DNA from: Longimicrobiales bacterium
Lineage (GTDB): Bacteria > Gemmatimonadota > Gemmatimonadetes > Longimicrobiales > Gaopeijiaceae
Length of the DNA stretch: 64,000 nt
Assembly: GCA_965249725.1 (NCBI GenBank)
Contig: CBDFMQ010000002.1
Span: 2,144,001 to 2,208,000 of the forward strand
Direction of reading: 5' to 3'
In this document: in pieces, positions 1-64,000 of the stretch
Layout of the letters: each line of letters opens with the position of its first letter
Position numbering within the stretch: position 1 is the stretch's first letter
Notes under the pieces: model-generated
Databases searched by the model: none
What the model was told of the DNA's origin: nothing
What the model saw: the letters and a program-made list of their open reading frames with translations, nothing else
Program-made: the position numbers and the translations under genes

Positions 1-865
1 CGTCCCCGTTTTCGAGCACTACCCCGATTGCCGTCCCACTCTTGACGATCACGTGCGCGACTCCAGCCTCGGTGCGGATATCCGCGCCAAATCCGCGCGC
101 CGCACTGGCAATGGACTCGCTTATGCCTCCGGTCCCACCCCGAGCGAATCCCCAGGCACGCATCGCTCCGTCGATCTCGCCCATGTAGTGGTGCAACAGC
201 ACATACGCCGTGCCCGGAGATCGAGGACCGAGGAAGGTGCCGATGATGCCACTCGCGGCCATCGTGGCCTTCAGCGCCTCGGTCTCGAACCACTCGTCGA
301 GGTAGTCGGCGGAACTCATGGTCATGAGTTTGAAGAGCGCATGGAACTGCTCCTCGCCCAGGCCCCTCATGTGTCCCGCGAGCTTGGCGAACCCCATGAG
401 GTCCTTCGGGCTCAGCGACGTGGGGTCGGGTGGCACCATCGACAGGATGGGCTTCACGGCCACGGCCAGTTGGTACATCAGCTTGCTGAAGTCGTCGTAC
501 GCATCGGCGTCCTTGGGAGAGTGCCGGTACAACTCCCGGCGGGTCTGATCATGGTCCGACCAGCGCACCAGGTAGTCGTCATCCGAGATCGGAGTGAAGG
601 TGCTCTCGAGCGGGAGGATCTCGAGACCGTGGCGAGGCAGGTCCAGATCCTGGATGATCTCCGGCCTTAGAAGGCTCACGACGTAGGAGCACACCGAGTA
701 CTTGAAGCCGGGATGGATCTCCTCGGTGACGGCGGCTCCCCCGAGCACGTGTCGCTTCTCGAGCACGACGACTCGCTTGCCCGACCTGGCCAGGTATGCG
801 GCGTTGACCAGGCCGTTGTGCCCTCCCCCGATGACGATCGCGTCGTATCGGTTGGCAGCGGTCAC
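1..865 (-). CDS. FAD-dependent oxidoreductase, phytoene dehydrogenase-like (3' end outside window)
   Basis: Not in the ORF track; translated by hand from GTG at 865: MTAANRYDAIVIGGGHNGLVNAAYLARSGKRVVVLEKRHVLGGAAVTEE, a dinucleotide-binding GxGxxG motif. Start overlaps the upstream stop (GTGA). Confidence 0.85.
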   Translation of the reverse strand, partial: MTAANRYDAIVIGGGHNGLVNAAYLARSGKRVVVLEKRHVLGGAAVTEEIHPGFKYSVCSYVVSLLRPEIIQDLDLPRHGLEILPLESTFTPISDDDYLVRWSDHDQTRRELYRHSPKDADAYDDFSKLMYQLAVAVKPILSMVPPDPTSLSPKDLMGFAKLAGHMRGLGEEQFHALFKLMTMSSADYLDEWFETEALKATMAASGIIGTFLGPRSPGTAYVLLHHYMGEIDGAMRAWGFARGGTGGISESIASAARGFGADIRTEAGVAHVIVKSGTAIGVVLENGD

Positions 866-2055
866 GGCGTCGACCTCTTGCGCGCGGGGTTGTAGAAGGG
901 TGTCTCGACCACTTCGGCCACCGCCTGACGCCTTACGTGCTCCACCGTGACCTCCATGTGGACAGTCGTGCCCGGCCGCGCATGGTGGGCGTGAAGGTGC
1001 GCCAGAGCGATGTACTTTTTGAGGATCGGGGACCAGCATCCGCTCGTAGCGTACCCCACCTGCTTGCCATCACGGTAGACGGGCACGCTGGTCCTCCAGG
1101 CCACCGAAGGCAGCTGGGGCGGAAGACCCACCTTGGCGTACAGGTCCTCCAACGATTCCCAGCTCACCTCCAGGCCACGAAGCTCCCACTCCGGGCCCCG
1201 CCGCTTCTCCTCTACCAGCGCTGCCCGGCCCACGAAGGCCTCCTTGTCCAGATTCACCGTCCAGCCGAGACCCAACTCGAACGGCGAGGACTTCCGATCT
1301 TCGATCACGGCCCGGTGCGCCGGCACGTAGTCTACGTCGAGAAGCACCAGGCCGGCCTCGATCCGAGCCACATCGAGCGCGAGAATCCCCGCAGGCGTGA
1401 TCCCATGGGAACGACCCACTTCCATCAGGGCGTCCCAAAGGTCCGGCGCGTCTCCGGAGTCCACCCAGATCTCGTATCCGAGATCCCCCGTGTACCCGGT
1501 CCGGGTGACGGTCACCGGAACGTCGCTCACGTGCGTGACGGCGAGCCGAAAGAACCCGAGCCCGTCCACCTCCCCATCCGTCGCGCTCCCCAAGATGGCT
1601 CGCGCGTTGGGACCCTGGAGCGAGAGGGCGGCCAGAGAATCGGAGATGTCCGTGATCTCCACGTCGAGGCCGAAAGCGTTGTCCAGGAGCCAACGCAGAT
1701 TCGGTTCGGCTGATGTAAGCCGGTACGCGTCCTCTTCCATGCGGGACAGCGTACCGTCATCCATCACCTTGCCTTGTCCGTCACACCACGGCGTGTAGAG
1801 GACCTGCCCGGGCACGCACCGAGATATGTCTCGGGTCACCACCCGATCGAGGAGGCGCGAGGCATCCCGACCCCGAATCTCGTACTTGAAGAGGGGCGAC
1901 ACATCGAAGAGGGCCGCCGCGCTCCGGATGGCATAGTACTCTCGGTCGGGCGTGAGCTCGTACGACCCGGCGGTGATGAAGCCCGCCCAGCGACGCCAAT
2001 TCTGGGCTTGGCAGAGTGGAGCCGTTCGGGAATGGAAAGGGGTGGTCCTCAGCAT
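862..2055 (-). CDS. Aminomethyltransferase family protein (GcvT/DmdA-like folate-binding fold)
   Basis: Motifs LFDVSPL, GKVMDDG, LQGP, RTGYTGDLGYEIW, ARIEAG and C-terminal TPFYNP. Confidence 0.88.
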   Translation of the reverse strand: MLRTTPFHSRTAPLCQAQNWRRWAGFITAGSYELTPDREYYAIRSAAALFDVSPLFKYEIRGRDASRLLDRVVTRDISRCVPGQVLYTPWCDGQGKVMDDGTLSRMEEDAYRLTSAEPNLRWLLDNAFGLDVEITDISDSLAALSLQGPNARAILGSATDGEVDGLGFFRLAVTHVSDVPVTVTRTGYTGDLGYEIWVDSGDAPDLWDALMEVGRSHGITPAGILALDVARIEAGLVLLDVDYVPAHRAVIEDRKSSPFELGLGWTVNLDKEAFVGRAALVEEKRRGPEWELRGLEVSWESLEDLYAKVGLPPQLPSVAWRTSVPVYRDGKQVGYATSGCWSPILKKYIALAHLHAHHARPGTTVHMEVTVEHVRRQAVAEVVETPFYNPARKRSTP

Positions 2056-2239
2056 GCCGATCCGAGGTGTGGGCGTCGGGGCACCTGCTAGTAGCCGGGA
2101 TCTTACCCGAGGACCGACGGGGGGGCAATCGCACCGCGTCGTGGACCCTCGCGGGGAGCCAACCGCGTACCCATCTTCCGGAGCACCGGTCGATCACGAA
2201 GGTGCGATGCTGCCATGAGACCAGATCCGGTAGGGGGCC

Positions 2240-4987
2240 GTGTACATGACAGAAGGAACCGTCACCCAGTGCGAATCCCGCGGTGGAATGCGCCGAGAAG
2301 CGCCGTCGCGGGGAATGTCGATCGTGGCGTTGTCGACCGCCGCGATGTTGACCGCTGGCCTTCTAGCCTGCTCGGGGGATGCGGGGACGCCCGGCGGCGC
2401 GACCGTCTCGGGCGCCTTCGACGGCCCGCCGCCGGCCCGGGTCGCGGGATACGATTGGGCACGCCACGGCGGCAACTACATGTACAACTACTACCTCCCG
2501 CCTGCCCCCAGCTCCACGCCCTGGGCGCCGGCGTGGTCTCCGAGGGGCGATGCCATCGCCGTGGGCATGAGTGGCTCCATATGGTCGATAGCCCTCGAGG
2601 AAGGGGTCGATCCCGAAACAGGCCAGGCGACCGACCCCGGTGTCGCCACCGAGCTTACGCGAGGCTCCGCATATCACTCCTCGCCGGCCTGGTCACCGGA
2701 CGGACGGTGGATCGTCTACACGGCCGACAACGGTGCCTCGGCGGGTGAGGGGCCGCATACCATCCAGTTGGCAATCCTGGACGTGGAATCGGGGGAGTCC
2801 CGCGCCCTGACCGACGACGAGTTCGTCTACGCCGATCCGACGTTCTCGGCAGACGGAACCCAGCTGGCGTATGTCTCGACCCAGCCCAACGGGTACTTCA
2901 ACGTCTACGTGCGTCCGATCCAGGACGGCCAATGGAACGGATCCGCCGTAGCCGTGACATCGGACAACGACTTCGGACGTGAGCGTCTCTACTTCGGTTC
3001 GCAGGACATGCACCTGTCTCCATCGTGGATGCCGGACGGCGAAGAACTCCTCCTCGTCTCCAATCGTGACGTGGCTCTAGGGTCGGGCAACGTGATCAGG
3101 GTGCCGGCCGAAGTCGGGGGTATCGAGAGACGCAGCACCGTTCTCGCCGAACAGACCCTCTACCGGGCCCGACCCGACGTGTCCCCGGACGGCACGCGGT
3201 TCGTGTATTCATCGACCTCCGGCTCCGCCGATCAATACGTAAACCTGTACGTGCAGCCCACCATCGGTGGGGAGCCGTACAAGCTCACGTTCTTCCAGCA
3301 CGACGCGTTCCATCCGCGATGGTCCCCCGATGGCGAGTGGATCGCATACGTCTCGAACGAATCAGGTCTCCCCCAGCTCGAACTCCTCGAGACGTTCGGC
3401 GGAGCGCGGCGCCGGATCGAGATCACACAGAGGCGCTGGAAGGAGCCCATGGGCACACTGGTGGCGACCGTCCGGGCTGAAGGCCTTTCTGGTGAAGGCA
3501 GCAGCGAACCCACAGCGGCACGCGTGACGCTGATCGCAGCCGACGGCAAGGTGTGGGCACCCAGCGACGCGTACGCGCGGATCGGTGGCAGGGGCGGCTT
3601 CCCCGCGTTTCATTCGACCGGCAGCTTCTCCCTCCAGCTTCCTCCCGGTCCGGTGGACCTCACGGTAATGAAGGGTTTCGAATTGCACCCCGACCGGCGG
3701 CACGTAGAGGTACGGGCCGGCGAGGTCACCGAGGTGGAGGTCGTCCTCCGGCGCATGGCCGACCTCTCGGCCGAAGGATGGCACAACGGATCCACGCACC
3801 TCCACATGAACTACGCGGGGAACCTCCACAACACGCTCGAGAACATGATGATGATGTCCGATGCCGAGGATCAGGACATCGTCAACGAGCAGGTCGCGAA
3901 CAAGGACAACCGCATCCTCGACCATCAGTTCTTCGTCCCGGGCGGCGATGCCCACCCCCTCTCCACTCCCGACCGAGTGCTCGTAGTCGGGCAGGAGTAC
4001 CGGCCCCCGTTCTACGGCCATGTCTTCATGCTGGGACTGGAGGACCATCTCATCTCGCCCTTCACGACGGGCTACGAAGGGACGGCCATCGAAAGTCTAT
4101 ATCCCTCGAATACAGACATGCTCAGGAAGGCCAAGCTCCAGGGTGCGACAACCGGCTACGTGCACGCCTTCGGAGGGGACGCCGATCCCCTGGAAGGCAA
4201 CCTGGGCGGCGGTAAGGGCTTCATGGTCGACGCGGTGCTGGAGGCACTGGACGCACTGGAGTGGTCCTCTGCGGGGCACGCCGGCTTCTTCCCCCTCTAC
4301 GCGGTTTGGAACAACGATCTCCGAATCACCGCTGTTGGGGGCGAGGATGCCATCAGCAGTCTGCACTGGACGCCCCTGGTCGGTGCCATGCGGACCTATG
4401 TGAGAACACCGGACCGCCGGCGCACTATGGAGGGCTGGTTCGAAGGACTGCGGGATGGCCGTGCCTTCGTGACCAACGGGCCTCTCGTCTCTCTCATGGT
4501 GAATGACTCCATTCCGGGCTCTGAACTAGCGCTGCCCGCCGGAGCAACGAGTATCGCCGTACAGGCGCGCGTCCGTTCCATCACACCGCTCACGCGCGCC
4601 TGGCTCGTGCACGACGGCCGTGACGTTCAAGAGGTCGCGCTGTCCCCGGATCGCATGAGCGGCGAGTTCAGCGGGGACGTCCCTATCACGGGGAGCGGTT
4701 GGATCCATCTGAGGGCCGAAGGAGAGCGAGAGGAACACTACCCCCTCGACGCCACCTTCGCCCAAGCGTTCACCAATCCGGTGTGGTTCGAGGTGGACGG
4801 AGCACCCATCCGCGACGCTGCGTCCGCCGAATACGGCATTCGATGGATCGAGAAGCTCACCGCGATGGCCGAGGCCTCGCCCGGTTGGCGCTCCGAGGAG
4901 GAGTGGCGTCGGGTCCGCTACCAGTTCCTGCAAGCGAAGGGTGTGTACGAGCGCCTGAGGGCCGAGGCGGAGGGATCGACACCATGA
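2240..4987 (+). CDS. Probable lipoprotein with TolB/PD40 beta-propeller repeats and a PHP-like (CehA/McbA-type) metallohydrolase domain
   Basis: Lipobox-like LLAC; repeated PAWSPxG/PTFSADG/PRWSPDG; THLHMNY, GQEYR..GH, YVH, GGEDA, FVTNGP. True start may be the ATG at 2288 or 2315. Confidence 0.75.
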   Translation: MYMTEGTVTQCESRGGMRREAPSRGMSIVALSTAAMLTAGLLACSGDAGTPGGATVSGAFDGPPPARVAGYDWARHGGNYMYNYYLPPAPSSTPWAPAWSPRGDAIAVGMSGSIWSIALEEGVDPETGQATDPGVATELTRGSAYHSSPAWSPDGRWIVYTADNGASAGEGPHTIQLAILDVESGESRALTDDEFVYADPTFSADGTQLAYVSTQPNGYFNVYVRPIQDGQWNGSAVAVTSDNDFGRERLYFGSQDMHLSPSWMPDGEELLLVSNRDVALGSGNVIRVPAEVGGIERRSTVLAEQTLYRARPDVSPDGTRFVYSSTSGSADQYVNLYVQPTIGGEPYKLTFFQHDAFHPRWSPDGEWIAYVSNESGLPQLELLETFGGARRRIEITQRRWKEPMGTLVATVRAEGLSGEGSSEPTAARVTLIAADGKVWAPSDAYARIGGRGGFPAFHSTGSFSLQLPPGPVDLTVMKGFELHPDRRHVEVRAGEVTEVEVVLRRMADLSAEGWHNGSTHLHMNYAGNLHNTLENMMMMSDAEDQDIVNEQVANKDNRILDHQFFVPGGDAHPLSTPDRVLVVGQEYRPPFYGHVFMLGLEDHLISPFTTGYEGTAIESLYPSNTDMLRKAKLQGATTGYVHAFGGDADPLEGNLGGGKGFMVDAVLEALDALEWSSAGHAGFFPLYAVWNNDLRITAVGGEDAISSLHWTPLVGAMRTYVRTPDRRRTMEGWFEGLRDGRAFVTNGPLVSLMVNDSIPGSELALPAGATSIAVQARVRSITPLTRAWLVHDGRDVQEVALSPDRMSGEFSGDVPITGSGWIHLRAEGEREEHYPLDATFAQAFTNPVWFEVDGAPIRDAASAEYGIRWIEKLTAMAEASPGWRSEEEWRRVRYQFLQAKGVYERLRAEAEGSTP

Positions 4988-5829
4988 GAGCGGCTGCTCT
5001 GCTGGCGGTCGCCCTCCTCGGAATGCCCAGCCAAGAGGCCGAGGTGCTGGGGAGGTACTCGTTCGACGCCGACCGTCGTGTGCAATGGGGCCTGCCCAAC
5101 CGCCTGAAGGAGATCTCGGGGCTGGCCGTCACTCGGGCGGATCGTCTGTTCGCGCACAACGACGAGAGGGCCGTGATCTACGAGATCGACGTCCCAGGCC
5201 AGAAGATCGCGAAGGCATTCTCCATGGGGCGCCCGACGGTCCGGGGGGATTTCGAGGGACTGTTCGTACTGGAAGACCGCTTCTTTCTGGTGACGAGCGA
5301 TGGCGTGCTCTTCGAGAGCCTCGAGGGTGAGGACGAGGAGCGGCTCGACTACAACATGTACGTCACCGGTGCGGGTCGCCTCTGTGAAGTCGAGGGGCTC
5401 GCCGCGAACGTCGAGGGCACACGCCTACTCCTGGTCTGCAAGACCCCCAGGGCCCGCGAACTGCGCTCTTGGGTAACGCTGCTACCATGGTCGATCGAGG
5501 AACGCCGGCTGGTCCCCGAAGAGGCGATCCGGATCCCGTTGGACCCGTTCACGGATCTCGTGAAGGGCAACGAATTCAGTCCCTCTGGCCTTTCGTTGGC
5601 TCCCGGAAGCGACCACTTCCTCCTGGTTGCCGCGAGGCAGAACGCCATCGCCGAGATCTCGCTAGACGGCCGCTTGTGGGCGATCACCTCCCTCGATAAA
5701 GGACGCCACCAGCAGACGGAAGGCGTCGCCTTCCTGTCGGATGGCACATTGGTGCTGGCCGACGAGGGGACGGGACGGCGTGGCCGACTGACGTTTTACG
5801 GCATCGACAGGGACGCTCACGACGACTGA
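4984..5829 (+). CDS. Exported SdiA-regulated/YjiK-like beta-propeller protein
   Basis: ATG at 4984 overlaps the upstream TGA; signal-like N-terminus; repeated EISGL/DFEGL/EVEGL/SPSGL/QTEGV. Confidence 0.65.
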   Translation: MRAAALLAVALLGMPSQEAEVLGRYSFDADRRVQWGLPNRLKEISGLAVTRADRLFAHNDERAVIYEIDVPGQKIAKAFSMGRPTVRGDFEGLFVLEDRFFLVTSDGVLFESLEGEDEERLDYNMYVTGAGRLCEVEGLAANVEGTRLLLVCKTPRARELRSWVTLLPWSIEERRLVPEEAIRIPLDPFTDLVKGNEFSPSGLSLAPGSDHFLLVAARQNAIAEISLDGRLWAITSLDKGRHQQTEGVAFLSDGTLVLADEGTGRRGRLTFYGIDRDAHDD

Positions 5830-5923
5830 CCCCGACACTCCCGTCGGTGATCCCCGGGCGGGCAAGAGGACCCGACCCAATGTTACATTCCCTTCCCGCA
5901 TTCACCGCACTACGAGGACATAC

Positions 5924-6424
5924 ATGGCCAAGAAGAACTCCTTCGACATCACCACCGGCATCGACCTTCAAGAGGTCGATAATGCGGTGAACCAGGCGCA
6001 CAAGGAGATCGCTACCCGGTACGACTTCAAGGGCACGAACTGCACCATCGAACTCGACCGGGCTGCCAATGTGATCAAGCTCGAGGGCGACGACGATTAC
6101 CGGCTCGGCGCGGTCCTGCAGGTCCTGCGGGAGAAGCTCGCGCGGAGAAAGGTCCCGCTGAAGAACCTCGACGTGAGCGAGGTCGAGATCGGCTCCCTGG
6201 GCCGCGCGCGGCAGACGATCGGACTCAAGCAGGGCATCGACCAGGAAACGGGCAAGAAGATGGTCAAGGCCGTCAAAGACAACGGCTTCAAGAAGGTGCA
6301 GGTACAGATCCAGGGAGACGAGCTGCGGGTCACCAGCCCTTCGAGGGATGAACTGCAGGCGGTCATGACCTTCCTCAAGGGCACAGATTGGGGTATCGAA
6401 CTCCAGTTCGGGAATTACCGGTAG
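5924..6424 (+). CDS. yajQ: YajQ family nucleotide/c-di-GMP-binding protein
   Basis: SFDI, EVDNAVNQA.KEI.TRYDFKG, QIQGDELRV, LQFGNYR; GAGGA RBS. Confidence 0.95.
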   Translation: MAKKNSFDITTGIDLQEVDNAVNQAHKEIATRYDFKGTNCTIELDRAANVIKLEGDDDYRLGAVLQVLREKLARRKVPLKNLDVSEVEIGSLGRARQTIGLKQGIDQETGKKMVKAVKDNGFKKVQVQIQGDELRVTSPSRDELQAVMTFLKGTDWGIELQFGNYR

Positions 6425-6479
6425 AGCCGGGCGACGACGTGCCATCCGCGATGCAACCTCCCCGCCTGAGGAGCCGGCC

Positions 6480-8036
6480 TTGAGTCGATCGGCCACCTCC
6501 GGCAAGAGGAGCATCATGCAGAGGGTCGGCCTCATCCTAGGCCCGGCCCTGTTCCTCGTGACGAACCTCTACGACCTCGATCCCGGAAACCCTGAGGTCA
6601 CCCGCATGGCCGCCGTGGCCATTCTGATGGCCACCTGGTGGATTACAGAAGCGATCCCGCTGTTCGCGACGGCTCTACTTCCGTTGGTGCTCTACCCGTT
6701 CCTCGGGATCGCCCGGGGCGGCACCACGGCCCCCATCTACTTCAACAGCACCATCGTGCTGTTCTTGGGCGGGTTCATGATCGCCCTCACGATGGAGAAG
6801 TGGAATCTGCACCGGCGGATCGCCCTGAAGATCATTCGGACGATCGGCGGAGGCCCGTCTCGAATCGTGCTGGGGTTCATGGTGGCGGCGGGCTTCCTCT
6901 CCATGTGGATCTCCAATACGGCCACCGCAATCATGATGGTCCCCATCGGCCTCGCCATCATTCTCGAGATGGAAGAGGACTTCGGGGTGGAGGACACGCA
7001 CCCGTTTTCGGTCGGGGTCATGCTGGCCATCGGGTACGCGTGCTCGGTGGGCGGAATCGCGACGCTGGTGGGGACCCCACCCAACCTCTCCTTCGCTCGG
7101 ATCTTCGAGATCACCTTCCCGGACGCACCAACCATCTCCTTCGGCCAGTGGATCCTGGTGGGATTACCCATCTCGGTGACGATGCTGGTGATCGCCTGGC
7201 TCCTCATCACGAAGGTCTTTTTCCGCGTGCCGGAGCATGTCACCGTGGATCGGGAATTGGTCGATCGACAGGCGGCGGCGCTCGGACCCGTCGCCTACGA
7301 GGAGAAGGCCGTGCTCGTCGTCTTCGGACTCACCGCGTTCTTGTGGGTGTTCAGGATCCCCATCCAGCTCGGGTTCGTGACCATTCCGGGCTGGTCGCAG
7401 CTGATCCCGTTCCCGGAGTTGATCGACGACGGGACGGTGGCCATTACCATGGCGACCATCCTCTTCCTCATTCCGAGCCGCACACCCGGAGCCGCCTATT
7501 CGACGCTCGCGGGCAGGGATCTCATTCCCCGACTGCCCTGGAACATCGTGCTCTTGTTCGGCGGCGGTTTCGCTCTGGCCTATGGCTTCCAGGCGACTGG
7601 TCTATCGACGCTGATCGGGAATCAGTTCGCCGGGCTCGCCGGAGTCTCGCCCTTCATTCTGATCATCGTGGTCTGCCTGACGCTGACTTTCCTGACCGAA
7701 CTGACGTCGAACACCGCCACCACCGAGATGATTCTGCCGATCCTCGCGTCAGTGGCCGTAGCCACCAACGTCCATCCATTGCTGCTGATGATCCCAGCCA
7801 CCCTTTCGGCGTCCTGCGCCTTCATGATGCCCGTGGCGACTCCGCCCAACGCGATCATCTTCGGCAGTGACCGGGTCCGCATCCCCGAGATGGCACGCAT
7901 CGGCATCGTACTCAACCTGATTGGCGCCCTGGTGATCACGTTGATCTTCCTCTTCCTGGGAACCGCGATCTTCGGCATCGACGCAGGGGTCATGCCGGAG
8001 TGGGCGACACTGGGGACGGTGGGGACGGAGCCGTAG
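6480..8036 (+). CDS. SLC13/DASS family sodium:dicarboxylate/sulfate symporter
   Basis: WWITEAIP, LSMWISNTAT, TLVGTPPN, ELTSNTAT, MMPVATPPNAI; many TM segments. Confidence 0.92.
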   Translation: MSRSATSGKRSIMQRVGLILGPALFLVTNLYDLDPGNPEVTRMAAVAILMATWWITEAIPLFATALLPLVLYPFLGIARGGTTAPIYFNSTIVLFLGGFMIALTMEKWNLHRRIALKIIRTIGGGPSRIVLGFMVAAGFLSMWISNTATAIMMVPIGLAIILEMEEDFGVEDTHPFSVGVMLAIGYACSVGGIATLVGTPPNLSFARIFEITFPDAPTISFGQWILVGLPISVTMLVIAWLLITKVFFRVPEHVTVDRELVDRQAAALGPVAYEEKAVLVVFGLTAFLWVFRIPIQLGFVTIPGWSQLIPFPELIDDGTVAITMATILFLIPSRTPGAAYSTLAGRDLIPRLPWNIVLLFGGGFALAYGFQATGLSTLIGNQFAGLAGVSPFILIIVVCLTLTFLTELTSNTATTEMILPILASVAVATNVHPLLLMIPATLSASCAFMMPVATPPNAIIFGSDRVRIPEMARIGIVLNLIGALVITLIFLFLGTAIFGIDAGVMPEWATLGTVGTEP

Positions 8037-8043
8037 GAGGCCC

Positions 8044-10344
8044 CTACCTCGGCCAGCCAGGCACCATAACCGGAGCCGTGACCGGCGCTCCCGCCGCTAT
8101 GCCCACCTGCCCCGACGTGTTGAGACCCCAGCAGTAGATCTCTCCGAGACCGTTGAGCCCGCACGTGTGATCTCCGAGGCCGGGCAACAGAAGGGAGATA
8201 GCGTGCTGTGAGCCGGGAGCAAGCAGGAACGGCGCCGACTGGTTGACCATAGAGCCGATCCCCAACTCTCCGGATGCATTCAGACCCCAGCAGTAGGTGA
8301 GGCCTCCGACGAGGCCACAAGTGTGTCCGCCTCCCGCCTCGATGCTGGTGAACGTGAGACCGCCCAATACGAGCAGAGGAGTCGGGTTGGCTTGCGGTAC
8401 GGCACCGCCCGCGCCGAGTGAGCCGCTGATGTCCTCGCCCCAGCAGTAGCCCGCCCCCGCTTGGGTAACGCCACAAGAGTAGCCGGCCCCGGCGGAGACC
8501 TCGGAGAAGAGCAGTCCGCCCGTAACCGCAACGGGCACCGTACGAGTGATCAGAGTGCCGAGTCCGAGCTGTCCTTGGTCGTTGAGACCCCAGCAGTAAG
8601 CGACGCCGGCGAGCGTGATCGCGCACGAGTGATCCTGTCCGGTACTGATCTCCTGGAAGGACAGTCCGGCCACTGCTACCGGAGAAGTAGCGTCGGTCAA
8701 CCCGGCGTTGCCCAACTGGCCACTGCCCCCTTCGCCCCAACAATACGCCGCCCCGGTGCCGTCGAGCGCGCACGTGTGGGACGCCCCGGCGCTGATCGCC
8801 ACGAAGTGGAGGTTGGTGGTCACCCTGGTCGGGGTGGAACGTGTGATGTTCGTGCCGTCGCCGAGTTGGCCACTGGTGTTCAGCCCCCAGCAGTAGGCCT
8901 CCCCACTGCTGGTGAGGCCGCAACCGTGCTCGCCCCCGGCCGACACCCTTACGAGCGTGACGCCGCCGATGAGTAGCGGTAGGGACGAGAAGGCCGGGCC
9001 CGCACCCAACTGTTGGTTGAGGTTGTTGCCCCAGCAATACCAGGACCCATCGGTCCCGGCCCGTGCACAATTGTGGTTCGTGCCCACGGTAAGGGAGGCA
9101 CCAAGCCCTACCTGAACGAACCCCGTCGCCGTAAACGTCACATCAGGCACCCCCGCCGTCGACACGGTGACTGTGGTCGTACCCGCACCGGCCGGTAGCG
9201 TCAGCACGACGCTGACCAAGCCCTCGCTGTCGGTTCCGAGCGACGCGGCGCTCAACGAGCCCGCACTCGAGGCGAAGGCAACCAGCGTCAACGGAACCGG
9301 ATTGCCCGAGGCGTCCAGCACCCGGGCAATCAACGGGAACGGAAGGGCGGTCGAGCTCGGCGCCACCTGCAGGTCCCCTGAGACCTTCTCGATGGTAGTA
9401 GGCACACCGGCGATCGCGGTGGCTGTGAAGGTTGCCTCCAGACCGAGGGCCGTCACCGAGGCGGTGACCGTGACCAGCCCGACCGTTGCCGGCAGGGTCA
9501 GCGTCGTACTGGCGAGGCCATTCTCGTCCGTAGTTCCAGTCATGGTGCTCAAGGAGCCGGCCGAGGTCGAGAACTCAACCTCCTGCCCCACGGTCGCATT
9601 GCCCAGAGCGTCCTCGAGCTTGATGACCATCGGGAGGCCGAGCGTCGCCAGGACCACTCCAGTCTGGGAATCACCGGAGACCTTCGCGATGCTGGCAGCA
9701 GGCCCTGCTATTGCGGTCGCAGTGAAGTCGACGCTGAACTGCGCGATCGTCGCCCGCAGGCGCTGCGCGCCCAGCAGGGTGCCCAGCACCCACTCGACAC
9801 TCGCTGTTCCATCCTGTCCCGTGGTCGCCGTAGACACGACGGATCCGCCCCCACCCGTGACCCCAAACTGTACGATCCGGTTCGGAACAGGGCTCCCCAA
9901 CGCGTCGGTCAACAACACCGTGGGTCGCTCCGGCAGGGCCGATTCCACAACGCCGGTCTGACCGTCACCGCCCGACTCTACGAGCGCCACGGCCGCTCGA
10001 TCCACCTGCAGCCCCACCGATCCGCTCGCCCCACCGGCAGACGCCGAGATGATGGCGGTGCCATGCCCTTTAGCGGTGATGAGCCCCGTGCTGCTCACCT
10101 CCGCGACCGGCGCATTGCTGGAAGACCAGGCAACCGCCTGCCCCGCCATGACGTTCCCGTTCTGGTCGCGAACCTCGGCCGAGGCCTGGGTAGTCTCACC
10201 CACCGCGGCCAGAATGACCTTGGAGGGGATGACGCTGATGGAGGTGGGGGTCAGAGGGGTCACTCCCCCACCGCTGCCGTCGCTCTTACAGCCCACCACC
10301 AGCAGGAGCATCGCTGTGGCATCGACCTGGTTGGAGCGTGTCAT
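8044..10344 (-). CDS. Surface lipoprotein with Ig-like (Big) repeats and a C-terminal RCC1-type beta-propeller
   Basis: Lipobox-like LVVGC; VAWSSSN..VAEV Big_2-like domain; three SG[GD]xxQ Ig repeats; about seven HxCxx...YCWGxN..GQLG blades. ATG 10344 chosen to avoid overlapping the upstream gene. Confidence 0.8.
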   Translation of the reverse strand: MTRSNQVDATAMLLLVVGCKSDGSGGGVTPLTPTSISVIPSKVILAAVGETTQASAEVRDQNGNVMAGQAVAWSSSNAPVAEVSSTGLITAKGHGTAIISASAGGASGSVGLQVDRAAVALVESGGDGQTGVVESALPERPTVLLTDALGSPVPNRIVQFGVTGGGGSVVSTATTGQDGTASVEWVLGTLLGAQRLRATIAQFSVDFTATAIAGPAASIAKVSGDSQTGVVLATLGLPMVIKLEDALGNATVGQEVEFSTSAGSLSTMTGTTDENGLASTTLTLPATVGLVTVTASVTALGLEATFTATAIAGVPTTIEKVSGDLQVAPSSTALPFPLIARVLDASGNPVPLTLVAFASSAGSLSAASLGTDSEGLVSVVLTLPAGAGTTTVTVSTAGVPDVTFTATGFVQVGLGASLTVGTNHNCARAGTDGSWYCWGNNLNQQLGAGPAFSSLPLLIGGVTLVRVSAGGEHGCGLTSSGEAYCWGLNTSGQLGDGTNITRSTPTRVTTNLHFVAISAGASHTCALDGTGAAYCWGEGGSGQLGNAGLTDATSPVAVAGLSFQEISTGQDHSCAITLAGVAYCWGLNDQGQLGLGTLITRTVPVAVTGGLLFSEVSAGAGYSCGVTQAGAGYCWGEDISGSLGAGGAVPQANPTPLLVLGGLTFTSIEAGGGHTCGLVGGLTYCWGLNASGELGIGSMVNQSAPFLLAPGSQHAISLLLPGLGDHTCGLNGLGEIYCWGLNTSGQVGIAAGAPVTAPVMVPGWPR

Positions 10345-10358
10345 CCTACCGAGCCGGA

Positions 10359-11612
10359 TCACGGATCCAGTCGCAGCTCCCTGAAGTCGTCCCACTGCAC
10401 CTCGTGGACGCTACCATCTGCCGCGCGGACCGTGATCCCACGGTTGCCCGGGTTCACATCGTTGCTGCCGGACAGGTGAAACGTACGGCCATCGACCAAC
10501 ACGACTTCGGCGCTGTAGCCCTTCTTGGAGATGGACGCGATCTGGCTGAATTCGACGTCGAAGTCGATCCCCTTGTAGTCGCCGTTCAACATCTCCCAGG
10601 TGTACTCCTCGTCGTTGTCCCACCGGATGTCCCCGGTGAGATCTTCACCCGATTCGGTCAATACGGAGCCGTGAATCAGGCGGCCCCCATCGAACTCGTC
10701 GTACCTGGTCTCGGTTGGTGCTCTCTCGAAACGCACGGCCGCGAAGTCCTTCCACTCGACCATCACCTGGCCCAGCGACGGATCGGAAACGGAGATGCCT
10801 CTGTTGCTCCGGTCGACGTCGTTGGAGTCCCTGAGGATCATCTCTTCACCGCTCTGCATGATCACACGGCTCGCCCGTGAACTCTCACGGCTTATCGAGG
10901 CGATCTCGCCGAAAGCGATCTCACGGCGAACTCGATCCTCGTCATCACCATCGAGGATGTCGGTGGTGAAGATCTCGTCCACGTCCCACGCCACGTATCC
11001 AGTGAACTCGAGCCCGGCCCGCGTCACCAGAGTCCCGTACAGTAGCTCGCCCTGCGGGATGATCCCGTCGGGCGCAGCCATGAACTCCACCGCCTCGAGG
11101 TCACTCCATTCGAGCTCCGCGACACCCAGCCGTGGGTCATCGACCACCAGGGCACGGAGCCCACGCCCGAGATCCGTCCGGCGGCCTCCGAGCTCTTGCT
11201 CCTGTCCGGACTTGAGCGTGAACAGGGCCGAGCGTGAGTTCAAGACATCGATACGCTTGATGTGCCCGAAGCGGATGCCCGAAATCGCGGAACGACGCCC
11301 CTTTCGGTCGACGTCGAGCAGATCCGCCCAGCCGCCCTCATTCTGATCCCAACGGATGTAGCCCTCGAATTCCTGGCCCGACCGCGTGGTGACGTTGCCG
11401 TAAAGGCGACTGTCCAGGGCCGGTCCCTCCAATCGTTCTTCAACAACCGGAGTCGACACTGAGACATCGCTTGGAACCGTCACAGTGTAGGTGTGGTGTT
11501 GGTGGGGAGCCGCCCTCGCCAAAATCGCCATGGTAAAGGCAACGCTCAGGAGACCGGCACCGGCGATGACCGATAGGTTCTTGGCGTCTTCGTTGCGCGT
11601 CGGTGCTCTCAT
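10359..11612 (-). CDS. Membrane-anchored/exported hypothetical protein with three internal repeats
   Basis: N-terminal hydrophobic segment; repeats LYGNVTTRSGQEFEGYIRWD / LYGTLVTRAGLEFTGYVAWD / IHGSVLTESGEDLTGDIRWD; SNDVxxxNRGI twice. Confidence 0.7.
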   Translation of the reverse strand: MRAPTRNEDAKNLSVIAGAGLLSVAFTMAILARAAPHQHHTYTVTVPSDVSVSTPVVEERLEGPALDSRLYGNVTTRSGQEFEGYIRWDQNEGGWADLLDVDRKGRRSAISGIRFGHIKRIDVLNSRSALFTLKSGQEQELGGRRTDLGRGLRALVVDDPRLGVAELEWSDLEAVEFMAAPDGIIPQGELLYGTLVTRAGLEFTGYVAWDVDEIFTTDILDGDDEDRVRREIAFGEIASISRESSRASRVIMQSGEEMILRDSNDVDRSNRGISVSDPSLGQVMVEWKDFAAVRFERAPTETRYDEFDGGRLIHGSVLTESGEDLTGDIRWDNDEEYTWEMLNGDYKGIDFDVEFSQIASISKKGYSAEVVLVDGRTFHLSGSNDVNPGNRGITVRAADGSVHEVQWDDFRELRLDP

Positions 11613-11687
11613 TTTCTCCCCCCATCCAGGATCACGAAGCTCTTCTCCAGGCTAATATCGTACTGGCCAGAACGCGAGCGAGTTCCT

Positions 11688-12920
11688 CTAGGCCCAACCC
11701 CCCGTCACCTCGAGCAGACGATCGATCTCCTCGTCGGTGTTGAAGAGCGCGACACCCGCTCGGAGTTGGGCGCCCTCCTCCCGGACGCTCACCAGAATGG
11801 AAGCCTCCTCGAGGGTGCGGCGCACCATGGCGGGATCGTGCCCGTGCTCGAACGTGACGATGGCGGACCGGTTGCCTCGGGGGGTCAGTACGTCGTGCCC
11901 CTGAGCCCGGAGGCCTTCGTTCAGCCGATTGGCGATGGCCACGGTGTGCCGCTCGATGTTGTGGACACCCACCCGGAGGAGGTAGTCGAGCGCGGCGCTG
12001 AGCTGGAAGACCGCCCCGAACGCCATCGTGGCGTACCCGTACTTCTTCGCGTCTTCATGGAGTCGGAAGCGATGGCCACCCAGATTCTCGGCCGACTGAA
12101 GTGATCCGAATCGATCGACCGTCACCATGTCGAGGAGCTCTTCCTTGACGTAGAAGGGCGCCACACCGAAGCCTCCGAGCAGCCACTTGTACGTACCAGC
12201 GGTGAAGAAGTCGATCCCGGTATCTCGGACGTCGAGATCCAGCATCCCGACCCCCTGAATGGCATCGGCATACAGGTACGCACCCCGCGCGTGGGCGATC
12301 TCGGCCAACGCCTTCAGGTCATGGTGGTATCCGTTCACATGCGAGACCCAGGATACCGAAACGAGCTTGGTGCGCACGTCCACCTTCTCCGCAAACGCCT
12401 CCGGCGGGGCCGCGCCATCACGGTTCTGCACCGTCCGCACCTCGATCCCTTTGGTCTCCCGCAGGTGCTGGTACAGGATGTAAGTGGTGTCGTAGTGGAG
12501 GTCGTCCACGACGACGTTGTCACCGGGTTGCAGATCGAGAGCGTTCGTGACGATGTTCTCACCGTCACTCGTCGAGAACAGAACACCGATTTCCGACTCC
12601 GAGGCGCCGACGATCTGCGCATACTTGCTCCGCATGGCGTTGGTTTCACCGAGCATGGCTCCAAGGCTCACGGGGTCGCGGGCCTTCCGCTCGGCAAATG
12701 CCTGCGCGGCCTCGACGGCCTGTCGGGGAGACGGCGTGATGTAGGCGGAGTTCAGGTAGATGCCCTCTTCTACGACAGGAAAGTCCTGCCGGACTCCAAG
12801 GGGGTCTTGCTGCAGACCTAGGCGGTCCTGCTGCAGGGCTGCAACCGTCCCGGGCTTGAGCCCGCTGACCGCAGCGGCGGCGGAAACGCTACCGAGAAAT
12901 GCGCGACGCGTGAGATCCAC
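11688..12920 (-). CDS. Tat-exported PLP-dependent class V aminotransferase-fold enzyme
   Basis: GTG at 12920 preceded by GGAGG; TRRAFLG twin-arginine motif; YLNSA, DAIQ, GTYKWL (PLP lysine). Confidence 0.85.
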   Translation of the reverse strand: MDLTRRAFLGSVSAAAAVSGLKPGTVAALQQDRLGLQQDPLGVRQDFPVVEEGIYLNSAYITPSPRQAVEAAQAFAERKARDPVSLGAMLGETNAMRSKYAQIVGASESEIGVLFSTSDGENIVTNALDLQPGDNVVVDDLHYDTTYILYQHLRETKGIEVRTVQNRDGAAPPEAFAEKVDVRTKLVSVSWVSHVNGYHHDLKALAEIAHARGAYLYADAIQGVGMLDLDVRDTGIDFFTAGTYKWLLGGFGVAPFYVKEELLDMVTVDRFGSLQSAENLGGHRFRLHEDAKKYGYATMAFGAVFQLSAALDYLLRVGVHNIERHTVAIANRLNEGLRAQGHDVLTPRGNRSAIVTFEHGHDPAMVRRTLEEASILVSVREEGAQLRAGVALFNTDEEIDRLLEVTGGWA

Positions 12921-12959
12921 TTTGCTACCTCCGAGATGTGACCGACGGCCCACTGCGGT

Positions 12960-15215
12960 TTACATGAGCCGCAGCTGCCTCGAGTACTTTACGATGAACG
13001 AACGGTTCATCGGTCCCGTGAGGCTCGTCAGTCCATGGGACTCCTGCGCCTCGTTGTATACCACATACAGGCCCGTACCCGCCGTGTCCAGCCAGCCGAA
13101 GCGGGCGTTGACCGACCAGACGTCAGCCTGATCGGAATACTGTAGGAGTGTCTGAAGGAAGATCCGCGGCGTGAAAAAGTAGCCGACCTTGAAGCTCGTC
13201 AGCGTCGTCTCGAAGTCACCCTCGTCCAGCCGGATGATGTTGTGATCCACCTTGAGGTCGGCCGTAATATTCTGGCCCTGCCGGTATGTGATCGTGGCGT
13301 CACCACCGTAGCGCATTCCCGAGAAGAACTGGCCGGTACGCAGCACCGTCCGAAAGGACAGCTTATCCGACGGGTCGGTCCTCACCTCGAACCCCGGAAT
13401 GAAGTCCCTGTAGGTCCCGACCGGGATGACGATGCCGGGAGCAATCTCGAACGGTTCGTTGAGCCCCTCACTCGTGAAATTGAACTCGGGACCGAACAGC
13501 CCTCCCCCTTCGGTGACGAACTCGGGATCGATGTGGAAGTACCCGGACGAAAGAGTTCCGTCGAGATCCCAATGATACCGCGAGTTGACGTGGGGCGAGA
13601 ACTCACGGATCCAACCCACAGAAGGCATCCGGAAGGCCTTCCGAATGTTCGCATCGAAGTAGCGGTAGGCCACTCGGCTGGTGAACCCCACTTCCGGGTT
13701 GAAGTCCTTGCCGACCGCCCGGTACTGCACGCTCGTGCTGAAGTCCCGAATCTCATACAGCAGGTTGATGTTCATCGCGCCGTCGCTGCCGTCCAACCCA
13801 GGCGTCTCGGTCTTGGCGAGCCAAGCGTCTACGGTCCACCGATCCCCGATACCGAGGCGCCCGTCCACCGCATAGGTGCGGTTGTAGTCATCCCCGTCAT
13901 GGGTCGCGCGACGCTGCACGAACATCGCTCCGGCCCGCGAGCGGTTGGGCAGCTCACGAGTCACCCGGGCGACGGAGAAAGAGTTCTGGCGCACGCCGGA
14001 CTCGATGTCCTCATCGAGTCCATCCGTGAAGATCTGCACGAATCCGATGCCCAGGCCCTGCACTTTACCACTTAGTCGGCCACCCCCGAGGATGGGTACG
14101 GCGTTCCCCCCGGGGGAGATTCCGACCTTCCGGCTGAAGAAGAGGTCCACCGCCCGCGGAGTGCCCATGGCGAAGGTACCGGCGTTTTCGAGAAAGAACG
14201 GACGCTTTTCCGGGAAGAACAGGGGAAAGCGGGTAAGGTTGGTCCTCCGCTCGTCCACCTCTACCTGAGCGAAGTCAGTATTGGTCGTGAGGTCGAGCGT
14301 CAGAGACGGGGTCAACGTGATCTTGGCGTCAACGCCGATGTCGCCGGTATTGTCCGTTTCGCCCGAGCCGCTCACATAGTCTCGCTCCGCGGAGCCCGAC
14401 ACATATGGGGTCACGGTCGCCGCTCGCTGGACGGGCACCGGCACTCCCGATAGGTCACCTGCGAGGGAGAGACGCATCAGGTTGTACTGACGAGGAATCG
14501 GAGCCCAGAAAGACTCCTCGTTCCGCCGCCGGATGCGCCGCACCATGTTGAAGCCCCACGTCTGGACCGATCCTCCCGCGTATCGCAGCGTCGAGAAAGG
14601 AATGCGAAACTCGGCGTACCAGCCCTCCCCGTTCCGGGAGGTCGCGACTTCCCAACTGGCATCCCAGTTGAGGTTGAAGCCCCCCGACGACCCGGTCTGC
14701 TGTCGGCCACCACCACCCGGCACCCGCCCGCCCCCGACGCCTTCCGTTACCACCTGCCCGTCATACTCGATGGCCGATGGCGTGGTTGCGAAGATGAACC
14801 CGTTCTGACGGTCTCTATAGGTGTCTAGGATGATGCCGAAGTGGTCGGCCACCTGGATGTTCGCATCCCTAAGCCGTTCCCCCGTGACGATGTCATCCGG
14901 GCTCCGATCATAGAGCCAGGCACCGACATAGAGTGCCTCGGCGTCTGCGAGGATACGGACCTCGGTACGCTCCGAAACCGGTTCACCCTCTACCGGCTCG
15001 CGCTGAAAGAAGTCCATAATGGGCGCCCCGAGCGCCCAGGCTTCGTCGTCCAGCCGCCCATCGATCATCGGGGGCGCCGTGGTGATCCGGGTCACATAAG
15101 CCATCGGCCCACCGTCGCCTCCGGCGCCCTGCTGGGCAAAGACGGCGATCGGGGCCGTGACGGCTCCGAGAGTCAGAAGAAAGGCAATGCAAATCAGGCG
15201 AAATCGCGAGTTCAT
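12960..15215 (-). CDS. DUF5916 / CBM9-like domain outer-membrane protein (paralog 1)
   Basis: Signal peptide; IDGRLDD..W, GWYAEFRIPFSTLRY, NTDFAQVEVD, RFPLFFPEKRPFFLENAG; beta-strand-rich C-terminus. Confidence 0.8.
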   Translation of the reverse strand: MNSRFRLICIAFLLTLGAVTAPIAVFAQQGAGGDGGPMAYVTRITTAPPMIDGRLDDEAWALGAPIMDFFQREPVEGEPVSERTEVRILADAEALYVGAWLYDRSPDDIVTGERLRDANIQVADHFGIILDTYRDRQNGFIFATTPSAIEYDGQVVTEGVGGGRVPGGGGRQQTGSSGGFNLNWDASWEVATSRNGEGWYAEFRIPFSTLRYAGGSVQTWGFNMVRRIRRRNEESFWAPIPRQYNLMRLSLAGDLSGVPVPVQRAATVTPYVSGSAERDYVSGSGETDNTGDIGVDAKITLTPSLTLDLTTNTDFAQVEVDERRTNLTRFPLFFPEKRPFFLENAGTFAMGTPRAVDLFFSRKVGISPGGNAVPILGGGRLSGKVQGLGIGFVQIFTDGLDEDIESGVRQNSFSVARVTRELPNRSRAGAMFVQRRATHDGDDYNRTYAVDGRLGIGDRWTVDAWLAKTETPGLDGSDGAMNINLLYEIRDFSTSVQYRAVGKDFNPEVGFTSRVAYRYFDANIRKAFRMPSVGWIREFSPHVNSRYHWDLDGTLSSGYFHIDPEFVTEGGGLFGPEFNFTSEGLNEPFEIAPGIVIPVGTYRDFIPGFEVRTDPSDKLSFRTVLRTGQFFSGMRYGGDATITYRQGQNITADLKVDHNIIRLDEGDFETTLTSFKVGYFFTPRIFLQTLLQYSDQADVWSVNARFGWLDTAGTGLYVVYNEAQESHGLTSLTGPMNRSFIVKYSRQLRLM

Positions 15216-15272
15216 ATAGGAAGCAGACTCCGAAATGATGGCGGTAGAAAAGGGGGGATGGGAATCGGGATT

Positions 15273-17522
15273 CTAGAAGAGCCTCAGTTGCCTCGAGTAC
15301 TTCACGATGAACGATCGAGACATGGGGGTGACCAAGCTCCTCAGCCCGTGCGACTCCTGGGCTTCGTTGTACACGACGTACAAGCCGGTACCGGCCGTAT
15401 CGAGCACTCCGAAGCGTACGTTGGCGGACCACGTGTCGGCCTGGTCGGAATACTGAATCAACGACTGCAGGAAGACCCGAGGGGTGAAAAAGTAGCCGAA
15501 GCGCACACCCAGTAAGGTCGTCTCGAAGTCTCCCTCGTCGAGCCGGACGATGTTGTGATTGAGGGCGAGAGAGGCCGTGAGGGCAGCACCACGGCGGTAT
15601 GTCACCGTCGTATTGCCACCGACCTGGTGGCCCGAGAAGAAGCCCCCAACTTCGAACCGGCCGACGACGGAGAACGGCGCCGACGGGTTCGTGGTCAGGT
15701 CCCAGACGTTCTGTATGTAGTCGTAGTTGCCGGCCGGAATCACCACACCCGGCGCGATCTCGAAGGGCTCTCTCAGGCCCTCGCCGTGAAAGTTGATCTC
15801 AGGACCGAACCGGCCACCACTCTCGAACTGGGCCTCGGTATCCAGGTGGATGTAACTCGTCTCCTGGAACCATGCGAAGTCCCAGTAGGCCCGGTACGTC
15901 AGGTGAGGCGTGAACTCTCGGATCCAGGGGACGGACGAGCGGATGTACTTCTGCACCTGGGCGGTGATGTTCCGATACCCCGTGCGGTTCAGGAATCCGA
16001 CCTCGGGATTGAAGTCCTCTCCGACCTGGGTATAGCGCGCGTAGACCTCCCAGTCGCGCGTCCGATACTGCCCGTACTGGCTCCAGCCCACATCGCGGCC
16101 CGTGAGACTGGGCGTCTCGGTCTTCGCGATCCAAGTGTCGAAGGTCCACACGTCGCCGATCCCCACCCGACCGTCCACGGCATACGTGCGGTTGTAGTCG
16201 CCTCCGTCGTGGGTCGCACGGCGCTGCACGAACATCGCTCCTGCGCGGGAGCGCCCCCCGACCTCCTTGGTCACGCGAGCCACCGTGAATGAATTCTCGG
16301 CGACGCCGGCCTCGATGTCCTCGGAGAGATCGTCGGTGAATATCTGGAGGAGGCCTACACTCAGTCCTTTCACCTTCCCACTGAGGCGTCCTCCACCCAG
16401 GATCGGCACTGGATTCCCTCCGTCGGAGATCCCGATCTTCCGGGTGAAGAAGAGGTCCACGGCCTGAGGTGTCCCGGCGGTGAATGTTCCGGCGTTTTCG
16501 AGGAAGAACGGCCGTTTCTCCGGAAAAAACAGAGGGAAGCGCGTGAGGTTGGTCCGCTGCTCGTCGACTTCGACCTGGGCGAAATCAGTGTTGGTCGTAA
16601 GGTCGAGGGTCATCGAGGCCAGCGTGAGCTTGGCATCCACCCCGATCTCCCTCGGATAGTCGGTGTCGTCGGGAGAAGTGACGTAGTCACGCTGAGCCGA
16701 GCCCAACACATAGGGACTCACCGTTGCCGCCCGCTGTACCGGGACAGGCACTCCGACAAGATCACCGGCCATGGAGAGACGCATCAGATTGTATTGACGT
16801 GGCACCGGTGCCCAGAACGACTCCTCGTTCCGACGCCGAATGCGGCGTACCAGGTTCATGCCCCACGTCTGAACCGACCCGCCGGCGTAGCGAAGTGTTG
16901 AGAAGGGAATACGGAATTCGGCGTACCAACCCTCGCCATCCTGCGAGGCGGCCACCTCCCAGCTCCCGTCCCAGTTGACGTTGAAGCCGCCCGCTGAGCC
17001 GGCCTGTTGTCGAGTCTGGCCCCGCTGAAAGACGCCACCCCCCTGCCCCTCTCTCACGACCTGCCCGTCGTACTCGATCGAGGCGGGAGTCGTGGAGAAG
17101 ATGAAGCCGTTCTGACGGTCCCGGTACGTGTCGAGGATGATGCCGAAGTAGTCACCTGTCTCCAGGTTCGCGTCCCGCACGCGCTCCCCCACGACGATCT
17201 GTTCCGGGGTCCGATCGTACAGCCACGCTCCGACGTACAGGGCCTCTTCATCCGCGAGAATGCGGACCTCTGTCCGCTCGGAAACCGGCTCGCCTTCCAC
17301 GGGCTCCCGCTGGAAGAAACCGGTGATCACCTCGGCACCGGCCCACGCGTCGTCATCGAGGCGTCCATCGATGACCGGAGCGTTGGAGTCGATGCGGAGG
17401 ACCGACGCCACGGGTCGGCTACTTTCCTGGCTGGTAACCTGCGCATCCAAAAGGGGGGGGGTGGCGGTGGAGCAGAGGGCAGCGAAGAGCCACGCGCGGG
17501 TGGCCCGCCTAAGCATATCCAT
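15273..17522 (-). CDS. DUF5916 / CBM9-like domain outer-membrane protein (paralog 2)
   Basis: Same motifs as 12960-15215; ends in Phe. Start at ATG 17522, or TTG 17543. Confidence 0.8.
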   Translation of the reverse strand: MDMLRRATRAWLFAALCSTATPPLLDAQVTSQESSRPVASVLRIDSNAPVIDGRLDDDAWAGAEVITGFFQREPVEGEPVSERTEVRILADEEALYVGAWLYDRTPEQIVVGERVRDANLETGDYFGIILDTYRDRQNGFIFSTTPASIEYDGQVVREGQGGGVFQRGQTRQQAGSAGGFNVNWDGSWEVAASQDGEGWYAEFRIPFSTLRYAGGSVQTWGMNLVRRIRRRNEESFWAPVPRQYNLMRLSMAGDLVGVPVPVQRAATVSPYVLGSAQRDYVTSPDDTDYPREIGVDAKLTLASMTLDLTTNTDFAQVEVDEQRTNLTRFPLFFPEKRPFFLENAGTFTAGTPQAVDLFFTRKIGISDGGNPVPILGGGRLSGKVKGLSVGLLQIFTDDLSEDIEAGVAENSFTVARVTKEVGGRSRAGAMFVQRRATHDGGDYNRTYAVDGRVGIGDVWTFDTWIAKTETPSLTGRDVGWSQYGQYRTRDWEVYARYTQVGEDFNPEVGFLNRTGYRNITAQVQKYIRSSVPWIREFTPHLTYRAYWDFAWFQETSYIHLDTEAQFESGGRFGPEINFHGEGLREPFEIAPGVVIPAGNYDYIQNVWDLTTNPSAPFSVVGRFEVGGFFSGHQVGGNTTVTYRRGAALTASLALNHNIVRLDEGDFETTLLGVRFGYFFTPRVFLQSLIQYSDQADTWSANVRFGVLDTAGTGLYVVYNEAQESHGLRSLVTPMSRSFIVKYSRQLRLF

Positions 17523-17784
17523 CAGAGACCCAACTCCCGGCAATATCGAAGTAGGGAGAGGGACGGCTCTCCGTAAACCCGCTAGAAGGTACCGCGGCAG
17601 GTTGATTTTGAGGAGTACCGGATGGGATCAGGCCGGCCCAGGGTCTCGGCGGCCAGATGTCTTCTCGGCTTCTCAGCCATCGGACGCTCCCGCTGACCCT
17701 CGGCTCCATCGAAACCCGAAGAGTATGCGGTGGGTGAAGGGCGGGCTAGAGCGTCCTCAACCCCTCAGGACTCACCCGGTACGC

Positions 17785-17790
17785 TATAAT
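17785..17790 (+). promoter_or_regulatory. Possible sigma70 -10 box upstream of the S58 peptidase operon
   Basis: Perfect TATAAT in a GC-rich divergent intergenic region, about 37 bp before ATG 17827; no clear -35. Confidence 0.3.
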
Positions 17791-17826
17791 TGTTGGATCC
17801 CCCAGAAGGCTGTTGAAGGAGACATC

Positions 17827-18885
17827 ATGACGCGATCGGTGGCGATGCTCGGTGCTGCCCTCTTCGGTGCTGTCCTCGCACCTGATGGTGCCTCGGCCCA
17901 GGACGGGTCGTGGGGCATCACGGCAGTGCAAGGCATCACGGTCGGGCACCTCACCATGAGCGCCAGGCCGACCGGCTGCACGGTGATCCTCACCGGCGAG
18001 GGTGCGGTCGGAGGGGTGGACGTCCGTGGCGGTGCGCCTGGCACGGCAGAGACCGACCTTCTCGACCCCGTAAACACCGTCCAGGAGGTGCACGGCATCA
18101 CACTCTCGGGCGGCAGCGCGTTCGGACTGTCGGTGAGGGACGGCGTCATGCGGTACCTGGACGAGCGCGGTATCGGCTACCGCGTCGGCTCAAACGTGGT
18201 GCCGATCGTGGCAGGGGCGATCCTCTACGACCTGTCGGTCGGCGACGACCCGAGCATTCGGCCAAACGCCGAGTGCGGGTTCGAAGCGGCGTCACGCGCT
18301 ACCTCCGACCGACCCGCCGAAGGGTCCGTCGGAGCGGGAGCCGGGGCGACGGTCGGCAAGTCGCGTGGCATGGCTCGCGCCATGAAGGGTGGCATCGGGA
18401 CGGCGTCGATCACCCTGCAGGGCGGTCTCACGGTCGGAGCCCTCGTCGCGGTCAACGCCGTGGGCGATGTCATCGACCCCGGGACCGGCAAGGTCGTCGC
18501 AGGCGTTCGTACATCTGACGGTCGGGCCCTGGCCGACGCCAGAGTCCTGATGCGGCAGAACCGTTCATCGGAGGAGCCACAGAGCGGCGCCAATACCACA
18601 ATAGGAGTAGTCGCCACCAACGCGGCACTCACGCAGGCGCAGGCCACCAAGGTGGCGCAGATGGCGCAGGACGGGCTCGCCCGTGCCCTCTATCCCTCTC
18701 ACACGCCGGGCGACGGAGATACCGTCTTCTCCTTGGCGACCGGCACGCTGGACGGGGAGGCTTCGGTGTCGACCATCGGCACTCTGGCGGCGGACATGAT
18801 GGTCGAGGCCATTCTGCGGGCCGTGCGAGCGGCCACCGGAGTGGAGGGAATCCCGTCCGTCGCAGATCTCGACCAGGCCCGGTGA
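17827..18885 (+). CDS. Exported P1/S58 (DmpA-like) aminopeptidase
   Basis: GAAGGA RBS; signal peptide; ITVGH, TGCTVI, DVRGGAPGT.ET, LSGGSAFGL, NTTIGVVATNA, DGDTVF-like motif. Confidence 0.9.
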   Translation: MTRSVAMLGAALFGAVLAPDGASAQDGSWGITAVQGITVGHLTMSARPTGCTVILTGEGAVGGVDVRGGAPGTAETDLLDPVNTVQEVHGITLSGGSAFGLSVRDGVMRYLDERGIGYRVGSNVVPIVAGAILYDLSVGDDPSIRPNAECGFEAASRATSDRPAEGSVGAGAGATVGKSRGMARAMKGGIGTASITLQGGLTVGALVAVNAVGDVIDPGTGKVVAGVRTSDGRALADARVLMRQNRSSEEPQSGANTTIGVVATNAALTQAQATKVAQMAQDGLARALYPSHTPGDGDTVFSLATGTLDGEASVSTIGTLAADMMVEAILRAVRAATGVEGIPSVADLDQAR

Positions 18886-18907
18886 GCCACCCCCACCAGG
18901 CTCGACC

Positions 18908-20341
18908 GTGAACATCGAGCTCGCCGTCCTCCTGGTCTACTCGGCCGGCCTCATCGGGCTCGGTCTGTGGATCGGGCGACGCGTGGAGAGCAGCGGCGGG
19001 TTCTTCGTCGCGAACCGGAAGCTCGGAGCGGCCCTCATCTTCTCGACGGTACTCGCAGCCAATATCGGGGCTGGGAGCACCGTAGGCGCCGCGGGGCTCG
19101 GTTACACGGACGGGCTTGCCGGATGGTGGTGGGTAGGGTCGGCCGCAGTGGGGACGATGGTGCTCGCCGTGTGGATCGGCCCGAAGATCTGGCGTATCGC
19201 GGCCGATCACGGCCTCTACACCATGGGCGACTACCTCGAACTGCGGTACGGAAGGTCGGTGCGCGCCTTCATCACCGGGCTCCTATGGATCGGCACGCCG
19301 GCACTTCTCGCGGCTCAGCTCATCGCGATGGCCAAGATCCTCGAGTTCGTGGCAGGAGCCCCGGAGTGGGCCGGCATCCTCATCGGTGGCGTGGTAATGA
19401 CGGCCTACTTCTCGGCAGGCGGGCTCCTGACGTCGGCGTGGGTCAACATGGTGCAGCTCGTGGTGCTCGTCCTCGGTTTTGCGATCGCTCTTCCGTGGGC
19501 TTGGAGCGCGGCGGGCGGCTGGGAGGGTGTCGTCGCCGCGGCGCCTCCATCGGCCGACTATCTGGATTTCTGGCAGGGGGGCAGGTCGGGTTGGATCTAT
19601 CTGGCGATCGTGGGCCCCAACTTCGTGGTGTCCCCGGGGCTGATTCAGAAGGTGTATGGCGCAGTCGACGAACGAGCGATCCGGTTGGGACTCGGAGCCG
19701 CAGCTCTCGCGCTCTTGGTGTTCGCCCTCGTCCCACCCCTCTTCGGCATGATCGGGAGGGCCTACGATCCGGCCCTGGTGGACCATGAGCACGCCCTCAT
19801 GCTCGTCCTGACCACGGGGCTGCCGACGCTGCTGGGGAGCCTCGGCCTGGCTGCCGTCTTTTCCGCCGAGATCAGCTCGGCCGACGCCATCCTCTTCATG
19901 CTGTCCACTTCCCTCTCGAAGGACCTATACAAGCGCTTCCTCCGTCCCGAAGCGGATGACGCTCAGGTCCTACGCGTGGCCAGGGGGGCTGCCGTCGCCG
20001 GGGGCATTCTAGCGATACTCCTCGCCCTCGTGCTGACCTCGATCATCGGGGCGCTCAAGATCTTCTACTCGTTGATGGCGGTGTGCCTCTTCGTGCCCGT
20101 CGTGGCGGGGCTCTACTCGCGCCGACCCGGGACACCCGAGGCCCTGGCGGCCAGCGGGGTGGGTGTGACGACCCTCATCGCCGTGAGACTCATGGACTTC
20201 GACGGCGCGGCGTGGTGGCTCGACGCCAGCTTCATAGGGCTGGTGGCGTCGGCGGCCACCTTTGTACTCGTCCTACTGGTGAGACGGCCGGCGGCCCGGG
20301 ACATCCCGGCGAGTCGGCAAAGAGGCGGGCCTACTCCCTAG
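18908..20341 (+). CDS. Sodium:solute symporter (SSS/PutP-like family)
   Basis: FFVANRKLG, AANIGAGSTVG, TMGDYLELRYG, GGL..SAW, AEISSAD; many TM helices. Confidence 0.9.
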   Translation: MNIELAVLLVYSAGLIGLGLWIGRRVESSGGFFVANRKLGAALIFSTVLAANIGAGSTVGAAGLGYTDGLAGWWWVGSAAVGTMVLAVWIGPKIWRIAADHGLYTMGDYLELRYGRSVRAFITGLLWIGTPALLAAQLIAMAKILEFVAGAPEWAGILIGGVVMTAYFSAGGLLTSAWVNMVQLVVLVLGFAIALPWAWSAAGGWEGVVAAAPPSADYLDFWQGGRSGWIYLAIVGPNFVVSPGLIQKVYGAVDERAIRLGLGAAALALLVFALVPPLFGMIGRAYDPALVDHEHALMLVLTTGLPTLLGSLGLAAVFSAEISSADAILFMLSTSLSKDLYKRFLRPEADDAQVLRVARGAAVAGGILAILLALVLTSIIGALKIFYSLMAVCLFVPVVAGLYSRRPGTPEALAASGVGVTTLIAVRLMDFDGAAWWLDASFIGLVASAATFVLVLLVRRPAARDIPASRQRGGPTP

Positions 20342-20355
20342 GTCGAGAAACGGCC

Positions 20356-22128
20356 TCAGCAGGACAGGCAGTTGTGGTTGTTCTTAGCGCCCAGGCTCTC
20401 CAGCAACGCGAGCGCTTCAGGGAACGGTTGTATGCGCTGCACCGGACCGTTGGCCATGTCCGCCGTGGTCTGCCCTTTTCGGCTCACATAAGTGACGTCC
20501 GCTCCGTGCTCGACCAGATACCGGATCATCTCCACATCGCCACGTGCGGCAGCATGGTGAAGCGGCGAATAGCCGTTGTGGTCCCGAGCATTGACGTCGG
20601 CCCCGCGTACCTCGACCAGATACCTCAACGCCGGCATCCACGCCTTGGGCACATGGCGATGGGAGTTGCCCGCGAAGTCCTCGCCGTAGCCGACACCCGT
20701 GGCCGCATGGATCGGATGAACCGCAGGCCCTCCAACCGGAACCGGGGGCAGCCCGGACATATCGGGCTGGTTGCCGCGTCTGCGGCGCTGCGGCACGGTC
20801 TGCGTCGCCGTCTCGGAGTCCGCCCCGTGTGCCACAAGCAGCTCCATGGCCTCCACGTCCAGAGCGTACGCGGCCCGCCAGAAGGGTGTCGCACCCTTCG
20901 TGTCCACACCCAGGAGGTCGAAGGTGTAGGACATGTACCACAGGTGCTTGGTCAACCGGACGTTCGGGTCCACTCCCGCCTCGAGGAGCGTCTTCAACAC
21001 GTCCAGGTAGGTGAGCCGCTGCTGTTGATACGCCTGCTGCTGGGGGTACCGAGCCTTCGGCGCCCAGTGTGCGTTCAACGCTGCATAAAGGGGCGTCGCG
21101 CCCGAGGTACTCGCCGATAGTGGATCCGCCCCCCGATCGAACAGCCGCATGGCCAGGTCGAAGTGCCCGTTGATCATGGCGATGAGCATGGGACTCGTAT
21201 GATCGCCCAGGCTCACTTGGTCGACGTCTGCGCCTCCGTCGAGAAGCGCGGAAACTGCCTCGGCGTGGCCCTCACGGGCGGCGTACAGGAGGGCCGTGAG
21301 GCCACCCTGACCACCGACCAGCTCGGCATAGCTGAGGGGCTGGGGTTGGGCCTCTTCCACATCGACGACTTCCGGCTCGGGGTCACCGGTCGGGGCCCGC
21401 TACTCCTCCAAGGCGGCCTGAACGGCCGTCTGGATCTGGCTCGGTGTGGGGCCACGGGTCTGTTCGGATCCCTGTGCGGCGCGAAACGCTTCGAGCACCT
21501 GGTTCCTACGCAGGCCGGCGGCCCGGTCCACTCGCTGCCTGTCGGGCATGGACTCCACCCGGTTCGCCATGCTCACGTCGGCCCCGCCGTCGAGCAACGC
21601 ATGGATCGCCGCCACCCGGTTGAACGCCGCCGCGAACATGAGCGCGGACTGATCCCGAGCGGAGTCCAGGGCGTTGACGTCGGCCCCCGCCTGCAATAGG
21701 AGTGCGATCGACTCGGCGCTCCCGGACGCCGCGGCCATGTGGACGGCCGTGGCACCACCGGTAGTCGTCGTAGCGTGGGGATTGGCTCCCGCCTCCAGAA
21801 GCTTCCCGACCACGGTATGCATCCCCGCCCGACTCGCCATGTGAAGAGACGTCAGGTCGCCGATGCGGGTCATCGCTTCGAGATCGGCTCCAGCGTAGAT
21901 GAGCATCTCCGCCATCTCCACAGAACCGCCCTCGGCAGCCCAGTGCAGGGCGGTCATTCCGTCCCCCTGGGCGGCGTTCACGTCGGCGCCCTGCCGAAGC
22001 AGGACACGTACGGCCTCGACTTCCCCCCTCATCGCGGCATCCGCGACGGGAGAGTCGGACACACCGATCCACATGACGGCCGTCAGGCAGAGAGCGCCTG
22101 CGACGTTCACTTGCAACGGGCTTCTCAT
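20356..22128 (-). pseudogene. Ankyrin-repeat protein interrupted by an in-frame TAG at 21400-21402
   Basis: ORFs 21400-22128 and 20356-21360 are in the same frame (...QAALEE*RAPTGDPEPEVVDVEEAQ...) and together align to the intact paralog at 26147-27958. Confidence 0.8.
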
Positions 22129-23519
22129 CAGATGGTCAGCGAGAACTCACCGGTGCTGTCACCGAAGCTCTCCATGTCGTCGTGCCCCAGGCCGTGCAGC
22201 AAGCTCAGCATCACGTTCGCCATGGGCGTCTCCGCCTCGGCCTTGAGGTGCACATTGCCCTGGAGCTGGCCGTTGGCTCCACCAACGACGATCAGCGGGC
22301 AGCGCTTGTGGTTGTGGACGTTGGGATCGCCCATGGGGGACCCGTACACGATCATGGTCTTGTCGAGCAGCGAAGCGTCCCCTTCCATGGTCTCCTGAAG
22401 CTTGTTCAGGAAGTAGGGCAGCATGCCGACGTGGTAGCGGTTGATGAGGGCGAACTCCTCGATGGCCGCCTCGTTCCCGCCATGGTGCGACGCCGGGTGG
22501 AACGGCTTCTCCGATCCGCTCTCGGGGAAGACACGGGCCGAAGAGTCTCGTCCCATCTTGAAGGAGAAGACGCGCGTCATGTCCGACTGGAAGGCCAGGG
22601 CCTGGAGGTCGAACATCAGCTTCATGTGCTCTTCGAAGGAGTCGGGCACACCCGCCGGCGCCTCCGGCATTTCACGCAGCTCTCCGCTGGTGTTGTAGGC
22701 CTCGACCATCTGAATGCGCCGCTCGATTTCACGAATGTCCTGGAGATAGCGATCCAGTCGCTGGCGATCGGCCGGACCCAACTCCCGCTGCAACTGGGCC
22801 ACCCTACCGATGATCCAGTCCAGGATGCTACGGTTGGCCTGCCGGCGAGCGGCCCGCTCCTTGGCGGTTCCGCCTGACCCGAACAGCTGCTCGAAGGCGA
22901 CCCTCGGATCCCGAATAACGGGGAGTGGCTCGGTCGGTGACTTCCAGCTGATGGAGTCGGTGTAGACGCAGGTGTAGCCGTACGCACATCCCCCGGATTG
23001 GTTGATGTTCTCGATGCAGAGCTGCATCGAGGGGATCGGCGTGTCCTGTCCGAACCTCTGGGCATAGAGCTGATCGAGAGACGTGCCGACGTATACGTCC
23101 GAGCCCTCGGTCTGCTTGGGATGGGCCTGGGTCAGGAAGGTGGCGCTGGACCGGAAGTGATCTCCCCCGATCTCCGGGGCGGTCGTGGCCTCGGCACCCC
23201 TGACGTCCGTGTTGCTGACGATGGTGAGGTAGTCCTGGTACGGCGCCAGGGCACTGAGACTGGTAGGGCTCAGATCGAAATCGCGACCGACTGCCGAAGG
23301 GGACCACAGGTTCTGGGAAGCGCCGTATTCACTCGCCCCGGCAGCACCGTGCACCATTTCGATGGCCACTAGGCGGGTGGCATCCGTCAGCGCAGCCCCA
23401 CCCGAGCCAGCCATCAGCCGGGCCGGTATCATTGCGTCGAGGAACGGCAGCGCAACCGTGGCCCCCAGGCCCTTGAGGACCTCGCGCCGCGAAAGGTGCT
23501 TGCCCGTGATGAAGTCCAT
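22128..23519 (-). CDS. DUF1552 family protein (copy B)
   Basis: KHLSRREVLKGLGATVALPFLDAM Tat-like N-terminus; SLDQ, CAYGYTCVY, HPASHH, YGSPMGDPNVH. Confidence 0.85.
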   Translation of the reverse strand: MDFITGKHLSRREVLKGLGATVALPFLDAMIPARLMAGSGGAALTDATRLVAIEMVHGAAGASEYGASQNLWSPSAVGRDFDLSPTSLSALAPYQDYLTIVSNTDVRGAEATTAPEIGGDHFRSSATFLTQAHPKQTEGSDVYVGTSLDQLYAQRFGQDTPIPSMQLCIENINQSGGCAYGYTCVYTDSISWKSPTEPLPVIRDPRVAFEQLFGSGGTAKERAARRQANRSILDWIIGRVAQLQRELGPADRQRLDRYLQDIREIERRIQMVEAYNTSGELREMPEAPAGVPDSFEEHMKLMFDLQALAFQSDMTRVFSFKMGRDSSARVFPESGSEKPFHPASHHGGNEAAIEEFALINRYHVGMLPYFLNKLQETMEGDASLLDKTMIVYGSPMGDPNVHNHKRCPLIVVGGANGQLQGNVHLKAEAETPMANVMLSLLHGLGHDDMESFGDSTGEFSLTI

Positions 23520-23571
23520 CTCCTACCTCCTCGATACGATGTCCACCGACCTCATGTCGGCCGACTCGGAA

Positions 23572-26147
23572 TCAGCCACCGCCATCCTCCACCACTTGAT
23601 GTGTCCTGCTCATCTGGAACGCCGGACTCTTCACGACTCCCATGATGAACGAGGAGAGCCGGTAGTCGTTCTCTGCCGCGTCTCGTGCGATGGCCCGGAT
23701 CGTCGGCTTGTCGTAATACTCGACTCGACGCCCCAACGCGTAGGCCATCAGGTTCTCCGTGAACGTCCGCACCAACGGAATAGGACGCTCCAAGAGCGCC
23801 TGCCGCAGATCCTTGGGACTCGTCACAGGCGTCCCGTCGTACAACTCACCTTGGGTGTCCAGCGGCATCCCGTTCTCGCGGATACGCCACTTGCCGGTGA
23901 CGTCGAAGTTGTCCAAGGCCAGGCCGATGGGATCCATGAACTTGTGGCACGAGGCGCACACCGGGTTCGAGCGGTGCATCTCCATCCGCTCGCGGGTGGT
24001 GAGCATCCGGCCGCCGTCCGACCCTTCGGTCTGCTCCAAGTCCGGCACCCCCGGCGGAGGCGGCGGCGGCGGTGTGCCCAGTAGCACCTCCATCACCCAT
24101 TTGCCTCGAAGCACAGGCGACGTCCGATTGGCGTGAGACGTCAGCGTAAGCACGCTGCCGTGGCCCAACAGGCCCCTGCGACGCTCATCCGCGAGCTCCA
24201 CTCTTCGGAAATGGTTCCCGGTGATGCCGGGAATCCCGTAGTGCTTGGCCAGTCGCTCGTTGACATAAGTATAGTCGGCGGTAAACAGATCGAAGAAGCT
24301 CCGATCCTCGCGGACCAGACTGTAGAAGAACAACTCCGTCTCGTGCTGCATAGCATCAGCGAGCTGCTGATGGAAGTCGGGATACATGAGCCGGTCGGGG
24401 TGGACCTTCTCGAGATCCTGAAGCCGGAGCCACTGAGCGGCGAAGCGCCCGCCCAAGGCCTCGGACCGTGGGTCGGCCAACATCCGGACGACCTGCCGTT
24501 CCAGCCCCTCCTCGCTCGACAGCGCCCCTCGGCTCACCGCATCCAGTAGAGCCTGATCCGGCGGCGTTCCCCATAGGAAGAACGAGAGACGCGAAGCCAG
24601 GTCGAGATCGCTGATGCGGTAGCTCTCCCCGGGCTCGTAGTCCTCCGGCGGCTCCTCGAACCGGAACACGAAGTCTGGACTCGCCAGCATCGCTTGGAGG
24701 GCAAAGGCGATCCCCGACTCGAAGCCTCCGATTTCGGCCCCGGCCTCGTAGAAGGTGCGCAAAGCGACGAGGTCTACCTCGGTAAGAGGCCGTCGATAGG
24801 CCTGGGTTCCGAGCCTGATCAGGATGTCCTCAGCGCACTCGGTCTGTTCCCCAGGCGACGTGGGGCGACACGTGAAAATCCTGCGGCGACTGGGCGTCTC
24901 AGAGACGCCCGTCGGATTGTGCGGCCCGTTCACCACGAGATCCTTCAGGTGTGCGAGAGCGGTGACGCCGTACCCACTCACCCCGATCTGTCGATCCGCC
25001 AACGACCACTCGTGAGGTGACATCAGGTCATCCACCGGACCCTCGGACTGCCGGATGAAGGCCGCCGTAACCCGCTGAGGGCCGGACCGCACGAAGATCG
25101 GCTCGGTCTCCATGTTCACGCCGTTCGGGTCCGAGACGCCCATCCAACGATCCACCTCGAGCAGAGCCATCCGCTCACCGTTGATGGAGACCTCGATCTG
25201 CTCGTCACGGGACACTCGGCCGTAGAACCCACCGGTGGTGGTGTGCTCGAAGGCCAACTTGAAGACGTACTCCCCGTCGGCCGGGAAGTTGTGAATCACG
25301 GAGACGCCGCCTCGGGTGCCGCGCGGGGCACCCTCTACGCGGTCCCACTGAGTGGTGTACCCGGGATTGGTATAGGTCGTCGAGGTCGGGATGGCATCCG
25401 GGTCACCGATGGCGAGCCGGGTGATGTCGCTCGCGGCCCGGAGGTAGGCATCCATCAGCGTCGCCGACAACATCTGCACGTCTTGTCGAAATTGGCGCTC
25501 TTCGTGTCCAGAGGCAGATAGTCCCCGGCGTCGATATCCAGGTCCAGCAGGTCGTGAATGGAACTGGCGTACTCGGCCCGGTTCAGACGCTGGAAGGGGC
25601 GACTGCCCGGGTTGGGGTCGTTCGCGGCGGCTTCGTCGATGAGGGTCTCGAGAGTCTCGACCAGCGCGAGGAGCGTATCGGGGCCGGGCCGTGGCGCGCC
25701 CGGAAGCGGCATCATGCCCGCCCTCAGCTTCACGATCATCTTCTCGGCCCTCTCGGGCATCTGTGCAGCCCGCTCAACCTCGAAGTCCGTCAGCGTGAGG
25801 TTTCCGGTGAGCATCACGTCGTTGTGACAGACGACGCAGTACTGCTTGACCACCGCGGTAAGCGAGTCGGCCGGGATGGATAAGGCAGCGTGGCTGGGCG
25901 AGTCAGCCGGCAGCGCAGGTCCCGGTCCGCGCACGGAATGATCCGAGTAATCCATGAGATACCGCTGGAGGAGGTCGCCCATCGAACTGGAAACCGGATC
26001 TCCGTGGGCTACCGTGGCGAGCCTGGCGGTTACCACCGGCGCGCTCTGCGCCCACGCTGTTGCCGTGGACGACGAGGTCGCCGGGAGGTAGCCGAGGGAG
26101 ACAAGGGCGCACAGAAAGCCGACCGCTGACCTACGTAGTCTTCTCAT
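23572..26147 (-). pseudogene. DUF1592/1588/1587/1595/1585 c-type-heme protein (copy B), frameshifted near 25482
   Basis: ORFs 25455-26153 and 23572-25479 join into a homolog of 29350-31899; 7 nt are missing relative to the paralog (FDNIADVQ becomes gac aa|gac gtg); CVVCH and CASCH motifs. Confidence 0.82.
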
Positions 26148-27958
26148 CAGCACGACACGCAGTTGTGGTTGTTGATGGCGCCGAGGCTCTCCAGCAGCTC
26201 CACGGTTTCCGGGAACGGCTGGATGCGCTGCACCGGGCCGTTGGCCATGTCGACGGTCGTCTGGCCCCGGCGGCTCACGCCGGTGACCTCGGCCCCCTGT
26301 GCTACCAGGTAGCGAATCAGCTCGTTGTCCCCTCGGGCCGCTGCATGGTGAACGGCCGTGTAGCCGTTTTCATCCGGCACGTCCACGTCCACTCCGTGCT
26401 CCTCGACGAGGTACTGCACGGCCGGCAGCCAACCGTCGATGACGTGGCGGTGAGAGTTGGCGGCGAACCCCTCCCCGTACCCCACCCCCGATGCCGCATG
26501 GATCGGCCAAGCCCCCGGCCCACCCACCGGAACGGGCGGCAGCCCCGAGGGATCGTCCCCGCTGGGCGGGCGACGCTCAGGCATCTTGGTGGTCGGAACG
26601 TTTGGGTCGACACCAAATGACATCAGCATGCGCATGGCCGTGATGTCCAAGGCGAACGCGGCCCTCCAAAAGGGCGTGGCTCCTGCCCGGGTCACCCTCA
26701 GGAGATCGTTGTTGTAGGTCGTATACCACAGCGGCTTCCCCAAACGAGCGTTGGGATCGACCCCTGATTCGAGCAGGGCCTTCATGACCTCGAGGTAGGT
26801 CGCCTGCTGCTGCATGTAGTCCGTCGTCTGCGGATGCCGTGACTTGGGGGCCCAGTGCATGTTGAGCACGGCGTAGAGCGGCGTTGCCCCCGCGTCACTC
26901 GCCAGCGTGGGATCCGCCCCCCTCTCGAATAGAGCCATGACCAAATCGAAGTGCCCGTTGATGGCAGCGATGAGCATAGGGCTGGTACGGTCCGCCGCGC
27001 TCACACCGTCTATGTCGGCGCCCGCCTCCACGAGGGCGATCGCAGCCTCGCTGTGACCCTCCCGGCCCGCCAGCAGCAGGGCCGTTAGACCGCCATGGCT
27101 GCCCACGAGATCCGCATAAGAGAGGGGATCGATCTCGGTCGTCCCCCGCAGCTCGACCTCTTGGGGTAGCACCCGAGCGTTTGCGGCGGTCTGTTGCGGC
27201 TCCGGACCCGCCGGACCCGTCGGGCCCTGCGCCGCCCCAGCGCTGGGTGCCACCCGCCTCACGTCCGGGCTGCCCGGGCTGCTCGCCTGGCGAAGCTCGG
27301 CCAGCATCCGGTTCCGACGACCACGATCGACCCGGTCCTCCTCTTCCCGCACGGTGATGTCGATGACCTTCGCGGTGACGGCAGGATCAGCGCCGCCCTC
27401 CAAGAGAGCATGGACCGCGTCGACCCGGTTGGCTGCCGCGGCGAACATCAGCGGAGTCTGGCCCCACTGGCTCTCTCGCACATCGGCCACCGCACCGTGG
27501 TGCAGAAGTGCCGTCACGGTCGCGGCGCTGCCGGCGGCTGCCGCGAAGTGAAGGGCGGTGGCCGAACCGGTGCCCGTTCGCGCGTCGGGGTCCGCTCCGG
27601 CTGCCAGCAACGCTTCGACGGTATTCGACTGCCCCACCTTGCTCGCGAGATGCAGGGGCGTGTAATCCCCGAGACGCGTCACCGCACCCGGGTTGGCCCC
27701 CGCATAGATCAAGATCTCGACGATCTCCAGTTCGCCGGCCTCGGCGGCCCAGTGCAGAGCCGTCATGCCGTCGCCCTGCGCCGCATTCACATCGGCGCCC
27801 CCGCGTAAGAGCGTGCGGACCTCCTCCAGATCGCCCCTCATGGCGGCGTCTGCCACCGGGGATTCCGGGACGCCGACCCACATCAGCAGGGTCAGGACGA
27901 GCGCGGACCCTGCGTTGGCACGCAGCACCGTGCTCATCGGGCGGGTTGCATCTCTCAT
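26147..27958 (-). CDS. Exported ankyrin-repeat protein (copy A)
   Basis: Repeated GADVNA..GDGMTALHWAA, TPLHLA, TPLMFAA; N-terminal hydrophobic stretch; C-terminal NNHNCVSC; TGATG overlaps with neighbours. Confidence 0.9.
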   Translation of the reverse strand: MRDATRPMSTVLRANAGSALVLTLLMWVGVPESPVADAAMRGDLEEVRTLLRGGADVNAAQGDGMTALHWAAEAGELEIVEILIYAGANPGAVTRLGDYTPLHLASKVGQSNTVEALLAAGADPDARTGTGSATALHFAAAAGSAATVTALLHHGAVADVRESQWGQTPLMFAAAANRVDAVHALLEGGADPAVTAKVIDITVREEEDRVDRGRRNRMLAELRQASSPGSPDVRRVAPSAGAAQGPTGPAGPEPQQTAANARVLPQEVELRGTTEIDPLSYADLVGSHGGLTALLLAGREGHSEAAIALVEAGADIDGVSAADRTSPMLIAAINGHFDLVMALFERGADPTLASDAGATPLYAVLNMHWAPKSRHPQTTDYMQQQATYLEVMKALLESGVDPNARLGKPLWYTTYNNDLLRVTRAGATPFWRAAFALDITAMRMLMSFGVDPNVPTTKMPERRPPSGDDPSGLPPVPVGGPGAWPIHAASGVGYGEGFAANSHRHVIDGWLPAVQYLVEEHGVDVDVPDENGYTAVHHAAARGDNELIRYLVAQGAEVTGVSRRGQTTVDMANGPVQRIQPFPETVELLESLGAINNHNCVSC

Positions 27959-29349
27959 CAGACAGTGAGCGAGAAGTCGCCCGAGCTGTCCCCGAAGCTC
28001 TCGATGTCGTCGAGGCCGAGCTTGTGCATCAGGCTGAGCATCACGCTGGCCATCGGAGTTCCGGGATCGGCCCTCAGATGCATGTTGCCCTCGAGCCGGC
28101 CGTTGGCCCCGCCCGCGATGAACAGGGGGCAGCGCCGGTGGTTGTGGACGTTGGGGTCGCCCATCGGGGAGCCGTAGATGACCATGGTCTTGTCGAGCAG
28201 GCTCTGGTCGCCCTCCATGGTGCTCTGGAGCTTCTCGAGGAAGTAGGGAATCAAACTGACGTGGTACCGGTTGATGACCGAGAACTCCTCGATGGCACTC
28301 TCGTTTCCGCCATGATGCGAAGCCGGATGGAACGGCTTGTCCGAGCCGCTCTCGGGATAGACCCGGCTCGAGGCGTCGCGACCCATCTTGAAGGAAAAGA
28401 CCCGTGTCATGTCCGACTGGAAGGCCAGAGCCTGGAGGTCGAACATGAGCTTCACGTGCTCCTCGTAGGAGTCGGGCACCCCGGCGGGGGCCTCGGGCAG
28501 CTCGCGCAGCTCACCACTCAGATTGTAGGCCTCGACCCTCTGGATTCTCCGCTCGATCTCCCTGATGTCCTCCAGGTAGCGGTCCATGCGGATGCGGTCG
28601 CCCGCACTGAGCTGCCTTTGGAGGCCCGCCACCTCCGACGTGATCCAGTCGAGGATGCTGCGGCTGGTCCGCCTGCGCGCCGCGCGCTCCTCCGCACTGC
28701 CACCGGCCCCAAACAGCTGGTCGAACCCGACCCGGGGATCCCGGATCATGGGGAGCGGCTCCGTCGGCGAAGCCCAACTGATAGTGTCCGTATAGACACA
28801 CGCATAGCCGTAGGCGCAGCCTCCGGCCTGATCCACGTTCTCGATGCAGAGCTGCAGCGACGGGATCGGCGTATCCTGGCCGAATCTGCGGGCGTAGATC
28901 TGGTCTAGCGACGTGCCCACAGCGACGTCCGAGCTCTCGGTCTGTTTGGGGTGCGCCTGCGTCAGGAACGTGGCGCTGGAGCGGAAATGATCACCGCCCA
29001 CTTCCTTGGCTTGGAAGGCCTCCGCGTTTCGGACGTCCGTGTCGCTGATCACGGTCAGGTAGTCCCGGAACGGCTCCAGAGAACTCATGCTGGTCGGGCC
29101 CAGGTCGAACTCGCGACCGACCTCCGCGGGCGACCAGAGGTTCTTGGAGGCACCGTACTCGCTGGCGCCCGCCGCACCATGCACCATCTCGATCGCCACG
29201 AGCCGGGTGGGATCCGTGGCCGCTGAACCGGTTCTTGCCCACACCCTCCCGGCCGGCACCATCGCATCGAGGAACGGCAACGCGACGGTGGCGCCCAGGC
29301 CCCTGAGGACCTCCCGCCGCGACAGGTGCTTGCCCGTGATGAACTCCAT
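27958..29349 (-). CDS. DUF1552 family protein (copy A)
   Basis: Same length (463 aa) and motifs as 22128-23519. Confidence 0.87.
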   Translation of the reverse strand: MEFITGKHLSRREVLRGLGATVALPFLDAMVPAGRVWARTGSAATDPTRLVAIEMVHGAAGASEYGASKNLWSPAEVGREFDLGPTSMSSLEPFRDYLTVISDTDVRNAEAFQAKEVGGDHFRSSATFLTQAHPKQTESSDVAVGTSLDQIYARRFGQDTPIPSLQLCIENVDQAGGCAYGYACVYTDTISWASPTEPLPMIRDPRVGFDQLFGAGGSAEERAARRRTSRSILDWITSEVAGLQRQLSAGDRIRMDRYLEDIREIERRIQRVEAYNLSGELRELPEAPAGVPDSYEEHVKLMFDLQALAFQSDMTRVFSFKMGRDASSRVYPESGSDKPFHPASHHGGNESAIEEFSVINRYHVSLIPYFLEKLQSTMEGDQSLLDKTMVIYGSPMGDPNVHNHRRCPLFIAGGANGRLEGNMHLRADPGTPMASVMLSLMHKLGLDDIESFGDSSGDFSLTV

Positions 29350-31899
29350 CTACTGACCCTCCTCCTCTACTGCAGCCTCGGCCCGGCTCATTTGGAAGGC
29401 CGGACTCTTCACGATGCCCAGGATGAACGACGAGATTCGGTAGTCGTTGTCGGCCGCGCTCCTTGCGATGGCCCGGACCGTTGGCTTGTCGTAGTACTCG
29501 ACCCGGCGCCCGAGGGCATACGCCATGAGGTTCTCCGTGAACGTCCGGACCAACGGGATCGGCCGCGCCAGCAGTGCCTGGCGCAGGTCCTCGGGACTCG
29601 TGATCGGCGTGCCGTCGTACAACTCTCCCTGAGTGTCCAAGGGCATCCCGTTCTCCCGGATGCGCCACTTGCCGGTGACGTCGAAGTTGTCCAAGGCCAG
29701 GCCGATGGGATCCATGAACTTGTGGCAGGAGCTGCACGCAGGATTGGAGCGGTGCATCTCCATGCGCTCCCGCGTTGTGAGCATCCGACCACCGGTCGAG
29801 CCCTCGGTCTGTTCCAGATCGGGTACTCCCGGGGGAGGCGGAGGCGGAGGCGTGCCCAGCAGCACCTCCATCACCCACTTCCCTCGAAGTACGGGAGACG
29901 TCCGGCCTGCGTGCGACGTCAGCGTGAGCACGCTGGCATGGCCCAACAACCCCCGGCGACCTCCGTCGGCCAACTCCACGCGGCGGAACGCACCGCCCGT
30001 GACGGCGGGCATTCCGTAGTGCCTGGCCAGACGCTCGTTCACAAAGGTGTAGTCGGCCGTGAACAGATCGAAGACGCTGCGATCCTCGCTCACGAGGCTG
30101 TTGAAGAACAGCTCCGTCTCCCGCGCCATGGCGTCCTTGAGCTGCTGATCGAAGTCCGGATACAACCGGACGTCGGGGTGGATCTTCTCGAGGTCCTGCA
30201 GGCGCAGCCACTGGCCGGCGAACCGGGCGCCCAACGCCTCGGAGCGCGGGTCGGCGAGCATCCGCTCGACCTGTTCTTCGAGCTGCATGGGATCCGAGAG
30301 CTCTCCACGCCCGGCCACATCAATCAGCTCCTCATCCGGAGGCGTCCCCCAGAGGAAGAAGGAGACGCGCGACGCGAGATCTTCATCGCTGATTCGGTAG
30401 TCCTGACCCGGCGAGGGGCGGCCGGTCGGCTCCTCGAACCGGAACACGAAGTGCGGACTCGCGAGAATCGCTTCCAGGGCCATCGCGACCCCCGCCTCGA
30501 AGCCACCCTCTTCGGACACCATCTCGAAGAACGACATCAGGTCGTCCAGGTTGTCCCCGGTAAGGGGTCTACGGTACGCCCGAGTCCCGAGCCGTGTGAG
30601 GATCTCCTCCGCGCAAGCCCGCTCTTCTCCCGAAGAAGTCGGGCGACAACTGAAGATCCGCCGTCGGCTCGGAGTCTCGGAGACGCCCGTCGGGTTGTGA
30701 GGGCCGTTGATGGCGAGGTCCCTGAGGTGGGGCAGGCTCGTGAACCCGTAGGCGTCGGCGATGCTGGTGCTGGCGAGCGACCAATCATGTGGAGACACCA
30801 AATCCTGGAGCGGTCCCTCGAAGCGTCGAATGAAGGCGGCAGACACGCGATGAGGACCCGACCTCACCGGGATCGGCCCCGTCCGGAGGTTCGTCCCGTC
30901 GGCGTCCGATCGATGCATCCACCGGTCGACCTCCAGAAGCGCCACCCGCTCGCCATCGACGGAGATCTCGATCTGCTCTGGCGCCTCGGCCGTGTGGAGC
31001 GCAGCCCTGCCACTGCCGTAGAGCGCACCCGTGGTCTCGTGGTGCAACGACACCCGGAACAGGTATTCGCCATCCGCCGGGAAATTGTGCACCACCGAGG
31101 TCCCGCCTCGGGTTCCTCGCGGAGCTCCCTCCACGCGTTCCGTCTGGGAATTCCAGCGAGAGACCTTGAAGGTGGCTTCGCTGGCCGTGGCGTGGGGGTT
31201 GCCGATCGCCAGCCGACCGATCTCGCTGGCCGCCGCGAGATAGGCGTTCATGAGCGTGGGCGAGAGCATCTGCACATCGGCGATGTTGTCGAAGTTGGCG
31301 CTCTTGGTATCCAGAGGCAGGAACGACCCGGCGTCCACTTCGAGCCCCAGCAGATCGCGGATCGAGGCGGAGTACTCCGCTCGATTCAGTCTCTGAAACG
31401 TGCGGTGGCCTGGATTCGGAGACGCGGCAGCGGCCTCGTCGATGAGCGTCTCCAGGGTCTCGACCAGGGCCAGCAGCGTATCGGGGCTCGGACGCGGGGC
31501 TCCGGGAATAGGCATCATCCCTGCCCGGAGCTTGACGATCATCTTCTCCGCCCTCTCCGCCATCTCCGGTGCCAACGCAACGTCGAAGTCGGAGAGCGTG
31601 AGGTTGCCGGTGAGCATCACGTCGTTATGACAGACGACGCAGTACTGCTTCACCACGGCGGTGAGCGAGTCGGCGGGAATCGTCGTCGCGAGGCGAGCGG
31701 TCGCGGCGGGCAGACCGCCCGGGCCGGGCCCCCGCACCGTCGGACTCGCATACCCCACCAGGTATTGTTGGACCACGGAATCGAGAGGGCCTCCTGATAC
31801 GGCATCGCCAGGCAATGCCTGATCCTGTGCCGCGCCGGGTCGGGCCATGCCCACCAGCGCGACGAGGGTCAGAGCACCTGATGCACCGCGTGTCTTCAT
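29350..31899 (-). CDS. DUF1592/1588/1587/1595/1585 protein with two CxxCH heme-c motifs (copy A)
   Basis: Signal peptide; YCVVCHN; RLNRAEY..SIRDLL; LASRVSFFLW; TSPVLRGKWV; CSSCHKFMDPIG; LMAYALGR. Confidence 0.88.
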   Translation of the reverse strand: MKTRGASGALTLVALVGMARPGAAQDQALPGDAVSGGPLDSVVQQYLVGYASPTVRGPGPGGLPAATARLATTIPADSLTAVVKQYCVVCHNDVMLTGNLTLSDFDVALAPEMAERAEKMIVKLRAGMMPIPGAPRPSPDTLLALVETLETLIDEAAAASPNPGHRTFQRLNRAEYSASIRDLLGLEVDAGSFLPLDTKSANFDNIADVQMLSPTLMNAYLAAASEIGRLAIGNPHATASEATFKVSRWNSQTERVEGAPRGTRGGTSVVHNFPADGEYLFRVSLHHETTGALYGSGRAALHTAEAPEQIEISVDGERVALLEVDRWMHRSDADGTNLRTGPIPVRSGPHRVSAAFIRRFEGPLQDLVSPHDWSLASTSIADAYGFTSLPHLRDLAINGPHNPTGVSETPSRRRIFSCRPTSSGEERACAEEILTRLGTRAYRRPLTGDNLDDLMSFFEMVSEEGGFEAGVAMALEAILASPHFVFRFEEPTGRPSPGQDYRISDEDLASRVSFFLWGTPPDEELIDVAGRGELSDPMQLEEQVERMLADPRSEALGARFAGQWLRLQDLEKIHPDVRLYPDFDQQLKDAMARETELFFNSLVSEDRSVFDLFTADYTFVNERLARHYGMPAVTGGAFRRVELADGGRRGLLGHASVLTLTSHAGRTSPVLRGKWVMEVLLGTPPPPPPPGVPDLEQTEGSTGGRMLTTRERMEMHRSNPACSSCHKFMDPIGLALDNFDVTGKWRIRENGMPLDTQGELYDGTPITSPEDLRQALLARPIPLVRTFTENLMAYALGRRVEYYDKPTVRAIARSAADNDYRISSFILGIVKSPAFQMSRAEAAVEEEGQ

Positions 31900-31912
31900 C
31901 GGCCTATGGCCC

Positions 31913-32815
31913 CTAGTGCCCCGCTCCGCGCATCGCCGCGTGGATCGCCTTCACGGTGACCTTCGTCCGGAACTCCATGAGCTTATGCCCCACCTCAAGC
32001 GCCTGGTGAATCGGGGCGATGCTCAGGCCGTTGATCGTGGCCTCGTCCGCCTCGACCCGTTGGTGGTACCGGACCGCCTCGGGGGACGTCACCATCATCA
32101 ACGATGTGATGTAGAAATCGTCGTGGTACCCGTCGCTCACGGTCTCCACGTAGCCCAACTCTTCCTCCATATACTTCCCGACATCGGGGTAGTTGTAGAA
32201 CTCGGGAATGAAGTACGCGGTGGCTCCGCTTCCGGCCCAGCTCGCATTGAGCGCCGTGGCGGCGGCGGCCAGGCCCCTCTGGTTCCCGCCACTGTCCCCG
32301 ATAAGGATGATGTCGGTGAAGCCCTGACTCTTTAGGCTGTTCCCTACATCCTGCAGCACCATGAGGAACGTCTCCTGCCGGAGACTCAGCGTTCCCGGAT
32401 ACGAGATGTTCTCGGGATCGCCCTCGGGCACCAGCTTGAGCACGGGCGTGCACAGAGCATTCCCCAACTCCCTTGCGATCTGGTCGCAGGCGCCTTGAAG
32501 CACGTAATTGTGCTTGCCGTTGGCCAGATAGGGGCCGTTCTGCTCTACGCCTCCGGTCGGGATAATGGCGGTCGTCTTGCCCGAGGCGATCTCGTCGCGG
32601 ACCTCGATCCAGGTGAGCTCGTCGATCCACACCGAGTTGAGAGGCTCGATCGGGTTCGGCATCTGCATCATTACCTGCCGCGCACGTTCACGCTCGGCCT
32701 GTCGGCGAGCCTGTTCCTCGGGACTCTGGTTGCTCCCGGCCTGGGCGGCCGCAACCGGAGCCGCGAATCCAATGGCCAGAGTCACGGCCGCGGCCGTAGT
32801 GAGTGCCTGCTTCAT
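31913..32815 (-). CDS. Exported creatininase-family protein with divergent active-site motifs
   Basis: ATG 32815 with AGAGGGG RBS; signal peptide; ELTW.EVRD, IIPTGGVEQNGP, YPGTLSL, DSGGNQ. Confidence 0.78.
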   Translation of the reverse strand: MKQALTTAAAVTLAIGFAAPVAAAQAGSNQSPEEQARRQAERERARQVMMQMPNPIEPLNSVWIDELTWIEVRDEIASGKTTAIIPTGGVEQNGPYLANGKHNYVLQGACDQIARELGNALCTPVLKLVPEGDPENISYPGTLSLRQETFLMVLQDVGNSLKSQGFTDIILIGDSGGNQRGLAAAATALNASWAGSGATAYFIPEFYNYPDVGKYMEEELGYVETVSDGYHDDFYITSLMMVTSPEAVRYHQRVEADEATINGLSIAPIHQALEVGHKLMEFRTKVTVKAIHAAMRGAGH

Positions 32816-32978
32816 GGCGCCCCCTCTTGTCCCCGGGAATGAACGACGGGTCTGTACGCCGGCGTCCGAAGCCCTCGAGCCCAAACGGCTCAAAGAGCCC
32901 CGACGTTCACTCAGGCAAATTAGCGATCGAGCCGCGCCACCGCTAACAGTTCTTATTATTCTCGACGGACAGCCTTAA

Positions 32979-33137
32979 ATGCTCCTTAGGCAGTGCGGAG
33001 GAAGCGATGCGCTCGCTCGCAAGGTCCCCCGCTACGTCAAGTTCGTGGACTCCTTTCCCATGACGGTCACGGGCAAGGTGCAGAAATTCGTCATGAGAGA
33101 AGCCATGATCGACGAACTGGACCTCGGTGGCTCCTGA
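32979..33137 (+). pseudogene. Remnant C-terminus of an AMP-binding acyl-CoA synthetase
   Basis: Hand translation: ...[38 protein letters not shown], which carries the adenylate-forming A10 motif (PxTxxGK); only 52 codons. Confidence 0.7.
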
Positions 33138-33281
33138 CCGCAGCCGTCCGGCTTCACTCGTTGCGCTTGCCCTGCGCCCTACCCACCCTACATCATGCAC
33201 TCGATCGCCTGAAATTCCGCCCGACGGGTTCCGGGATTTCGATCGGGTCGATGATCGTAGTTAGCAGCTCTCTCGGGGTAC

Positions 33282-34847
33282 GTGATGAATAACGACGGGC
33301 CGCATAGGCGGATGGATCCTTCTGTTCTGACCAGGCGCCAGGTACTTCAGCGCTTCGGCATGGTGGGCACCTCCTCGCTCATGATGGGCGCAATGGGAGC
33401 GTGGGACCTGATGGGCCAGCCGGCCGGTCCACGACCGGTGTTCTCGAGGACCGACGCCGACGCGAAGGTCATCATTCTCGGGGGAGGGTTGTCCGGACTC
33501 CTGGTAGGCTACGAGCTGGGCAAACTCGGCTACGACTATCGGGTTCTCGAGGCGCGCGAACGGGTGGGCGGCCTGATCTGGAGTATCCGTCGCGGAGATT
33601 CACACACCGAGCTCGACGGCGGGGAGCACCAGGAGTGCCAGTTCGACGAGGACCAGTACTTCAACGCAGGTGCCTGGCGCATTCCGCATGCGCACGAGGG
33701 AGTACTCGGATACTGCCGTGAACTCGGCGTTCCCATTGAGGTCTTCGTGAACACCAGCGACGCCAACTACATGTGGGAGGAGGATCCGGAGCGCGGGCCG
33801 CTCGCCGGCAAGAGGGTCCGCCTACGCGAGGTAAAGGCCGACCTGCGGGGGTCGACGAACGAGTTGCTCGCCAAGGCCCTGGACCAAGGCGAGATCGACG
33901 TCGCCCTCTCGGACGAAGACAAAGAGCGCCTCATCGAGTTCTTGGTCAGTTCGGGGTACCTCGACTCTGCCGACTATGTGTACAAGCCGCCCGCACAGCG
34001 TGGCTCGGAGGAGCGGTACGACCTCAGCGCCCTCCTGCAATCCGGGTTCGGCAATCAGGTCCGGTCGTTGGTGCGCTCCACGGGCGGCGGCCCGCCGGTC
34101 TTCCAGGCGGTTGGCGGCATGCAGGAGATTCCCAAAGCTGTCGCTCGAGCTGTTGGCGATAACCTCAGCCTCGGGTCGGCAGTGAAGAGTGTCACCCAAA
34201 CGGAATCAGGCGTTCGCGTGGTCTATGGGGATACGCGCACGGGCGAGGAGCGAGAGGAAACCGGCGACTACTGCGTTTCCTGTCTTCCGATGTCGGTCCT
34301 GCAGACGATCGACGTCAACCTGTCAACCGAAACGGCGGCCATCCTGGGCGAGATCAGCCACAGTGGCAGCGCGAAGGTGGGGCTGCAGATGAAGCGGCGA
34401 TTCTGGGAGGAGGACGACGGGATCTTCGGTGGACACATCTACGGGCGAAGTCTCCAGCTCGGCGAGTTCTCGTACCCGTCCAACGGCTACTTCACCAAGA
34501 AGGGCGTGCTCCTCGGCTTCTACGGCAACGGGACCACGGGAGACATGGACACCAAGCCCATCCAAGGGCGCATCGAACACGTGCTTACGCAGGCCAGCAA
34601 GATCCATCCTCAGATGAGGGAAGAGCTCGAACACGCGTACTGCATCTGGTGGGACAGGGTCGAATACAGCCTGGGTGCCTACGGTCGGCGTACGGAAGAG
34701 GAAGATATGGCTACGCTCCACAAGGGAGACGGACGCATCTATTTCGGCTCAGCAGGAGCGGGAACGCAGCCGGCCTGGATGGAAGGCGCCGTCGCCTCCG
34801 CATGGCGATGCGTGGAGAGCATCCACGAAAGGGCATCTCAGGGCTAG
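33282..34847 (+). CDS. Tat-exported flavin amine / L-amino-acid oxidase
   Basis: TRRQVLQ twin-arginine motif; ILGGGLSGL, LEARERVGG, NAGAWRIP, GGM, KRRFWEED, AWMEGA. Confidence 0.87.
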   Translation: MMNNDGPHRRMDPSVLTRRQVLQRFGMVGTSSLMMGAMGAWDLMGQPAGPRPVFSRTDADAKVIILGGGLSGLLVGYELGKLGYDYRVLEARERVGGLIWSIRRGDSHTELDGGEHQECQFDEDQYFNAGAWRIPHAHEGVLGYCRELGVPIEVFVNTSDANYMWEEDPERGPLAGKRVRLREVKADLRGSTNELLAKALDQGEIDVALSDEDKERLIEFLVSSGYLDSADYVYKPPAQRGSEERYDLSALLQSGFGNQVRSLVRSTGGGPPVFQAVGGMQEIPKAVARAVGDNLSLGSAVKSVTQTESGVRVVYGDTRTGEEREETGDYCVSCLPMSVLQTIDVNLSTETAAILGEISHSGSAKVGLQMKRRFWEEDDGIFGGHIYGRSLQLGEFSYPSNGYFTKKGVLLGFYGNGTTGDMDTKPIQGRIEHVLTQASKIHPQMREELEHAYCIWWDRVEYSLGAYGRRTEEEDMATLHKGDGRIYFGSAGAGTQPAWMEGAVASAWRCVESIHERASQG

Positions 34848-34884
34848 CCCTCTCGCCGCCGCCCCACCCGACCCGCTGGGATGC

Positions 34885-34914
34885 AGGGGACGCCTCGACG
34901 GAGGGGCGTCCCCT
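34885..34914. terminator. GC-rich stem-loop after the amine oxidase gene (possible terminator or stabiliser)
   Basis: AGGGGACGCC (34885-34894) pairs with GGCGTCCCCT (34905-34914); no U-tract. Confidence 0.35.
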
Positions 34915-34986
34915 CGTCACATTCAGGGATCGGTGAAGTTGACCGTGACCGTCGTGCGCCGGCGAGGCCGGGCCCCCGGCCCTCGC

Positions 34987-35010
34987 AAGACTCAGAAAAA
35001 GACTCAGAAA
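34987..35010 (+). repeat. Perfect 12-bp tandem duplication AAGACTCAGAAA x2
   Basis: Read directly; ends 10 bp before the M1 peptidase ATG. Confidence 0.8.
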
Positions 35011-35020
35011 GTGGAAGCGG

Positions 35021-36652
35021 ATGAAGCACATACTGCTTGGGCTGGCCCTCCTGACGGGTGTCGGCGGTGGGCTCGAATCGACCGACACCTACCCCAAGAA
35101 CCCGAACATCGACGCCCTCAACTACGCGTTCCGCATCACGCTGAGTGACGCCACGGACGAGATCGTGGCAGAGGCCACCGTGGACATCCGCTTTCTCGCG
35201 GATGGAATCACCCGAGTGCGTTTGGATCTGATCAACCGAGGTACCGATGGCCGCGGGATGGCGGTCAGTGGCGTGACCTCGAGTGATGGTCCGGTCACCT
35301 TCACTCACGAAAACGACGAGCTCTTCATCACGCTTCCGGAAGCCACCCGGGCGAACCAACGCAGCCAGTACACGGTCCGCTACCGAGGCATTCCGGCCAG
35401 TGGGCTCCAGATCGGGCCCAACAAGTACGGTGACCGGACCTTCTTCAGCGACGACTGGCCCAACCGCGCCCGCAACTGGCTGCCCACCATCGATCACCCG
35501 TACGACAAGGCGACTAGCGAGATGATCGTCACCGCGCCGGACCACTACCAGGTGGTCTCCAACGGGTTGAAGATCGAGGAGACGGCCCTGCCCGACGGAA
35601 TGCTGCTCACCCACTGGAAGCAGTCGGTGCCGATCGCCACGTGGCTGTACAATCTCGGCGTGGCGCGCTTCGCGGTGCAGCACGTCGACGACTACATGGG
35701 CAAGGCAATTGAGACCTGGGTCTACTATCAGGACCGTGACGCCGGATTCTACGACTTTGCGGAGACCACCAAGCTGGTGTTGGAGTTCTACGGCGACTGG
35801 GTCGGCCCCTACTCCTACGAGAAGCTCGCCAACATCCAGTCCAACAGCGTGGGCGGTGGTATGGAGGCTGCCAGCTCGATCTTCTACGGTGACAACTCGG
35901 TCACCGGTGAGCGTACGACCCGCTGGCAGAACGTCATCATCCACGAGATCGCGCATCAGTGGTTCGGCAACGCCGTCACGGAATACGATTGGGACGACGT
36001 CTGGCTGAGCGAAGGCTTCGCGACGTACTTCACGCTTCTGTTCCGGGAGCATCAGTACGGCCGGGACGACTTCGTGTCGGGTCTCGAGCAGAGCCGCGAT
36101 CGGATACGGGCCTTCTACGAGGAGAACCCCGACTATCGGATCGTCCATGACAACCTGGACGACATGAGCCGCGTCACCAGTTCCCAGACCTACCAGAAGG
36201 GCGGCTGGACCCTGCACATGCTACGGGGGATCATCGGGGAGGAGGCGTTCTGGAGTGGCATCCAGGACTACTACGCCCGCTTCCAGGACAAGAACGCCAC
36301 GACGGACGATTTCCGGCGGGCGATGGAAGAGGCATCGGGCCAGGATCTATCCGAGTTCTTCCAGCAGTGGCTCTACCAGGGAGGAGCCCTGGAATACGAA
36401 GGCGGCTGGAGCTACGATGCCGGCTCGGGAATGCTCGAGGTCGAGCTGAACCAGGTGCAGGACGGTGGCTACTCGTTCAGGATGCCCGTCCAAGTGGCCA
36501 TCCATTCGGACAATGGGCGGCGCCTTGAGCTGTTGCAGGTAAACGACCAGACGAATCGGTTCACGATCTCCGTGGACCAGGAACCCGATTCGGTCGTCCT
36601 CGACCCCGAAACGTGGGTTTTGATGGACGCCGATTTCGAGCGGAGGAATTGA
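35021..36652 (+). CDS. Exported M1 family zinc aminopeptidase
   Basis: Signal peptide; GGME, HEIAHQWFGN, WLSEGFATY, YQKG. Confidence 0.93.
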   Translation: MKHILLGLALLTGVGGGLESTDTYPKNPNIDALNYAFRITLSDATDEIVAEATVDIRFLADGITRVRLDLINRGTDGRGMAVSGVTSSDGPVTFTHENDELFITLPEATRANQRSQYTVRYRGIPASGLQIGPNKYGDRTFFSDDWPNRARNWLPTIDHPYDKATSEMIVTAPDHYQVVSNGLKIEETALPDGMLLTHWKQSVPIATWLYNLGVARFAVQHVDDYMGKAIETWVYYQDRDAGFYDFAETTKLVLEFYGDWVGPYSYEKLANIQSNSVGGGMEAASSIFYGDNSVTGERTTRWQNVIIHEIAHQWFGNAVTEYDWDDVWLSEGFATYFTLLFREHQYGRDDFVSGLEQSRDRIRAFYEENPDYRIVHDNLDDMSRVTSSQTYQKGGWTLHMLRGIIGEEAFWSGIQDYYARFQDKNATTDDFRRAMEEASGQDLSEFFQQWLYQGGALEYEGGWSYDAGSGMLEVELNQVQDGGYSFRMPVQVAIHSDNGRRLELLQVNDQTNRFTISVDQEPDSVVLDPETWVLMDADFERRN

Positions 36653-36654
36653 TC

Positions 36655-38034
36655 ATGAAGAGGCTCTTCCTATTTCTGACCCTCGCCCTGGCAACGGCGG
36701 CACCACTTCAGGCTCAGCGATCTTTCGAGCCGCCGGACAAGCAGCTCCACAGCCAGCGTCGGGCCAACTTCCTCAACGCCATGGAAGGCGGGATCGGCAT
36801 CATCGTGGCGGCCATCGAAGATCAGAACAGGATCTACGAGTTCTTCGTGGATCACTCGGATCTCCACGACTTCATTTACCTGACCGGACTCGAAGCGGGC
36901 GACGCCTATGGGTCGGCGCTCGTCCTCGCCCCCGACGCCGAGACCTATCGGGAGATCCTCTACACAGCGGGAGATCCGGAGGAGATGGCGGAGCTCACGG
37001 GCATCGAGCACGTCTACCCCTACGAGTTGCTCAACGAGCACCTGTCGGACGCCATCACCGACTACTCTCTCCTTCGCACACATCAGCGAGGAGCCAAGGC
37101 GCTCGCCTCGGATCTGTCCCGCTCCTGGGGGGACGAGAAGGTCACATACTTCAACTACCAGCGCTTCCTGAATCTGGCCGAGACACCCCCCGAACGACTC
37201 GACCTTGCCAACCGACTCCGGTACTTCTCGCCCGAGATCCAGATGAAGGATGCGTCGGACATTCTGAATCGACTGCGGATGATCCACGACGAGGCTTCGA
37301 TCGCGATGCTTCGGAAAGCGTCCGACATCACCGTCCAGGCGTTCATGGAGTCGGCCAAGGCCGTCCGTGAAGAGATGACGACGCAGCAGATCGCATCAAT
37401 CGTCAACTTCACCTTCGAGTACGAACACGCGGCACCTTCCTTCCGCACGAACGTCACCCCTTCGGGCCCGAACCTCGCCCCGCGCGGCCGGGGTGGCAGT
37501 GATTGGCCTATCGGAACCCGCCCAAGGCTGGGTCCGTGGCATGTGAGCGACGGCCAGATGCTCAGCTACGATATCGGCGCGGAGTATGCACACTTCACCG
37601 CCGACTTCGGGCGAACGATTCCGGTCAGCGGCGAGTACACACCCGAGCAGCGACGCATCGCCGAGACCGTGACACGCGTCCAAAAGCAATTGATCGCCGC
37701 CGTCAAGCCCGGCGGAACGTTCGCCGGGAGTCAGGCCCTCAAGGACCGGCTCATGGGCGAGGCCGGGTTACTGGATGTCACGAACACGTACGGCATCAGC
37801 CACTTCGTCGGGATGGAGATCCACGACGTGGGCTCCTACGACATTCCGTGGGAGCCTGGAATGTGCTTCGTCATCGAGTGGCGTGTGAGCCACGAGGACT
37901 GGTCGATCCGTTTCGAGGACGTAATCCTGGTGACGGAAGACGGCCAGGAGTGGCTCACCGGGCACTCTCCCATCGAGCCCGACGAGATCGAAGCGCTCAT
38001 GGCGCAGGAGGGGGTCTGGGAGCGGGGTCGCTAG
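36655..38034 (+). CDS. Exported M24 (Xaa-Pro aminopeptidase-like) metallopeptidase
   Basis: Signal peptide; DFIYLTG, DIGAEY...ADFGRTIP, SHFVGMEIHD, IRFEDVILVT. Confidence 0.88.
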   Translation: MKRLFLFLTLALATAAPLQAQRSFEPPDKQLHSQRRANFLNAMEGGIGIIVAAIEDQNRIYEFFVDHSDLHDFIYLTGLEAGDAYGSALVLAPDAETYREILYTAGDPEEMAELTGIEHVYPYELLNEHLSDAITDYSLLRTHQRGAKALASDLSRSWGDEKVTYFNYQRFLNLAETPPERLDLANRLRYFSPEIQMKDASDILNRLRMIHDEASIAMLRKASDITVQAFMESAKAVREEMTTQQIASIVNFTFEYEHAAPSFRTNVTPSGPNLAPRGRGGSDWPIGTRPRLGPWHVSDGQMLSYDIGAEYAHFTADFGRTIPVSGEYTPEQRRIAETVTRVQKQLIAAVKPGGTFAGSQALKDRLMGEAGLLDVTNTYGISHFVGMEIHDVGSYDIPWEPGMCFVIEWRVSHEDWSIRFEDVILVTEDGQEWLTGHSPIEPDEIEALMAQEGVWERGR

Positions 38035-38195
38035 TGTTCCGTCCCAGAACTTCGTTACGCACCGAGGGTGCTGAGGCGCCATCCTGGCAAGGCACGACGA
38101 CGAGGAATAGCGCCGCTATTTCGAGGAGAAGTAACGCCGCCAGGATGGATGCATCAGTGCCCGAATGCCAACGAAGTTCTGGGACGGGACACTAG
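38031..38195. mobile_element. 165-bp MITE-like inverted-repeat element bounded by CTAG
   Basis: 26-bp terminal inverted repeats (CTAGTGTTCCGTCCCAGAACTTCGTT / AACGAAGTTCTGGGACGGGACACTAG, one mismatch) with nested internal stems; too short to encode a transposase. Confidence 0.75.
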
Positions 38196-38465
38196 GTCAG
38201 CGGAGCAGGTGCCGGGCGATTTCGTCACGAAGTCGCTCGGCACGCCTCCGGAACCTCTTGGTCGCGCTGGACCAAATGGTACGCGCGACCCCCAGCCCGG
38301 CCGTCGCCCCGGCCCCCAAGATGGACACCGTGACCATCATGGATTTTCCCGGCTGTAGGTGCCGGGGACGACCGATGATAGAGCAGTGATACCCCGCCGC
38401 TAACCTCTGTGCACGTCGCGAGCCCCCCTTGGAGGCAGGCGATTCCCAACCACAGAGGAGGACCG

Positions 38466-38648
38466 ATGGAGACTCTGACGCCGGACCGCATGCGGACGCT
38501 GCATGGGATGAAGATCGACGAAGGAGAGGTGTGCGGCCTCATGGTCGGCGCCTTGTCGGGCGCCATCTACTTCAGTTGGACCGTACCCGCCGCATTCATC
38601 TTCATGTTCACGCCGATGGTCTGTGTCCTGGACTACGGTCTCCGGTAG
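38466..38648 (+). CDS. Bacteriocin/RiPP-like precursor peptide 1 (60 aa)
   Basis: AGAGGAGGA RBS; METLTPDRMRTLHGM-KIDEGEVCGLMVGALSGAIYFSWTVPAAFIFMFTPMVCVLDYGLR; double-glycine-type leader spacing; C39 transporter nearby. Confidence 0.72.
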   Translation: METLTPDRMRTLHGMKIDEGEVCGLMVGALSGAIYFSWTVPAAFIFMFTPMVCVLDYGLR

Positions 38649-38692
38649 GCAGAACCGACGCCTTCCGCCCCCCCCATCACTCGGAGGTTCCC

Positions 38693-38869
38693 ATGAGAGC
38701 ACTCACCGTCGACGAAATGGCCGACATCGAAGGGATGAAATTCTGGGCCGGCTTCGGCTGTGGTGCAGGCATCATCGCATCCATCGCGGTGACCGGTACC
38801 CCGGACGTCATCGCCCGGTGGTCCATCTACAGCGGCACGATCGCGGCCTGTGGAGCCGCGTTCTTCTAG
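38693..38869 (+). CDS. Bacteriocin/RiPP-like precursor peptide 2 (58 aa)
   Basis: GGAGG RBS; MRALTVDEMADIEGM-KFWAGFGCGAGIIASIAVTGTPDVIARWSIYSGTIAACGAAFF. Confidence 0.8.
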   Translation: MRALTVDEMADIEGMKFWAGFGCGAGIIASIAVTGTPDVIARWSIYSGTIAACGAAFF

Positions 38870-38876
38870 GGGGTAC

Positions 38877-38905
38877 GGGCTGGGCGTCACCGGGGCGCCC
38901 AGCCC
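38877..38905 (+). promoter_or_regulatory. Stem-loop immediately downstream of the precursor genes
   Basis: GGGCTGGGCG (38877-38886) pairs perfectly with CGCCCAGCCC (38896-38905). Confidence 0.55.
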
Positions 38906-39032
38906 ACCTCGTCTCGGCCCCGGCAACCCGAGGTGCGGCTCCTGCCGGGCCCTCGCCTCGATCACCCGGCGGAAGCTCCTCATCGGGAGTCGTCGTTTCC
39001 TCTGGTCCGTCCGGAATACCATCGAGGGAAAG

Positions 39033-40544
39033 ATGGCTTTAGTCGTCCTGGTGGCAGCCCCGTTCTTGATGCGGAACATGCTGGTGTCCTCCTCGCTGCG
39101 TGCAGCACGCACGAGCCGAGATCTGGCGGACGCCACGATGTTGCTCGCCCATGCGGCCATGGCTGCCGCGCTGATGCTTGCGGTGGTCTCGCGCACTGCC
39201 CGCTCCCTCATAATTGAGAAGGCCCCCGAACCTCTGGCTGTCTACCCTGGTGGCCGACGGGGATTGGCGACGTATCACCTCTGGGGAGAAGTCGCTACGA
39301 CGGGACTCTGGCTCATCGGCTTCTTCTACCTCTTCTACGGTCCCCTGGTGTACGACCTGGCTCCTCGACCGACACTGGCTCTCCCAATGCACTTGATCGC
39401 GCAGGCTTTGGTCTTCTGCGCTTTGGGAGCCCTGGCCTACCGCATCACGCTCTGGACGCTCGAGAGCCGACCGTCCGTCGGCCGGTCGCTCTACTCCTGG
39501 GCAAGCGCCGGAGCCATCCTCGCCTTCCTGGGCATGGCCGCCTCGGCTGCCGTCATCGAGGACCTGCCGAGAGGGGGACTGGAGGGCTCGCGTGCGTGGG
39601 TCAGCGCGGCGGCCGGCGCCTATCCACCCCTTGGCGCCCTGGGCCGATCCGTCAGCAGCTTCCCTAGTGCGGTGACGTGGCTGACCGGGGTCGTGTTGGC
39701 CGGGACCGTCGCCTCGATCACGGCAGTCCCCCTCTCGAGGCGGGTGAGTCCCCTGCTATTGGGAGACCTCGAGGGGCTCCTGCACCCTCGCTTCAAGAGC
39801 GTATTCGGAGGACGGGGCAGAGCCGGCGGCGGAGCGCGCCTCTTCTTCCTCAAGGACCTGTGGCTTCCCGCGGTACGGCATCCGCGACGTGTCTTCACGA
39901 GACACTGGGTTCTCCTGGCCATCGCTCTGACGGGGCCAGTCCTGACGTGGCAGCTGCGCCGCGAGGGCCGCGTGAGTGAGATCGTTGCAGCGGCGGCCCT
40001 GTGGGGTGTGGTGATGGCGGTGCCGTCGCTGGCCGCCTATCTGAACGGCTTGGGCGCACTGGGTCGGGAGGGAGCGGTGTCGGCCTTGATTCGTCCCGTC
40101 CTGCGGCCCGCCGCACTCTGGGGCTGCAAGGTGCAAGCGGTACTGGTGGCCGTCGTTCCCCAAGGCCTCGTTTACGGAGCCATCACCGGATGGTCAGCCA
40201 CGAAGCTGGGGCTGGAACCCGGGCCGCTGGAGGCAGCGGGCGCGGGTGCCCTTGCCGGACTGGTCGCCTCGACGAACGCAGTGGGCCTCGGGTTCCTGAT
40301 TCCCGACTTCCGGCGCAGGAGCTTGCTCACCCCGGGTGCGTCGCGGTCCGCGCGACGCCTCTTCGAGGCCCTCGCAGTCTATGGGATCGCCTCCTGCATC
40401 GCGGTGCGGATCATGACCCGCACGGGCGTGCTTCCTCCAACTCTCTTTCCTGTCAGCGTCGCCACCACGGCGGGTCTGGGTCTGACCCTGGGTGGCATCG
40501 TCACCCTGCTCGCCCTTCGTCGATTTCCCTCGCTGGAGAGTTGA
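39033..40544 (+). CDS. Multi-pass membrane protein, putative ABC exporter permease / immunity
   Basis: Many hydrophobic segments; FFLKD..., REG.....IRP.L....LWGCK permease-like pattern; adjacent to an ABC ATPase. Start uncertain (frame is open from 38850). Confidence 0.65.
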   Translation: MALVVLVAAPFLMRNMLVSSSLRAARTSRDLADATMLLAHAAMAAALMLAVVSRTARSLIIEKAPEPLAVYPGGRRGLATYHLWGEVATTGLWLIGFFYLFYGPLVYDLAPRPTLALPMHLIAQALVFCALGALAYRITLWTLESRPSVGRSLYSWASAGAILAFLGMAASAAVIEDLPRGGLEGSRAWVSAAAGAYPPLGALGRSVSSFPSAVTWLTGVVLAGTVASITAVPLSRRVSPLLLGDLEGLLHPRFKSVFGGRGRAGGGARLFFLKDLWLPAVRHPRRVFTRHWVLLAIALTGPVLTWQLRREGRVSEIVAAAALWGVVMAVPSLAAYLNGLGALGREGAVSALIRPVLRPAALWGCKVQAVLVAVVPQGLVYGAITGWSATKLGLEPGPLEAAGAGALAGLVASTNAVGLGFLIPDFRRRSLLTPGASRSARRLFEALAVYGIASCIAVRIMTRTGVLPPTLFPVSVATTAGLGLTLGGIVTLLALRRFPSLES

Positions 40545-40545
40545 T

Positions 40546-41328
40546 GTGACGGATGGCCCATCAATCTGCATCGACCGCCTCACCAAAAGCTTCGGCGCGA
40601 TCGAAGCTGTCTCCGAGTTGAGCCTCACGGTCGGTACGGGGGAGATCGTCTGCTTCTTGGGGCCCAACGGCGCAGGCAAGACGACGACCATCAACACCGT
40701 CATGGGTCTCAAGAGACCGACCTCCGGCGACGTCTTCATCAACGGCGTGAGCGTCCGCGCGCCGCAGGTGGAATCCGTCCGTAGAAGGATCGGCTTCATG
40801 CCTCAGCAGCCGGTACTCTACGACTATCTCACCGGACGGGAGTTCATCCAGTTCTTCGGCGAGTTGTACGGCACCGACCGGCCACTCGACACGTGGCTCG
40901 AAGAACGCTTCTGCGCGCTCGAGATGAGCCATCACGCGGATCGGCTGATCAGAGACTACTCGGCCGGTATGAAGAAGAAGATCTCGTTCCTGACCGCCCT
41001 GGTCCATCAGCCCGACATCCTGCTGTTCGACGAGCCCACGGGGACTCTCGACGCACTGAGTGCACGCATCGTCAAGGACGAGATGCTCGCGGCCCGTAAA
41101 AGGGGTTCGTTGGTCTTCTTCACCACGCACGTCCTGGAAGTCGCCGAACGCCTTGCGGATCGCATCGCGATCATCCGAAACGGGCGCCTCGTCGCCGATG
41201 GGACGCTGCGCGATTTACGCGCGAGACACGGCCGGGGAGCCGGGGAGTCGCTCGAGAACATCTTCCTCCGTCTCGCCCATCAGGCCGGGACGGAAGGCGG
41301 CGCTGGCACGCGGGGCGCGGGCGGGTGA
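40546..41328 (+). CDS. ABC transporter ATP-binding protein (multidrug/bacteriocin type)
   Basis: GPNGAGKTT, YSAGMKKK, LLFDEPT, TTH; GTG 1 nt after the permease stop. Confidence 0.92.
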   Translation: MTDGPSICIDRLTKSFGAIEAVSELSLTVGTGEIVCFLGPNGAGKTTTINTVMGLKRPTSGDVFINGVSVRAPQVESVRRRIGFMPQQPVLYDYLTGREFIQFFGELYGTDRPLDTWLEERFCALEMSHHADRLIRDYSAGMKKKISFLTALVHQPDILLFDEPTGTLDALSARIVKDEMLAARKRGSLVFFTTHVLEVAERLADRIAIIRNGRLVADGTLRDLRARHGRGAGESLENIFLRLAHQAGTEGGAGTRGAGG

Positions 41329-43466
41329 TCCGATGCTCACTCACTCGGCTGATCCTTAGATGTGCCCGCCGTTTGAACCCGCACCCCGTGGTGCGTCAGT
41401 ATGACCGGGTCGATTGCGGCCCGGCCTGTCTCCTGTCCGTCCTCCGGTTCTACGGAGGAGAGATAGGACTCCCTCGACTGCGATCCTGGTGCGGCACCGA
41501 CGCGAACGGCACGAGCCTACTCGGCCTTCAGAGGGCTGCGACCACCCTCGGATTCGAGGCCCGGGGTGCCAGCGGTACCTTCGAGCAGCTGAGCCAGGAG
41601 CATCTGCCCTGCATCGCTCACGTGGTACAGGAGAAGGCACAACACTACGTCGTCATCTTTGGGGTGCGAGGGCGTCGACTGGAGGTGGGCGACCCCGCGG
41701 CCGGGCTCCGCTGGCTCACACGTGACGAATTCGAGCACATGTGGAGCCATCGAGCGGTGCTGCTCCTCCGGCCGGGCCCGAAGCTCCTTCGCGAACCTCC
41801 ACCGCACTGGTTCAGCTGGGTCCTCTCCCGTATCCGCCACGACTACGGGCTATTGGTGCAATCGGTATTCCTCGGGGTCATCTCCACCGCCCTGGGGCTG
41901 GCTACCGCGGTCGTCGTCCAACGGTTGATCGATGACTTCATCCCACAACACGACGTCGCTCGGATCCTGTGGGCCGGGGGGTTCCTTCTCACGCTCCACG
42001 CGGTGAGGGGGCTCACGGCGTACCTGCGACAGCGCTTCTTGGTAGGGCTCGGGAAGCGGGCCTCCACCGCGATCGCCTCGGAGTTCCTCGAACAGCTCTT
42101 CCGGCTTCCCGCCGGATACTTCGACACGCGAAAGCGCGGCGACGTCATCGCCCGTCTCCAGGACGCCTCGCGGATCCAGAGCGCGGTCCTGGACCTCTTG
42201 GGGAGCACCACCATCGACCTGCTCGTCACCACGCTTTCGATCGCCGCAGTCTTCTACTTCTCACCGCCTTTGGGTTGGATCTCGCTCGTGCTACTGCTCC
42301 CGTGCGCGCTGCTCGCCGGGTCGACCGCGAGGCGGATTCACCGAGAACACGACGCGGCTCTCGGCGCCTACGGGCTTCTGCACGCCTCCTACGTCGATGC
42401 CGTCGACGGAATGGACACCATACGAGGGCTCGGCGTGGGGCGGGTCTTCACGCGGCAGAACCTGGCCCTCTTCGGCCGGTTCCAGACCAGGGTCGAGCGG
42501 CTGGGTCTGACACGTGCCGCAATCGGGTTCCAGGTAGAGAGTTTGAACGGTGCCCTGTTGGCAACGACCCTCACGGTCGGCGCCGTTCAGGTCGTCGCGG
42601 GGAATCTGGGTATCGGGGCCATGATGGCGGCGTATTCGCTGGTAGCGGGCGCTCTGCCGAGCATGCAGCGGGTCATCGAGGGCCTCTTCACGTTCCAGGG
42701 CGGAGGAGCCGCCGCCCAACGACTTCAGGACCTCCTGCTCACTGACCCGGAGAGCAGCGACGGCGTGCTGCCCTTCCGGATGGACGTCGAGTTGAGTCTC
42801 GACGGTGCCGGATTCGAGTGGCCGAACGGGGACTCTGTCCTGAAGGGAGCCCACCTGACCCTGAAGCGCGGTCGGATCGTCGGGGTCAGCGGCGCAAACG
42901 GATCCGGCAAGACCACCCTCGTCCATCTCCTGTCGAGGCGCTATCCGCTCAGGGATGGCCTGCTGAGGGTCGATGAAGTCGATGCATCGAGCATCGACCT
43001 TGAAGCGTACCGGCGCGCGGTGGCCGTCGTCCCGGAGACGGTGAAGATCTTCCATGGCACACTTGGCGAGAACATCGCCCTCGGGGCGATCGGCCTGTGC
43101 GCCCAAGAGCTCGGCCACCGCCTCCGCGATCTCGCGGTGGGCCCGTTCATCAGCCGGTTCAAGGATGGCCTGGAGACGGTACTCGGCGAGGACGGTCGAC
43201 GCCTCTCAGCCGGGGAACGCCAGATGATTGGACTGATACGCGTCCTCCTAGGGCGGCCCTCCGTTCTCATCGTCGACGAAGGCCTGAACGCCCTCGATCC
43301 CCAAACCTATCGGACGGCCGCCCAAGCCCTCTCCGCCCACGCCGAGCGAGGCGCGATTCTGCTCATCTCTCATCACCCGTCGGTGCTGGCGCTCGCCGAT
43401 GAGCGGTTCCGCCTCGAGGGAGGGGCCCTCGCGCCCGTCTCCGAACCCGAGGCCCAGGCGGCGTGA
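41325..43466 (+). CDS. Peptidase-containing ABC transporter (C39 peptidase, TMD, NBD)
   Basis: VRQYDRVDCGPACL (Gln/Cys), QHYVV (His), GDP (Asp); YFDTRKRGD; GANGSGKTT, LSAGERQ, LIVDE. Confidence 0.93.
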   Translation: MIRCSLTRLILRCARRLNPHPVVRQYDRVDCGPACLLSVLRFYGGEIGLPRLRSWCGTDANGTSLLGLQRAATTLGFEARGASGTFEQLSQEHLPCIAHVVQEKAQHYVVIFGVRGRRLEVGDPAAGLRWLTRDEFEHMWSHRAVLLLRPGPKLLREPPPHWFSWVLSRIRHDYGLLVQSVFLGVISTALGLATAVVVQRLIDDFIPQHDVARILWAGGFLLTLHAVRGLTAYLRQRFLVGLGKRASTAIASEFLEQLFRLPAGYFDTRKRGDVIARLQDASRIQSAVLDLLGSTTIDLLVTTLSIAAVFYFSPPLGWISLVLLLPCALLAGSTARRIHREHDAALGAYGLLHASYVDAVDGMDTIRGLGVGRVFTRQNLALFGRFQTRVERLGLTRAAIGFQVESLNGALLATTLTVGAVQVVAGNLGIGAMMAAYSLVAGALPSMQRVIEGLFTFQGGGAAAQRLQDLLLTDPESSDGVLPFRMDVELSLDGAGFEWPNGDSVLKGAHLTLKRGRIVGVSGANGSGKTTLVHLLSRRYPLRDGLLRVDEVDASSIDLEAYRRAVAVVPETVKIFHGTLGENIALGAIGLCAQELGHRLRDLAVGPFISRFKDGLETVLGEDGRRLSAGERQMIGLIRVLLGRPSVLIVDEGLNALDPQTYRTAAQALSAHAERGAILLISHHPSVLALADERFRLEGGALAPVSEPEAQAA

Positions 43467-43476
43467 GGCCGCTGGC

Positions 43477-44229
43477 ATGACTACACAGCGCGCCTTTCTG
43501 TTGATCACGCTCGCCTGGTTGGGCGTTACGCTCTACACGAACGAACGGGTTCTCGCTCCCGAGGTCATGGCCGATGTGGTTCAACGCACGACCGGTGTCG
43601 AGACGCCGGTCGACCAACTGGAGCAGCTGCGTAGACAGGGCCGGTGGGCGTACCCGCTGCTTCCCGTGCTTCTCGCCATCCGGGTCGGCGTCGCAGGGCT
43701 GGTGCTGCAGCTCGTAGCGATTCTGATGGCACACCCGCTCCGGTACGTGGAGGCATTCCGTGCGGGTCTCTGGGGATTCGGAGCCGTAACGTATGGCACC
43801 TTCATACGGATGCTGAGGTTGGATCTCCTGCCAGCGGGTTCGCTTACGCGGGCGGAGCTGCTTACGGTGCCCGATTCGCTGGCTGTCCTTCTTCCAGGCC
43901 CTGGGCTCAAACCGGGGCCGGCGACGACCGTCCTTTCGGCCACACTGAGCACACTCACCCTACACGATGCCTTGTGGATCGGAATCGTGACGGCCTGCCT
44001 CATGCGCCTGCCCGGACTCGAAGGTCGGCGGGCCTTCACGATCGCCCTGGTCGCTTGGGGCATTACAGCACTAGCGAGAGTCGGCGCCCAGGTCTTCATG
44101 GCCAGCGTGCTCATGTGCCCCGGACCTCGTTGCTCTAGGCCTCCTTGCCCCCACATCGGTCCTCCCCTTACCGTGCTCGTCCGCCCCAGTCGGCGCTGTC
44201 ACACCCATTGCCAGAGAACCGTGCCATGA
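43477..44229 (+). CDS. Membrane protein (possibly Yip1-like) of the peptide locus
   Basis: About five hydrophobic segments; same strand, 10 bp after the C39 transporter. Confidence 0.6.
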   Translation: MTTQRAFLLITLAWLGVTLYTNERVLAPEVMADVVQRTTGVETPVDQLEQLRRQGRWAYPLLPVLLAIRVGVAGLVLQLVAILMAHPLRYVEAFRAGLWGFGAVTYGTFIRMLRLDLLPAGSLTRAELLTVPDSLAVLLPGPGLKPGPATTVLSATLSTLTLHDALWIGIVTACLMRLPGLEGRRAFTIALVAWGITALARVGAQVFMASVLMCPGPRCSRPPCPHIGPPLTVLVRPSRRCHTHCQRTVP

Positions 44230-44678
44230 GCATCAGAAACGTCGCAGCCTTCGCTCTCCTCGCGCTGGCCACCTTGGCCACCGCCGATCTCTCCGCCCAG
44301 GACCGGACGTACTACGGCGGACGCTCCCCGGCCGACGGGGACAGCGTGACGCCGTTCAGCGGCGCCGTGCAGGTGGGTAACACCCTCTATCTCTCCGGAA
44401 TGCTCGGACTCGAAGGGGGACAGGTGCCCGCTACGGCCGAAGCCGAGGCCCGGAATGTGCTCAACGGCATGCAGAGCGCTCTGGAAGCCGCCGGTATGAC
44501 CATGAACGACCTGGTCATGGTGCAGGTCTACAGCTCGGATGTCTCCGACTACGGCGCGTTCAACAGCGTCTACCGGACCTACTTCACGACCGAATTCCCG
44601 GCCCGGGCGTTCATCGGCGCCGGCACCCTGCTATTCAATGCACGCTTCGAGGTATTAGGAGTCGCGGTCAAACGGTAG
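44226..44678 (+). CDS. RidA/YjgF family protein with an N-terminal signal peptide
   Basis: PFSGAV.VGNTLYLSG, FNSVY..YF, PARAFIG, FEV; signal MSIRNVAAFALLALATLATADLSAQ. Confidence 0.87.
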   Translation: MSIRNVAAFALLALATLATADLSAQDRTYYGGRSPADGDSVTPFSGAVQVGNTLYLSGMLGLEGGQVPATAEAEARNVLNGMQSALEAAGMTMNDLVMVQVYSSDVSDYGAFNSVYRTYFTTEFPARAFIGAGTLLFNARFEVLGVAVKR

Positions 44679-44853
44679 GAACGCTCTAATCCGGACCGGG
44701 TGCCTCCTCGCGAAGGGGCCCTGGACCTCGACGCTCGACATCCCGTGACTCCGAATGCACATTTAATGGCGCAGGGGAGCGACGTTGGGTCCATCTGGGC
44801 CCCAGACATGGTCCGGCGGAGTTCGCACCAGGCCCCTCGCTAGGGGGCACTGG

Positions 44854-46497
44854 ATGGCGAATCTACAGACACGGACCGGCACTCGTATCGGCTCCTGGAG
44901 CGGTCCGACCGACAGCCTGCTCACGACGCCGACGGAGCGGGCGGAGGGTCTGGCGCGAGTGGGCCTCCCTCTCTACGCCGTCGATCACGGCGACACCTTT
45001 GCGTTCTCGCATGTGGGTGCCGCAGAACTCGGCGGCGAGCCCCGGGTCGAGGGCTTTCCCCTCCTCGCCCTGGCCCCCGCCTGCAAGCCCCAAAACCTCG
45101 GATCGGCTGAATTCGCGCGGGACCATGGCGTCCGTTTCTGCTATCTGGCGGGCGCCATGGCGAACGGAATCGCGTCTGTAGAACTCGTCGAGGCCATGGG
45201 GCGGGCGGGAATGCTGTCGTTCTTCGGCGCCGCCGGCCTCGGACCGGACAAGGTGGAGGACGCCATCGACCACATCTCCACACGTCTGGGTGACCTGCCC
45301 TGGGGCTTCAACCTGATTCACAGCCCCTATGAGCCACGGCTCGAGGAAGCCGTAGCCGACCTATATGTGCGGCGGGGCGTGAGTCGAGTATCGGCCTCGG
45401 CCTACATGGATCTCACGCTGCCGCTCGTGCGGTACCGGCTGCATGGGATCCATGCCGATTCATCGGGCCGGGTCGTGACCCCGCACCGGGTGGTCGCTAA
45501 GGTCTCTCGCATCGAGGTTGCCAGGCGGTTCTTCGCGCCGGCACCAGCCAAGATGGTGGCCGAGTTGGTGGCTCGCGGAGACCTGACCGAAGAACAGGCC
45601 CAGATGGCTAATCGCGTCCCGGTCGCGCAGGACCTGACGGTGGAGGCGGACTCCGGCGGCCATACGGACAACCGGCCCGCCATCGCCCTTCTCCCCACGA
45701 TGCTTGCCCTACGCGATCGACTCCAACTCGAGCACGAATACGAGATGCCTCTGCGTGTAGGTGCCGCTGGCGGAATCTCGACGCCGCATTCCGTGGCCGC
45801 CGCGTTCGCGATGGGTGCCGATTACGTGATGACGGGCTCCGTGAATCAGGCGTGCCGAGAGGCCGGCACGTCCGATACGGTGCGCCAAATGCTCGCTGAG
45901 GCGGAGCAGGCGGACGTGACCATGGCTCCGGCCGCGGACATGTTCGAAATGGGCGTCAGGTTGCAGGTCCTCAAGCGTGGGACGATGTTTCCCATGAGGG
46001 CTCACCGCCTTTATGATCTCTATAGAGCCCATGCAGGGCTCGAAGACATCCCCAACGACGAACGGCAGAATCTAGAGCGTACGATTTTCCGTACGTCATT
46101 GGACGAGATCTGGAACGAGACGCGCAGCTTCTGGGAAGCACGTGACCCGGTTCAGGTCGAAAAAGCCGAGCGCGATCCGAAACATCGGATGGCGCTGGTC
46201 TTTCGGTGGTATCTGGGGATGTCTTCGCGGTGGGCGAACCGCGGTGAACCGGGTCGTGAGATGGACTATCAGGTGTGGTGCGGCCCGGCGATGGGAGCCT
46301 TCAACGAATGGGTAAGGGGCAGCGTGCTCGAGCCCTGGGAGAATCGTCGCGCGGTAAGCGCGGCGCACAACATGTTGCACGGTGCTGCGGTCATTGGACG
46401 AGCGAACGCTCTACGCAGCCAGGGAGTGGAGTTGCCGGCCACCGATGTGGACGTCCGCCCCCGAGAAACAGATGAACTCGAGGAATTGCTGTCTTGA
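44854..46497 (+). CDS. pfaD: PUFA synthase enoyl reductase PfaD
   Basis: GAMANGIAS, FGAAGL, SASAYM, AKVSRIEVA, EADSGGHTDNRP, MAPAADMFEMGV, DYQVWCGPAMGAFN. Confidence 0.95.
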   Translation: MANLQTRTGTRIGSWSGPTDSLLTTPTERAEGLARVGLPLYAVDHGDTFAFSHVGAAELGGEPRVEGFPLLALAPACKPQNLGSAEFARDHGVRFCYLAGAMANGIASVELVEAMGRAGMLSFFGAAGLGPDKVEDAIDHISTRLGDLPWGFNLIHSPYEPRLEEAVADLYVRRGVSRVSASAYMDLTLPLVRYRLHGIHADSSGRVVTPHRVVAKVSRIEVARRFFAPAPAKMVAELVARGDLTEEQAQMANRVPVAQDLTVEADSGGHTDNRPAIALLPTMLALRDRLQLEHEYEMPLRVGAAGGISTPHSVAAAFAMGADYVMTGSVNQACREAGTSDTVRQMLAEAEQADVTMAPAADMFEMGVRLQVLKRGTMFPMRAHRLYDLYRAHAGLEDIPNDERQNLERTIFRTSLDEIWNETRSFWEARDPVQVEKAERDPKHRMALVFRWYLGMSSRWANRGEPGREMDYQVWCGPAMGAFNEWVRGSVLEPWENRRAVSAAHNMLHGAAVIGRANALRSQGVELPATDVDVRPRETDELEELLS

Positions 46498-49400
46498 GCG
46501 ATCGGAATGAGAATCGGGCCGCGGCCCAGTCACCCATAGCCATCGTCGGCATCGCCTGCGTATTCCCCAAGGCGGGCGGCCTGCATGACTACTGGGCCAA
46601 TGTGCGGAACGGTGTTGACGCCATTACCGAGATCCCCGGGGCGCATTGGAAGACGTCGGAGTACTACGACGCCGACCCAAAGCGGCCGGACATGACGTAT
46701 GGCCGCCGCGGCGGCTTCATCGATCCCATCGACTTCGAGCCCATGGCCTTCGGCATCCCGCCGCGGGACCTCGAAGCCACGGACAGCACCCAACTTCTCG
46801 GCCTGCACGTGGCCCGTCAGGCTCTCGACGACGCCGGCTACGGCGCCGAGGGTCGCGAGTTCGATCGCGAGAAGACGAGCGTCATCCTAGGCGTGAGCGG
46901 TACGCTGCCGTTGGTGATTCCTCTAGGCGCCCGCCTCGGACACCCCATCTGGCGCAAAGCGCTGGAAGATGCCGGGGTCGACCCCGAGACGACCGAAGAC
47001 GTCATCGAGCGTATCGGCGAAGGCTACGTCCCGTGGCAGGAGAACTCCTTCCCCGGACTCCTCGCCAACGTCGTGGCCGGCCGCATCGCGAATCGCCTCG
47101 ACCTTCACGGGACCAACTGCATCGTTGATGCGGCCTGCGCTTCGTCGCTCAGCGCGGTTCATCTCGCGGCTCTCGAGCTCGAGTCCGGCCGGTCGGACAT
47201 GGTCCTGAGCGGTGGCCTGGACACGTTCAACGACATCTTCATGTACATGTGCTTCTCCAAGACGCCGGCGCTGTCGGCCACGGGGAATGCTCGCCCGTTC
47301 AATAATGAGGCCGACGGCACGATTCTGGGTGAGGGCGTCGGCATGCTGGTACTCAAGCGGTTGGGGGATGCGGAACGAGACGGCGACCGCATCTATGCCG
47401 TGATCAAGGGCATCGGATCTTCTTCCGATGGCAAAGGACAGGCCGTATACGCGCCAGCCCCCGAGGGTCAGGCACGGGCGTTGCGATCGGCATACGAGAA
47501 CGCCGGCATCCGGCCCGACACCGTCGAGCTCGTCGAGGGTCACGGCACGGGCACCCGTGTCGGTGACGCCACCGAAGCGAAGGGCCTGACGACCGTCTAC
47601 CGAGAGGCCAACCCTGAGGGCACGTGGTGCGCCCTCGGATCCGTAAAGTCGATGATCGGTCACACCAAGGCCGCGGCGGGAGCGGCGGGCCTGATCAAGA
47701 CGGCTATGGCGCTCCACCACAAGACTCTTCCCCCAACCATCAAAGTGGAGAGCCCCAACGAGGCAGTGGCCACAGGGGAGACCCCGTTCTACGTGAACAC
47801 CGAGAAGCGCCCCTGGCTGCCCAAGAGCGCGCACCCGCGCCGCGCCGGCGTGAGCGCATTCGGGTTCGGGGGCAGCAACTTCCACTGCGTGGTGGAGGAG
47901 TACGAGTCGAACGCCACGGAGGTCGATTGGGACGGCCGCGATCAGCTGATCGCCTTCTCAGCCGCCGATAGGGAGGCCCTCGCAGCGCAGCTCGAGGAGT
48001 TCGAGGCGGAGGGCGACTGGTCTGACATCCGGGGACGGGCCGCCGAGAGCCGGGTCCGCTTCGACGTGTCGGACGAGATAAGGCTGCTTCTTGTCGCCGA
48101 CCGGGACGGGACCCCCGTCGCCGATCTGATCGGGATGGCGCTCTCGCAGTTGAAGAACGAACGAGCGTCGTGGACGATGCCCCAGGGCATCTACTTCGGG
48201 TCCGGGGCCGCCAAGGGCAAATGGGCGGCGTGCTTCCCTGGACAGGGCGCCCAATACGTCGGAATGCTCCGCGAACTGGCGTGCCGCTTCCCTGCTGCTG
48301 CCGACGCCTTGGCGGCTTCGGACGAAGTCACGCCGGGGCTTGCCGACCGGGTCTATCCGCATCCGGCCTTCGACGACGCCACTCGATCGCAGCAGGAGGA
48401 CGCGCTCCGTGCCACGGAGACCGCCCAGCCCGCCATCGGCGCGGTCAGTCTGGCCGCTCTCCGAGTGCTCGAGCAGTTCGGTCTCAAGCCCGATGCTACG
48501 TGCGGCCACAGCTACGGTGAACTCGTAGCCCTGTGCGCCGCAGGACGCCTCCGGCCCATGGAGCTGTACCAACTGTCGCGGCGCCGTGGTGAGCTCATGG
48601 CGATCGGGGACGGAGACCACGGCTCGATGCTGGCCGTGGCGGCAGAACTGGAGTGGGTCAAACAGTTCTTGCGGACCCATGACCTGGACTTGGTCGTGGC
48701 GAACCACAACGCGCCGGAGCAGGCCGTTCTTTCCGGGATCACGTACGAAATCGAGCGCGCCCAGGATCTCTTGTCCAAAGAGGGCGTGAGAGTAAAGCGC
48801 CTCGCCGTAGCCGCTGCTTTCCACAGCAGCCTCGTGGCCCAGGCGGGTGCGCCGTTCGCCGAGAGCCTCACGAGCATCGACGTGACGGGCAGCGACGTGA
48901 CGGTGTACGCCAACGCCACGGGCGCCGCCTATCCGGAGCGCTCGGCCGACGCCCGCGAGCTACTGGCGAGCCAGCTGACGTCGCCCGTGGAGTTCGTCGG
49001 GTGCGTGAAGTCGATGTTCGAGGATGGCGTGCGGACCTTCGTGGAGGTGGGCCCTGGGCGTCGCCTCTCGGCCCTCATCGACGAGATCCTGGCCGGAGAG
49101 GACATTTCCACCGTGGCCATCGATGCTTCCTCCGGCCGCCGAGCCGGGCTGGTGGACCTTGCCCGAACGCTGGCCCAGGTGGCCGCGGAAGGGCATCCTG
49201 TGGCCCTGGATCGGTGGGATGATGGAGCCCTCGAGGCCTGGCAGCACGAGATCGCTCGCGGCAAGCCGACAATGACCGTTCCCATTTCTGGTGTGAACCA
49301 CGTGGACCCAAGACCGAAGCGGCCGCCGAGAGCGGCTGTGCCGACTAGGGCGCCCTCGTCCACATCGGATCCACAACTGTTGGCCGAGGCCATGCGCGCG

Positions 49401-52400
49401 AGTCAGGCGAGCCTCCAAGCGCTGGTGCGGCTCCAGGAGCAGACGGCGGACGTACACCGCCGATTCCTCGAGTCTCAGGAGCGGACCATTCAGGCCATCG
49501 CAAGACAGCAGGGACTGTTGCCAGAGGCGTCGATCCCACCGGCCATGCCGGCTGCGGTGGCGGCTCCCGTTGTGATGCCGGAACCCGTTCTGCTCCAGAC
49601 GCCCGCGGTGCCTGCTGAGCCTGCACCTGTTGAGCCTGCACCTGCCGGGCCTGCATCTGCTCAGCCGACGTCCGTTGAGTCCGCACCTGCGCCCGAGTCG
49701 GACGCCCCCGTGCCCGGCATCGCTGCGGCGCTCCTTTCGGTCGTGTCCGAGAAGACCGGGTATCCCGAAGAGATGCTCGAGCTTTCCATGGGACTCGACG
49801 CGGATCTGGGCATCGACTCGATCAAGCGGGTTGAGATCCTGTCCGCCCTCCAGGAGCGGCTTCCGGGCGCACCGGTCATCACACCCGAGCACTTGGGCGA
49901 AATCCAGACGCTCGGACAGATCGTCGAATTCCTGGGCGGGTCTGCCTCCGAAGCGGACGGACCGTCGGTGGACGCCGGCAACGGTGGGGTCGAAGCGACG
50001 CCCGCAGCCGAGTCGACCACCGCCAGCATAGCTGAGCCGGAAGCAACGGTGGCCGGCAATGGCGCGGCCGACACTGAGACCAACGGAACCGCCGATGCGC
50101 CACGGATCGCGGAGGTCCTGCTCGCGGTGGTCGCGGACAAGACGGGATATCCCGTCGACATGCTCGATGTGTCGATGAATCTGGACGCGGACCTGGGTAT
50201 CGACTCGATCAAGCGGGTCGAGATCCTGGCCGCACTGCAGGAAGCGCTCCCGGAGGCTCCGGTCGTGGCTCCGGACCAACTCGGCGAACTGCGTACGCTC
50301 AGCCAGATCGTGGACGTGCTCGCGCAGGGGGGCGAGGCCGAGCCCACGCCCTCGCTGGCCGTTGCAGACCTGCCGGTTCAGACCGCCGCGACCGTCGCGA
50401 CCGGTGTCGAGCGTCTCGTACCGACGCTTCGGCCCCTCGGCGCGATCGGAGATCCGATCGGGCTGCCGGCAGGATCCAAGATCTGGGTGACCAAGAGTGG
50501 CGACGTCCTCTCGGGCCAGATCGTCGAGGAACTCAGTGCACAGGGCTACTCCGCCGAAGAGGTGGAACTGACCGACCCGACGCAGGACCCACCCGATGAC
50601 GTAGCCGGCCTGATCGTGGTCGTACCTCCCCGGGTCACCGACGAGGACATCCTCTTCGGCTTCGGGCGTGTGCGGGCCATGGCCCCCGTCCTTCGTCGCG
50701 CAGCGCTGCAGGGCGGTGCCCTCCTGTGCAGCGTGACTTGTCTCGGCGGCGGCTTCGCCCTCGAAGCGGCTCCCCCCGAAGATGTGGACCCGACGGGCGG
50801 CGCTTGGGGTGGCATGACCAAGACGGCCGCAGCGGAATGGACCGAGGTCGACTGCAAGTGCATCGACGTGGACCCCAACCGCATCGACCTCGCGTCGGAC
50901 GTAGTCAAGTACGCCCTCTCGGAGGGGCCGGTTGAAATCGGCCTGGGGAGCAACGGGCCAGTCACGGTGGTCCTCGAACCACAGCCGGTCGAGCCTGCGG
51001 CACACGCGGCCCTGGGATCCGACGACGTGGTGTTGATCACCGGTGGGGCCCGGGGTGTGACCGCAGAGGTAGCAGTAGCCATGGCCGAGGCGGGACAGCC
51101 ACGGCTCATCCTCATGGGCCGCAGCGCCGAGCCGACCAGTGAGCCCGACTGGCTCATCGGCCTCGACGGAGAGGCGGACATCAAGCGCGCCATCGTGGCC
51201 CAGGCGGGTCCGGGCGTCAGCCCCCAAGAGGTGCAAGCGGAGTTCAACCGCATCCAGGCCAGCCGGGAGATCCTGCGAAACCTCGCCCGGATCTCGGCGG
51301 CAGGTTCCGAGGTCGTGTATTCGTCTGTGGATGTACGTGAGCCCGAAGCCGTACGTGCCCGCCTCGAACCGCTGATCGAGGCGTATGGACCGATCACTGG
51401 GCTCGTGCATGGAGCCGGTGTTCTGGCCGACCGCAACATCGAAGACAAGAGCGACGAGGATTTCGCTTTCGTCTATGACACCAAAGTGGGTGGATTGCGC
51501 TCCGTGCTCGCTGCGCTGGAGGACGCTCCGCTGAAGACGATGGTGATGTTCTCCTCGTCGACAGCCCGCTTCGGGCGACGCGGGCAATCGGATTACGCCG
51601 CGGCCAACGAGGTGCTGAACAAGGTGGCGCAGGTCGAAGCCGCCCGCCGGGAAGGCTGTAGAGTGGTCTCGGTAAACTGGGGCCCGTGGGATGGTGGCAT
51701 GGTGACCCCGGCCCTGAAGGACATGTTCTCCGCCGAGGGCATCGAAGTGATCGGCATGGAGAGCGGAGCCGCCTACCTGCTCGACGAGATCGCGTGCGAC
51801 GGACCCGCCGAGGTGCTCATTCTCGGGGCAGGGTCACAGCTGCCCACCGAGAAGTACGCGTCGGTGGAAGCCACCAACAGCGCCGCGCCGGACGAGTTGC
51901 CGGTGGTCTTCGAGCGGACGATCACTACCGACACCCACGAGTTCATGGCGTCCCACGTCCTGGACGGTCATGCCGTGCTCCCGGCCGCGATGACGTTGGA
52001 ATGGCTCGCCCACAGTGCTCTCCACGGGAATCCGGGACTGCGTTTCGTCGGCGTGGACGACTTCCGCGTCTTCAAGGGCGTGCTCGTTCAGTCACAGGAG
52101 TCCGTGCAGGTACGCGTTTGTGCCGACGCGGCTCGCCGACGTGGAGACGAGTTCGTCGTGACCGCGGAGCTCTGCAGCGGTGGCAGCAATGGCCGCCGGG
52201 TGCTCCACGCCAGAGCCGAGATCGTCTTGGCGGCGAGGCAGCCCGACGCGGTAACGCCCAACGCCTCCAAGGACCTTCCGGCGCTCAAGCAGTCGATCGA
52301 AAGCATTTATGCCGAGACACTCTTCCACGGACCGGCAATGCGGGGCCTGGTCGACGTGGAGAGCTGTGGTGACTCGGGTCTCGTGGCTCGCTGCCGGGTC

Positions 52401-52766
52401 GCTCCGCCTCCCCGGGACTGGATGCAGGAGCCGGTGCGCAATCGGTGGATCGCCGATCCCCTCGTGCTCGATAGTGGACTCCAGGCCATGATCGTCTGGA
52501 CGTCCGACCGGGTCGGCGAAGCCTCTCTGCCCTCGCGATTGACGCGGTATCGGCAGTTCGTCCCCGCCTTCCCCGATGATGGGGCGCGCATCGTCATCAG
52601 CGTGCGTGACCGCACGGAGGCCCGAGTGGTGTCCGACATCGACTGGATCGGTGTCGATGGACGCCTGCTCGCGCGCCTCGAAGGGTACGAGTCGGTCGTG
52701 GACTCCTCGCTCAGCAAGGCGTTCCGCCAGAACAGCCTCGACAAGAGCGCGTCGACGAAGGCGTAG
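46494..52766 (+). CDS. pfaA: PUFA synthase PfaA-like (KS-MAT-ACPx2-KR-DH)
   Basis: DAACASS, HGTGT, GHTKAAAG, FPGQG, GHSYGE, AFHS, LDADLGIDSIKRVEIL twice, TGGARGVT, DYAAANE, HVLDGHAVLP; TTG overlaps the pfaD stop. Confidence 0.92.
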   Translation: MSDRNENRAAAQSPIAIVGIACVFPKAGGLHDYWANVRNGVDAITEIPGAHWKTSEYYDADPKRPDMTYGRRGGFIDPIDFEPMAFGIPPRDLEATDSTQLLGLHVARQALDDAGYGAEGREFDREKTSVILGVSGTLPLVIPLGARLGHPIWRKALEDAGVDPETTEDVIERIGEGYVPWQENSFPGLLANVVAGRIANRLDLHGTNCIVDAACASSLSAVHLAALELESGRSDMVLSGGLDTFNDIFMYMCFSKTPALSATGNARPFNNEADGTILGEGVGMLVLKRLGDAERDGDRIYAVIKGIGSSSDGKGQAVYAPAPEGQARALRSAYENAGIRPDTVELVEGHGTGTRVGDATEAKGLTTVYREANPEGTWCALGSVKSMIGHTKAAAGAAGLIKTAMALHHKTLPPTIKVESPNEAVATGETPFYVNTEKRPWLPKSAHPRRAGVSAFGFGGSNFHCVVEEYESNATEVDWDGRDQLIAFSAADREALAAQLEEFEAEGDWSDIRGRAAESRVRFDVSDEIRLLLVADRDGTPVADLIGMALSQLKNERASWTMPQGIYFGSGAAKGKWAACFPGQGAQYVGMLRELACRFPAAADALAASDEVTPGLADRVYPHPAFDDATRSQQEDALRATETAQPAIGAVSLAALRVLEQFGLKPDATCGHSYGELVALCAAGRLRPMELYQLSRRRGELMAIGDGDHGSMLAVAAELEWVKQFLRTHDLDLVVANHNAPEQAVLSGITYEIERAQDLLSKEGVRVKRLAVAAAFHSSLVAQAGAPFAESLTSIDVTGSDVTVYANATGAAYPERSADARELLASQLTSPVEFVGCVKSMFEDGVRTFVEVGPGRRLSALIDEILAGEDISTVAIDASSGRRAGLVDLARTLAQVAAEGHPVALDRWDDGALEAWQHEIARGKPTMTVPISGVNHVDPRPKRPPRAAVPTRAPSSTSDPQLLAEAMRASQASLQALVRLQEQTADVHRRFLESQERTIQAIARQQGLLPEASIPPAMPAAVAAPVVMPEPVLLQTPAVPAEPAPVEPAPAGPASAQPTSVESAPAPESDAPVPGIAAALLSVVSEKTGYPEEMLELSMGLDADLGIDSIKRVEILSALQERLPGAPVITPEHLGEIQTLGQIVEFLGGSASEADGPSVDAGNGGVEATPAAESTTASIAEPEATVAGNGAADTETNGTADAPRIAEVLLAVVADKTGYPVDMLDVSMNLDADLGIDSIKRVEILAALQEALPEAPVVAPDQLGELRTLSQIVDVLAQGGEAEPTPSLAVADLPVQTAATVATGVERLVPTLRPLGAIGDPIGLPAGSKIWVTKSGDVLSGQIVEELSAQGYSAEEVELTDPTQDPPDDVAGLIVVVPPRVTDEDILFGFGRVRAMAPVLRRAALQGGALLCSVTCLGGGFALEAAPPEDVDPTGGAWGGMTKTAAAEWTEVDCKCIDVDPNRIDLASDVVKYALSEGPVEIGLGSNGPVTVVLEPQPVEPAAHAALGSDDVVLITGGARGVTAEVAVAMAEAGQPRLILMGRSAEPTSEPDWLIGLDGEADIKRAIVAQAGPGVSPQEVQAEFNRIQASREILRNLARISAAGSEVVYSSVDVREPEAVRARLEPLIEAYGPITGLVHGAGVLADRNIEDKSDEDFAFVYDTKVGGLRSVLAALEDAPLKTMVMFSSSTARFGRRGQSDYAAANEVLNKVAQVEAARREGCRVVSVNWGPWDGGMVTPALKDMFSAEGIEVIGMESGAAYLLDEIACDGPAEVLILGAGSQLPTEKYASVEATNSAAPDELPVVFERTITTDTHEFMASHVLDGHAVLPAAMTLEWLAHSALHGNPGLRFVGVDDFRVFKGVLVQSQESVQVRVCADAARRRGDEFVVTAELCSGGSNGRRVLHARAEIVLAARQPDAVTPNASKDLPALKQSIESIYAETLFHGPAMRGLVDVESCGDSGLVARCRVAPPPRDWMQEPVRNRWIADPLVLDSGLQAMIVWTSDRVGEASLPSRLTRYRQFVPAFPDDGARIVISVRDRTEARVVSDIDWIGVDGRLLARLEGYESVVDSSLSKAFRQNSLDKSASTKA
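49611..49685 (+). repeat. Degenerate 15-bp tandem repeat (five units) encoding the PAEPA/PVEPA/PAGPA linker before ACP1
   Basis: cctgctgagcctgca, cctgttgagcctgca, cctgccgggcctgca, ... Confidence 0.65.
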
Positions 52767-52771
52767 CCGCT

Positions 52772-55700
52772 ATGTCCGCATCCGAGCCGATCGCCATCGT
52801 CGGCCTCGGCGGGATCCTCCCCGGCGCCGCTACCCTCGATGACTTCTGGAATGTCGTCGAGGCCGGCGTGGACACCGCCTCAGAGCCACCCCCGGGTCGC
52901 TGGCATCTCGATCTCGAACAGGCGTACGACCAGGAACGCGCCCGAGCTGACCACATCTACTCGCGACGGGCCTGCTTCGTAGGGGAGTTCCACCTCGATC
53001 CCACCGGGCTGGATCTTCCTTCGGAATTGTTAGAGGCCGTCGATCCCATGGTGCATTTGGCGCTTCATGCGGGTCGGCAGGCGTGGCAAGACGCCGTCAC
53101 GGATCCAGTGGATCCCGGACGCGTAGGCGTCATGCTCGGCAACATCGTCCTCCCCACAGTGTCGGCATCCGCGATGGCGGATTGGATTCTCGGGCGCCGC
53201 TTCGAGCGGGAGGTGTTCCGGGCGGCCGGTGTGCCCATGCCGACCGAGGATCGTGTGCCCGTCGGGTCCGTAAACCGCTGGGTCGCAGGACTTCCCGCCG
53301 CGGTGCTGGCTCGAGGCCTCGGGCTGGGTGGGGATCGCTTCTGCCTGGACGCCGCGTGCGCTTCGTCCCTCTTCGCCGTGGACCTCGCGGTCGACGCTCT
53401 CCGAGCCGGCCGCCTTGACGCCGTCCTCGTGGGCGGAGTCTCACGGCCCGACTCACTCTACACGCAGATGGGCTTTTCTCAGCTCCTGGCCGTGTCGCCC
53501 ACCGGACGCTGCTCACCGTTCGACCAGAAAAGCGACGGACTGGTGGTCGGGGAGGGCGCCGGAGTGCTGGTGTTGAAACGCCTGTCCGATGCGCTCGCGC
53601 ACGGCGATCGTATCCGGGCGGTCGTAAGAAGCGTCGGCCTCTCCAACGATGTGGAGGGCAGCCTGCTCGCTCCCAGTCGAGAGGGGCAGTTGCGAGCGAT
53701 GCATGGCGCCTACCGGGCCGCCGGGTGGCGGCCTCGCGACGTCGACCTCGTCGAGTGCCATGCCACCGGGACCCCGGTGGGAGACGCGGTGGAATTCGCG
53801 AGCCTGCAGGCGTTGTGGGCCGAGGAAGATGCACCGGCTACCCGGTGCGTCATCGGCTCGGCCAAGTCCAACACCGGCCACCTGCTGACCGCGGCCGGCG
53901 CCGTCGGGCTCCTCAAGACCGTGCTGGCGATGGAGCACGAGACCCTGCCGCCCACGGCCAACTTCGAGGGGGCCGGAGAGAAGATCGACCTGGCGGGAAG
54001 TCCCTTTCGCGTGCTCCAGGAGGCAGAGCCGTGGGAGGCCCCGGAGAACCATGCACGTCGTGCGGCGGTCAGCGGATTCGGTTTTGGTGGGACCAACGCC
54101 CACGTGCTCCTGGAGGAGGCGAGGGAGCACGTCGCCGGACGGGCCAGCGTGGCCGTGCCGGAGCTCCCAGGCGAGTCGAAGGCCACAGCCGAGTCTTCCC
54201 CAAGCGAGTCGCCGAACACCGGAATCGCGATCGTGGGCATGGGCGCCCGCATCGGCCCGTGGCAGGACCTCACCGACGTCCAGCAACGGATCCTGGGGCG
54301 AGGGACCGACCATCCCGTTCGGCCGAAGGAGAACCATTGGGGGGTCCCGGATCCCCCGCAGGGTTGGTTCATCGAGGAACTCGAGATTCCGTTCGGCCGA
54401 TTCAAGATCCCACCGAAGGAGATCGAGGAGGCACTTCCCCAGCAGATGCTCATGCTCCAGGTGGCCGAACGCGCGATCGCCGACGCCACCATGGACGATG
54501 TCGAGCGGCTGCGTACGGGTGTCTTCGTCGGGGTAGAGATCGATCTCAACACGACCAACTACCATCTGCGGTGGGTGGTGCGCAACAGGGCCGCCGACTG
54601 GGCCGGTAGGATGGGACGTCCGACCGCAGGGGCAGAGTTCGAGAGTTGGGTGGACGAGCTGTGCGACTCGCTCACACCGGCACTCAACGCAAACCGCACC
54701 ATCGGCGGTCTGGGCTCTATCGTGGCGAGCCGGATCGCGCGGGAATTCGAACTCGGTGGCCCGAGCTACGTGCTCGCGAGCGAGGAGACGTCGGGCATGT
54801 CGGCCCTACAGGCAGCGATCCGGTCCCTCCAGACCGGCCGGCTCGACTGTGCCGTCGTAGGAGCCGTCGACCTGTCCGGAGACGTCCGCGCCCTTCTCTC
54901 GCTGGCGAGTACCGATGGCCTGGCGAGTGACGGCATCCCGCGCCCCTTCGACGGGCAGTCTCAGGGCGTGGTTCCCAGCGACGGCGCGGTAGCCCTCATT
55001 CTGAAGCGCGAAGACGAAGCACGACGTGACGGTGATCGGGTGTACGCCGTCGTCCGCGGAGTGGGAAGCGCGGGCGGAGAGCTGGCTCATGCGGGTGGCG
55101 AAGCGGCCCTCCGCAGTTGCGAAATCGCCGGAATCTCACCGGAAAGCATTCCGTATGTGGAGGGCCATGGAGGCGGGGTCCCGCGCGACGATCGTGCCGA
55201 AGCGCGAGCTCTGGCCGAGATCCACGGCGCGGATACGGTGCTCGGATGTACGAAGGCCCGCGTCGGCCATGCCGGGGCTGCCGCCGGCCTCGTCTCGGTC
55301 CTCGGAGCGAGCCTGGCGCTCTATCAGCAGGTGCTTCCTACCGCCAATGGCCGCGACCGGGCCGGACCGGCCACTGGCGCTCGGGGGGATGCGGCTCGCG
55401 ATGACGCATCACCCACAGGACTCACTCCGCTCGCGGACTCCCGGCCATGGGTCTGCGATCGCTCCGAGGGCCCGCGGCGGGCAGGAGTCCTGGCGGTCTC
55501 TCGAGGCGGATCGTGTTCCCACGTTGTCCTCGAGGAATCGGTCGATACGGTTCACGAGGAGGAAAGGACGAACCCTCTCGGTTCGTTGGAGGAAGGCCTG
55601 TTCGTGGTGGAGGGCGACGATGACGAGGCCGTAGTCGCGGGCCTGAGACGCCTCGCGGATTTCGTAGGAGGCCCGGCGGGAAGCTCGGCGGGAGGCCCGG

Positions 55701-58700
55701 CGGGAGGCCCAGCTGGAGGCTCGGTCGGAAGCTCGGTGGCCGTGTCCCAGCTGGCGCAGCGCTGGTGGCTCAATGAGTCCCTGAAGCCCGAGGCCGACCG
55801 GGCCGTGGCCCTGGTGACCCGGGATGCCGGCGAGACCGAGGACCTTGCGCGGGCCGCCGCCGATCAGATCGAGACAGGTGCCGATCCCTCCGATCGGGGT
55901 GCCGGGCGGGTCTTCTTCACACGTGAGCCACTCGGACCCGAGGGTCGACTCGCGTTCGTGTATCCCGGCTCCGGAAGTCAGTTCGTCGGCATGGGCCGCG
56001 AGCTCTGCCTGCAGTGGCCGGACGTCCTTCGGGGACAGGAGGGGACCAGCGACAGGCTGAACTCCCAACTTAGGGCATCCGAGATATGGCGGACCGGTCC
56101 TGCCCCGACCGACGCGCAAACGGTGATCCTGTCTCAAGTGGCGCTGGGTACGCTGGCGACCGATCTCATGTCTCGATTCGGCGTGAAGCCCGATGCGGTC
56201 GTCGGCTACTCGCTGGGTGAAACGGCTGGGTTGTTCTCCACGGGTGCGTGGCACGAGCGGGACGAGATGCTTCGCAGAACCACCGAGAGCGATCTGTTCG
56301 AGACCCAGCTCACGGGGCGCTGCACCGCGGCCCGATCCGCATGGAATCTGGACGCGGATGCGTCGCTGGAGTGGAAGATCGGCGTGGTGGACCGTCCCGC
56401 CGACGAGGTCCGGCAAGTCCTGGACGGCCGCGAGCGGGTCTATCTGCTCATAGTGAACACTCCGGACGAGTGCGTCATCGGTGGCGATGCCGAGGCGGTC
56501 GACCAAGCCGTCGAGGCCCTCGGTTCCGCATTCCACGAACTCCAGGGCGTCACGACCGTGCATTGTGAGGTCGCCCAGGAGGTCGCGGACGACTACCGGA
56601 ACCTGCACCTACTCGATACCCGCCCACCCGAGGGCGTCCGTTTCTACAGCGGAGCCTGGGGCGAGTCGTACGAAGTGGACCGGGAGCGGGCTGCCGACTC
56701 CCTCCTCGCTCAGGCACTCCACGGGGTGGACTTCCCCAAGACGGTGCGCCAGGCCTACCAAGACGGCGCACGCATCTTCCTGGAGATGGGTCCGGGGGCT
56801 TCCTGCACACGCATGATCTCGAAGATCCTGGACGGCCTCCCCTTCAGGGCACGGTCGATCTCGTCGCCGACTCAAGACGAGCCGTCCGCTGTCCTCAGGG
56901 CCCTTGCCATGCTCTTGGTCGAACGAGTCGACGTGGATCTCGGGCCGCTCTACCCGACGGCGCTGGAGCCTGAGAGCGAATCACAGCCGGTCATCAGGGT
57001 CCCCATCGGACAGGCCGGATTCGGGTCGATCCCGGTGGAGCCTTCGGTCGACCGGGACGCCGCGCCGCTCGAAGCCGACCCCGTGCCCGTCGAGGCCGAG
57101 GCCGGCGCCATTGCGGTCGCTGGCACCGCTTCCTCCCCGGCGACGTTTGCCACCGAGTTCCCACAGGATCTGGCGGCCGCCGTGCGGGCCGCGGAGACGA
57201 CGCTGGAGGCCCACCAGGCCTTTCTTCGCTCCGCCGAACACACACGCCGGCTGGCGGAAGCACAGTTGGCGCATCAACAGGATCTCTTGCAGGCTCTGAC
57301 CGTGGGGGGAGAGGCGCCCCTGCTCGCCACGGATCGATCGGCAGCCACGGAGCGCCCGGTGGTCGAGGATCGATCGCTCGCCTTGGACCGGAATCAGCTC
57401 ATGGAGTTCGCCATCGGCTCCATCGGCAAGGTGCTTGGCGATCGCTTCGCCCATGTGGACGGCCACCCCACCCGGGTGCGACTTCCCGACGAGCCGCTCA
57501 TGCTCGTCGATCGGGTGATCACCATCGAGGCCGAGCCTCAGTCCATGACCTCCGGGCGCATCGTGACGGAGCACGACGTCCTAGAGAACGCATGGTATCT
57601 GGATGGCGGACTGATCCCCACGTGCGTGGCCGTCGAGGCGGGCCAAGCGGACCTGCTCTTGTCCGGGTATCTGGGAATCGACTCTGAGACGCAGGGCCTG
57701 GCCGTATACCGCCTTCTGGACGCCGTGGTGACGTTCCACGGAGATCTGCCCCGGCCCGGCCATGTAATCGTGTACGACATCCAGATCATCCGCTTCTTCC
57801 GACAGGGCGACACCTGGCTCTTCCGCTTCCACTTCGACGCCACGGTCGACGGTCGCCCGCTCATGACCATGCGAGAGGGCTCAGCCGGGTTCTTCAGCCA
57901 GGGAGAGCTCGATGCCGGAAAGGGCATCGTCCTGAGCGCCCTCGAACAGCGAGAGATCGCAGGTCAGCGACCGGACGATTGGCAGGATCTCGTGCCGATG
58001 CGCAGAGAGTCGTTCGACGAGGCACAGGTCGAGGCTCTTCGGCGGGGAGACTTGGAAGGAGCCTTCGGCAGCGAGTTTGCCGGACTGGACTTGGCCCAGC
58101 CACTCACGATTCCCGGGGACTTGATGAGGCTGGTCCACCGAGTCACCGAACTCGACCCCGAAGGCGGGCGCTACGGAATCGGGAGCATCGTAGCCGAGGC
58201 GGATATCCACCCCGACGACTGGTTCCTGACGTGCCACTTCGTCGATGATCAGGTCATGCCGGGCACGCTGATGTACGAGTGCTGCCTGCACACACTGCGC
58301 ATCTTCCTTCTCCGCATGGGTTGGATCGCCGAGGAGGGCGCAGCCACCTGGCAGCCGATCGTCGGGGTGGAGAGCCGACTCCGGTGCCGGGGCCAGGTCT
58401 TGGCTTCCACGGCGATGGTCACCTATGAGATCAACCTGCGAGAGCTCGGCTATACCCCAGAGCCCTACGCCGTCGTGGACGCGATGATGTATGCCGACGG
58501 CAAGCCGATCGTCGACATTCGAGAGATGTCGGTGCGGCTGAACGGCACCAATCGGGAGCAACTGGAAGCCCTGTGGGCGGGTCGCACGACCGAAGGCGTG
58601 GGCGCCTTGTCGGTCGACTCGCCGGAGCGTGACACCCCGTCGGTTCATCCCGTGCCCGAGCGTAGCACCCCGTCGGAGATGCCCGTCGTCGAGTCGCCCG

Positions 58701-59821
58701 GCGCCGAATCCGAGCTGCTACCCCTCCAGCGGGACCCGTCGGTCCCGTACGACAAGGCGAGCATCCTTGCCTTCAGCAGCGGCAAGCCTTCAGAGGCGTT
58801 CGGGGATGTGTACAGTGCCTTCGACCACGGCCCCCGCCGCATCGCCCGGCTCCCGCGCCCTCCCTATCAGTTCATGGACCGGGTCACATCCGTGGTGGGT
58901 GAGCCGTTTTCCATGAAGGCGGGCGCCAAGGCGACGGCCCAATTCGATGTCGCGGCGGACCACTGGTACTTCGCGAGCAACCGTCAGCAGGAGATGCCGT
59001 TCGCGGTACTCCTCGAGGTGGCCCTCCAACCCTGCGGATGGCTCGCGGGTTACGTGGGCTCCGCCCTCGCCGCCGAAACGGACGTGCGCTTCCGGAACCT
59101 GGGGGGCGATGCGGTCCAACTGGCGCGGCTCAACGCGGGTACGGACGTGATCACGACCGAAGTCGAGCTCACCAGCGTCTCCATGTCCGGCGGGATGATC
59201 ATTCAGCACTACGCAATGTCGCTCGAGAGCGACCGGCTCGGTCCTCTGTATGAGGGAAAGACCTACTTCGGCTTCTTCTCGGAGCAAGCGCTCGCCGATC
59301 AGGTCGGGATGCGCGACGCCGTCATCTATGAACCCTCCGCCGCCGAGCGCGAGCGCGGGTCGAGCTTCCCGCTCTCCATCGAGCGGCCGCTCCCGGACCC
59401 GAACTTTCGCATGGTGGACCGGATCGACCTCCTGGTGCCCGACGGCGGTCCCGACGGCCTCGGCTGGGTCGAAGGATCCATCGACGTGGATCCGAGCAAG
59501 TGGTTCTTCGAGGCGCACTTCTATCAAGATCCGGTCTGGCCGGGTTCACTAGGCCTGGAGGCCTTCGTGCAGCTCCTCAAGACCTACGCCGTAGACCGCT
59601 GGGATCTCCACGAAACGGCCGAATTCCATACGATGCCCCGCGAGGGTCGACATCGATGGGGCTATCGGGGCCAGATCGTGCCGGGTTGCGAGCGGGTGGA
59701 GGTGTGCGCGAGCATCACAGCAGTAGACGACGAGCTGCGGACCCTCACCGCCGACGGATTCCTCACGGTGAACGGCAGAACGATCTATTCGATGAACGCT
59801 TTCAGCCTGGGAGCACTCTAA
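52772..59821 (+). CDS. pfaBC: PUFA synthase PfaB/C fusion (KS-CLF-AT-FabA-type DH domains)
   Basis: DAACASS, HATGT; second KS-like domain lacks the catalytic Cys (SEETSG); YPGSGSQ, GYSLGE; WFLTCHFVDDQVMPG and WFFEAHFYQDPVWPGSLG. Confidence 0.9.
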   Translation: MSASEPIAIVGLGGILPGAATLDDFWNVVEAGVDTASEPPPGRWHLDLEQAYDQERARADHIYSRRACFVGEFHLDPTGLDLPSELLEAVDPMVHLALHAGRQAWQDAVTDPVDPGRVGVMLGNIVLPTVSASAMADWILGRRFEREVFRAAGVPMPTEDRVPVGSVNRWVAGLPAAVLARGLGLGGDRFCLDAACASSLFAVDLAVDALRAGRLDAVLVGGVSRPDSLYTQMGFSQLLAVSPTGRCSPFDQKSDGLVVGEGAGVLVLKRLSDALAHGDRIRAVVRSVGLSNDVEGSLLAPSREGQLRAMHGAYRAAGWRPRDVDLVECHATGTPVGDAVEFASLQALWAEEDAPATRCVIGSAKSNTGHLLTAAGAVGLLKTVLAMEHETLPPTANFEGAGEKIDLAGSPFRVLQEAEPWEAPENHARRAAVSGFGFGGTNAHVLLEEAREHVAGRASVAVPELPGESKATAESSPSESPNTGIAIVGMGARIGPWQDLTDVQQRILGRGTDHPVRPKENHWGVPDPPQGWFIEELEIPFGRFKIPPKEIEEALPQQMLMLQVAERAIADATMDDVERLRTGVFVGVEIDLNTTNYHLRWVVRNRAADWAGRMGRPTAGAEFESWVDELCDSLTPALNANRTIGGLGSIVASRIAREFELGGPSYVLASEETSGMSALQAAIRSLQTGRLDCAVVGAVDLSGDVRALLSLASTDGLASDGIPRPFDGQSQGVVPSDGAVALILKREDEARRDGDRVYAVVRGVGSAGGELAHAGGEAALRSCEIAGISPESIPYVEGHGGGVPRDDRAEARALAEIHGADTVLGCTKARVGHAGAAAGLVSVLGASLALYQQVLPTANGRDRAGPATGARGDAARDDASPTGLTPLADSRPWVCDRSEGPRRAGVLAVSRGGSCSHVVLEESVDTVHEEERTNPLGSLEEGLFVVEGDDDEAVVAGLRRLADFVGGPAGSSAGGPAGGPAGGSVGSSVAVSQLAQRWWLNESLKPEADRAVALVTRDAGETEDLARAAADQIETGADPSDRGAGRVFFTREPLGPEGRLAFVYPGSGSQFVGMGRELCLQWPDVLRGQEGTSDRLNSQLRASEIWRTGPAPTDAQTVILSQVALGTLATDLMSRFGVKPDAVVGYSLGETAGLFSTGAWHERDEMLRRTTESDLFETQLTGRCTAARSAWNLDADASLEWKIGVVDRPADEVRQVLDGRERVYLLIVNTPDECVIGGDAEAVDQAVEALGSAFHELQGVTTVHCEVAQEVADDYRNLHLLDTRPPEGVRFYSGAWGESYEVDRERAADSLLAQALHGVDFPKTVRQAYQDGARIFLEMGPGASCTRMISKILDGLPFRARSISSPTQDEPSAVLRALAMLLVERVDVDLGPLYPTALEPESESQPVIRVPIGQAGFGSIPVEPSVDRDAAPLEADPVPVEAEAGAIAVAGTASSPATFATEFPQDLAAAVRAAETTLEAHQAFLRSAEHTRRLAEAQLAHQQDLLQALTVGGEAPLLATDRSAATERPVVEDRSLALDRNQLMEFAIGSIGKVLGDRFAHVDGHPTRVRLPDEPLMLVDRVITIEAEPQSMTSGRIVTEHDVLENAWYLDGGLIPTCVAVEAGQADLLLSGYLGIDSETQGLAVYRLLDAVVTFHGDLPRPGHVIVYDIQIIRFFRQGDTWLFRFHFDATVDGRPLMTMREGSAGFFSQGELDAGKGIVLSALEQREIAGQRPDDWQDLVPMRRESFDEAQVEALRRGDLEGAFGSEFAGLDLAQPLTIPGDLMRLVHRVTELDPEGGRYGIGSIVAEADIHPDDWFLTCHFVDDQVMPGTLMYECCLHTLRIFLLRMGWIAEEGAATWQPIVGVESRLRCRGQVLASTAMVTYEINLRELGYTPEPYAVVDAMMYADGKPIVDIREMSVRLNGTNREQLEALWAGRTTEGVGALSVDSPERDTPSVHPVPERSTPSEMPVVESPGAESELLPLQRDPSVPYDKASILAFSSGKPSEAFGDVYSAFDHGPRRIARLPRPPYQFMDRVTSVVGEPFSMKAGAKATAQFDVAADHWYFASNRQQEMPFAVLLEVALQPCGWLAGYVGSALAAETDVRFRNLGGDAVQLARLNAGTDVITTEVELTSVSMSGGMIIQHYAMSLESDRLGPLYEGKTYFGFFSEQALADQVGMRDAVIYEPSAAERERGSSFPLSIERPLPDPNFRMVDRIDLLVPDGGPDGLGWVEGSIDVDPSKWFFEAHFYQDPVWPGSLGLEAFVQLLKTYAVDRWDLHETAEFHTMPREGRHRWGYRGQIVPGCERVEVCASITAVDDELRTLTADGFLTVNGRTIYSMNAFSLGAL
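55667..55738 (+). repeat. 12-bp tandem repeat x6 encoding GGPA/GSSA-type units
   Basis: ggaggcccggcg, ggaagctcggcg, ggaggcccggcg, ggaggcccagct, ggaggctcggtc, ggaagctcggtg. Confidence 0.75.
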
Positions 59822-59847
59822 ATGTACCGATGCCGAAAGGTACGCCC

Positions 59848-60927
59848 GTGAGATACTCGCGCGTGGTCATCGAACGCTTCGGGTACGAGCTGGCACCTTG
59901 TGTCGTCACGTCGGACGAACTCGAACAGCGTCTGTCATCGGTCTACGAGCAGCTCCGCATCCAGCCGGGTCAGCTCCGCCTCATGACCGGCATTCACGAG
60001 CGGCGATATTGGGATCCCGGATATACGGTTACGCAGGGGGCAACCGCCGCCGCACTGAAGGCGCTACGGGATTCATCCGTGCCGGCAGACGCACTCGACA
60101 TGCTCATCTACGCCGGAGTGTGTCGCGAGCACTTCGAGCCGGCCACCGCCTGTCACGTAGGCGCCGGACTGCAGCAAGCGGGTCATACGATCCGGCCCTC
60201 CGCCCACGTCTACGACGTGAGCAACGCATGCCTTGGTGTCTTGAATGGCATCCTCGACGTCGCCAACCGCATCGAGCTCGGCCAGATCCGCGCCGGCATG
60301 GTGGTGAGCTGTGAGACCGCCCGGGACATCGTCGATACGACCATCGCCCGCCTGAACGGCAATCCGGACATGGAGGAGTTCAAGACGGCCATCGCCACCC
60401 TCACGGGTGGGTCGGCGGCCGTGGCGGTGATCCTGAGTGACGGCTCCTTCGGGGAATCCGATCGACGGCGCCTCCGCGGAGCCGTGGTGGAGACGGCCCC
60501 CGAACATCACATGCTGTGCCGGTGGGGCGTGGAGGCCCACCCCGCGGGACAAGCGAACGGGGCCGAGGCCAGCCTGAGGGAATTCGCGAGCACCGATGCG
60601 GCGGCGGTCCTCGAGCACGGTGTGGCCCTGGGCGCACGCACGTGGGACGCCTTCCTCAGCGAGATGGAGTGGCCGGTCGCAGCGGTCGATCGCACCGTCT
60701 GTCACCAGGTGGGATCAGCCCACCGCGAAACCATGCTCCGGACCATGGGCCTGTCTCCCGAGCACGACTTCGTGACCTACGAATACCTGGGGAACACCGG
60801 CACGGCGGCGCTTCCGGTAGCGGCAGCCCTGGCAGAGGAGCGGGGGTTCATCGAGCCGGGACACAAGGTCGGCCTTCTCGGCATCGGCAGTGGCCTCAAC
60901 TGCATGATGTTGGGAGTGGATTGGTGA
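59848..60927 (+). CDS. oleA: OleA acyl-CoA condensing thiolase (FabH-like)
   Basis: MRYSRVVI..GYELAP start with GAAAGG RBS; HFEPATA (Glu), DVSNACLG (Cys), CHQVG (His), LGNTG (Asn), LGIGSGLNC. Confidence 0.9.
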   Translation: MRYSRVVIERFGYELAPCVVTSDELEQRLSSVYEQLRIQPGQLRLMTGIHERRYWDPGYTVTQGATAAALKALRDSSVPADALDMLIYAGVCREHFEPATACHVGAGLQQAGHTIRPSAHVYDVSNACLGVLNGILDVANRIELGQIRAGMVVSCETARDIVDTTIARLNGNPDMEEFKTAIATLTGGSAAVAVILSDGSFGESDRRRLRGAVVETAPEHHMLCRWGVEAHPAGQANGAEASLREFASTDAAAVLEHGVALGARTWDAFLSEMEWPVAAVDRTVCHQVGSAHRETMLRTMGLSPEHDFVTYEYLGNTGTAALPVAAALAEERGFIEPGHKVGLLGIGSGLNCMMLGVDW

Positions 60928-61811
60928 GCACGCTCTACCCCTTCGATCCGCACTACCACGATGTCGCCGGACACCGCCTCCACTACGTGGACGAGGGTTC
61001 GGGCGAGCCCGTGCTCATGGTCCACGGCAACCCGAGCTGGTCCTTCCTTTACAGGGATCTCATCGGGTCGCTGAGCGGTGACCACCGGACCGTGGCTCCG
61101 GACCACATCGGGTGTGGCCGCTCGGACAAGCCCGACGACGGGCAGTACGAGTACACGCTCGACTCCCGGGTGTCGGACCTGAACTCACTCGTCGAGCATC
61201 TCGACCTGCGCGATATCACGTTGGTCGTGCACGATTGGGGCGGGATGATCGGGATGGCTTGGGCCGTCCAGAATGTCGAGCGTCTCAGGCGCCTGGTCGT
61301 GATGAACACCGCCGCTTTTCCGCTTCCGGATACGAAACGCATCCCCGCCTCCCTCCGGATGGCGCGCGCGCCGGGGCTGGGCGCCCTACTGGTCCGTGGC
61401 GGCAACGCCTTCGCCCGCGGGGCGGTCCGTACCTGCGTGACCCGTGCGCCCATGTCGAAGTCCGTAGCCGTCGGCTATTTGGAGCCCTACGACTCCTGGG
61501 CAAACCGCATCGCCGTCCACCGCTTCGTGCAGGACATCCCGCTGAAGGAAGGGGACCCTGCCTGGGCGACCGTCCGGGACACCGCCGACTCGCTCGACCT
61601 GCTGACGGACCTGCCGATGCTCATCTGCTGGGGCTTGAAGGACTTCGTCTTCGATGGCGAGTTCCTCGACGAGTGGACCGCCCGCTTTCCCGCGGCCGAG
61701 GTGCATCGTTTCCCGGACTGTGGACACTACGTGCTCGAGGACGCGTCGCAGGAGATCGTCCCCCTGGTGCGGGGCTTTATCGAGGCGCATCCGCTCCAAC
61801 CCTCCGTATGA
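60924..61811 (+). CDS. oleB: OleB beta-lactone decarboxylase (haloalkane dehalogenase-like alpha/beta hydrolase)
   Basis: HGNPSWS, DHIGCG.SDKP, HDWGG, RFVQDIP, CGHYVLED; GTGA overlap with oleA. Confidence 0.9.
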   Translation: MSTLYPFDPHYHDVAGHRLHYVDEGSGEPVLMVHGNPSWSFLYRDLIGSLSGDHRTVAPDHIGCGRSDKPDDGQYEYTLDSRVSDLNSLVEHLDLRDITLVVHDWGGMIGMAWAVQNVERLRRLVVMNTAAFPLPDTKRIPASLRMARAPGLGALLVRGGNAFARGAVRTCVTRAPMSKSVAVGYLEPYDSWANRIAVHRFVQDIPLKEGDPAWATVRDTADSLDLLTDLPMLICWGLKDFVFDGEFLDEWTARFPAAEVHRFPDCGHYVLEDASQEIVPLVRGFIEAHPLQPSV

Positions 61812-63511
61812 CCGACGAGGTCTCCCCGCCGTCACCGGCTCCCGCAGCGGGACACGTCAATGTCGGGGCTTATCTACCTGAGATGGCGCTGAGGCAACCC
61901 GACGCGCTGGCGGTCGCCGTGGCCATAGGGAGGAACCCCGACGGCACGGGTCGATACGCCAAGCTGACCGCCGCTGACCTCGATCGGCGCTCAGACCGCG
62001 TCGCCCACGCCCTGGTCGACATCGGCATCGGCGAGGGCGTGCGCACGGTGCTCATGGTCAAACCCAGTCTCGAGTTCTTCGTCCTCACGTTCGCCATGCT
62101 GAAGGTCGGAGCTGTTCCGGTCATGGTCGATCCGGGCATGGGTACGAAGAACCTCGGGCGCTGTTTGGCAGACGCCGAGCCCGAAGCGTTCATCGGCATT
62201 CCGAAAGCGCACGTGGCGAGAATCCTGTTCGGGTGGGCCAAGGCTACCCTGAGGACCAAGGTCACCGTAGGCCGTCGCCTGTTCTGGGGTGGGCACTCCC
62301 TTGCCTCCCTCGAGGCTCGCGCGACCGCCGACCCCTTCCCCATGCTGGATCCGGACCCGGAGCAGACCGCAGCCATCCTGTTCACCAGCGGAAGCACGGG
62401 GGTCCCCAAGGGTGTGGTGACGCCCTTCCGGGTGTTCTCCGCCCAGGTCGACGCGCTCCGCGACGTGTACGGCATCGAGCCGGGCGAGCGCGACCTCGCG
62501 ACGTTCCCGCTCTTCGCCCTCTTCGGGCCCGCGCTGGGGATGGCCTCGGTGGTACCGGACATGGATGCCAGCCGGCCGGGAGCCTCGGACCCCGAGCTGC
62601 TCTTCCAGGCGTTCAGTGACTTCGAGTGCACCAACCTCTTCGCATCGCCGGCCCTGATCGAAAAGCTGGGACGGTATTGCGATACCCAGGGTCTGGAGTT
62701 GACCTCGCTGCGGCGCGCGATTTCGGCCGGTGCCCCCGCGTCGAATCCGGCCCTCGAGACCTTCCAGAAGTGCCTTCCTGAATCTGTCGAGGTACTCACG
62801 TCGTACGGGGCCACCGAATGCTTGCCGGTGTCCTACCTGGGCAGCGAGACCATCCTCCGGGAGACGCGGCAGCTCACCGAGCAGGGAGCGGGCGTCTGCG
62901 TCGGAAGGCCCGTGCCCGGAATGGAGGTCCGGATCCTACCCATCACAGAGGAGCCGATCGAGCGCTGGTCGGAGGAGCTCGCCCTGCCCACCGGTGAGAT
63001 CGGCGAGATCACGGTTCGTGGTCCGGTGGTGACGCATACGTACTTCCGCCAGCCCGACGCCACGAAACTCGCCAAGATTCCAGCCTCTGGTGGAGGCTTG
63101 TGGCACCGAATGGGGGACGTGGGCTACCTGGATGCGATGGGCCGCCTGTGGATGTGCGGCCGGAAGGGCCACCGTGTAGAGACGGATGGCGGAACGCTCT
63201 TCACCATTCCGTGTGAAGCGGTCTTCAACACGCATCCCGCCGTGCGGCGAACCGCACTCGTTGGAGTTACACGCGGAGGTGGAGCAACGGGGGGCGGTGT
63301 AACGCCCGTGCTCTGCGTCGAGAAGGAGGCCACGGCCGGCACGGATGACCAAACGCTCTCGCAGGAGATCCTCGAGATCGCTCAGAAGCACGAGCACACG
63401 GCGGAGATTCGGACCGTGCTCTTCCACGAGTCCTTTCCCGTGGATGTGCGGCACAACGCGAAGATCTTCCGCGAGAAGCTCGCCGACTGGGCCGAGGGCG
63501 AACTGGCATGA
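61808..63511 (+). CDS. oleC: OleC beta-lactone synthetase (AMP-dependent ligase)
   Basis: FTSGSTGVPKG, TFPLFALF, YGATECLP, WHRMGDVG, FPVDVRHNAKIFRE; ATGA overlap. Confidence 0.9.
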   Translation: MTDEVSPPSPAPAAGHVNVGAYLPEMALRQPDALAVAVAIGRNPDGTGRYAKLTAADLDRRSDRVAHALVDIGIGEGVRTVLMVKPSLEFFVLTFAMLKVGAVPVMVDPGMGTKNLGRCLADAEPEAFIGIPKAHVARILFGWAKATLRTKVTVGRRLFWGGHSLASLEARATADPFPMLDPDPEQTAAILFTSGSTGVPKGVVTPFRVFSAQVDALRDVYGIEPGERDLATFPLFALFGPALGMASVVPDMDASRPGASDPELLFQAFSDFECTNLFASPALIEKLGRYCDTQGLELTSLRRAISAGAPASNPALETFQKCLPESVEVLTSYGATECLPVSYLGSETILRETRQLTEQGAGVCVGRPVPGMEVRILPITEEPIERWSEELALPTGEIGEITVRGPVVTHTYFRQPDATKLAKIPASGGGLWHRMGDVGYLDAMGRLWMCGRKGHRVETDGGTLFTIPCEAVFNTHPAVRRTALVGVTRGGGATGGGVTPVLCVEKEATAGTDDQTLSQEILEIAQKHEHTAEIRTVLFHESFPVDVRHNAKIFREKLADWAEGELA

Positions 63512-64000
63512 AGGCGCTCGTCACCGGCGCGGGGGGCTTCCTCGGGGGTGCCATCGCTCGGGCACTCAAGGCACGGGGCGACGATGTGCGTGGATTCTCT
63601 CGCGGTGATCATCCCGAGCTTGCGGCCGATGGCATCGAACACACGCGCGGATCCGTGGTCGACGTGGACGCCGTGATCGAGGCGGTCCGAGGTGTCGACA
63701 TCGTGTTTCACGCGGCCGCCAAGGTGGCCGCAGGGGGAGCCCGCAGAGACTTCTGGGACACGAACGTGACGGGCACCGAAAACGTGGTCGGGGCATGCCG
63801 TGAGTGCGGGGTTGGAGCATTGGTCTACACATCGACGCCCGCCGTCACCTTCGGGAAGACGGACTTGGAGGGTGTCGACGAGTCGATCGGGTACTCCGAC
63901 CGCTTCGAGGCATTCTACGGTGAGAGCAAGGCGGCGGCCGAGCAGTCGGCTCTCGCCGCGGCCTCCGATGACCTCCTGACTGTGGCCCTCAGACCTCATC
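63508..64000 (+). CDS. oleD: OleD 2-alkyl-3-oxoalkanoate reductase (3' end outside window)
   Basis: Hand translation from ATG 63508: MKALVTGAGGFLGGAI...VFHAAAKV...NVTGT..V...LVYTSTP...YGESKA.AE...LRPH. Confidence 0.88.
   Translation, partial: MKALVTGAGGFLGGAIARALKARGDDVRGFSRGDHPELAADGIEHTRGSVVDVDAVIEAVRGVDIVFHAAAKVAAGGARRDFWDTNVTGTENVVGACRECGVGALVYTSTPAVTFGKTDLEGVDESIGYSDRFEAFYGESKAAAEQSALAAASDDLLTVALRPH

Follow-up and report, generated by a model that had tools for sequence, protein, structure and literature searches.

Six genes lie together on the forward strand in the 64-kb window analyzed here, a stretch of DNA from an uncultured member of the Longimicrobiales (Gemmatimonadota). They encode two small precursor peptides (A and B), a type V ABC permease, an ATPase, a C39 transporter (PCAT) and a Yip1-like membrane protein. 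The unit appears to produce, trim and export two small hydrophobic peptides, which probably constitute a putative two-part antibacterial; its export machinery is akin to that of the peptide toxins of gut Bacteroides, while the peptides differ. This arrangement agrees with a sequence-only reading of the DNA, which had placed an ABC permease/ATPase pair and a membrane protein downstream of two small ORFs on the same strand. Genes for peptidases M1 and M24 lie upstream of the locus and RidA/PfaD genes downstream; both sets were considered as parts of the cassette and excluded, because the flanks vary between relatives.

Precursor genes and their conservation

Precursor A (38466..38648, + strand; 60 aa) and precursor B (38693..38869, + strand; 58 aa) each have a 15-aa leader ending in Gly-Met, followed by a core of 45 aa in A and 43 aa in B. 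As the earlier reading had noticed, both are hidden in longer ORF calls (38409-38648 around A and 38429-38869 around B, + strand) and have strong ribosome-binding sites (RBSs; AGGAGG and GGAGGT) 4 nt upstream of each ATG. The longer calls, which start at GTG or TTG, were ruled out as true genes because the orthologs begin at the RBS-linked ATG.

That the small ORFs are not chance follows from their synteny in two same-genus genomes (identity 95% and 72% for A, 88% and 65% for B), from low dN/dS values (0.04-0.28 for A against 5 orthologs, 0.15-0.34 for B against 4) and from the concentration of substitutions in both sets of orthologs at third codon positions. Judged from these comparisons, both precursors are under purifying selection. 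They are also conserved beside homologous PCATs, where a lack of conservation had been named in advance as grounds for abandoning the proposal. Of the genome's 4,110 small ORFs with an RBS, only A and B fit a strict 15-residue leader pattern, one composed with the two already in view, and no further PCAT substrate was found in this genome.

A-type and B-type precursors occur together, in either gene order, in 22 of the 25 loci carrying this permease, a count that includes kin and is hence non-independent; of the three that lack the pairing, one has a frameshift, one lies at a contig edge and one is disrupted by an IS. This pairing speaks for a two-peptide system. A and B resemble each other on profiles, and B has 69 library representatives at E<=0.001, with exactly two Cys after the leader in 56 of the 58 short ones. 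A word-index protein search returned B itself as its sole match, and neither precursor of this locus matched Pfam at E<=1. The earlier impression that the cores correspond to no described bacteriocin was thus borne out, with no Pfam or NCBIfam family at cut-off and no profile match to bacteroidetocin B.

Two further elements accompany the precursor genes. An upstream element (38373..38406, + strand) comprises two (G/A)TGAT(A/G) repeats 11 bp apart and then a -10-like hexamer, TAnnnT (38401-38406). All 10 aligned upstream regions have it, and when a matrix was built from the other 9, this site scored 32.3 bits and the runner-up in the genome 19.4; the element is likely a promoter together with a regulator site. 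A generic sigma-70 scan gave no promoter here, the sigma-70 and terminator scans being at chance level. A genome-wide search turned up no regulon for the direct repeat, and none is evident since the repeat is unique in the genome. Directly 3' of precursor B lies a GC-rich stem-loop without a T-tail (38877..38905, + strand), a possible mRNA stabilizer or attenuator. In 7 chosen loci it has a 12-pair consensus, with one pair changed on both sides in 3 of the 7 and an unfavorable covariation term, and it is absent from one relative genome (G542).

Leaders and cores of the predicted peptides

Recognition by PCATs has been described, in PMC10885120 and PMC6363468, as depending on hydrophobic residues at -12, -7 and -4 and Gly at -2, with cleavage after GG, GA or GS. 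Both leaders carry the recognition pattern (L/M/L/G at -12/-7/-4/-2 in A, L/M/I/G in B). C39-type leaders, as the earlier reading supposed, are supported, but a double-glycine ending is not: Gly-Met falls outside the GG/GA/GS rule, a point against an antibacterial reading. Among 36 aligned precursors the site is GG, GA or GS in 21, GM in 7 and something else in 8, and among 58 library representatives GE occurs in 10 and GR in 6; on these alignments, position -1 is loose throughout the family. The predicted cut at residue 15 gives B an N-terminus starting KFW, and bacteroidetocin A, as detected by LC-MS, has a KFW-like start after a 15-residue leader as well (supplement 1 of PMC6671954). The leader regions also weakly match BlpC.

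Core A has a net charge of -2, a GRAVY of 0.99 and a glycine zipper (GxxxGxxxG), and core B a net charge of +1, a GRAVY of 1.02, a central T/S-P-D turn and an N-terminal FWxG motif; GxxxG motifs number three in A and two in B. Cys residues stand at positions 8 and 38 of both. The pair is invariant in all 18 A-type rows, with a spacing of 30 in 17, and 17 of 18 B-type rows have two Cys spaced 30 or 32. Domain-family searches of the locus proteins found no tailoring enzyme, as had been claimed, and in the flanks of 16 loci, 72 ORFs in all, none is recurrent; with the Cys pair, this is in line with the unmodified or disulfide-closed peptides that the sequence-only reading expected.

Family likeness points both ways. 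In favor of an antibacterial role, the closest Atlas clusters include Blp/Bacteriocin_IIc (0.91), and three B-type and two A-type members, out of 18 each, weakly match Pfam Bacteriocin_IIc. Against it, the Atlas shared-feature counts (151-163) are below the 170 typical for same-family matches, the cores are non-cationic, with net charges from -2 to +4 across the family, and they are conserved rather than fast-diversifying. A predicted complex of core A with core B scored 0.02 (mark 0.32), which speaks neither for nor against their pairing.

Transporters and Yip1-like protein

The permease (38940..40544, + strand; about 530 aa) has no Pfam match. In its structural model (pLDDT 79), the C-terminal half folds like a type V (ABC-2/ABCG) transmembrane domain, aligning by VIA-align with NosY (Z 14.2, rmsd 3.9, 215 aligned), CcmB (14.1), ABCG2 (13.5) and PmtD (11.7). 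Its start codon is uncertain because conserved residues already precede the first ATG (39033); no indel was found near the start in 4 sequencing runs. The partner ATPase (40546..41328, + strand; PF00005, E 2.9e-28) has a drrA-type best NCBIfam match, below cut-off. The PCAT (41325..43466, + strand; 713 aa) joins C39, TMD and NBD (PF03412, E 1.5e-32; PF00664; PF00005) and carries the only C39 domain found in this genome. Its catalytic motifs are intact, as reported earlier, with Q25, C31, H107 and D123 all kept here and identical in every one of the 9 C39 domains aligned.

The Yip1-like five-helix membrane protein (43477..44229, + strand) has 250 aa here by read-through and 213 aa, ending at 44118, in sister strains; the end at 44229 is a read-through allele, since 3 of 4 sequencing runs have TGA in place of TGC at 44118. 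The Pfam Yip1 family matched 4 distant rows of 19 and, below cut-off, one cassette member. A profile of 35 cassette-linked proteins gives the transmembrane (TM) protein of the bacteroidetocin B locus 63.1 bits (maximum of 500 shuffles 4.9; generic Yip1 20-32), and when a reciprocal profile built without Gemmatimonadota was run on 14,906 ORFs, this locus's Yip1-like gene was its sole match (E 2.3e-16). The bacteroidetocin B TM protein falls, in a tree, within PCAT-linked Bacteroidota proteins with support of 0.997, while deep nodes are weak (0.35-0.71), and on a Gemmatimonadota-only profile it scores 22 bits, no closer than generic Yip1 (11-26). These sequence comparisons make a solid case for homology, not orthology, between the two proteins. 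Foldseek matched neither membrane-protein model (permease or Yip1-like) at E<=0.001, VIA-align gave the Yip1-like model no clear fold (best Z 8.2, 81 aligned), and a Yip1-like homolog from Bacteroidota, used as query against plasmids, had no match.

According to PMC6671954, the bacteroidetocin TM protein is required for toxin activity and gives no protection when expressed in a sensitive strain. Immunity, the role first proposed for the last membrane protein of the cassette, is therefore unlikely for its Yip1-like homolog. No small immunity gene is present, and no small gene lies between precursor B and the permease; the type V ABC pump could have an immunity role.

Genomic distribution and host functions

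The cassette is patchy, occurring in 18 of 301 family genomes. Its insertion sites vary, some with transposases, and the locus has decayed in two genomes (G002 and G510), all of which fits an accessory competition locus. The host is a diderm, and no HlyD adaptor or membrane fusion protein is encoded in the locus. An HlyD profile matched in 1 of 47 related loci, beside a MacB-type pump, and in 4 of 5 control PCAT loci. The five HlyD genes of the genome all lie elsewhere, each adjoining its own outer-membrane factor, so that delivery to other cells is left without explanation, a further point against an antibacterial role. A thiol oxidoreductase gene is likewise absent from the locus, and VKOR was not found in this genome (96% complete). 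Two DsbA-like genes sit elsewhere in the genome, and thioredoxin-fold genes, mostly below cut-off, occur in 10 of 16 distant loci sampled.

Comparison with known systems

The nearest comparison is with the bacteroidetocins, proposed as class IIf and defined by a leader of 15-16 aa, at least two Cys and a PCAT (PMC6671954). The cassette shares these features, the homologous five-helix TM protein, the KFW start of B, and a locus with neither adaptor nor immunity gene; most bacteroidetocin loci have a linked thiol oxidoreductase, as do distant relatives of the cassette. Where bacteroidetocins have a single precursor and polar four-Cys cores, the cassette has two precursors and hydrophobic two-Cys hairpins; it further differs in an added type V ABC pump, a Gly-Met site, no oxidoreductase gene of its own, a host in another phylum and a PCAT only 24% identical to that of a bacteroidetocin locus. 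Bacteroidetocin B, 1 of the 19 known and the one compared, scores -1.4 bits on the B profile and 0.3 on the A profile, indicating no core similarity. For bacteroidetocin, four genes have already been expressed in E. coli K-12.

Class IIb bacteriocins require both peptides for activity and have GxxxG in both cores, cationic cores and a dedicated immunity gene adjoining the precursors. The likeness to class IIb and Blp-type systems (PF10439) extends here to two adjacent precursor genes, C39-type leaders, a dedicated PCAT, GxxxG in both cores and weak family matches in relatives. The differences are the diderm host, the non-cationic cores (-2, +1), the predicted disulfide conserved in both peptides, the Yip1-like and type V ABC genes and the lack of a small immunity gene. 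CdzC/CdzD of Caulobacter crescentus is likewise a Gram-negative two-peptide system, with unmodified, cell-associated glycine-zipper peptides, but comes with the type I adaptor CdzB, the small immunity protein CdzI and peptides of 84-86 aa; the homolog search reported with it left out zippers broken by Cys or Pro (PMC5380434). Class II microcins of the MccV type share the 15-residue PCAT-cleaved leader, disulfide-bonded core and diderm producer, features that are predicted here, but need a PCAT, a membrane fusion protein and TolC (PMC12219008), whereas the cassette has no fusion protein. Circular bacteriocins require a SpoIIM/DUF95 membrane protein (PMC8659200), which this locus lacks: no Pfam match to it was found in the proteins of the window, 14 permease rows or 19 Yip1-like rows.

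Proposed function and alternatives

On balance, we lean toward the view that the pair is a previously undescribed, unmodified, disulfide-closed two-peptide antibacterial, on an export chassis that resembles that of the bacteroidetocins and has an extra ABC exporter. The PCAT would bind the hydrophobic residues at -12, -7 and -4 of each leader, cleave after Gly-Met and carry the cores over the inner membrane. In the periplasm the single Cys pair would be oxidized, here by a housekeeping DsbA-like enzyme and in distant relatives by a dedicated thioredoxin-like gene product, so that each core becomes a helical hairpin. By analogy with bacteroidetocin loci, the Yip1-like protein would be a production factor, and the type V ABC pump would draw the hydrophobic hairpins out of the producing cell's inner membrane, for release as well as self-protection. 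Without an adaptor there would be no one-step type I route, and the peptides may be cell- or vesicle-associated or released by lysis. A and B, packed through GxxxG surfaces, would jointly hit the envelope of neighboring bacteria.

A different destination is conceivable: A and B would remain in the envelope of the cell that makes them, forming a hetero-oligomer with a structural or membrane-conditioning role, and PCAT, Yip1-like protein and type V ABC pump would be its assembly line. The missing adaptor and immunity genes and the neutral, very hydrophobic, strongly conserved cores suit it, and MAM is reported to be a PCAT substrate that ends up in the producer's envelope (PMC12184118). We hold it to be unlikely, given the patchy spread, the decay in some genomes and a machinery akin to that of a proven toxin locus, itself without adaptor or immunity genes. 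Somewhat more doubtful is that A and B each work alone, as separate single-peptide bacteriocins that leave by a shared exporter and may have a protein target, for example BamA, which is the target of bacteroidetocin A with its similar KFW start (PMC8546649). The mutual profile similarity of A and B and the one to three variable peptides of distant loci fit this; the pairing of one A-type with one B-type precursor despite flipped order, its three exceptions being damaged or truncated loci, does not, and neither do the bacteroidetocin B scores of at most 0.3 bits.

Pheromone-like signals, sensed by a regulator binding the 11-bp direct repeat, would account for that conserved repeat, the LytTR, LuxR, AraC or sigma-54 regulators adjoining 4 of 16 distant loci and the BlpC match of the leader regions. 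Yet the close loci contain no sensor or regulator (one histidine-kinase gene lies in the flank of one locus), the repeat is unique in the genome, and 43-45 hydrophobic residues are long for pheromones, all of which makes signaling improbable. Least probable of all is further modification or head-to-tail cyclization of the cores by membrane proteins or enzymes encoded elsewhere. Yip1 proteins and accessory ABC transporters are known in circular and leaderless bacteriocin clusters (PMC8659200, PMC11580447), and M1 and M24 peptidases lie upstream here; these peptidases are missing beside most homologous loci, however, core N- and C-terminal lengths differ among relatives, and neither SpoIIM/DUF95 nor a recurrent tailoring enzyme was found.

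Beyond the two-peptide antibacterial that we favor, a more speculative generalization, which we regard as less likely than not, is that PCAT, Yip1-like protein and type V ABC pump form an unrecognized adaptor-free diderm route that matures disulfide hairpin peptides and extracts them from the inner membrane. Such a route would span Gemmatimonadota, Bacteroidota, Calditrichota, KSB1 and Marinimicrobia, with this locus as a two-peptide form whose C39 domain tolerates Met, Glu or Arg at position -1, and the bacteroidetocins as a stripped-down relative.

The bacteroidetocin TM protein, so far unexplained, is placed in the Yip1 family and so linked to the Yip1 genes found in clusters for circular and leaderless bacteriocins. 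The locus makes two questions testable: the role of Yip1 proteins in bacteriocin clusters, and the exit of adaptor-less PCAT substrates from diderm cells, a route left open in the text of PMC6671954 drawn on here. Cores of 43-45 residues are within reach of synthesis, and if the C39 domain cuts after Gly-Met or Gly-Glu, leader rules in genome mining would broaden, possibly with a useful protease to be gained. For Gemmatimonadota, where the survey drawn on here gives nothing finer than broad BGC classes (PMC11316326), the proposal, if true, would provide a concrete peptide antibacterial family for a phylum known mainly from genome bins.

Precursor genes and the cassette

Precursor A (38466-38648, plus strand, 60 aa) and precursor B (38693-38869, plus strand, 58 aa) each carry a ribosome-binding site 4 nt ahead of the ATG, and each is nested within longer GTG or TTG ORF calls. 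Downstream, on that strand, come genes for a membrane protein (the permease, 38940-40544), an ABC ATPase (40546-41328), a C39-peptidase-containing ABC transporter (PCAT, 41325-43466) that retains Q25, C31, H107 and D123, and a second membrane protein, which is Yip1-like (from 43477). The host genome has no C39 match besides the PCAT, and the GC content of the cassette is that of the window. In three of four public sequencing runs spanning the stretch, which may include the source sample, codon 44116-44118 is a stop, which makes it the normal end of the last gene.

The sequence-only reading took the small ORFs to be real, and comparison with relatives upholds this: A and B are syntenic in both same-genus genomes, and dN/dS is well below 1 (range 0.04-0.34; 0.04-0.28 for A over five orthologs, 0.15-0.34 for B over four). 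On these alignments, A and B are genuine genes. Permease profile matches occur in 18 of 301 family genomes; together with G177, G492 and five further loci, these give 25 non-redundant permease-bearing loci, of which 22 encode one precursor of type A and one or more of type B. Typing relied on profiles built partly from the same loci, and related loci do not count as independent. The three remaining loci have a frameshifted A-type gene, read by eye (G539), are IS-disrupted, with a precursor sought and none found (G510), or lie at a contig edge (L090). B lacks an ATG start in G497 and its second Cys in G492. A precedes B in the window's clade; seven genomes have B first. The flanks vary among loci (his operon, corC/lspA, hydantoinase, peptidases/pfa), which leaves the six genes as the unit.

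Some loci show further peculiarities. In G002 (L042:8898-10560) the cassette is apparently decaying, with the permease split over two frames and a shortened PCAT fused by a deletion to the last part of the Yip1-like gene; an assembly error is the other possible cause. Two unannotated signal-peptide-like genes, without a Pfam match, recur in three genomes of a single genus, directly ahead of the cassette (L055:1998-4237, L056:1928-4191, L058:9072-11330).

A direct repeat with 11-bp spacing and a -10-like hexamer is kept in all ten close loci and occurs once in the host genome, and a stem-loop lies directly 3' of B in most close loci; both are putative control elements. The neighboring DNA includes an M24 peptidase gene (36655-38034) with an 82% identical paralog at G000:C3:2818483-2819790 and, directly after its stop, an imperfect 165-bp palindrome (38031-38195). 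The latter has a second copy (81%) at G000:C3:1456787-1456952, and G001, G002 and other genomes of the family carry related copies; numerous metagenome contigs map to it, and it is probably a MITE or REP-like element. On the 3' side, 44854-52766 encodes PfaD (TIGR02814, above cut-off) and a 2,090-aa PfaA-like polyketide/fatty acid synthase; these genes are linked in several close relatives and are not members of the cassette.

Peptide anatomy

In both leaders, positions -12, -7 and -4 are hydrophobic, with Gly at -2 and Met at -1. Two reports on substrate recognition (PMC10885120, PMC6363468) give the hydrophobic positions and Gly -2 as needed by PCATs, and GG, GA or GS as the typical cleavage site. 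Over 36 aligned precursors the -2/-1 pair is GG, GA or GS in 21, GM in seven and another in eight. The B profile finds 69 representatives in a library of 1.84 billion, a few being low-complexity false matches; among the 58 short ones (11 longer matches excluded), GE occurs in ten and GR in six, with eight unmatched. The loose -1 position is thus general to the family and nothing particular to the window's genus. Five B-type homologs (P0031, P0034, P0038, P0060, P0070) bear a long hydrophobic, Sec signal peptide-like N-terminal extension before a leader-like segment, and may represent an export variant independent of the PCAT.

With a GRAVY of about 1 the cores are hydrophobic, and their net charge is close to neutral. 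Seventeen of the 18 A-types have their two Cys 30 apart, and as many of the 18 B-types have them 30 or 32 apart, which suggests that each core is a disulfide-closed helical hairpin. The window peptides matched no Pfam family and gave NCBIfam matches far under cut-off, a cut-off that none of 41 relatives reached; Bacteriocin_IIc was matched weakly by 3/18 B-type and 2/18 A-type relatives, and the Atlas cluster resource returned clusters of Blp type at 0.91, with few features shared.

Export machinery and the missing adaptor

Pfam gave nothing for the permease in 14 rows. Its modeled C-terminal half has a type V ABC fold (NosY Z 14.2, CcmB 14.1, PmtD 11.7), in agreement with the proposed exporter pair; with the neighboring ATPase it is a predicted ABC-2-like exporter.

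The host genome has five HlyD-type membrane fusion protein genes, each adjoining an outer-membrane efflux gene and all distant from the cassette, from which we deduce a diderm host. Genomes of its genus and family bear Longimicrobiales or Gemmatimonadota labels. Export of class II microcins requires TolC and a membrane fusion protein in addition to the PCAT (PMC12219008, PMC10352776). HlyD was found in none of 72 ORFs flanking 16 cassette loci (selected from 179 calls by setting aside cassette genes and improbable ORFs), compared with four of five PCAT loci of another type. Over a set of 47 loci, several of them short contigs, the HlyD profile had one match, adjoining a MacB-type pump. HlyD is likewise absent from the bacteroidetocin B locus (L156, whose encoded peptide matches the published one by eye); in their discussion of release, the bacteroidetocin authors allow that it may depend on lysis (PMC6671954). 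The comparison loci (L046-L050) are a second Gemmatimonadota PCAT type, more conventional in layout and microcin-like: they encode double-glycine peptides that are acidic and, in the two tested, a CAAX protease.

The Yip1-like protein

On a profile of 35 cassette-linked proteins, the bacteroidetocin B transmembrane (TM) protein reaches 63.1 bits; generic Yip1 proteins reach 20-32 and 500 shuffles no more than 4.9. A Gemmatimonadota-only profile gives the TM protein 22 bits, not above generic Yip1. The reciprocal profile (18 non-Gemmatimonadota members plus this protein) finds only the window gene in 14,906 ORFs (E 2.3e-16). A FastTree phylogeny with weakly supported deep nodes places the bacteroidetocin TM protein within PCAT-linked Bacteroidota proteins (0.997), outside the generic Yip1 clade (0.974). 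The sequence-only reading assigned this last membrane protein to immunity. According to the TM gene experiments in PMC6671954, deletion lowered toxin activity and expression conferred no protection; by analogy, an immunity role is unlikely.

Records from KSB1, Calditrichota, Melioribacter, Marinimicrobia, Haliscomenobacter and Frateuria also pair PCAT and Yip1-like genes, frequently with an ATPase, other permeases and one to three Cys-containing leader peptides. A thioredoxin-fold gene is present in 10 of 16 distant loci sampled and MauE in two; no oxidoreductase gene was found in the window locus, and the two DsbA-like genes of the host lie away from the cassette. The Frateuria locus (Gammaproteobacteria, L117:2789-9106) has a full set: ATPase, permease-like, two Cys peptides, thioredoxin-like, Yip1-like and PCAT. 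In Bacteroidota, 48 of 401 sampled genomes match the Yip1-like profile, with a PCAT adjacent in 11 of 30 loci inspected (1.5 kb per side).

Proposed function

We lean, by a little, towards an unmodified, disulfide-closed two-peptide antibacterial as the predicted product. The PCAT would cleave the leaders and export the cores, the Yip1-like protein would help production, the type V pump would remove hairpins from the producer's own membrane, and the peptides would act at the cell surface, through vesicles or after lysis. That the peptides are instead a self-directed envelope component seems unlikely, and that A and B are two independent toxins slightly less likely again; a signaling role is improbable, and further modification of the cores the least probable of all. 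The favored two-peptide antibacterial is proposed to work like class IIb and CdzC/D systems, the latter as described in PMC5380434, and its machinery is common to the bacteroidetocins; as it departs from all three in defining features (charge, adaptor, core sequence), the cassette is assigned to none of them.

The main text of a 2025 microcin survey (PMC12219008) does not contain 'gemmatimon'; its supplements, like those of PMC11316326, could list such peptides as predictions. In the literature within scope, which left out most subscription papers, we found no account of C39 bacteriocins in Gemmatimonadota and no link between bacteroidetocins and Yip1; for two-peptide bacteriocins of the phylum only lantibiotics came up, and other searches gave surveys and other classes. 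Class II peptide clusters are common; what stands out here is an undescribed paired peptide family, its adaptor-free chassis and the link to Yip1.

Follow-up and report, generated by a model that had tools for sequence, protein, structure and literature searches.

The window analysed here, a stretch of 64,000 nucleotides of Longimicrobiales DNA, encodes what is probably a two-peptide system resembling class II bacteriocins, whose PCAT (an N-terminal C39 peptidase, an ABC membrane domain and an ATPase in a single chain) would cut both precursors after a Gly-X pair in the canonical double-glycine register, here after Met15. Comparison with homologous precursors indicates that Gly-Met is one of the states taken by a Gly-X motif common to the family, in which X is G, A, S, R, E, M, T, V, L, Q, I or D. 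The Gly-Met pair singled out in the original prediction is a real feature and a conserved one, and the point that emerges from the sequence comparisons is wider than the one first made.

Precursor genes and leaders

Two precursor genes lie in tandem on the forward strand. Precursor 1 (38466..38648, 60 aa) has its leader at 38466-38510, with Gly14 encoded at 38505-38507 and Met15 at 38508-38510, and precursor 2 (38693..38869, 58 aa) has its leader at 38693-38737, with Gly14 at 38732-38734 and Met15 at 38735-38737. Ribosome-binding sites are present 4 nt ahead of both ATG codons (AGGAGG at 38456-38461 and GGAGGT at 38683-38688) and no match to a sigma-70 promoter was found in 38000-39100. A 165-bp element with 26-nt terminal inverted repeats (96% complementary) is located at 38031-38195, between an M24 peptidase gene and the precursors, and a second full copy of it was not found in the genome.

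Each leader comprises 15 residues, METLTPDRMRTLHGM in peptide 1 and MRALTVDEMADIEGM in peptide 2. As originally predicted, both carry L4 at −12, M9 at −7, L or I12 at −4, G14 at −2 and M15 at −1, an exact register, and both continue with Lys. In the accessible text of three papers leaders of this kind are stated to end in GG, GA or GS (PMC10885120, PMC10233263, PMC6363468); the two window peptides have the hydrophobic residues at −12, −7 and −4 and the glycine at −2 of a double-glycine leader and lack the G, A or S at −1. A position-weight matrix of residues 2-14, which is blind to −1 and was built from 173 homologous leaders with the window peptides excluded, gave these peptides 29.9 and 22.4 bits and ranks 1 and 2 among the 38,592 ORFs of 30-130 aa in the genome that start with ATG. 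The next-best ORF scored 8.5 bits, and no further leader-bearing ORF was found among these 38,592.

The predicted cores are hydrophobic (GRAVY about 1.0 for both), that of peptide 1 being 45 aa long with Cys23, Cys53 and three Gly-xxx-Gly/Ala motifs, and that of peptide 2 being a 43-aa helical hairpin with Cys23 and Cys53. An AlphaFold2 single-chain model of precursor 2 (mean pLDDT 81, residues 1-10 only 64) has a helix at 6-12, corresponding to −10 to −4, a break at 13-14 and a helical hairpin at 15-33/39-57. As modelled, the first helix matches the two-turn leader helix at −10 to −4 that is described for CtA and the LahT substrate in the available part of PMC6959990, and the core helix, which begins at Met15, would have to unwind for cleavage. 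When this model was compared with the PDB by Foldseek no match at E <= 0.001 was obtained, and neither precursor matched a family in Pfam or NCBIfam. By their resemblance to known bacteriocins both peptides are probably antibacterial.

Operon organisation and the C39 peptidase

The precursors lead a run of overlapping forward-strand genes encoding a membrane protein, an ABC ATPase, the PCAT and a Yip1-like protein. The multi-pass membrane protein (38850..40544), the start codon of which is uncertain as homologs align from residue 8-42 onward, had no match in Pfam or NCBIfam; its hydrophobicity and position suggest that it is probably the permease partner of the adjoining ATPase. This stand-alone ABC ATPase (40492..41328; PF00005, E 2.9e-28; best NCBIfam matches under their cut-offs) possibly serves in self-protection or in an accessory transporter. 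The Yip1-like membrane protein (43477..44118, start inferred) had no match in Pfam and was assigned by an Atlas look-alike at 0.95, in a cluster with PF04893 Yip1 in 54% of its members. Its reading frame probably ends at 44118 rather than at 44229, where the TGC codon of the assembly would take it, given that contigs of 4/4 sequencing runs have TGA at 44116-44118 (C>A at 44118).

The PCAT (41325..43466, 713 aa) matches PF03412 (1.5e-32), PF00664 and PF00005 and has all three PCAT domains in one chain. Its C39 peptidase spans aa 21-150 (41385-41774), and Q25 (41397), C31 (41415), H107 (41643) and D123 (41691) align with Q15, C21, H99 and D115 of PCAT1 (E 6e-27). The catalytic Cys-His-Asp and the oxyanion Gln are thus all present, as they are not in a C39-like dead domain, and in the ATPase the Walker A, signature, Walker B and H-loop motifs are intact. 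No second C39 domain was detected in the genome (96% complete), and the linked, catalytically intact enzyme assumed in the original prediction is therefore there. Given that this C39 domain is the sole one and that no other leader-bearing ORF was found, the Gly-Met peptides are the only visible substrates of a conserved protease.

No membrane fusion protein gene was found in the operon or its flanks. Genes for an M1 and an M24 aminopeptidase are located directly upstream of the operon; the genes directly downstream (44145-59821) encode RidA, an enoyl reductase of the PfaD-like type and a large polyketide synthase of the PUFA type, and the PfaD gene is a conserved neighbour at many orthologous loci.

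Agreement with independent contigs and conservation of Gly-Met

The window sequence was checked against contigs of four sequencing runs from four studies, in which the stretch is covered by several pieces, none spanning the whole. Both Met15 codons and Gly14 of peptide 1 were unchanged, and the single change listed in a Gly-Met codon across the four runs was a synonymous one in Gly14 of peptide 2, in a sister allele. An assembly error as the source of Gly-Met was ruled out by this agreement. All four runs differed from the assembly at 38673 and by one extra C at 38667, both intergenic. The sister allele of precursor 2 (38670-38852; contigs of X4, X6 and X8) was found alongside in three of the four runs and has 18 differences, roughly as many as G001; Gly-Met is unchanged in it, and in X4 and X6 its reading frame is interrupted by a stop at codon 13.

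The Gly-Met pair is present in 6/6 precursors of three species of the genus (G000, G001 and G002) and in peptide 2 of G059, and in the sister genus the −1 residues of peptides 1 and 2 are A/M, S/I and S/T. It was retained across dS values of 0.37-1.24. The dN/dS ratios (Nei-Gojobori, against G001, G002, G059, G330 and G332; dS 0.37-1.41, short genes and near saturation) ranged from 0.04 to 0.28 in peptide 1 and, over four pairs, from 0.15 to 0.34 in peptide 2, and stood at 0.15-0.16 in the C39 domain; the peptides and the protease are under purifying selection. Gene conversion between the two leaders is not supported as the source of the shared Met, only about 8 nt being shared and the flanking codons being different.

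That the locus is decaying, and Gly-Met a disabling mutation, is very improbable. Related loci do break: a deletion in L022 (G002; 6913-8630) has removed about 1.2 kb including the PCAT ATPase domain, another in L040 (1747-3030) has removed most of the permease, ATPase and C39 domain, the precursor genes being kept in both cases, and frameshifts, which may be assembly errors, occur at the related loci of several assemblies, to which the stop codon of the sister allele in two of the four runs can be added. In G332 peptide 2 has an ATA start and Ser-Thr at −2/−1. Loss of such loci is common and does not track Gly-Met. In the window, however, all reading frames are open with no coding indel in the four studies, the Met is identical in both peptides of three species, and the purifying selection on both peptides and the protease has largely refuted decay already. 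The original prediction had named homologs uniformly carrying GG as a sign of decay, and this was not what the homologs carry.

Position −1 in homologous precursors

A single-sequence search with precursor 2 returned only itself and profiles were needed. The peptide 2 profile had matches in 20 of the 401 genomes of the order (18 of the 256 others in the family); a match in G192 (E 9.7e-4) was discarded because no cluster genes were present at the locus. Most other loci have the same layout of peptides, membrane protein, ATPase, PCAT and Yip1-like protein, although it is only partial within the fetched stretch at L070 and L077, and the precursor pair is retained in most loci. After removal of homologs that were truncated, had an offset start or carried an extra N-terminal signal (8 of 77 peptide-1 clusters and 18 of 131 distinct peptide-2 proteins), 69 and 113 remained. 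The columns at −7 and −12 served to select in-register homologs, which makes their own counts circular; those at −2, −4 and −1 were unfiltered. Exactly two core cysteines were present in 65/69 peptide-1 and 106/110 peptide-2 homologs shorter than 72 aa.

Glycine at column 14 (−2) is nearly fixed, with 67/69 peptide-1 and 108/113 peptide-2 homologs carrying it. Column 15 (−1), which the original prediction had proposed to survey, was A in 39, S in 17, G in 8, M in 4 and L in 1 of the 69 peptide-1 homologs, so that 64/69 have G, A or S. Among the 113 peptide-2 homologs there were ten residue types (G 47, R 21, E 21, T 6, S 6, M 4, A 4, V 2, L 1 and Q 1), with G, A or S in 57/113 and, where Gly14 is present, a different residue in 54/108. 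The genome loci add I and D to the residues seen, and at L072 a GA and a GR precursor stand within one locus. On FastTree trees that omit column 15, from which only rough parsimony counts can be taken with such short peptides, column 15 underwent 16 changes in peptide 1, no more than 4 of them to a residue other than G, A or S, and 33 in peptide 2, of which 21 crossed the G/A/S boundary.

Two features of the alignments tie Met15 to the second glycine. In 35 peptide-2 homologs the pattern G/A14-X-Y-F/L-W/L was found with X being G in 15, E in 11, M in 4, T in 3, V in 1 and L in 1, and this fixed distance from Gly14 to Phe-Trp indicates that Met directly replaces the second glycine. Column 15 of peptide 1 follows the G/A/S rule nearly everywhere, which identifies it as P1. 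The Lys at +1 of both window peptides is incidental, since the residue that follows GM or GI in orthologous precursors is W, R, M, S or G.

Some of the homologs depart from this scheme. Five peptide-2 homologs (P0087, P0110, P0116, P0119 and P0128) have a hydrophobic, signal-peptide-like N-terminus before a leader remnant ending in GG, AG or GT, a sequence type that possibly reflects Sec export followed by periplasmic trimming. At L079 (G390; 1830-2570) three tandem precursors were found, one a peptide-2-type duplicate, all with GG.

Register of the predicted cleavage site

The original prediction left two options for the C39 domain, acceptance of a bulky Met at P1 or a cut one residue earlier, after HG/EG. 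With the canonical cut between residues 15 and 16, position −4 is L, I, V, M or T in 69/69 peptide-1 and 96/113 peptide-2 homologs. With the alternative cut between 14 and 15, from which the cores would start with Met, Gly would be at −2 in 0/69 and 14/113 and L, I, V or M at −7 in 4/69 and 2/113, a register that by these counts would fit no known recognition rule and that would leave the G/A/S restriction of column 15 in peptide 1 unexplained. The earlier cut would account for a near-invariant G14 followed by a variable residue, as P1' often is, and the accessible text on LahT150 describes tolerance of varied residues after the cleavage site (PMC6363468); register shifts of PCATs also exist, according to the part of PMC12457901 available. 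A sub-clade of peptide 2 with Gly13-Gly14-Glu15 (10/113; P0035, P0041, P0045, P0049, P0052, P0053, P0055, P0058, P0063 and P0072), mostly with Arg or Lys at −4, speaks for it as well, and in that sub-clade the cut may be shifted by one residue. Against it also stands the aromatic residue after the catalytic His, which is kept (Y108; F in PCAT1). In papain geometry we take such a residue to close S2 to anything but Gly, including the side chains of His, Glu and Asp. The HG/EG cut is on balance distinctly improbable, and of the two options acceptance of a bulky P1 residue is favoured.

A second alternative is that the leader is bound by the C39 domain and is not cut, or only very poorly, so that the peptides would be exported or placed in the membrane still carrying their leader, or be trimmed by another protease, while −1, having lost its importance, would drift. 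Residue −1 of peptide 2 changes as often as unconstrained leader positions do, and the usual replacements are R and E, whose codons can be reached from those of glycine by a single base change. The available part of PMC6959990 describes a very narrow cleft in characterised PCATs, and according to the accessible text of PMC12457901 a charged residue at −1 was not tolerated by the C39 enzymes known earlier. The asymmetry between a peptide 1 that keeps G/A/S and a peptide 2 whose −1 is nearly free could mean that peptide 2 need not be cut. However, Gly at −2, which matters for cleavage, is nearly fixed, Met is held at −1 over near-saturated synonymous divergence with no drift, and the catalytic Q, C, H and D are kept in 7/7 C39 domains of the Met clade with a dN/dS of 0.15 and no other substrate found. 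Absence of cleavage is less favoured because it would leave, in the window genus, a conserved and catalytically intact protease without a visible substrate, and we regard it as unlikely. The upstream M1 and M24 aminopeptidase genes are candidates for trimming by another protease, but these neighbours are missing at the G332 locus L026 and at the more distant loci searched, and two-step trimming by them was rejected as unsupported.

A third alternative, that Met15 serves as an additional start codon from which leaderless peptides would arise, is suggested by the position of both ATG codons exactly at the core boundary. It is extremely improbable: no well-spaced ribosome-binding site precedes either Met15 codon while strong ones precede Met1, and close orthologs have Ala, Ser, Ile, Val, Thr or Leu instead of Met. 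Two other placements of the cut were rejected. Internal GA sites (C23-G24-A25 in peptide 2; G28-A29 and G32-A33 in peptide 1) would split the conserved Cys pair and their Ala is unconserved, and an OrgT-like −9/−14 register would place Lys16 at −2.

The canonical cut after Met15 remains the probable one, and the following sequence of events is proposed. The leader helix (−10 to −4) would dock into the C39 domain through L−12, M−7 and L/I−4, Gly−2 would thread the narrow cleft, and Cys31 would cut after Met15, releasing hydrophobic peptides of 45 and 43 residues with one disulfide each, which the transporter would move across the inner membrane. Such a C39 family would need only the first glycine and have an S1 site tolerant of long side chains, and Met would be the −1 state fixed in both peptides of the genus. 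Once exported, the peptides would probably act jointly on membranes; an operon that has no fusion-protein gene would imply release to the periplasm or an unlinked partner.

Features of the C39 domains

Q25, C31, H107 and D123 were present in 23/23 aligned cognate C39 domains, and the domains of the Met-bearing genera formed one branch (support 90/86, not starred). A105-Q106, before the catalytic His, was found in 7/7 domains of this Met branch and, as a pair, in 0/16 of the other cognate domains. V29, two residues before the catalytic Cys, was found in 16/16 domains of the Met branch and a neighbouring group, and the groups of these 16 domains include some substrates with M, I, L, T or R at −1. 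In papain numbering V29 and A105-Q106 presumably border S1. Together with Y108 they are candidates for mutagenesis and not evidence of co-evolution, as kin share residues.

Comparison with known systems

According to the accessible text of PMC12457901, all PCATs characterised until 2025 cut after GG, GA or GS, and OrgT156, which cleaves after Gly-Lys in a shifted register, was presented in 2025 as the first exception; it is the one published precedent that we found for C39 cleavage after a bulky P1 residue. No report of a Gly-Met leader in a double-glycine, C39 or bacteriocin context was found in the literature searched, mostly the running text of open-access papers; leader alignments in figures and supplements could include GM-type leaders, and the locus type is not described in the available part of a Gemmatimonadota survey (PMC11316326). 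The unusual specificity that had been predicted is thus upheld as an unusual property, one of relaxed P1 in a Gly-X family rather than of specificity for Met, and one with a Gly-Lys precedent. With the glycocin PCATs OrgT and ThgT, as far as the accessible text describes them (PMC12457901), the present system shares a PCAT C39 domain and a substrate with Gly at −2 and a long side chain at −1. It differs in having hydrophobic residues at the canonical −4/−7/−12 instead of the shifted −9/−14 of OrgT, in encoding no modifying enzyme whereas OrgT substrates are glycosylated and from Bacillota, and in a −1 that varies over about twelve residue types in one family.

The bacteroidetocins, as described in the accessible text of PMC6671954, resemble the present system in their Gram-negative host, a leader of 15-16 aa, a Cys-containing core of 42-48 aa and a PCAT together with a multi-pass membrane protein, with no membrane fusion protein among four genes; Bd-A and Bd-B also have Lys at +1. 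They are cut after GG (by MS, two shown), and each of their regions encodes a single peptide, in most cases with four Cys, along with a thiol oxidoreductase. The present operon encodes a pair of distinct peptides, each with two Cys, has an ABC ATPase/permease pair in addition and lacks an oxidoreductase. The GM site, the two peptides, the missing oxidoreductase and the Longimicrobiales host place the system outside the bacteroidetocins, a separation drawn from their description and not from sequence. Whether bacteroidetocins are released to the periplasm or through an unlinked partner is left open in the same text (PMC6671954).

Class II microcins share the 15-aa leader and differ in a GG or GA end, in export by a PCAT with a membrane fusion protein and TolC, and in cores of 60-90 aa, longer than the 43-45 aa here, as far as the accessible parts of PMC12219008 and PMC10233263 go. 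The window leaders match the published microcin patterns (R or [KEQI], x, [IL], x9, G, [GAS]) at all but the last position. Export by a PCAT with a membrane fusion protein, which defines the microcin pathway, does not apply, no fusion-protein gene being present in the operon or flanks.

Class IIb two-peptide bacteriocins have tandem hydrophobic peptides, GxxxG-like motifs and double-glycine-type leaders. The window peptides share all of these with the lactobin A/cerein 7B/Blp type (PF10439), and their two adjacent genes with GxxxG-type motifs lie beside a PCAT gene. They differ in a Gram-negative host and in the absence of a match to PF10439 (E <= 0.1) or another curated family, PF10439 Bacteriocin_IIc clusters among the Atlas look-alikes of precursor 2 at 0.91 being a lead only; synergy of the two peptides would be by analogy. 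From its gene content, the system would work like a class IIb or microcin-type PCAT pathway and be neither a bacteroidetocin nor a microcin.

Discussion

The wide variation at −1 among relatives points to a processing enzyme with much looser demands than almost all of those studied so far. About twelve −1 residues occur on near-identical leaders with cognate enzymes, a natural series in which determinants of S1 are directly testable. A requirement for G, A or S at −1 hides peptides of this family from genome mining: the published microcin patterns match 44/113 peptide-2 homologs, and 89/113 when the last residue is freed, and both window peptides are missed. C39 domains serve as leader-removal tools, as the available text of PMC10885120 describes, and a P1-tolerant one would be useful in this respect.

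A bolder reading, which we hold only tentatively and somewhat short of probable, is that the PCATs of an entire Gemmatimonadota clade act as 'single-glycine' proteases, which would cleave Gly-X in the canonical register whatever X is (Met, Leu, Ile, Arg, Glu, Thr and others), and that the window genus has taken the further step of selecting Met in both substrates together with the A105-Q106 changes in its enzyme. If this is true, the GG/GA/GS rule would be broken without a register shift, the family would represent an unmined class of two-peptide antimicrobials, and its C39 domain would be a leader protease of wider use than LahT150.
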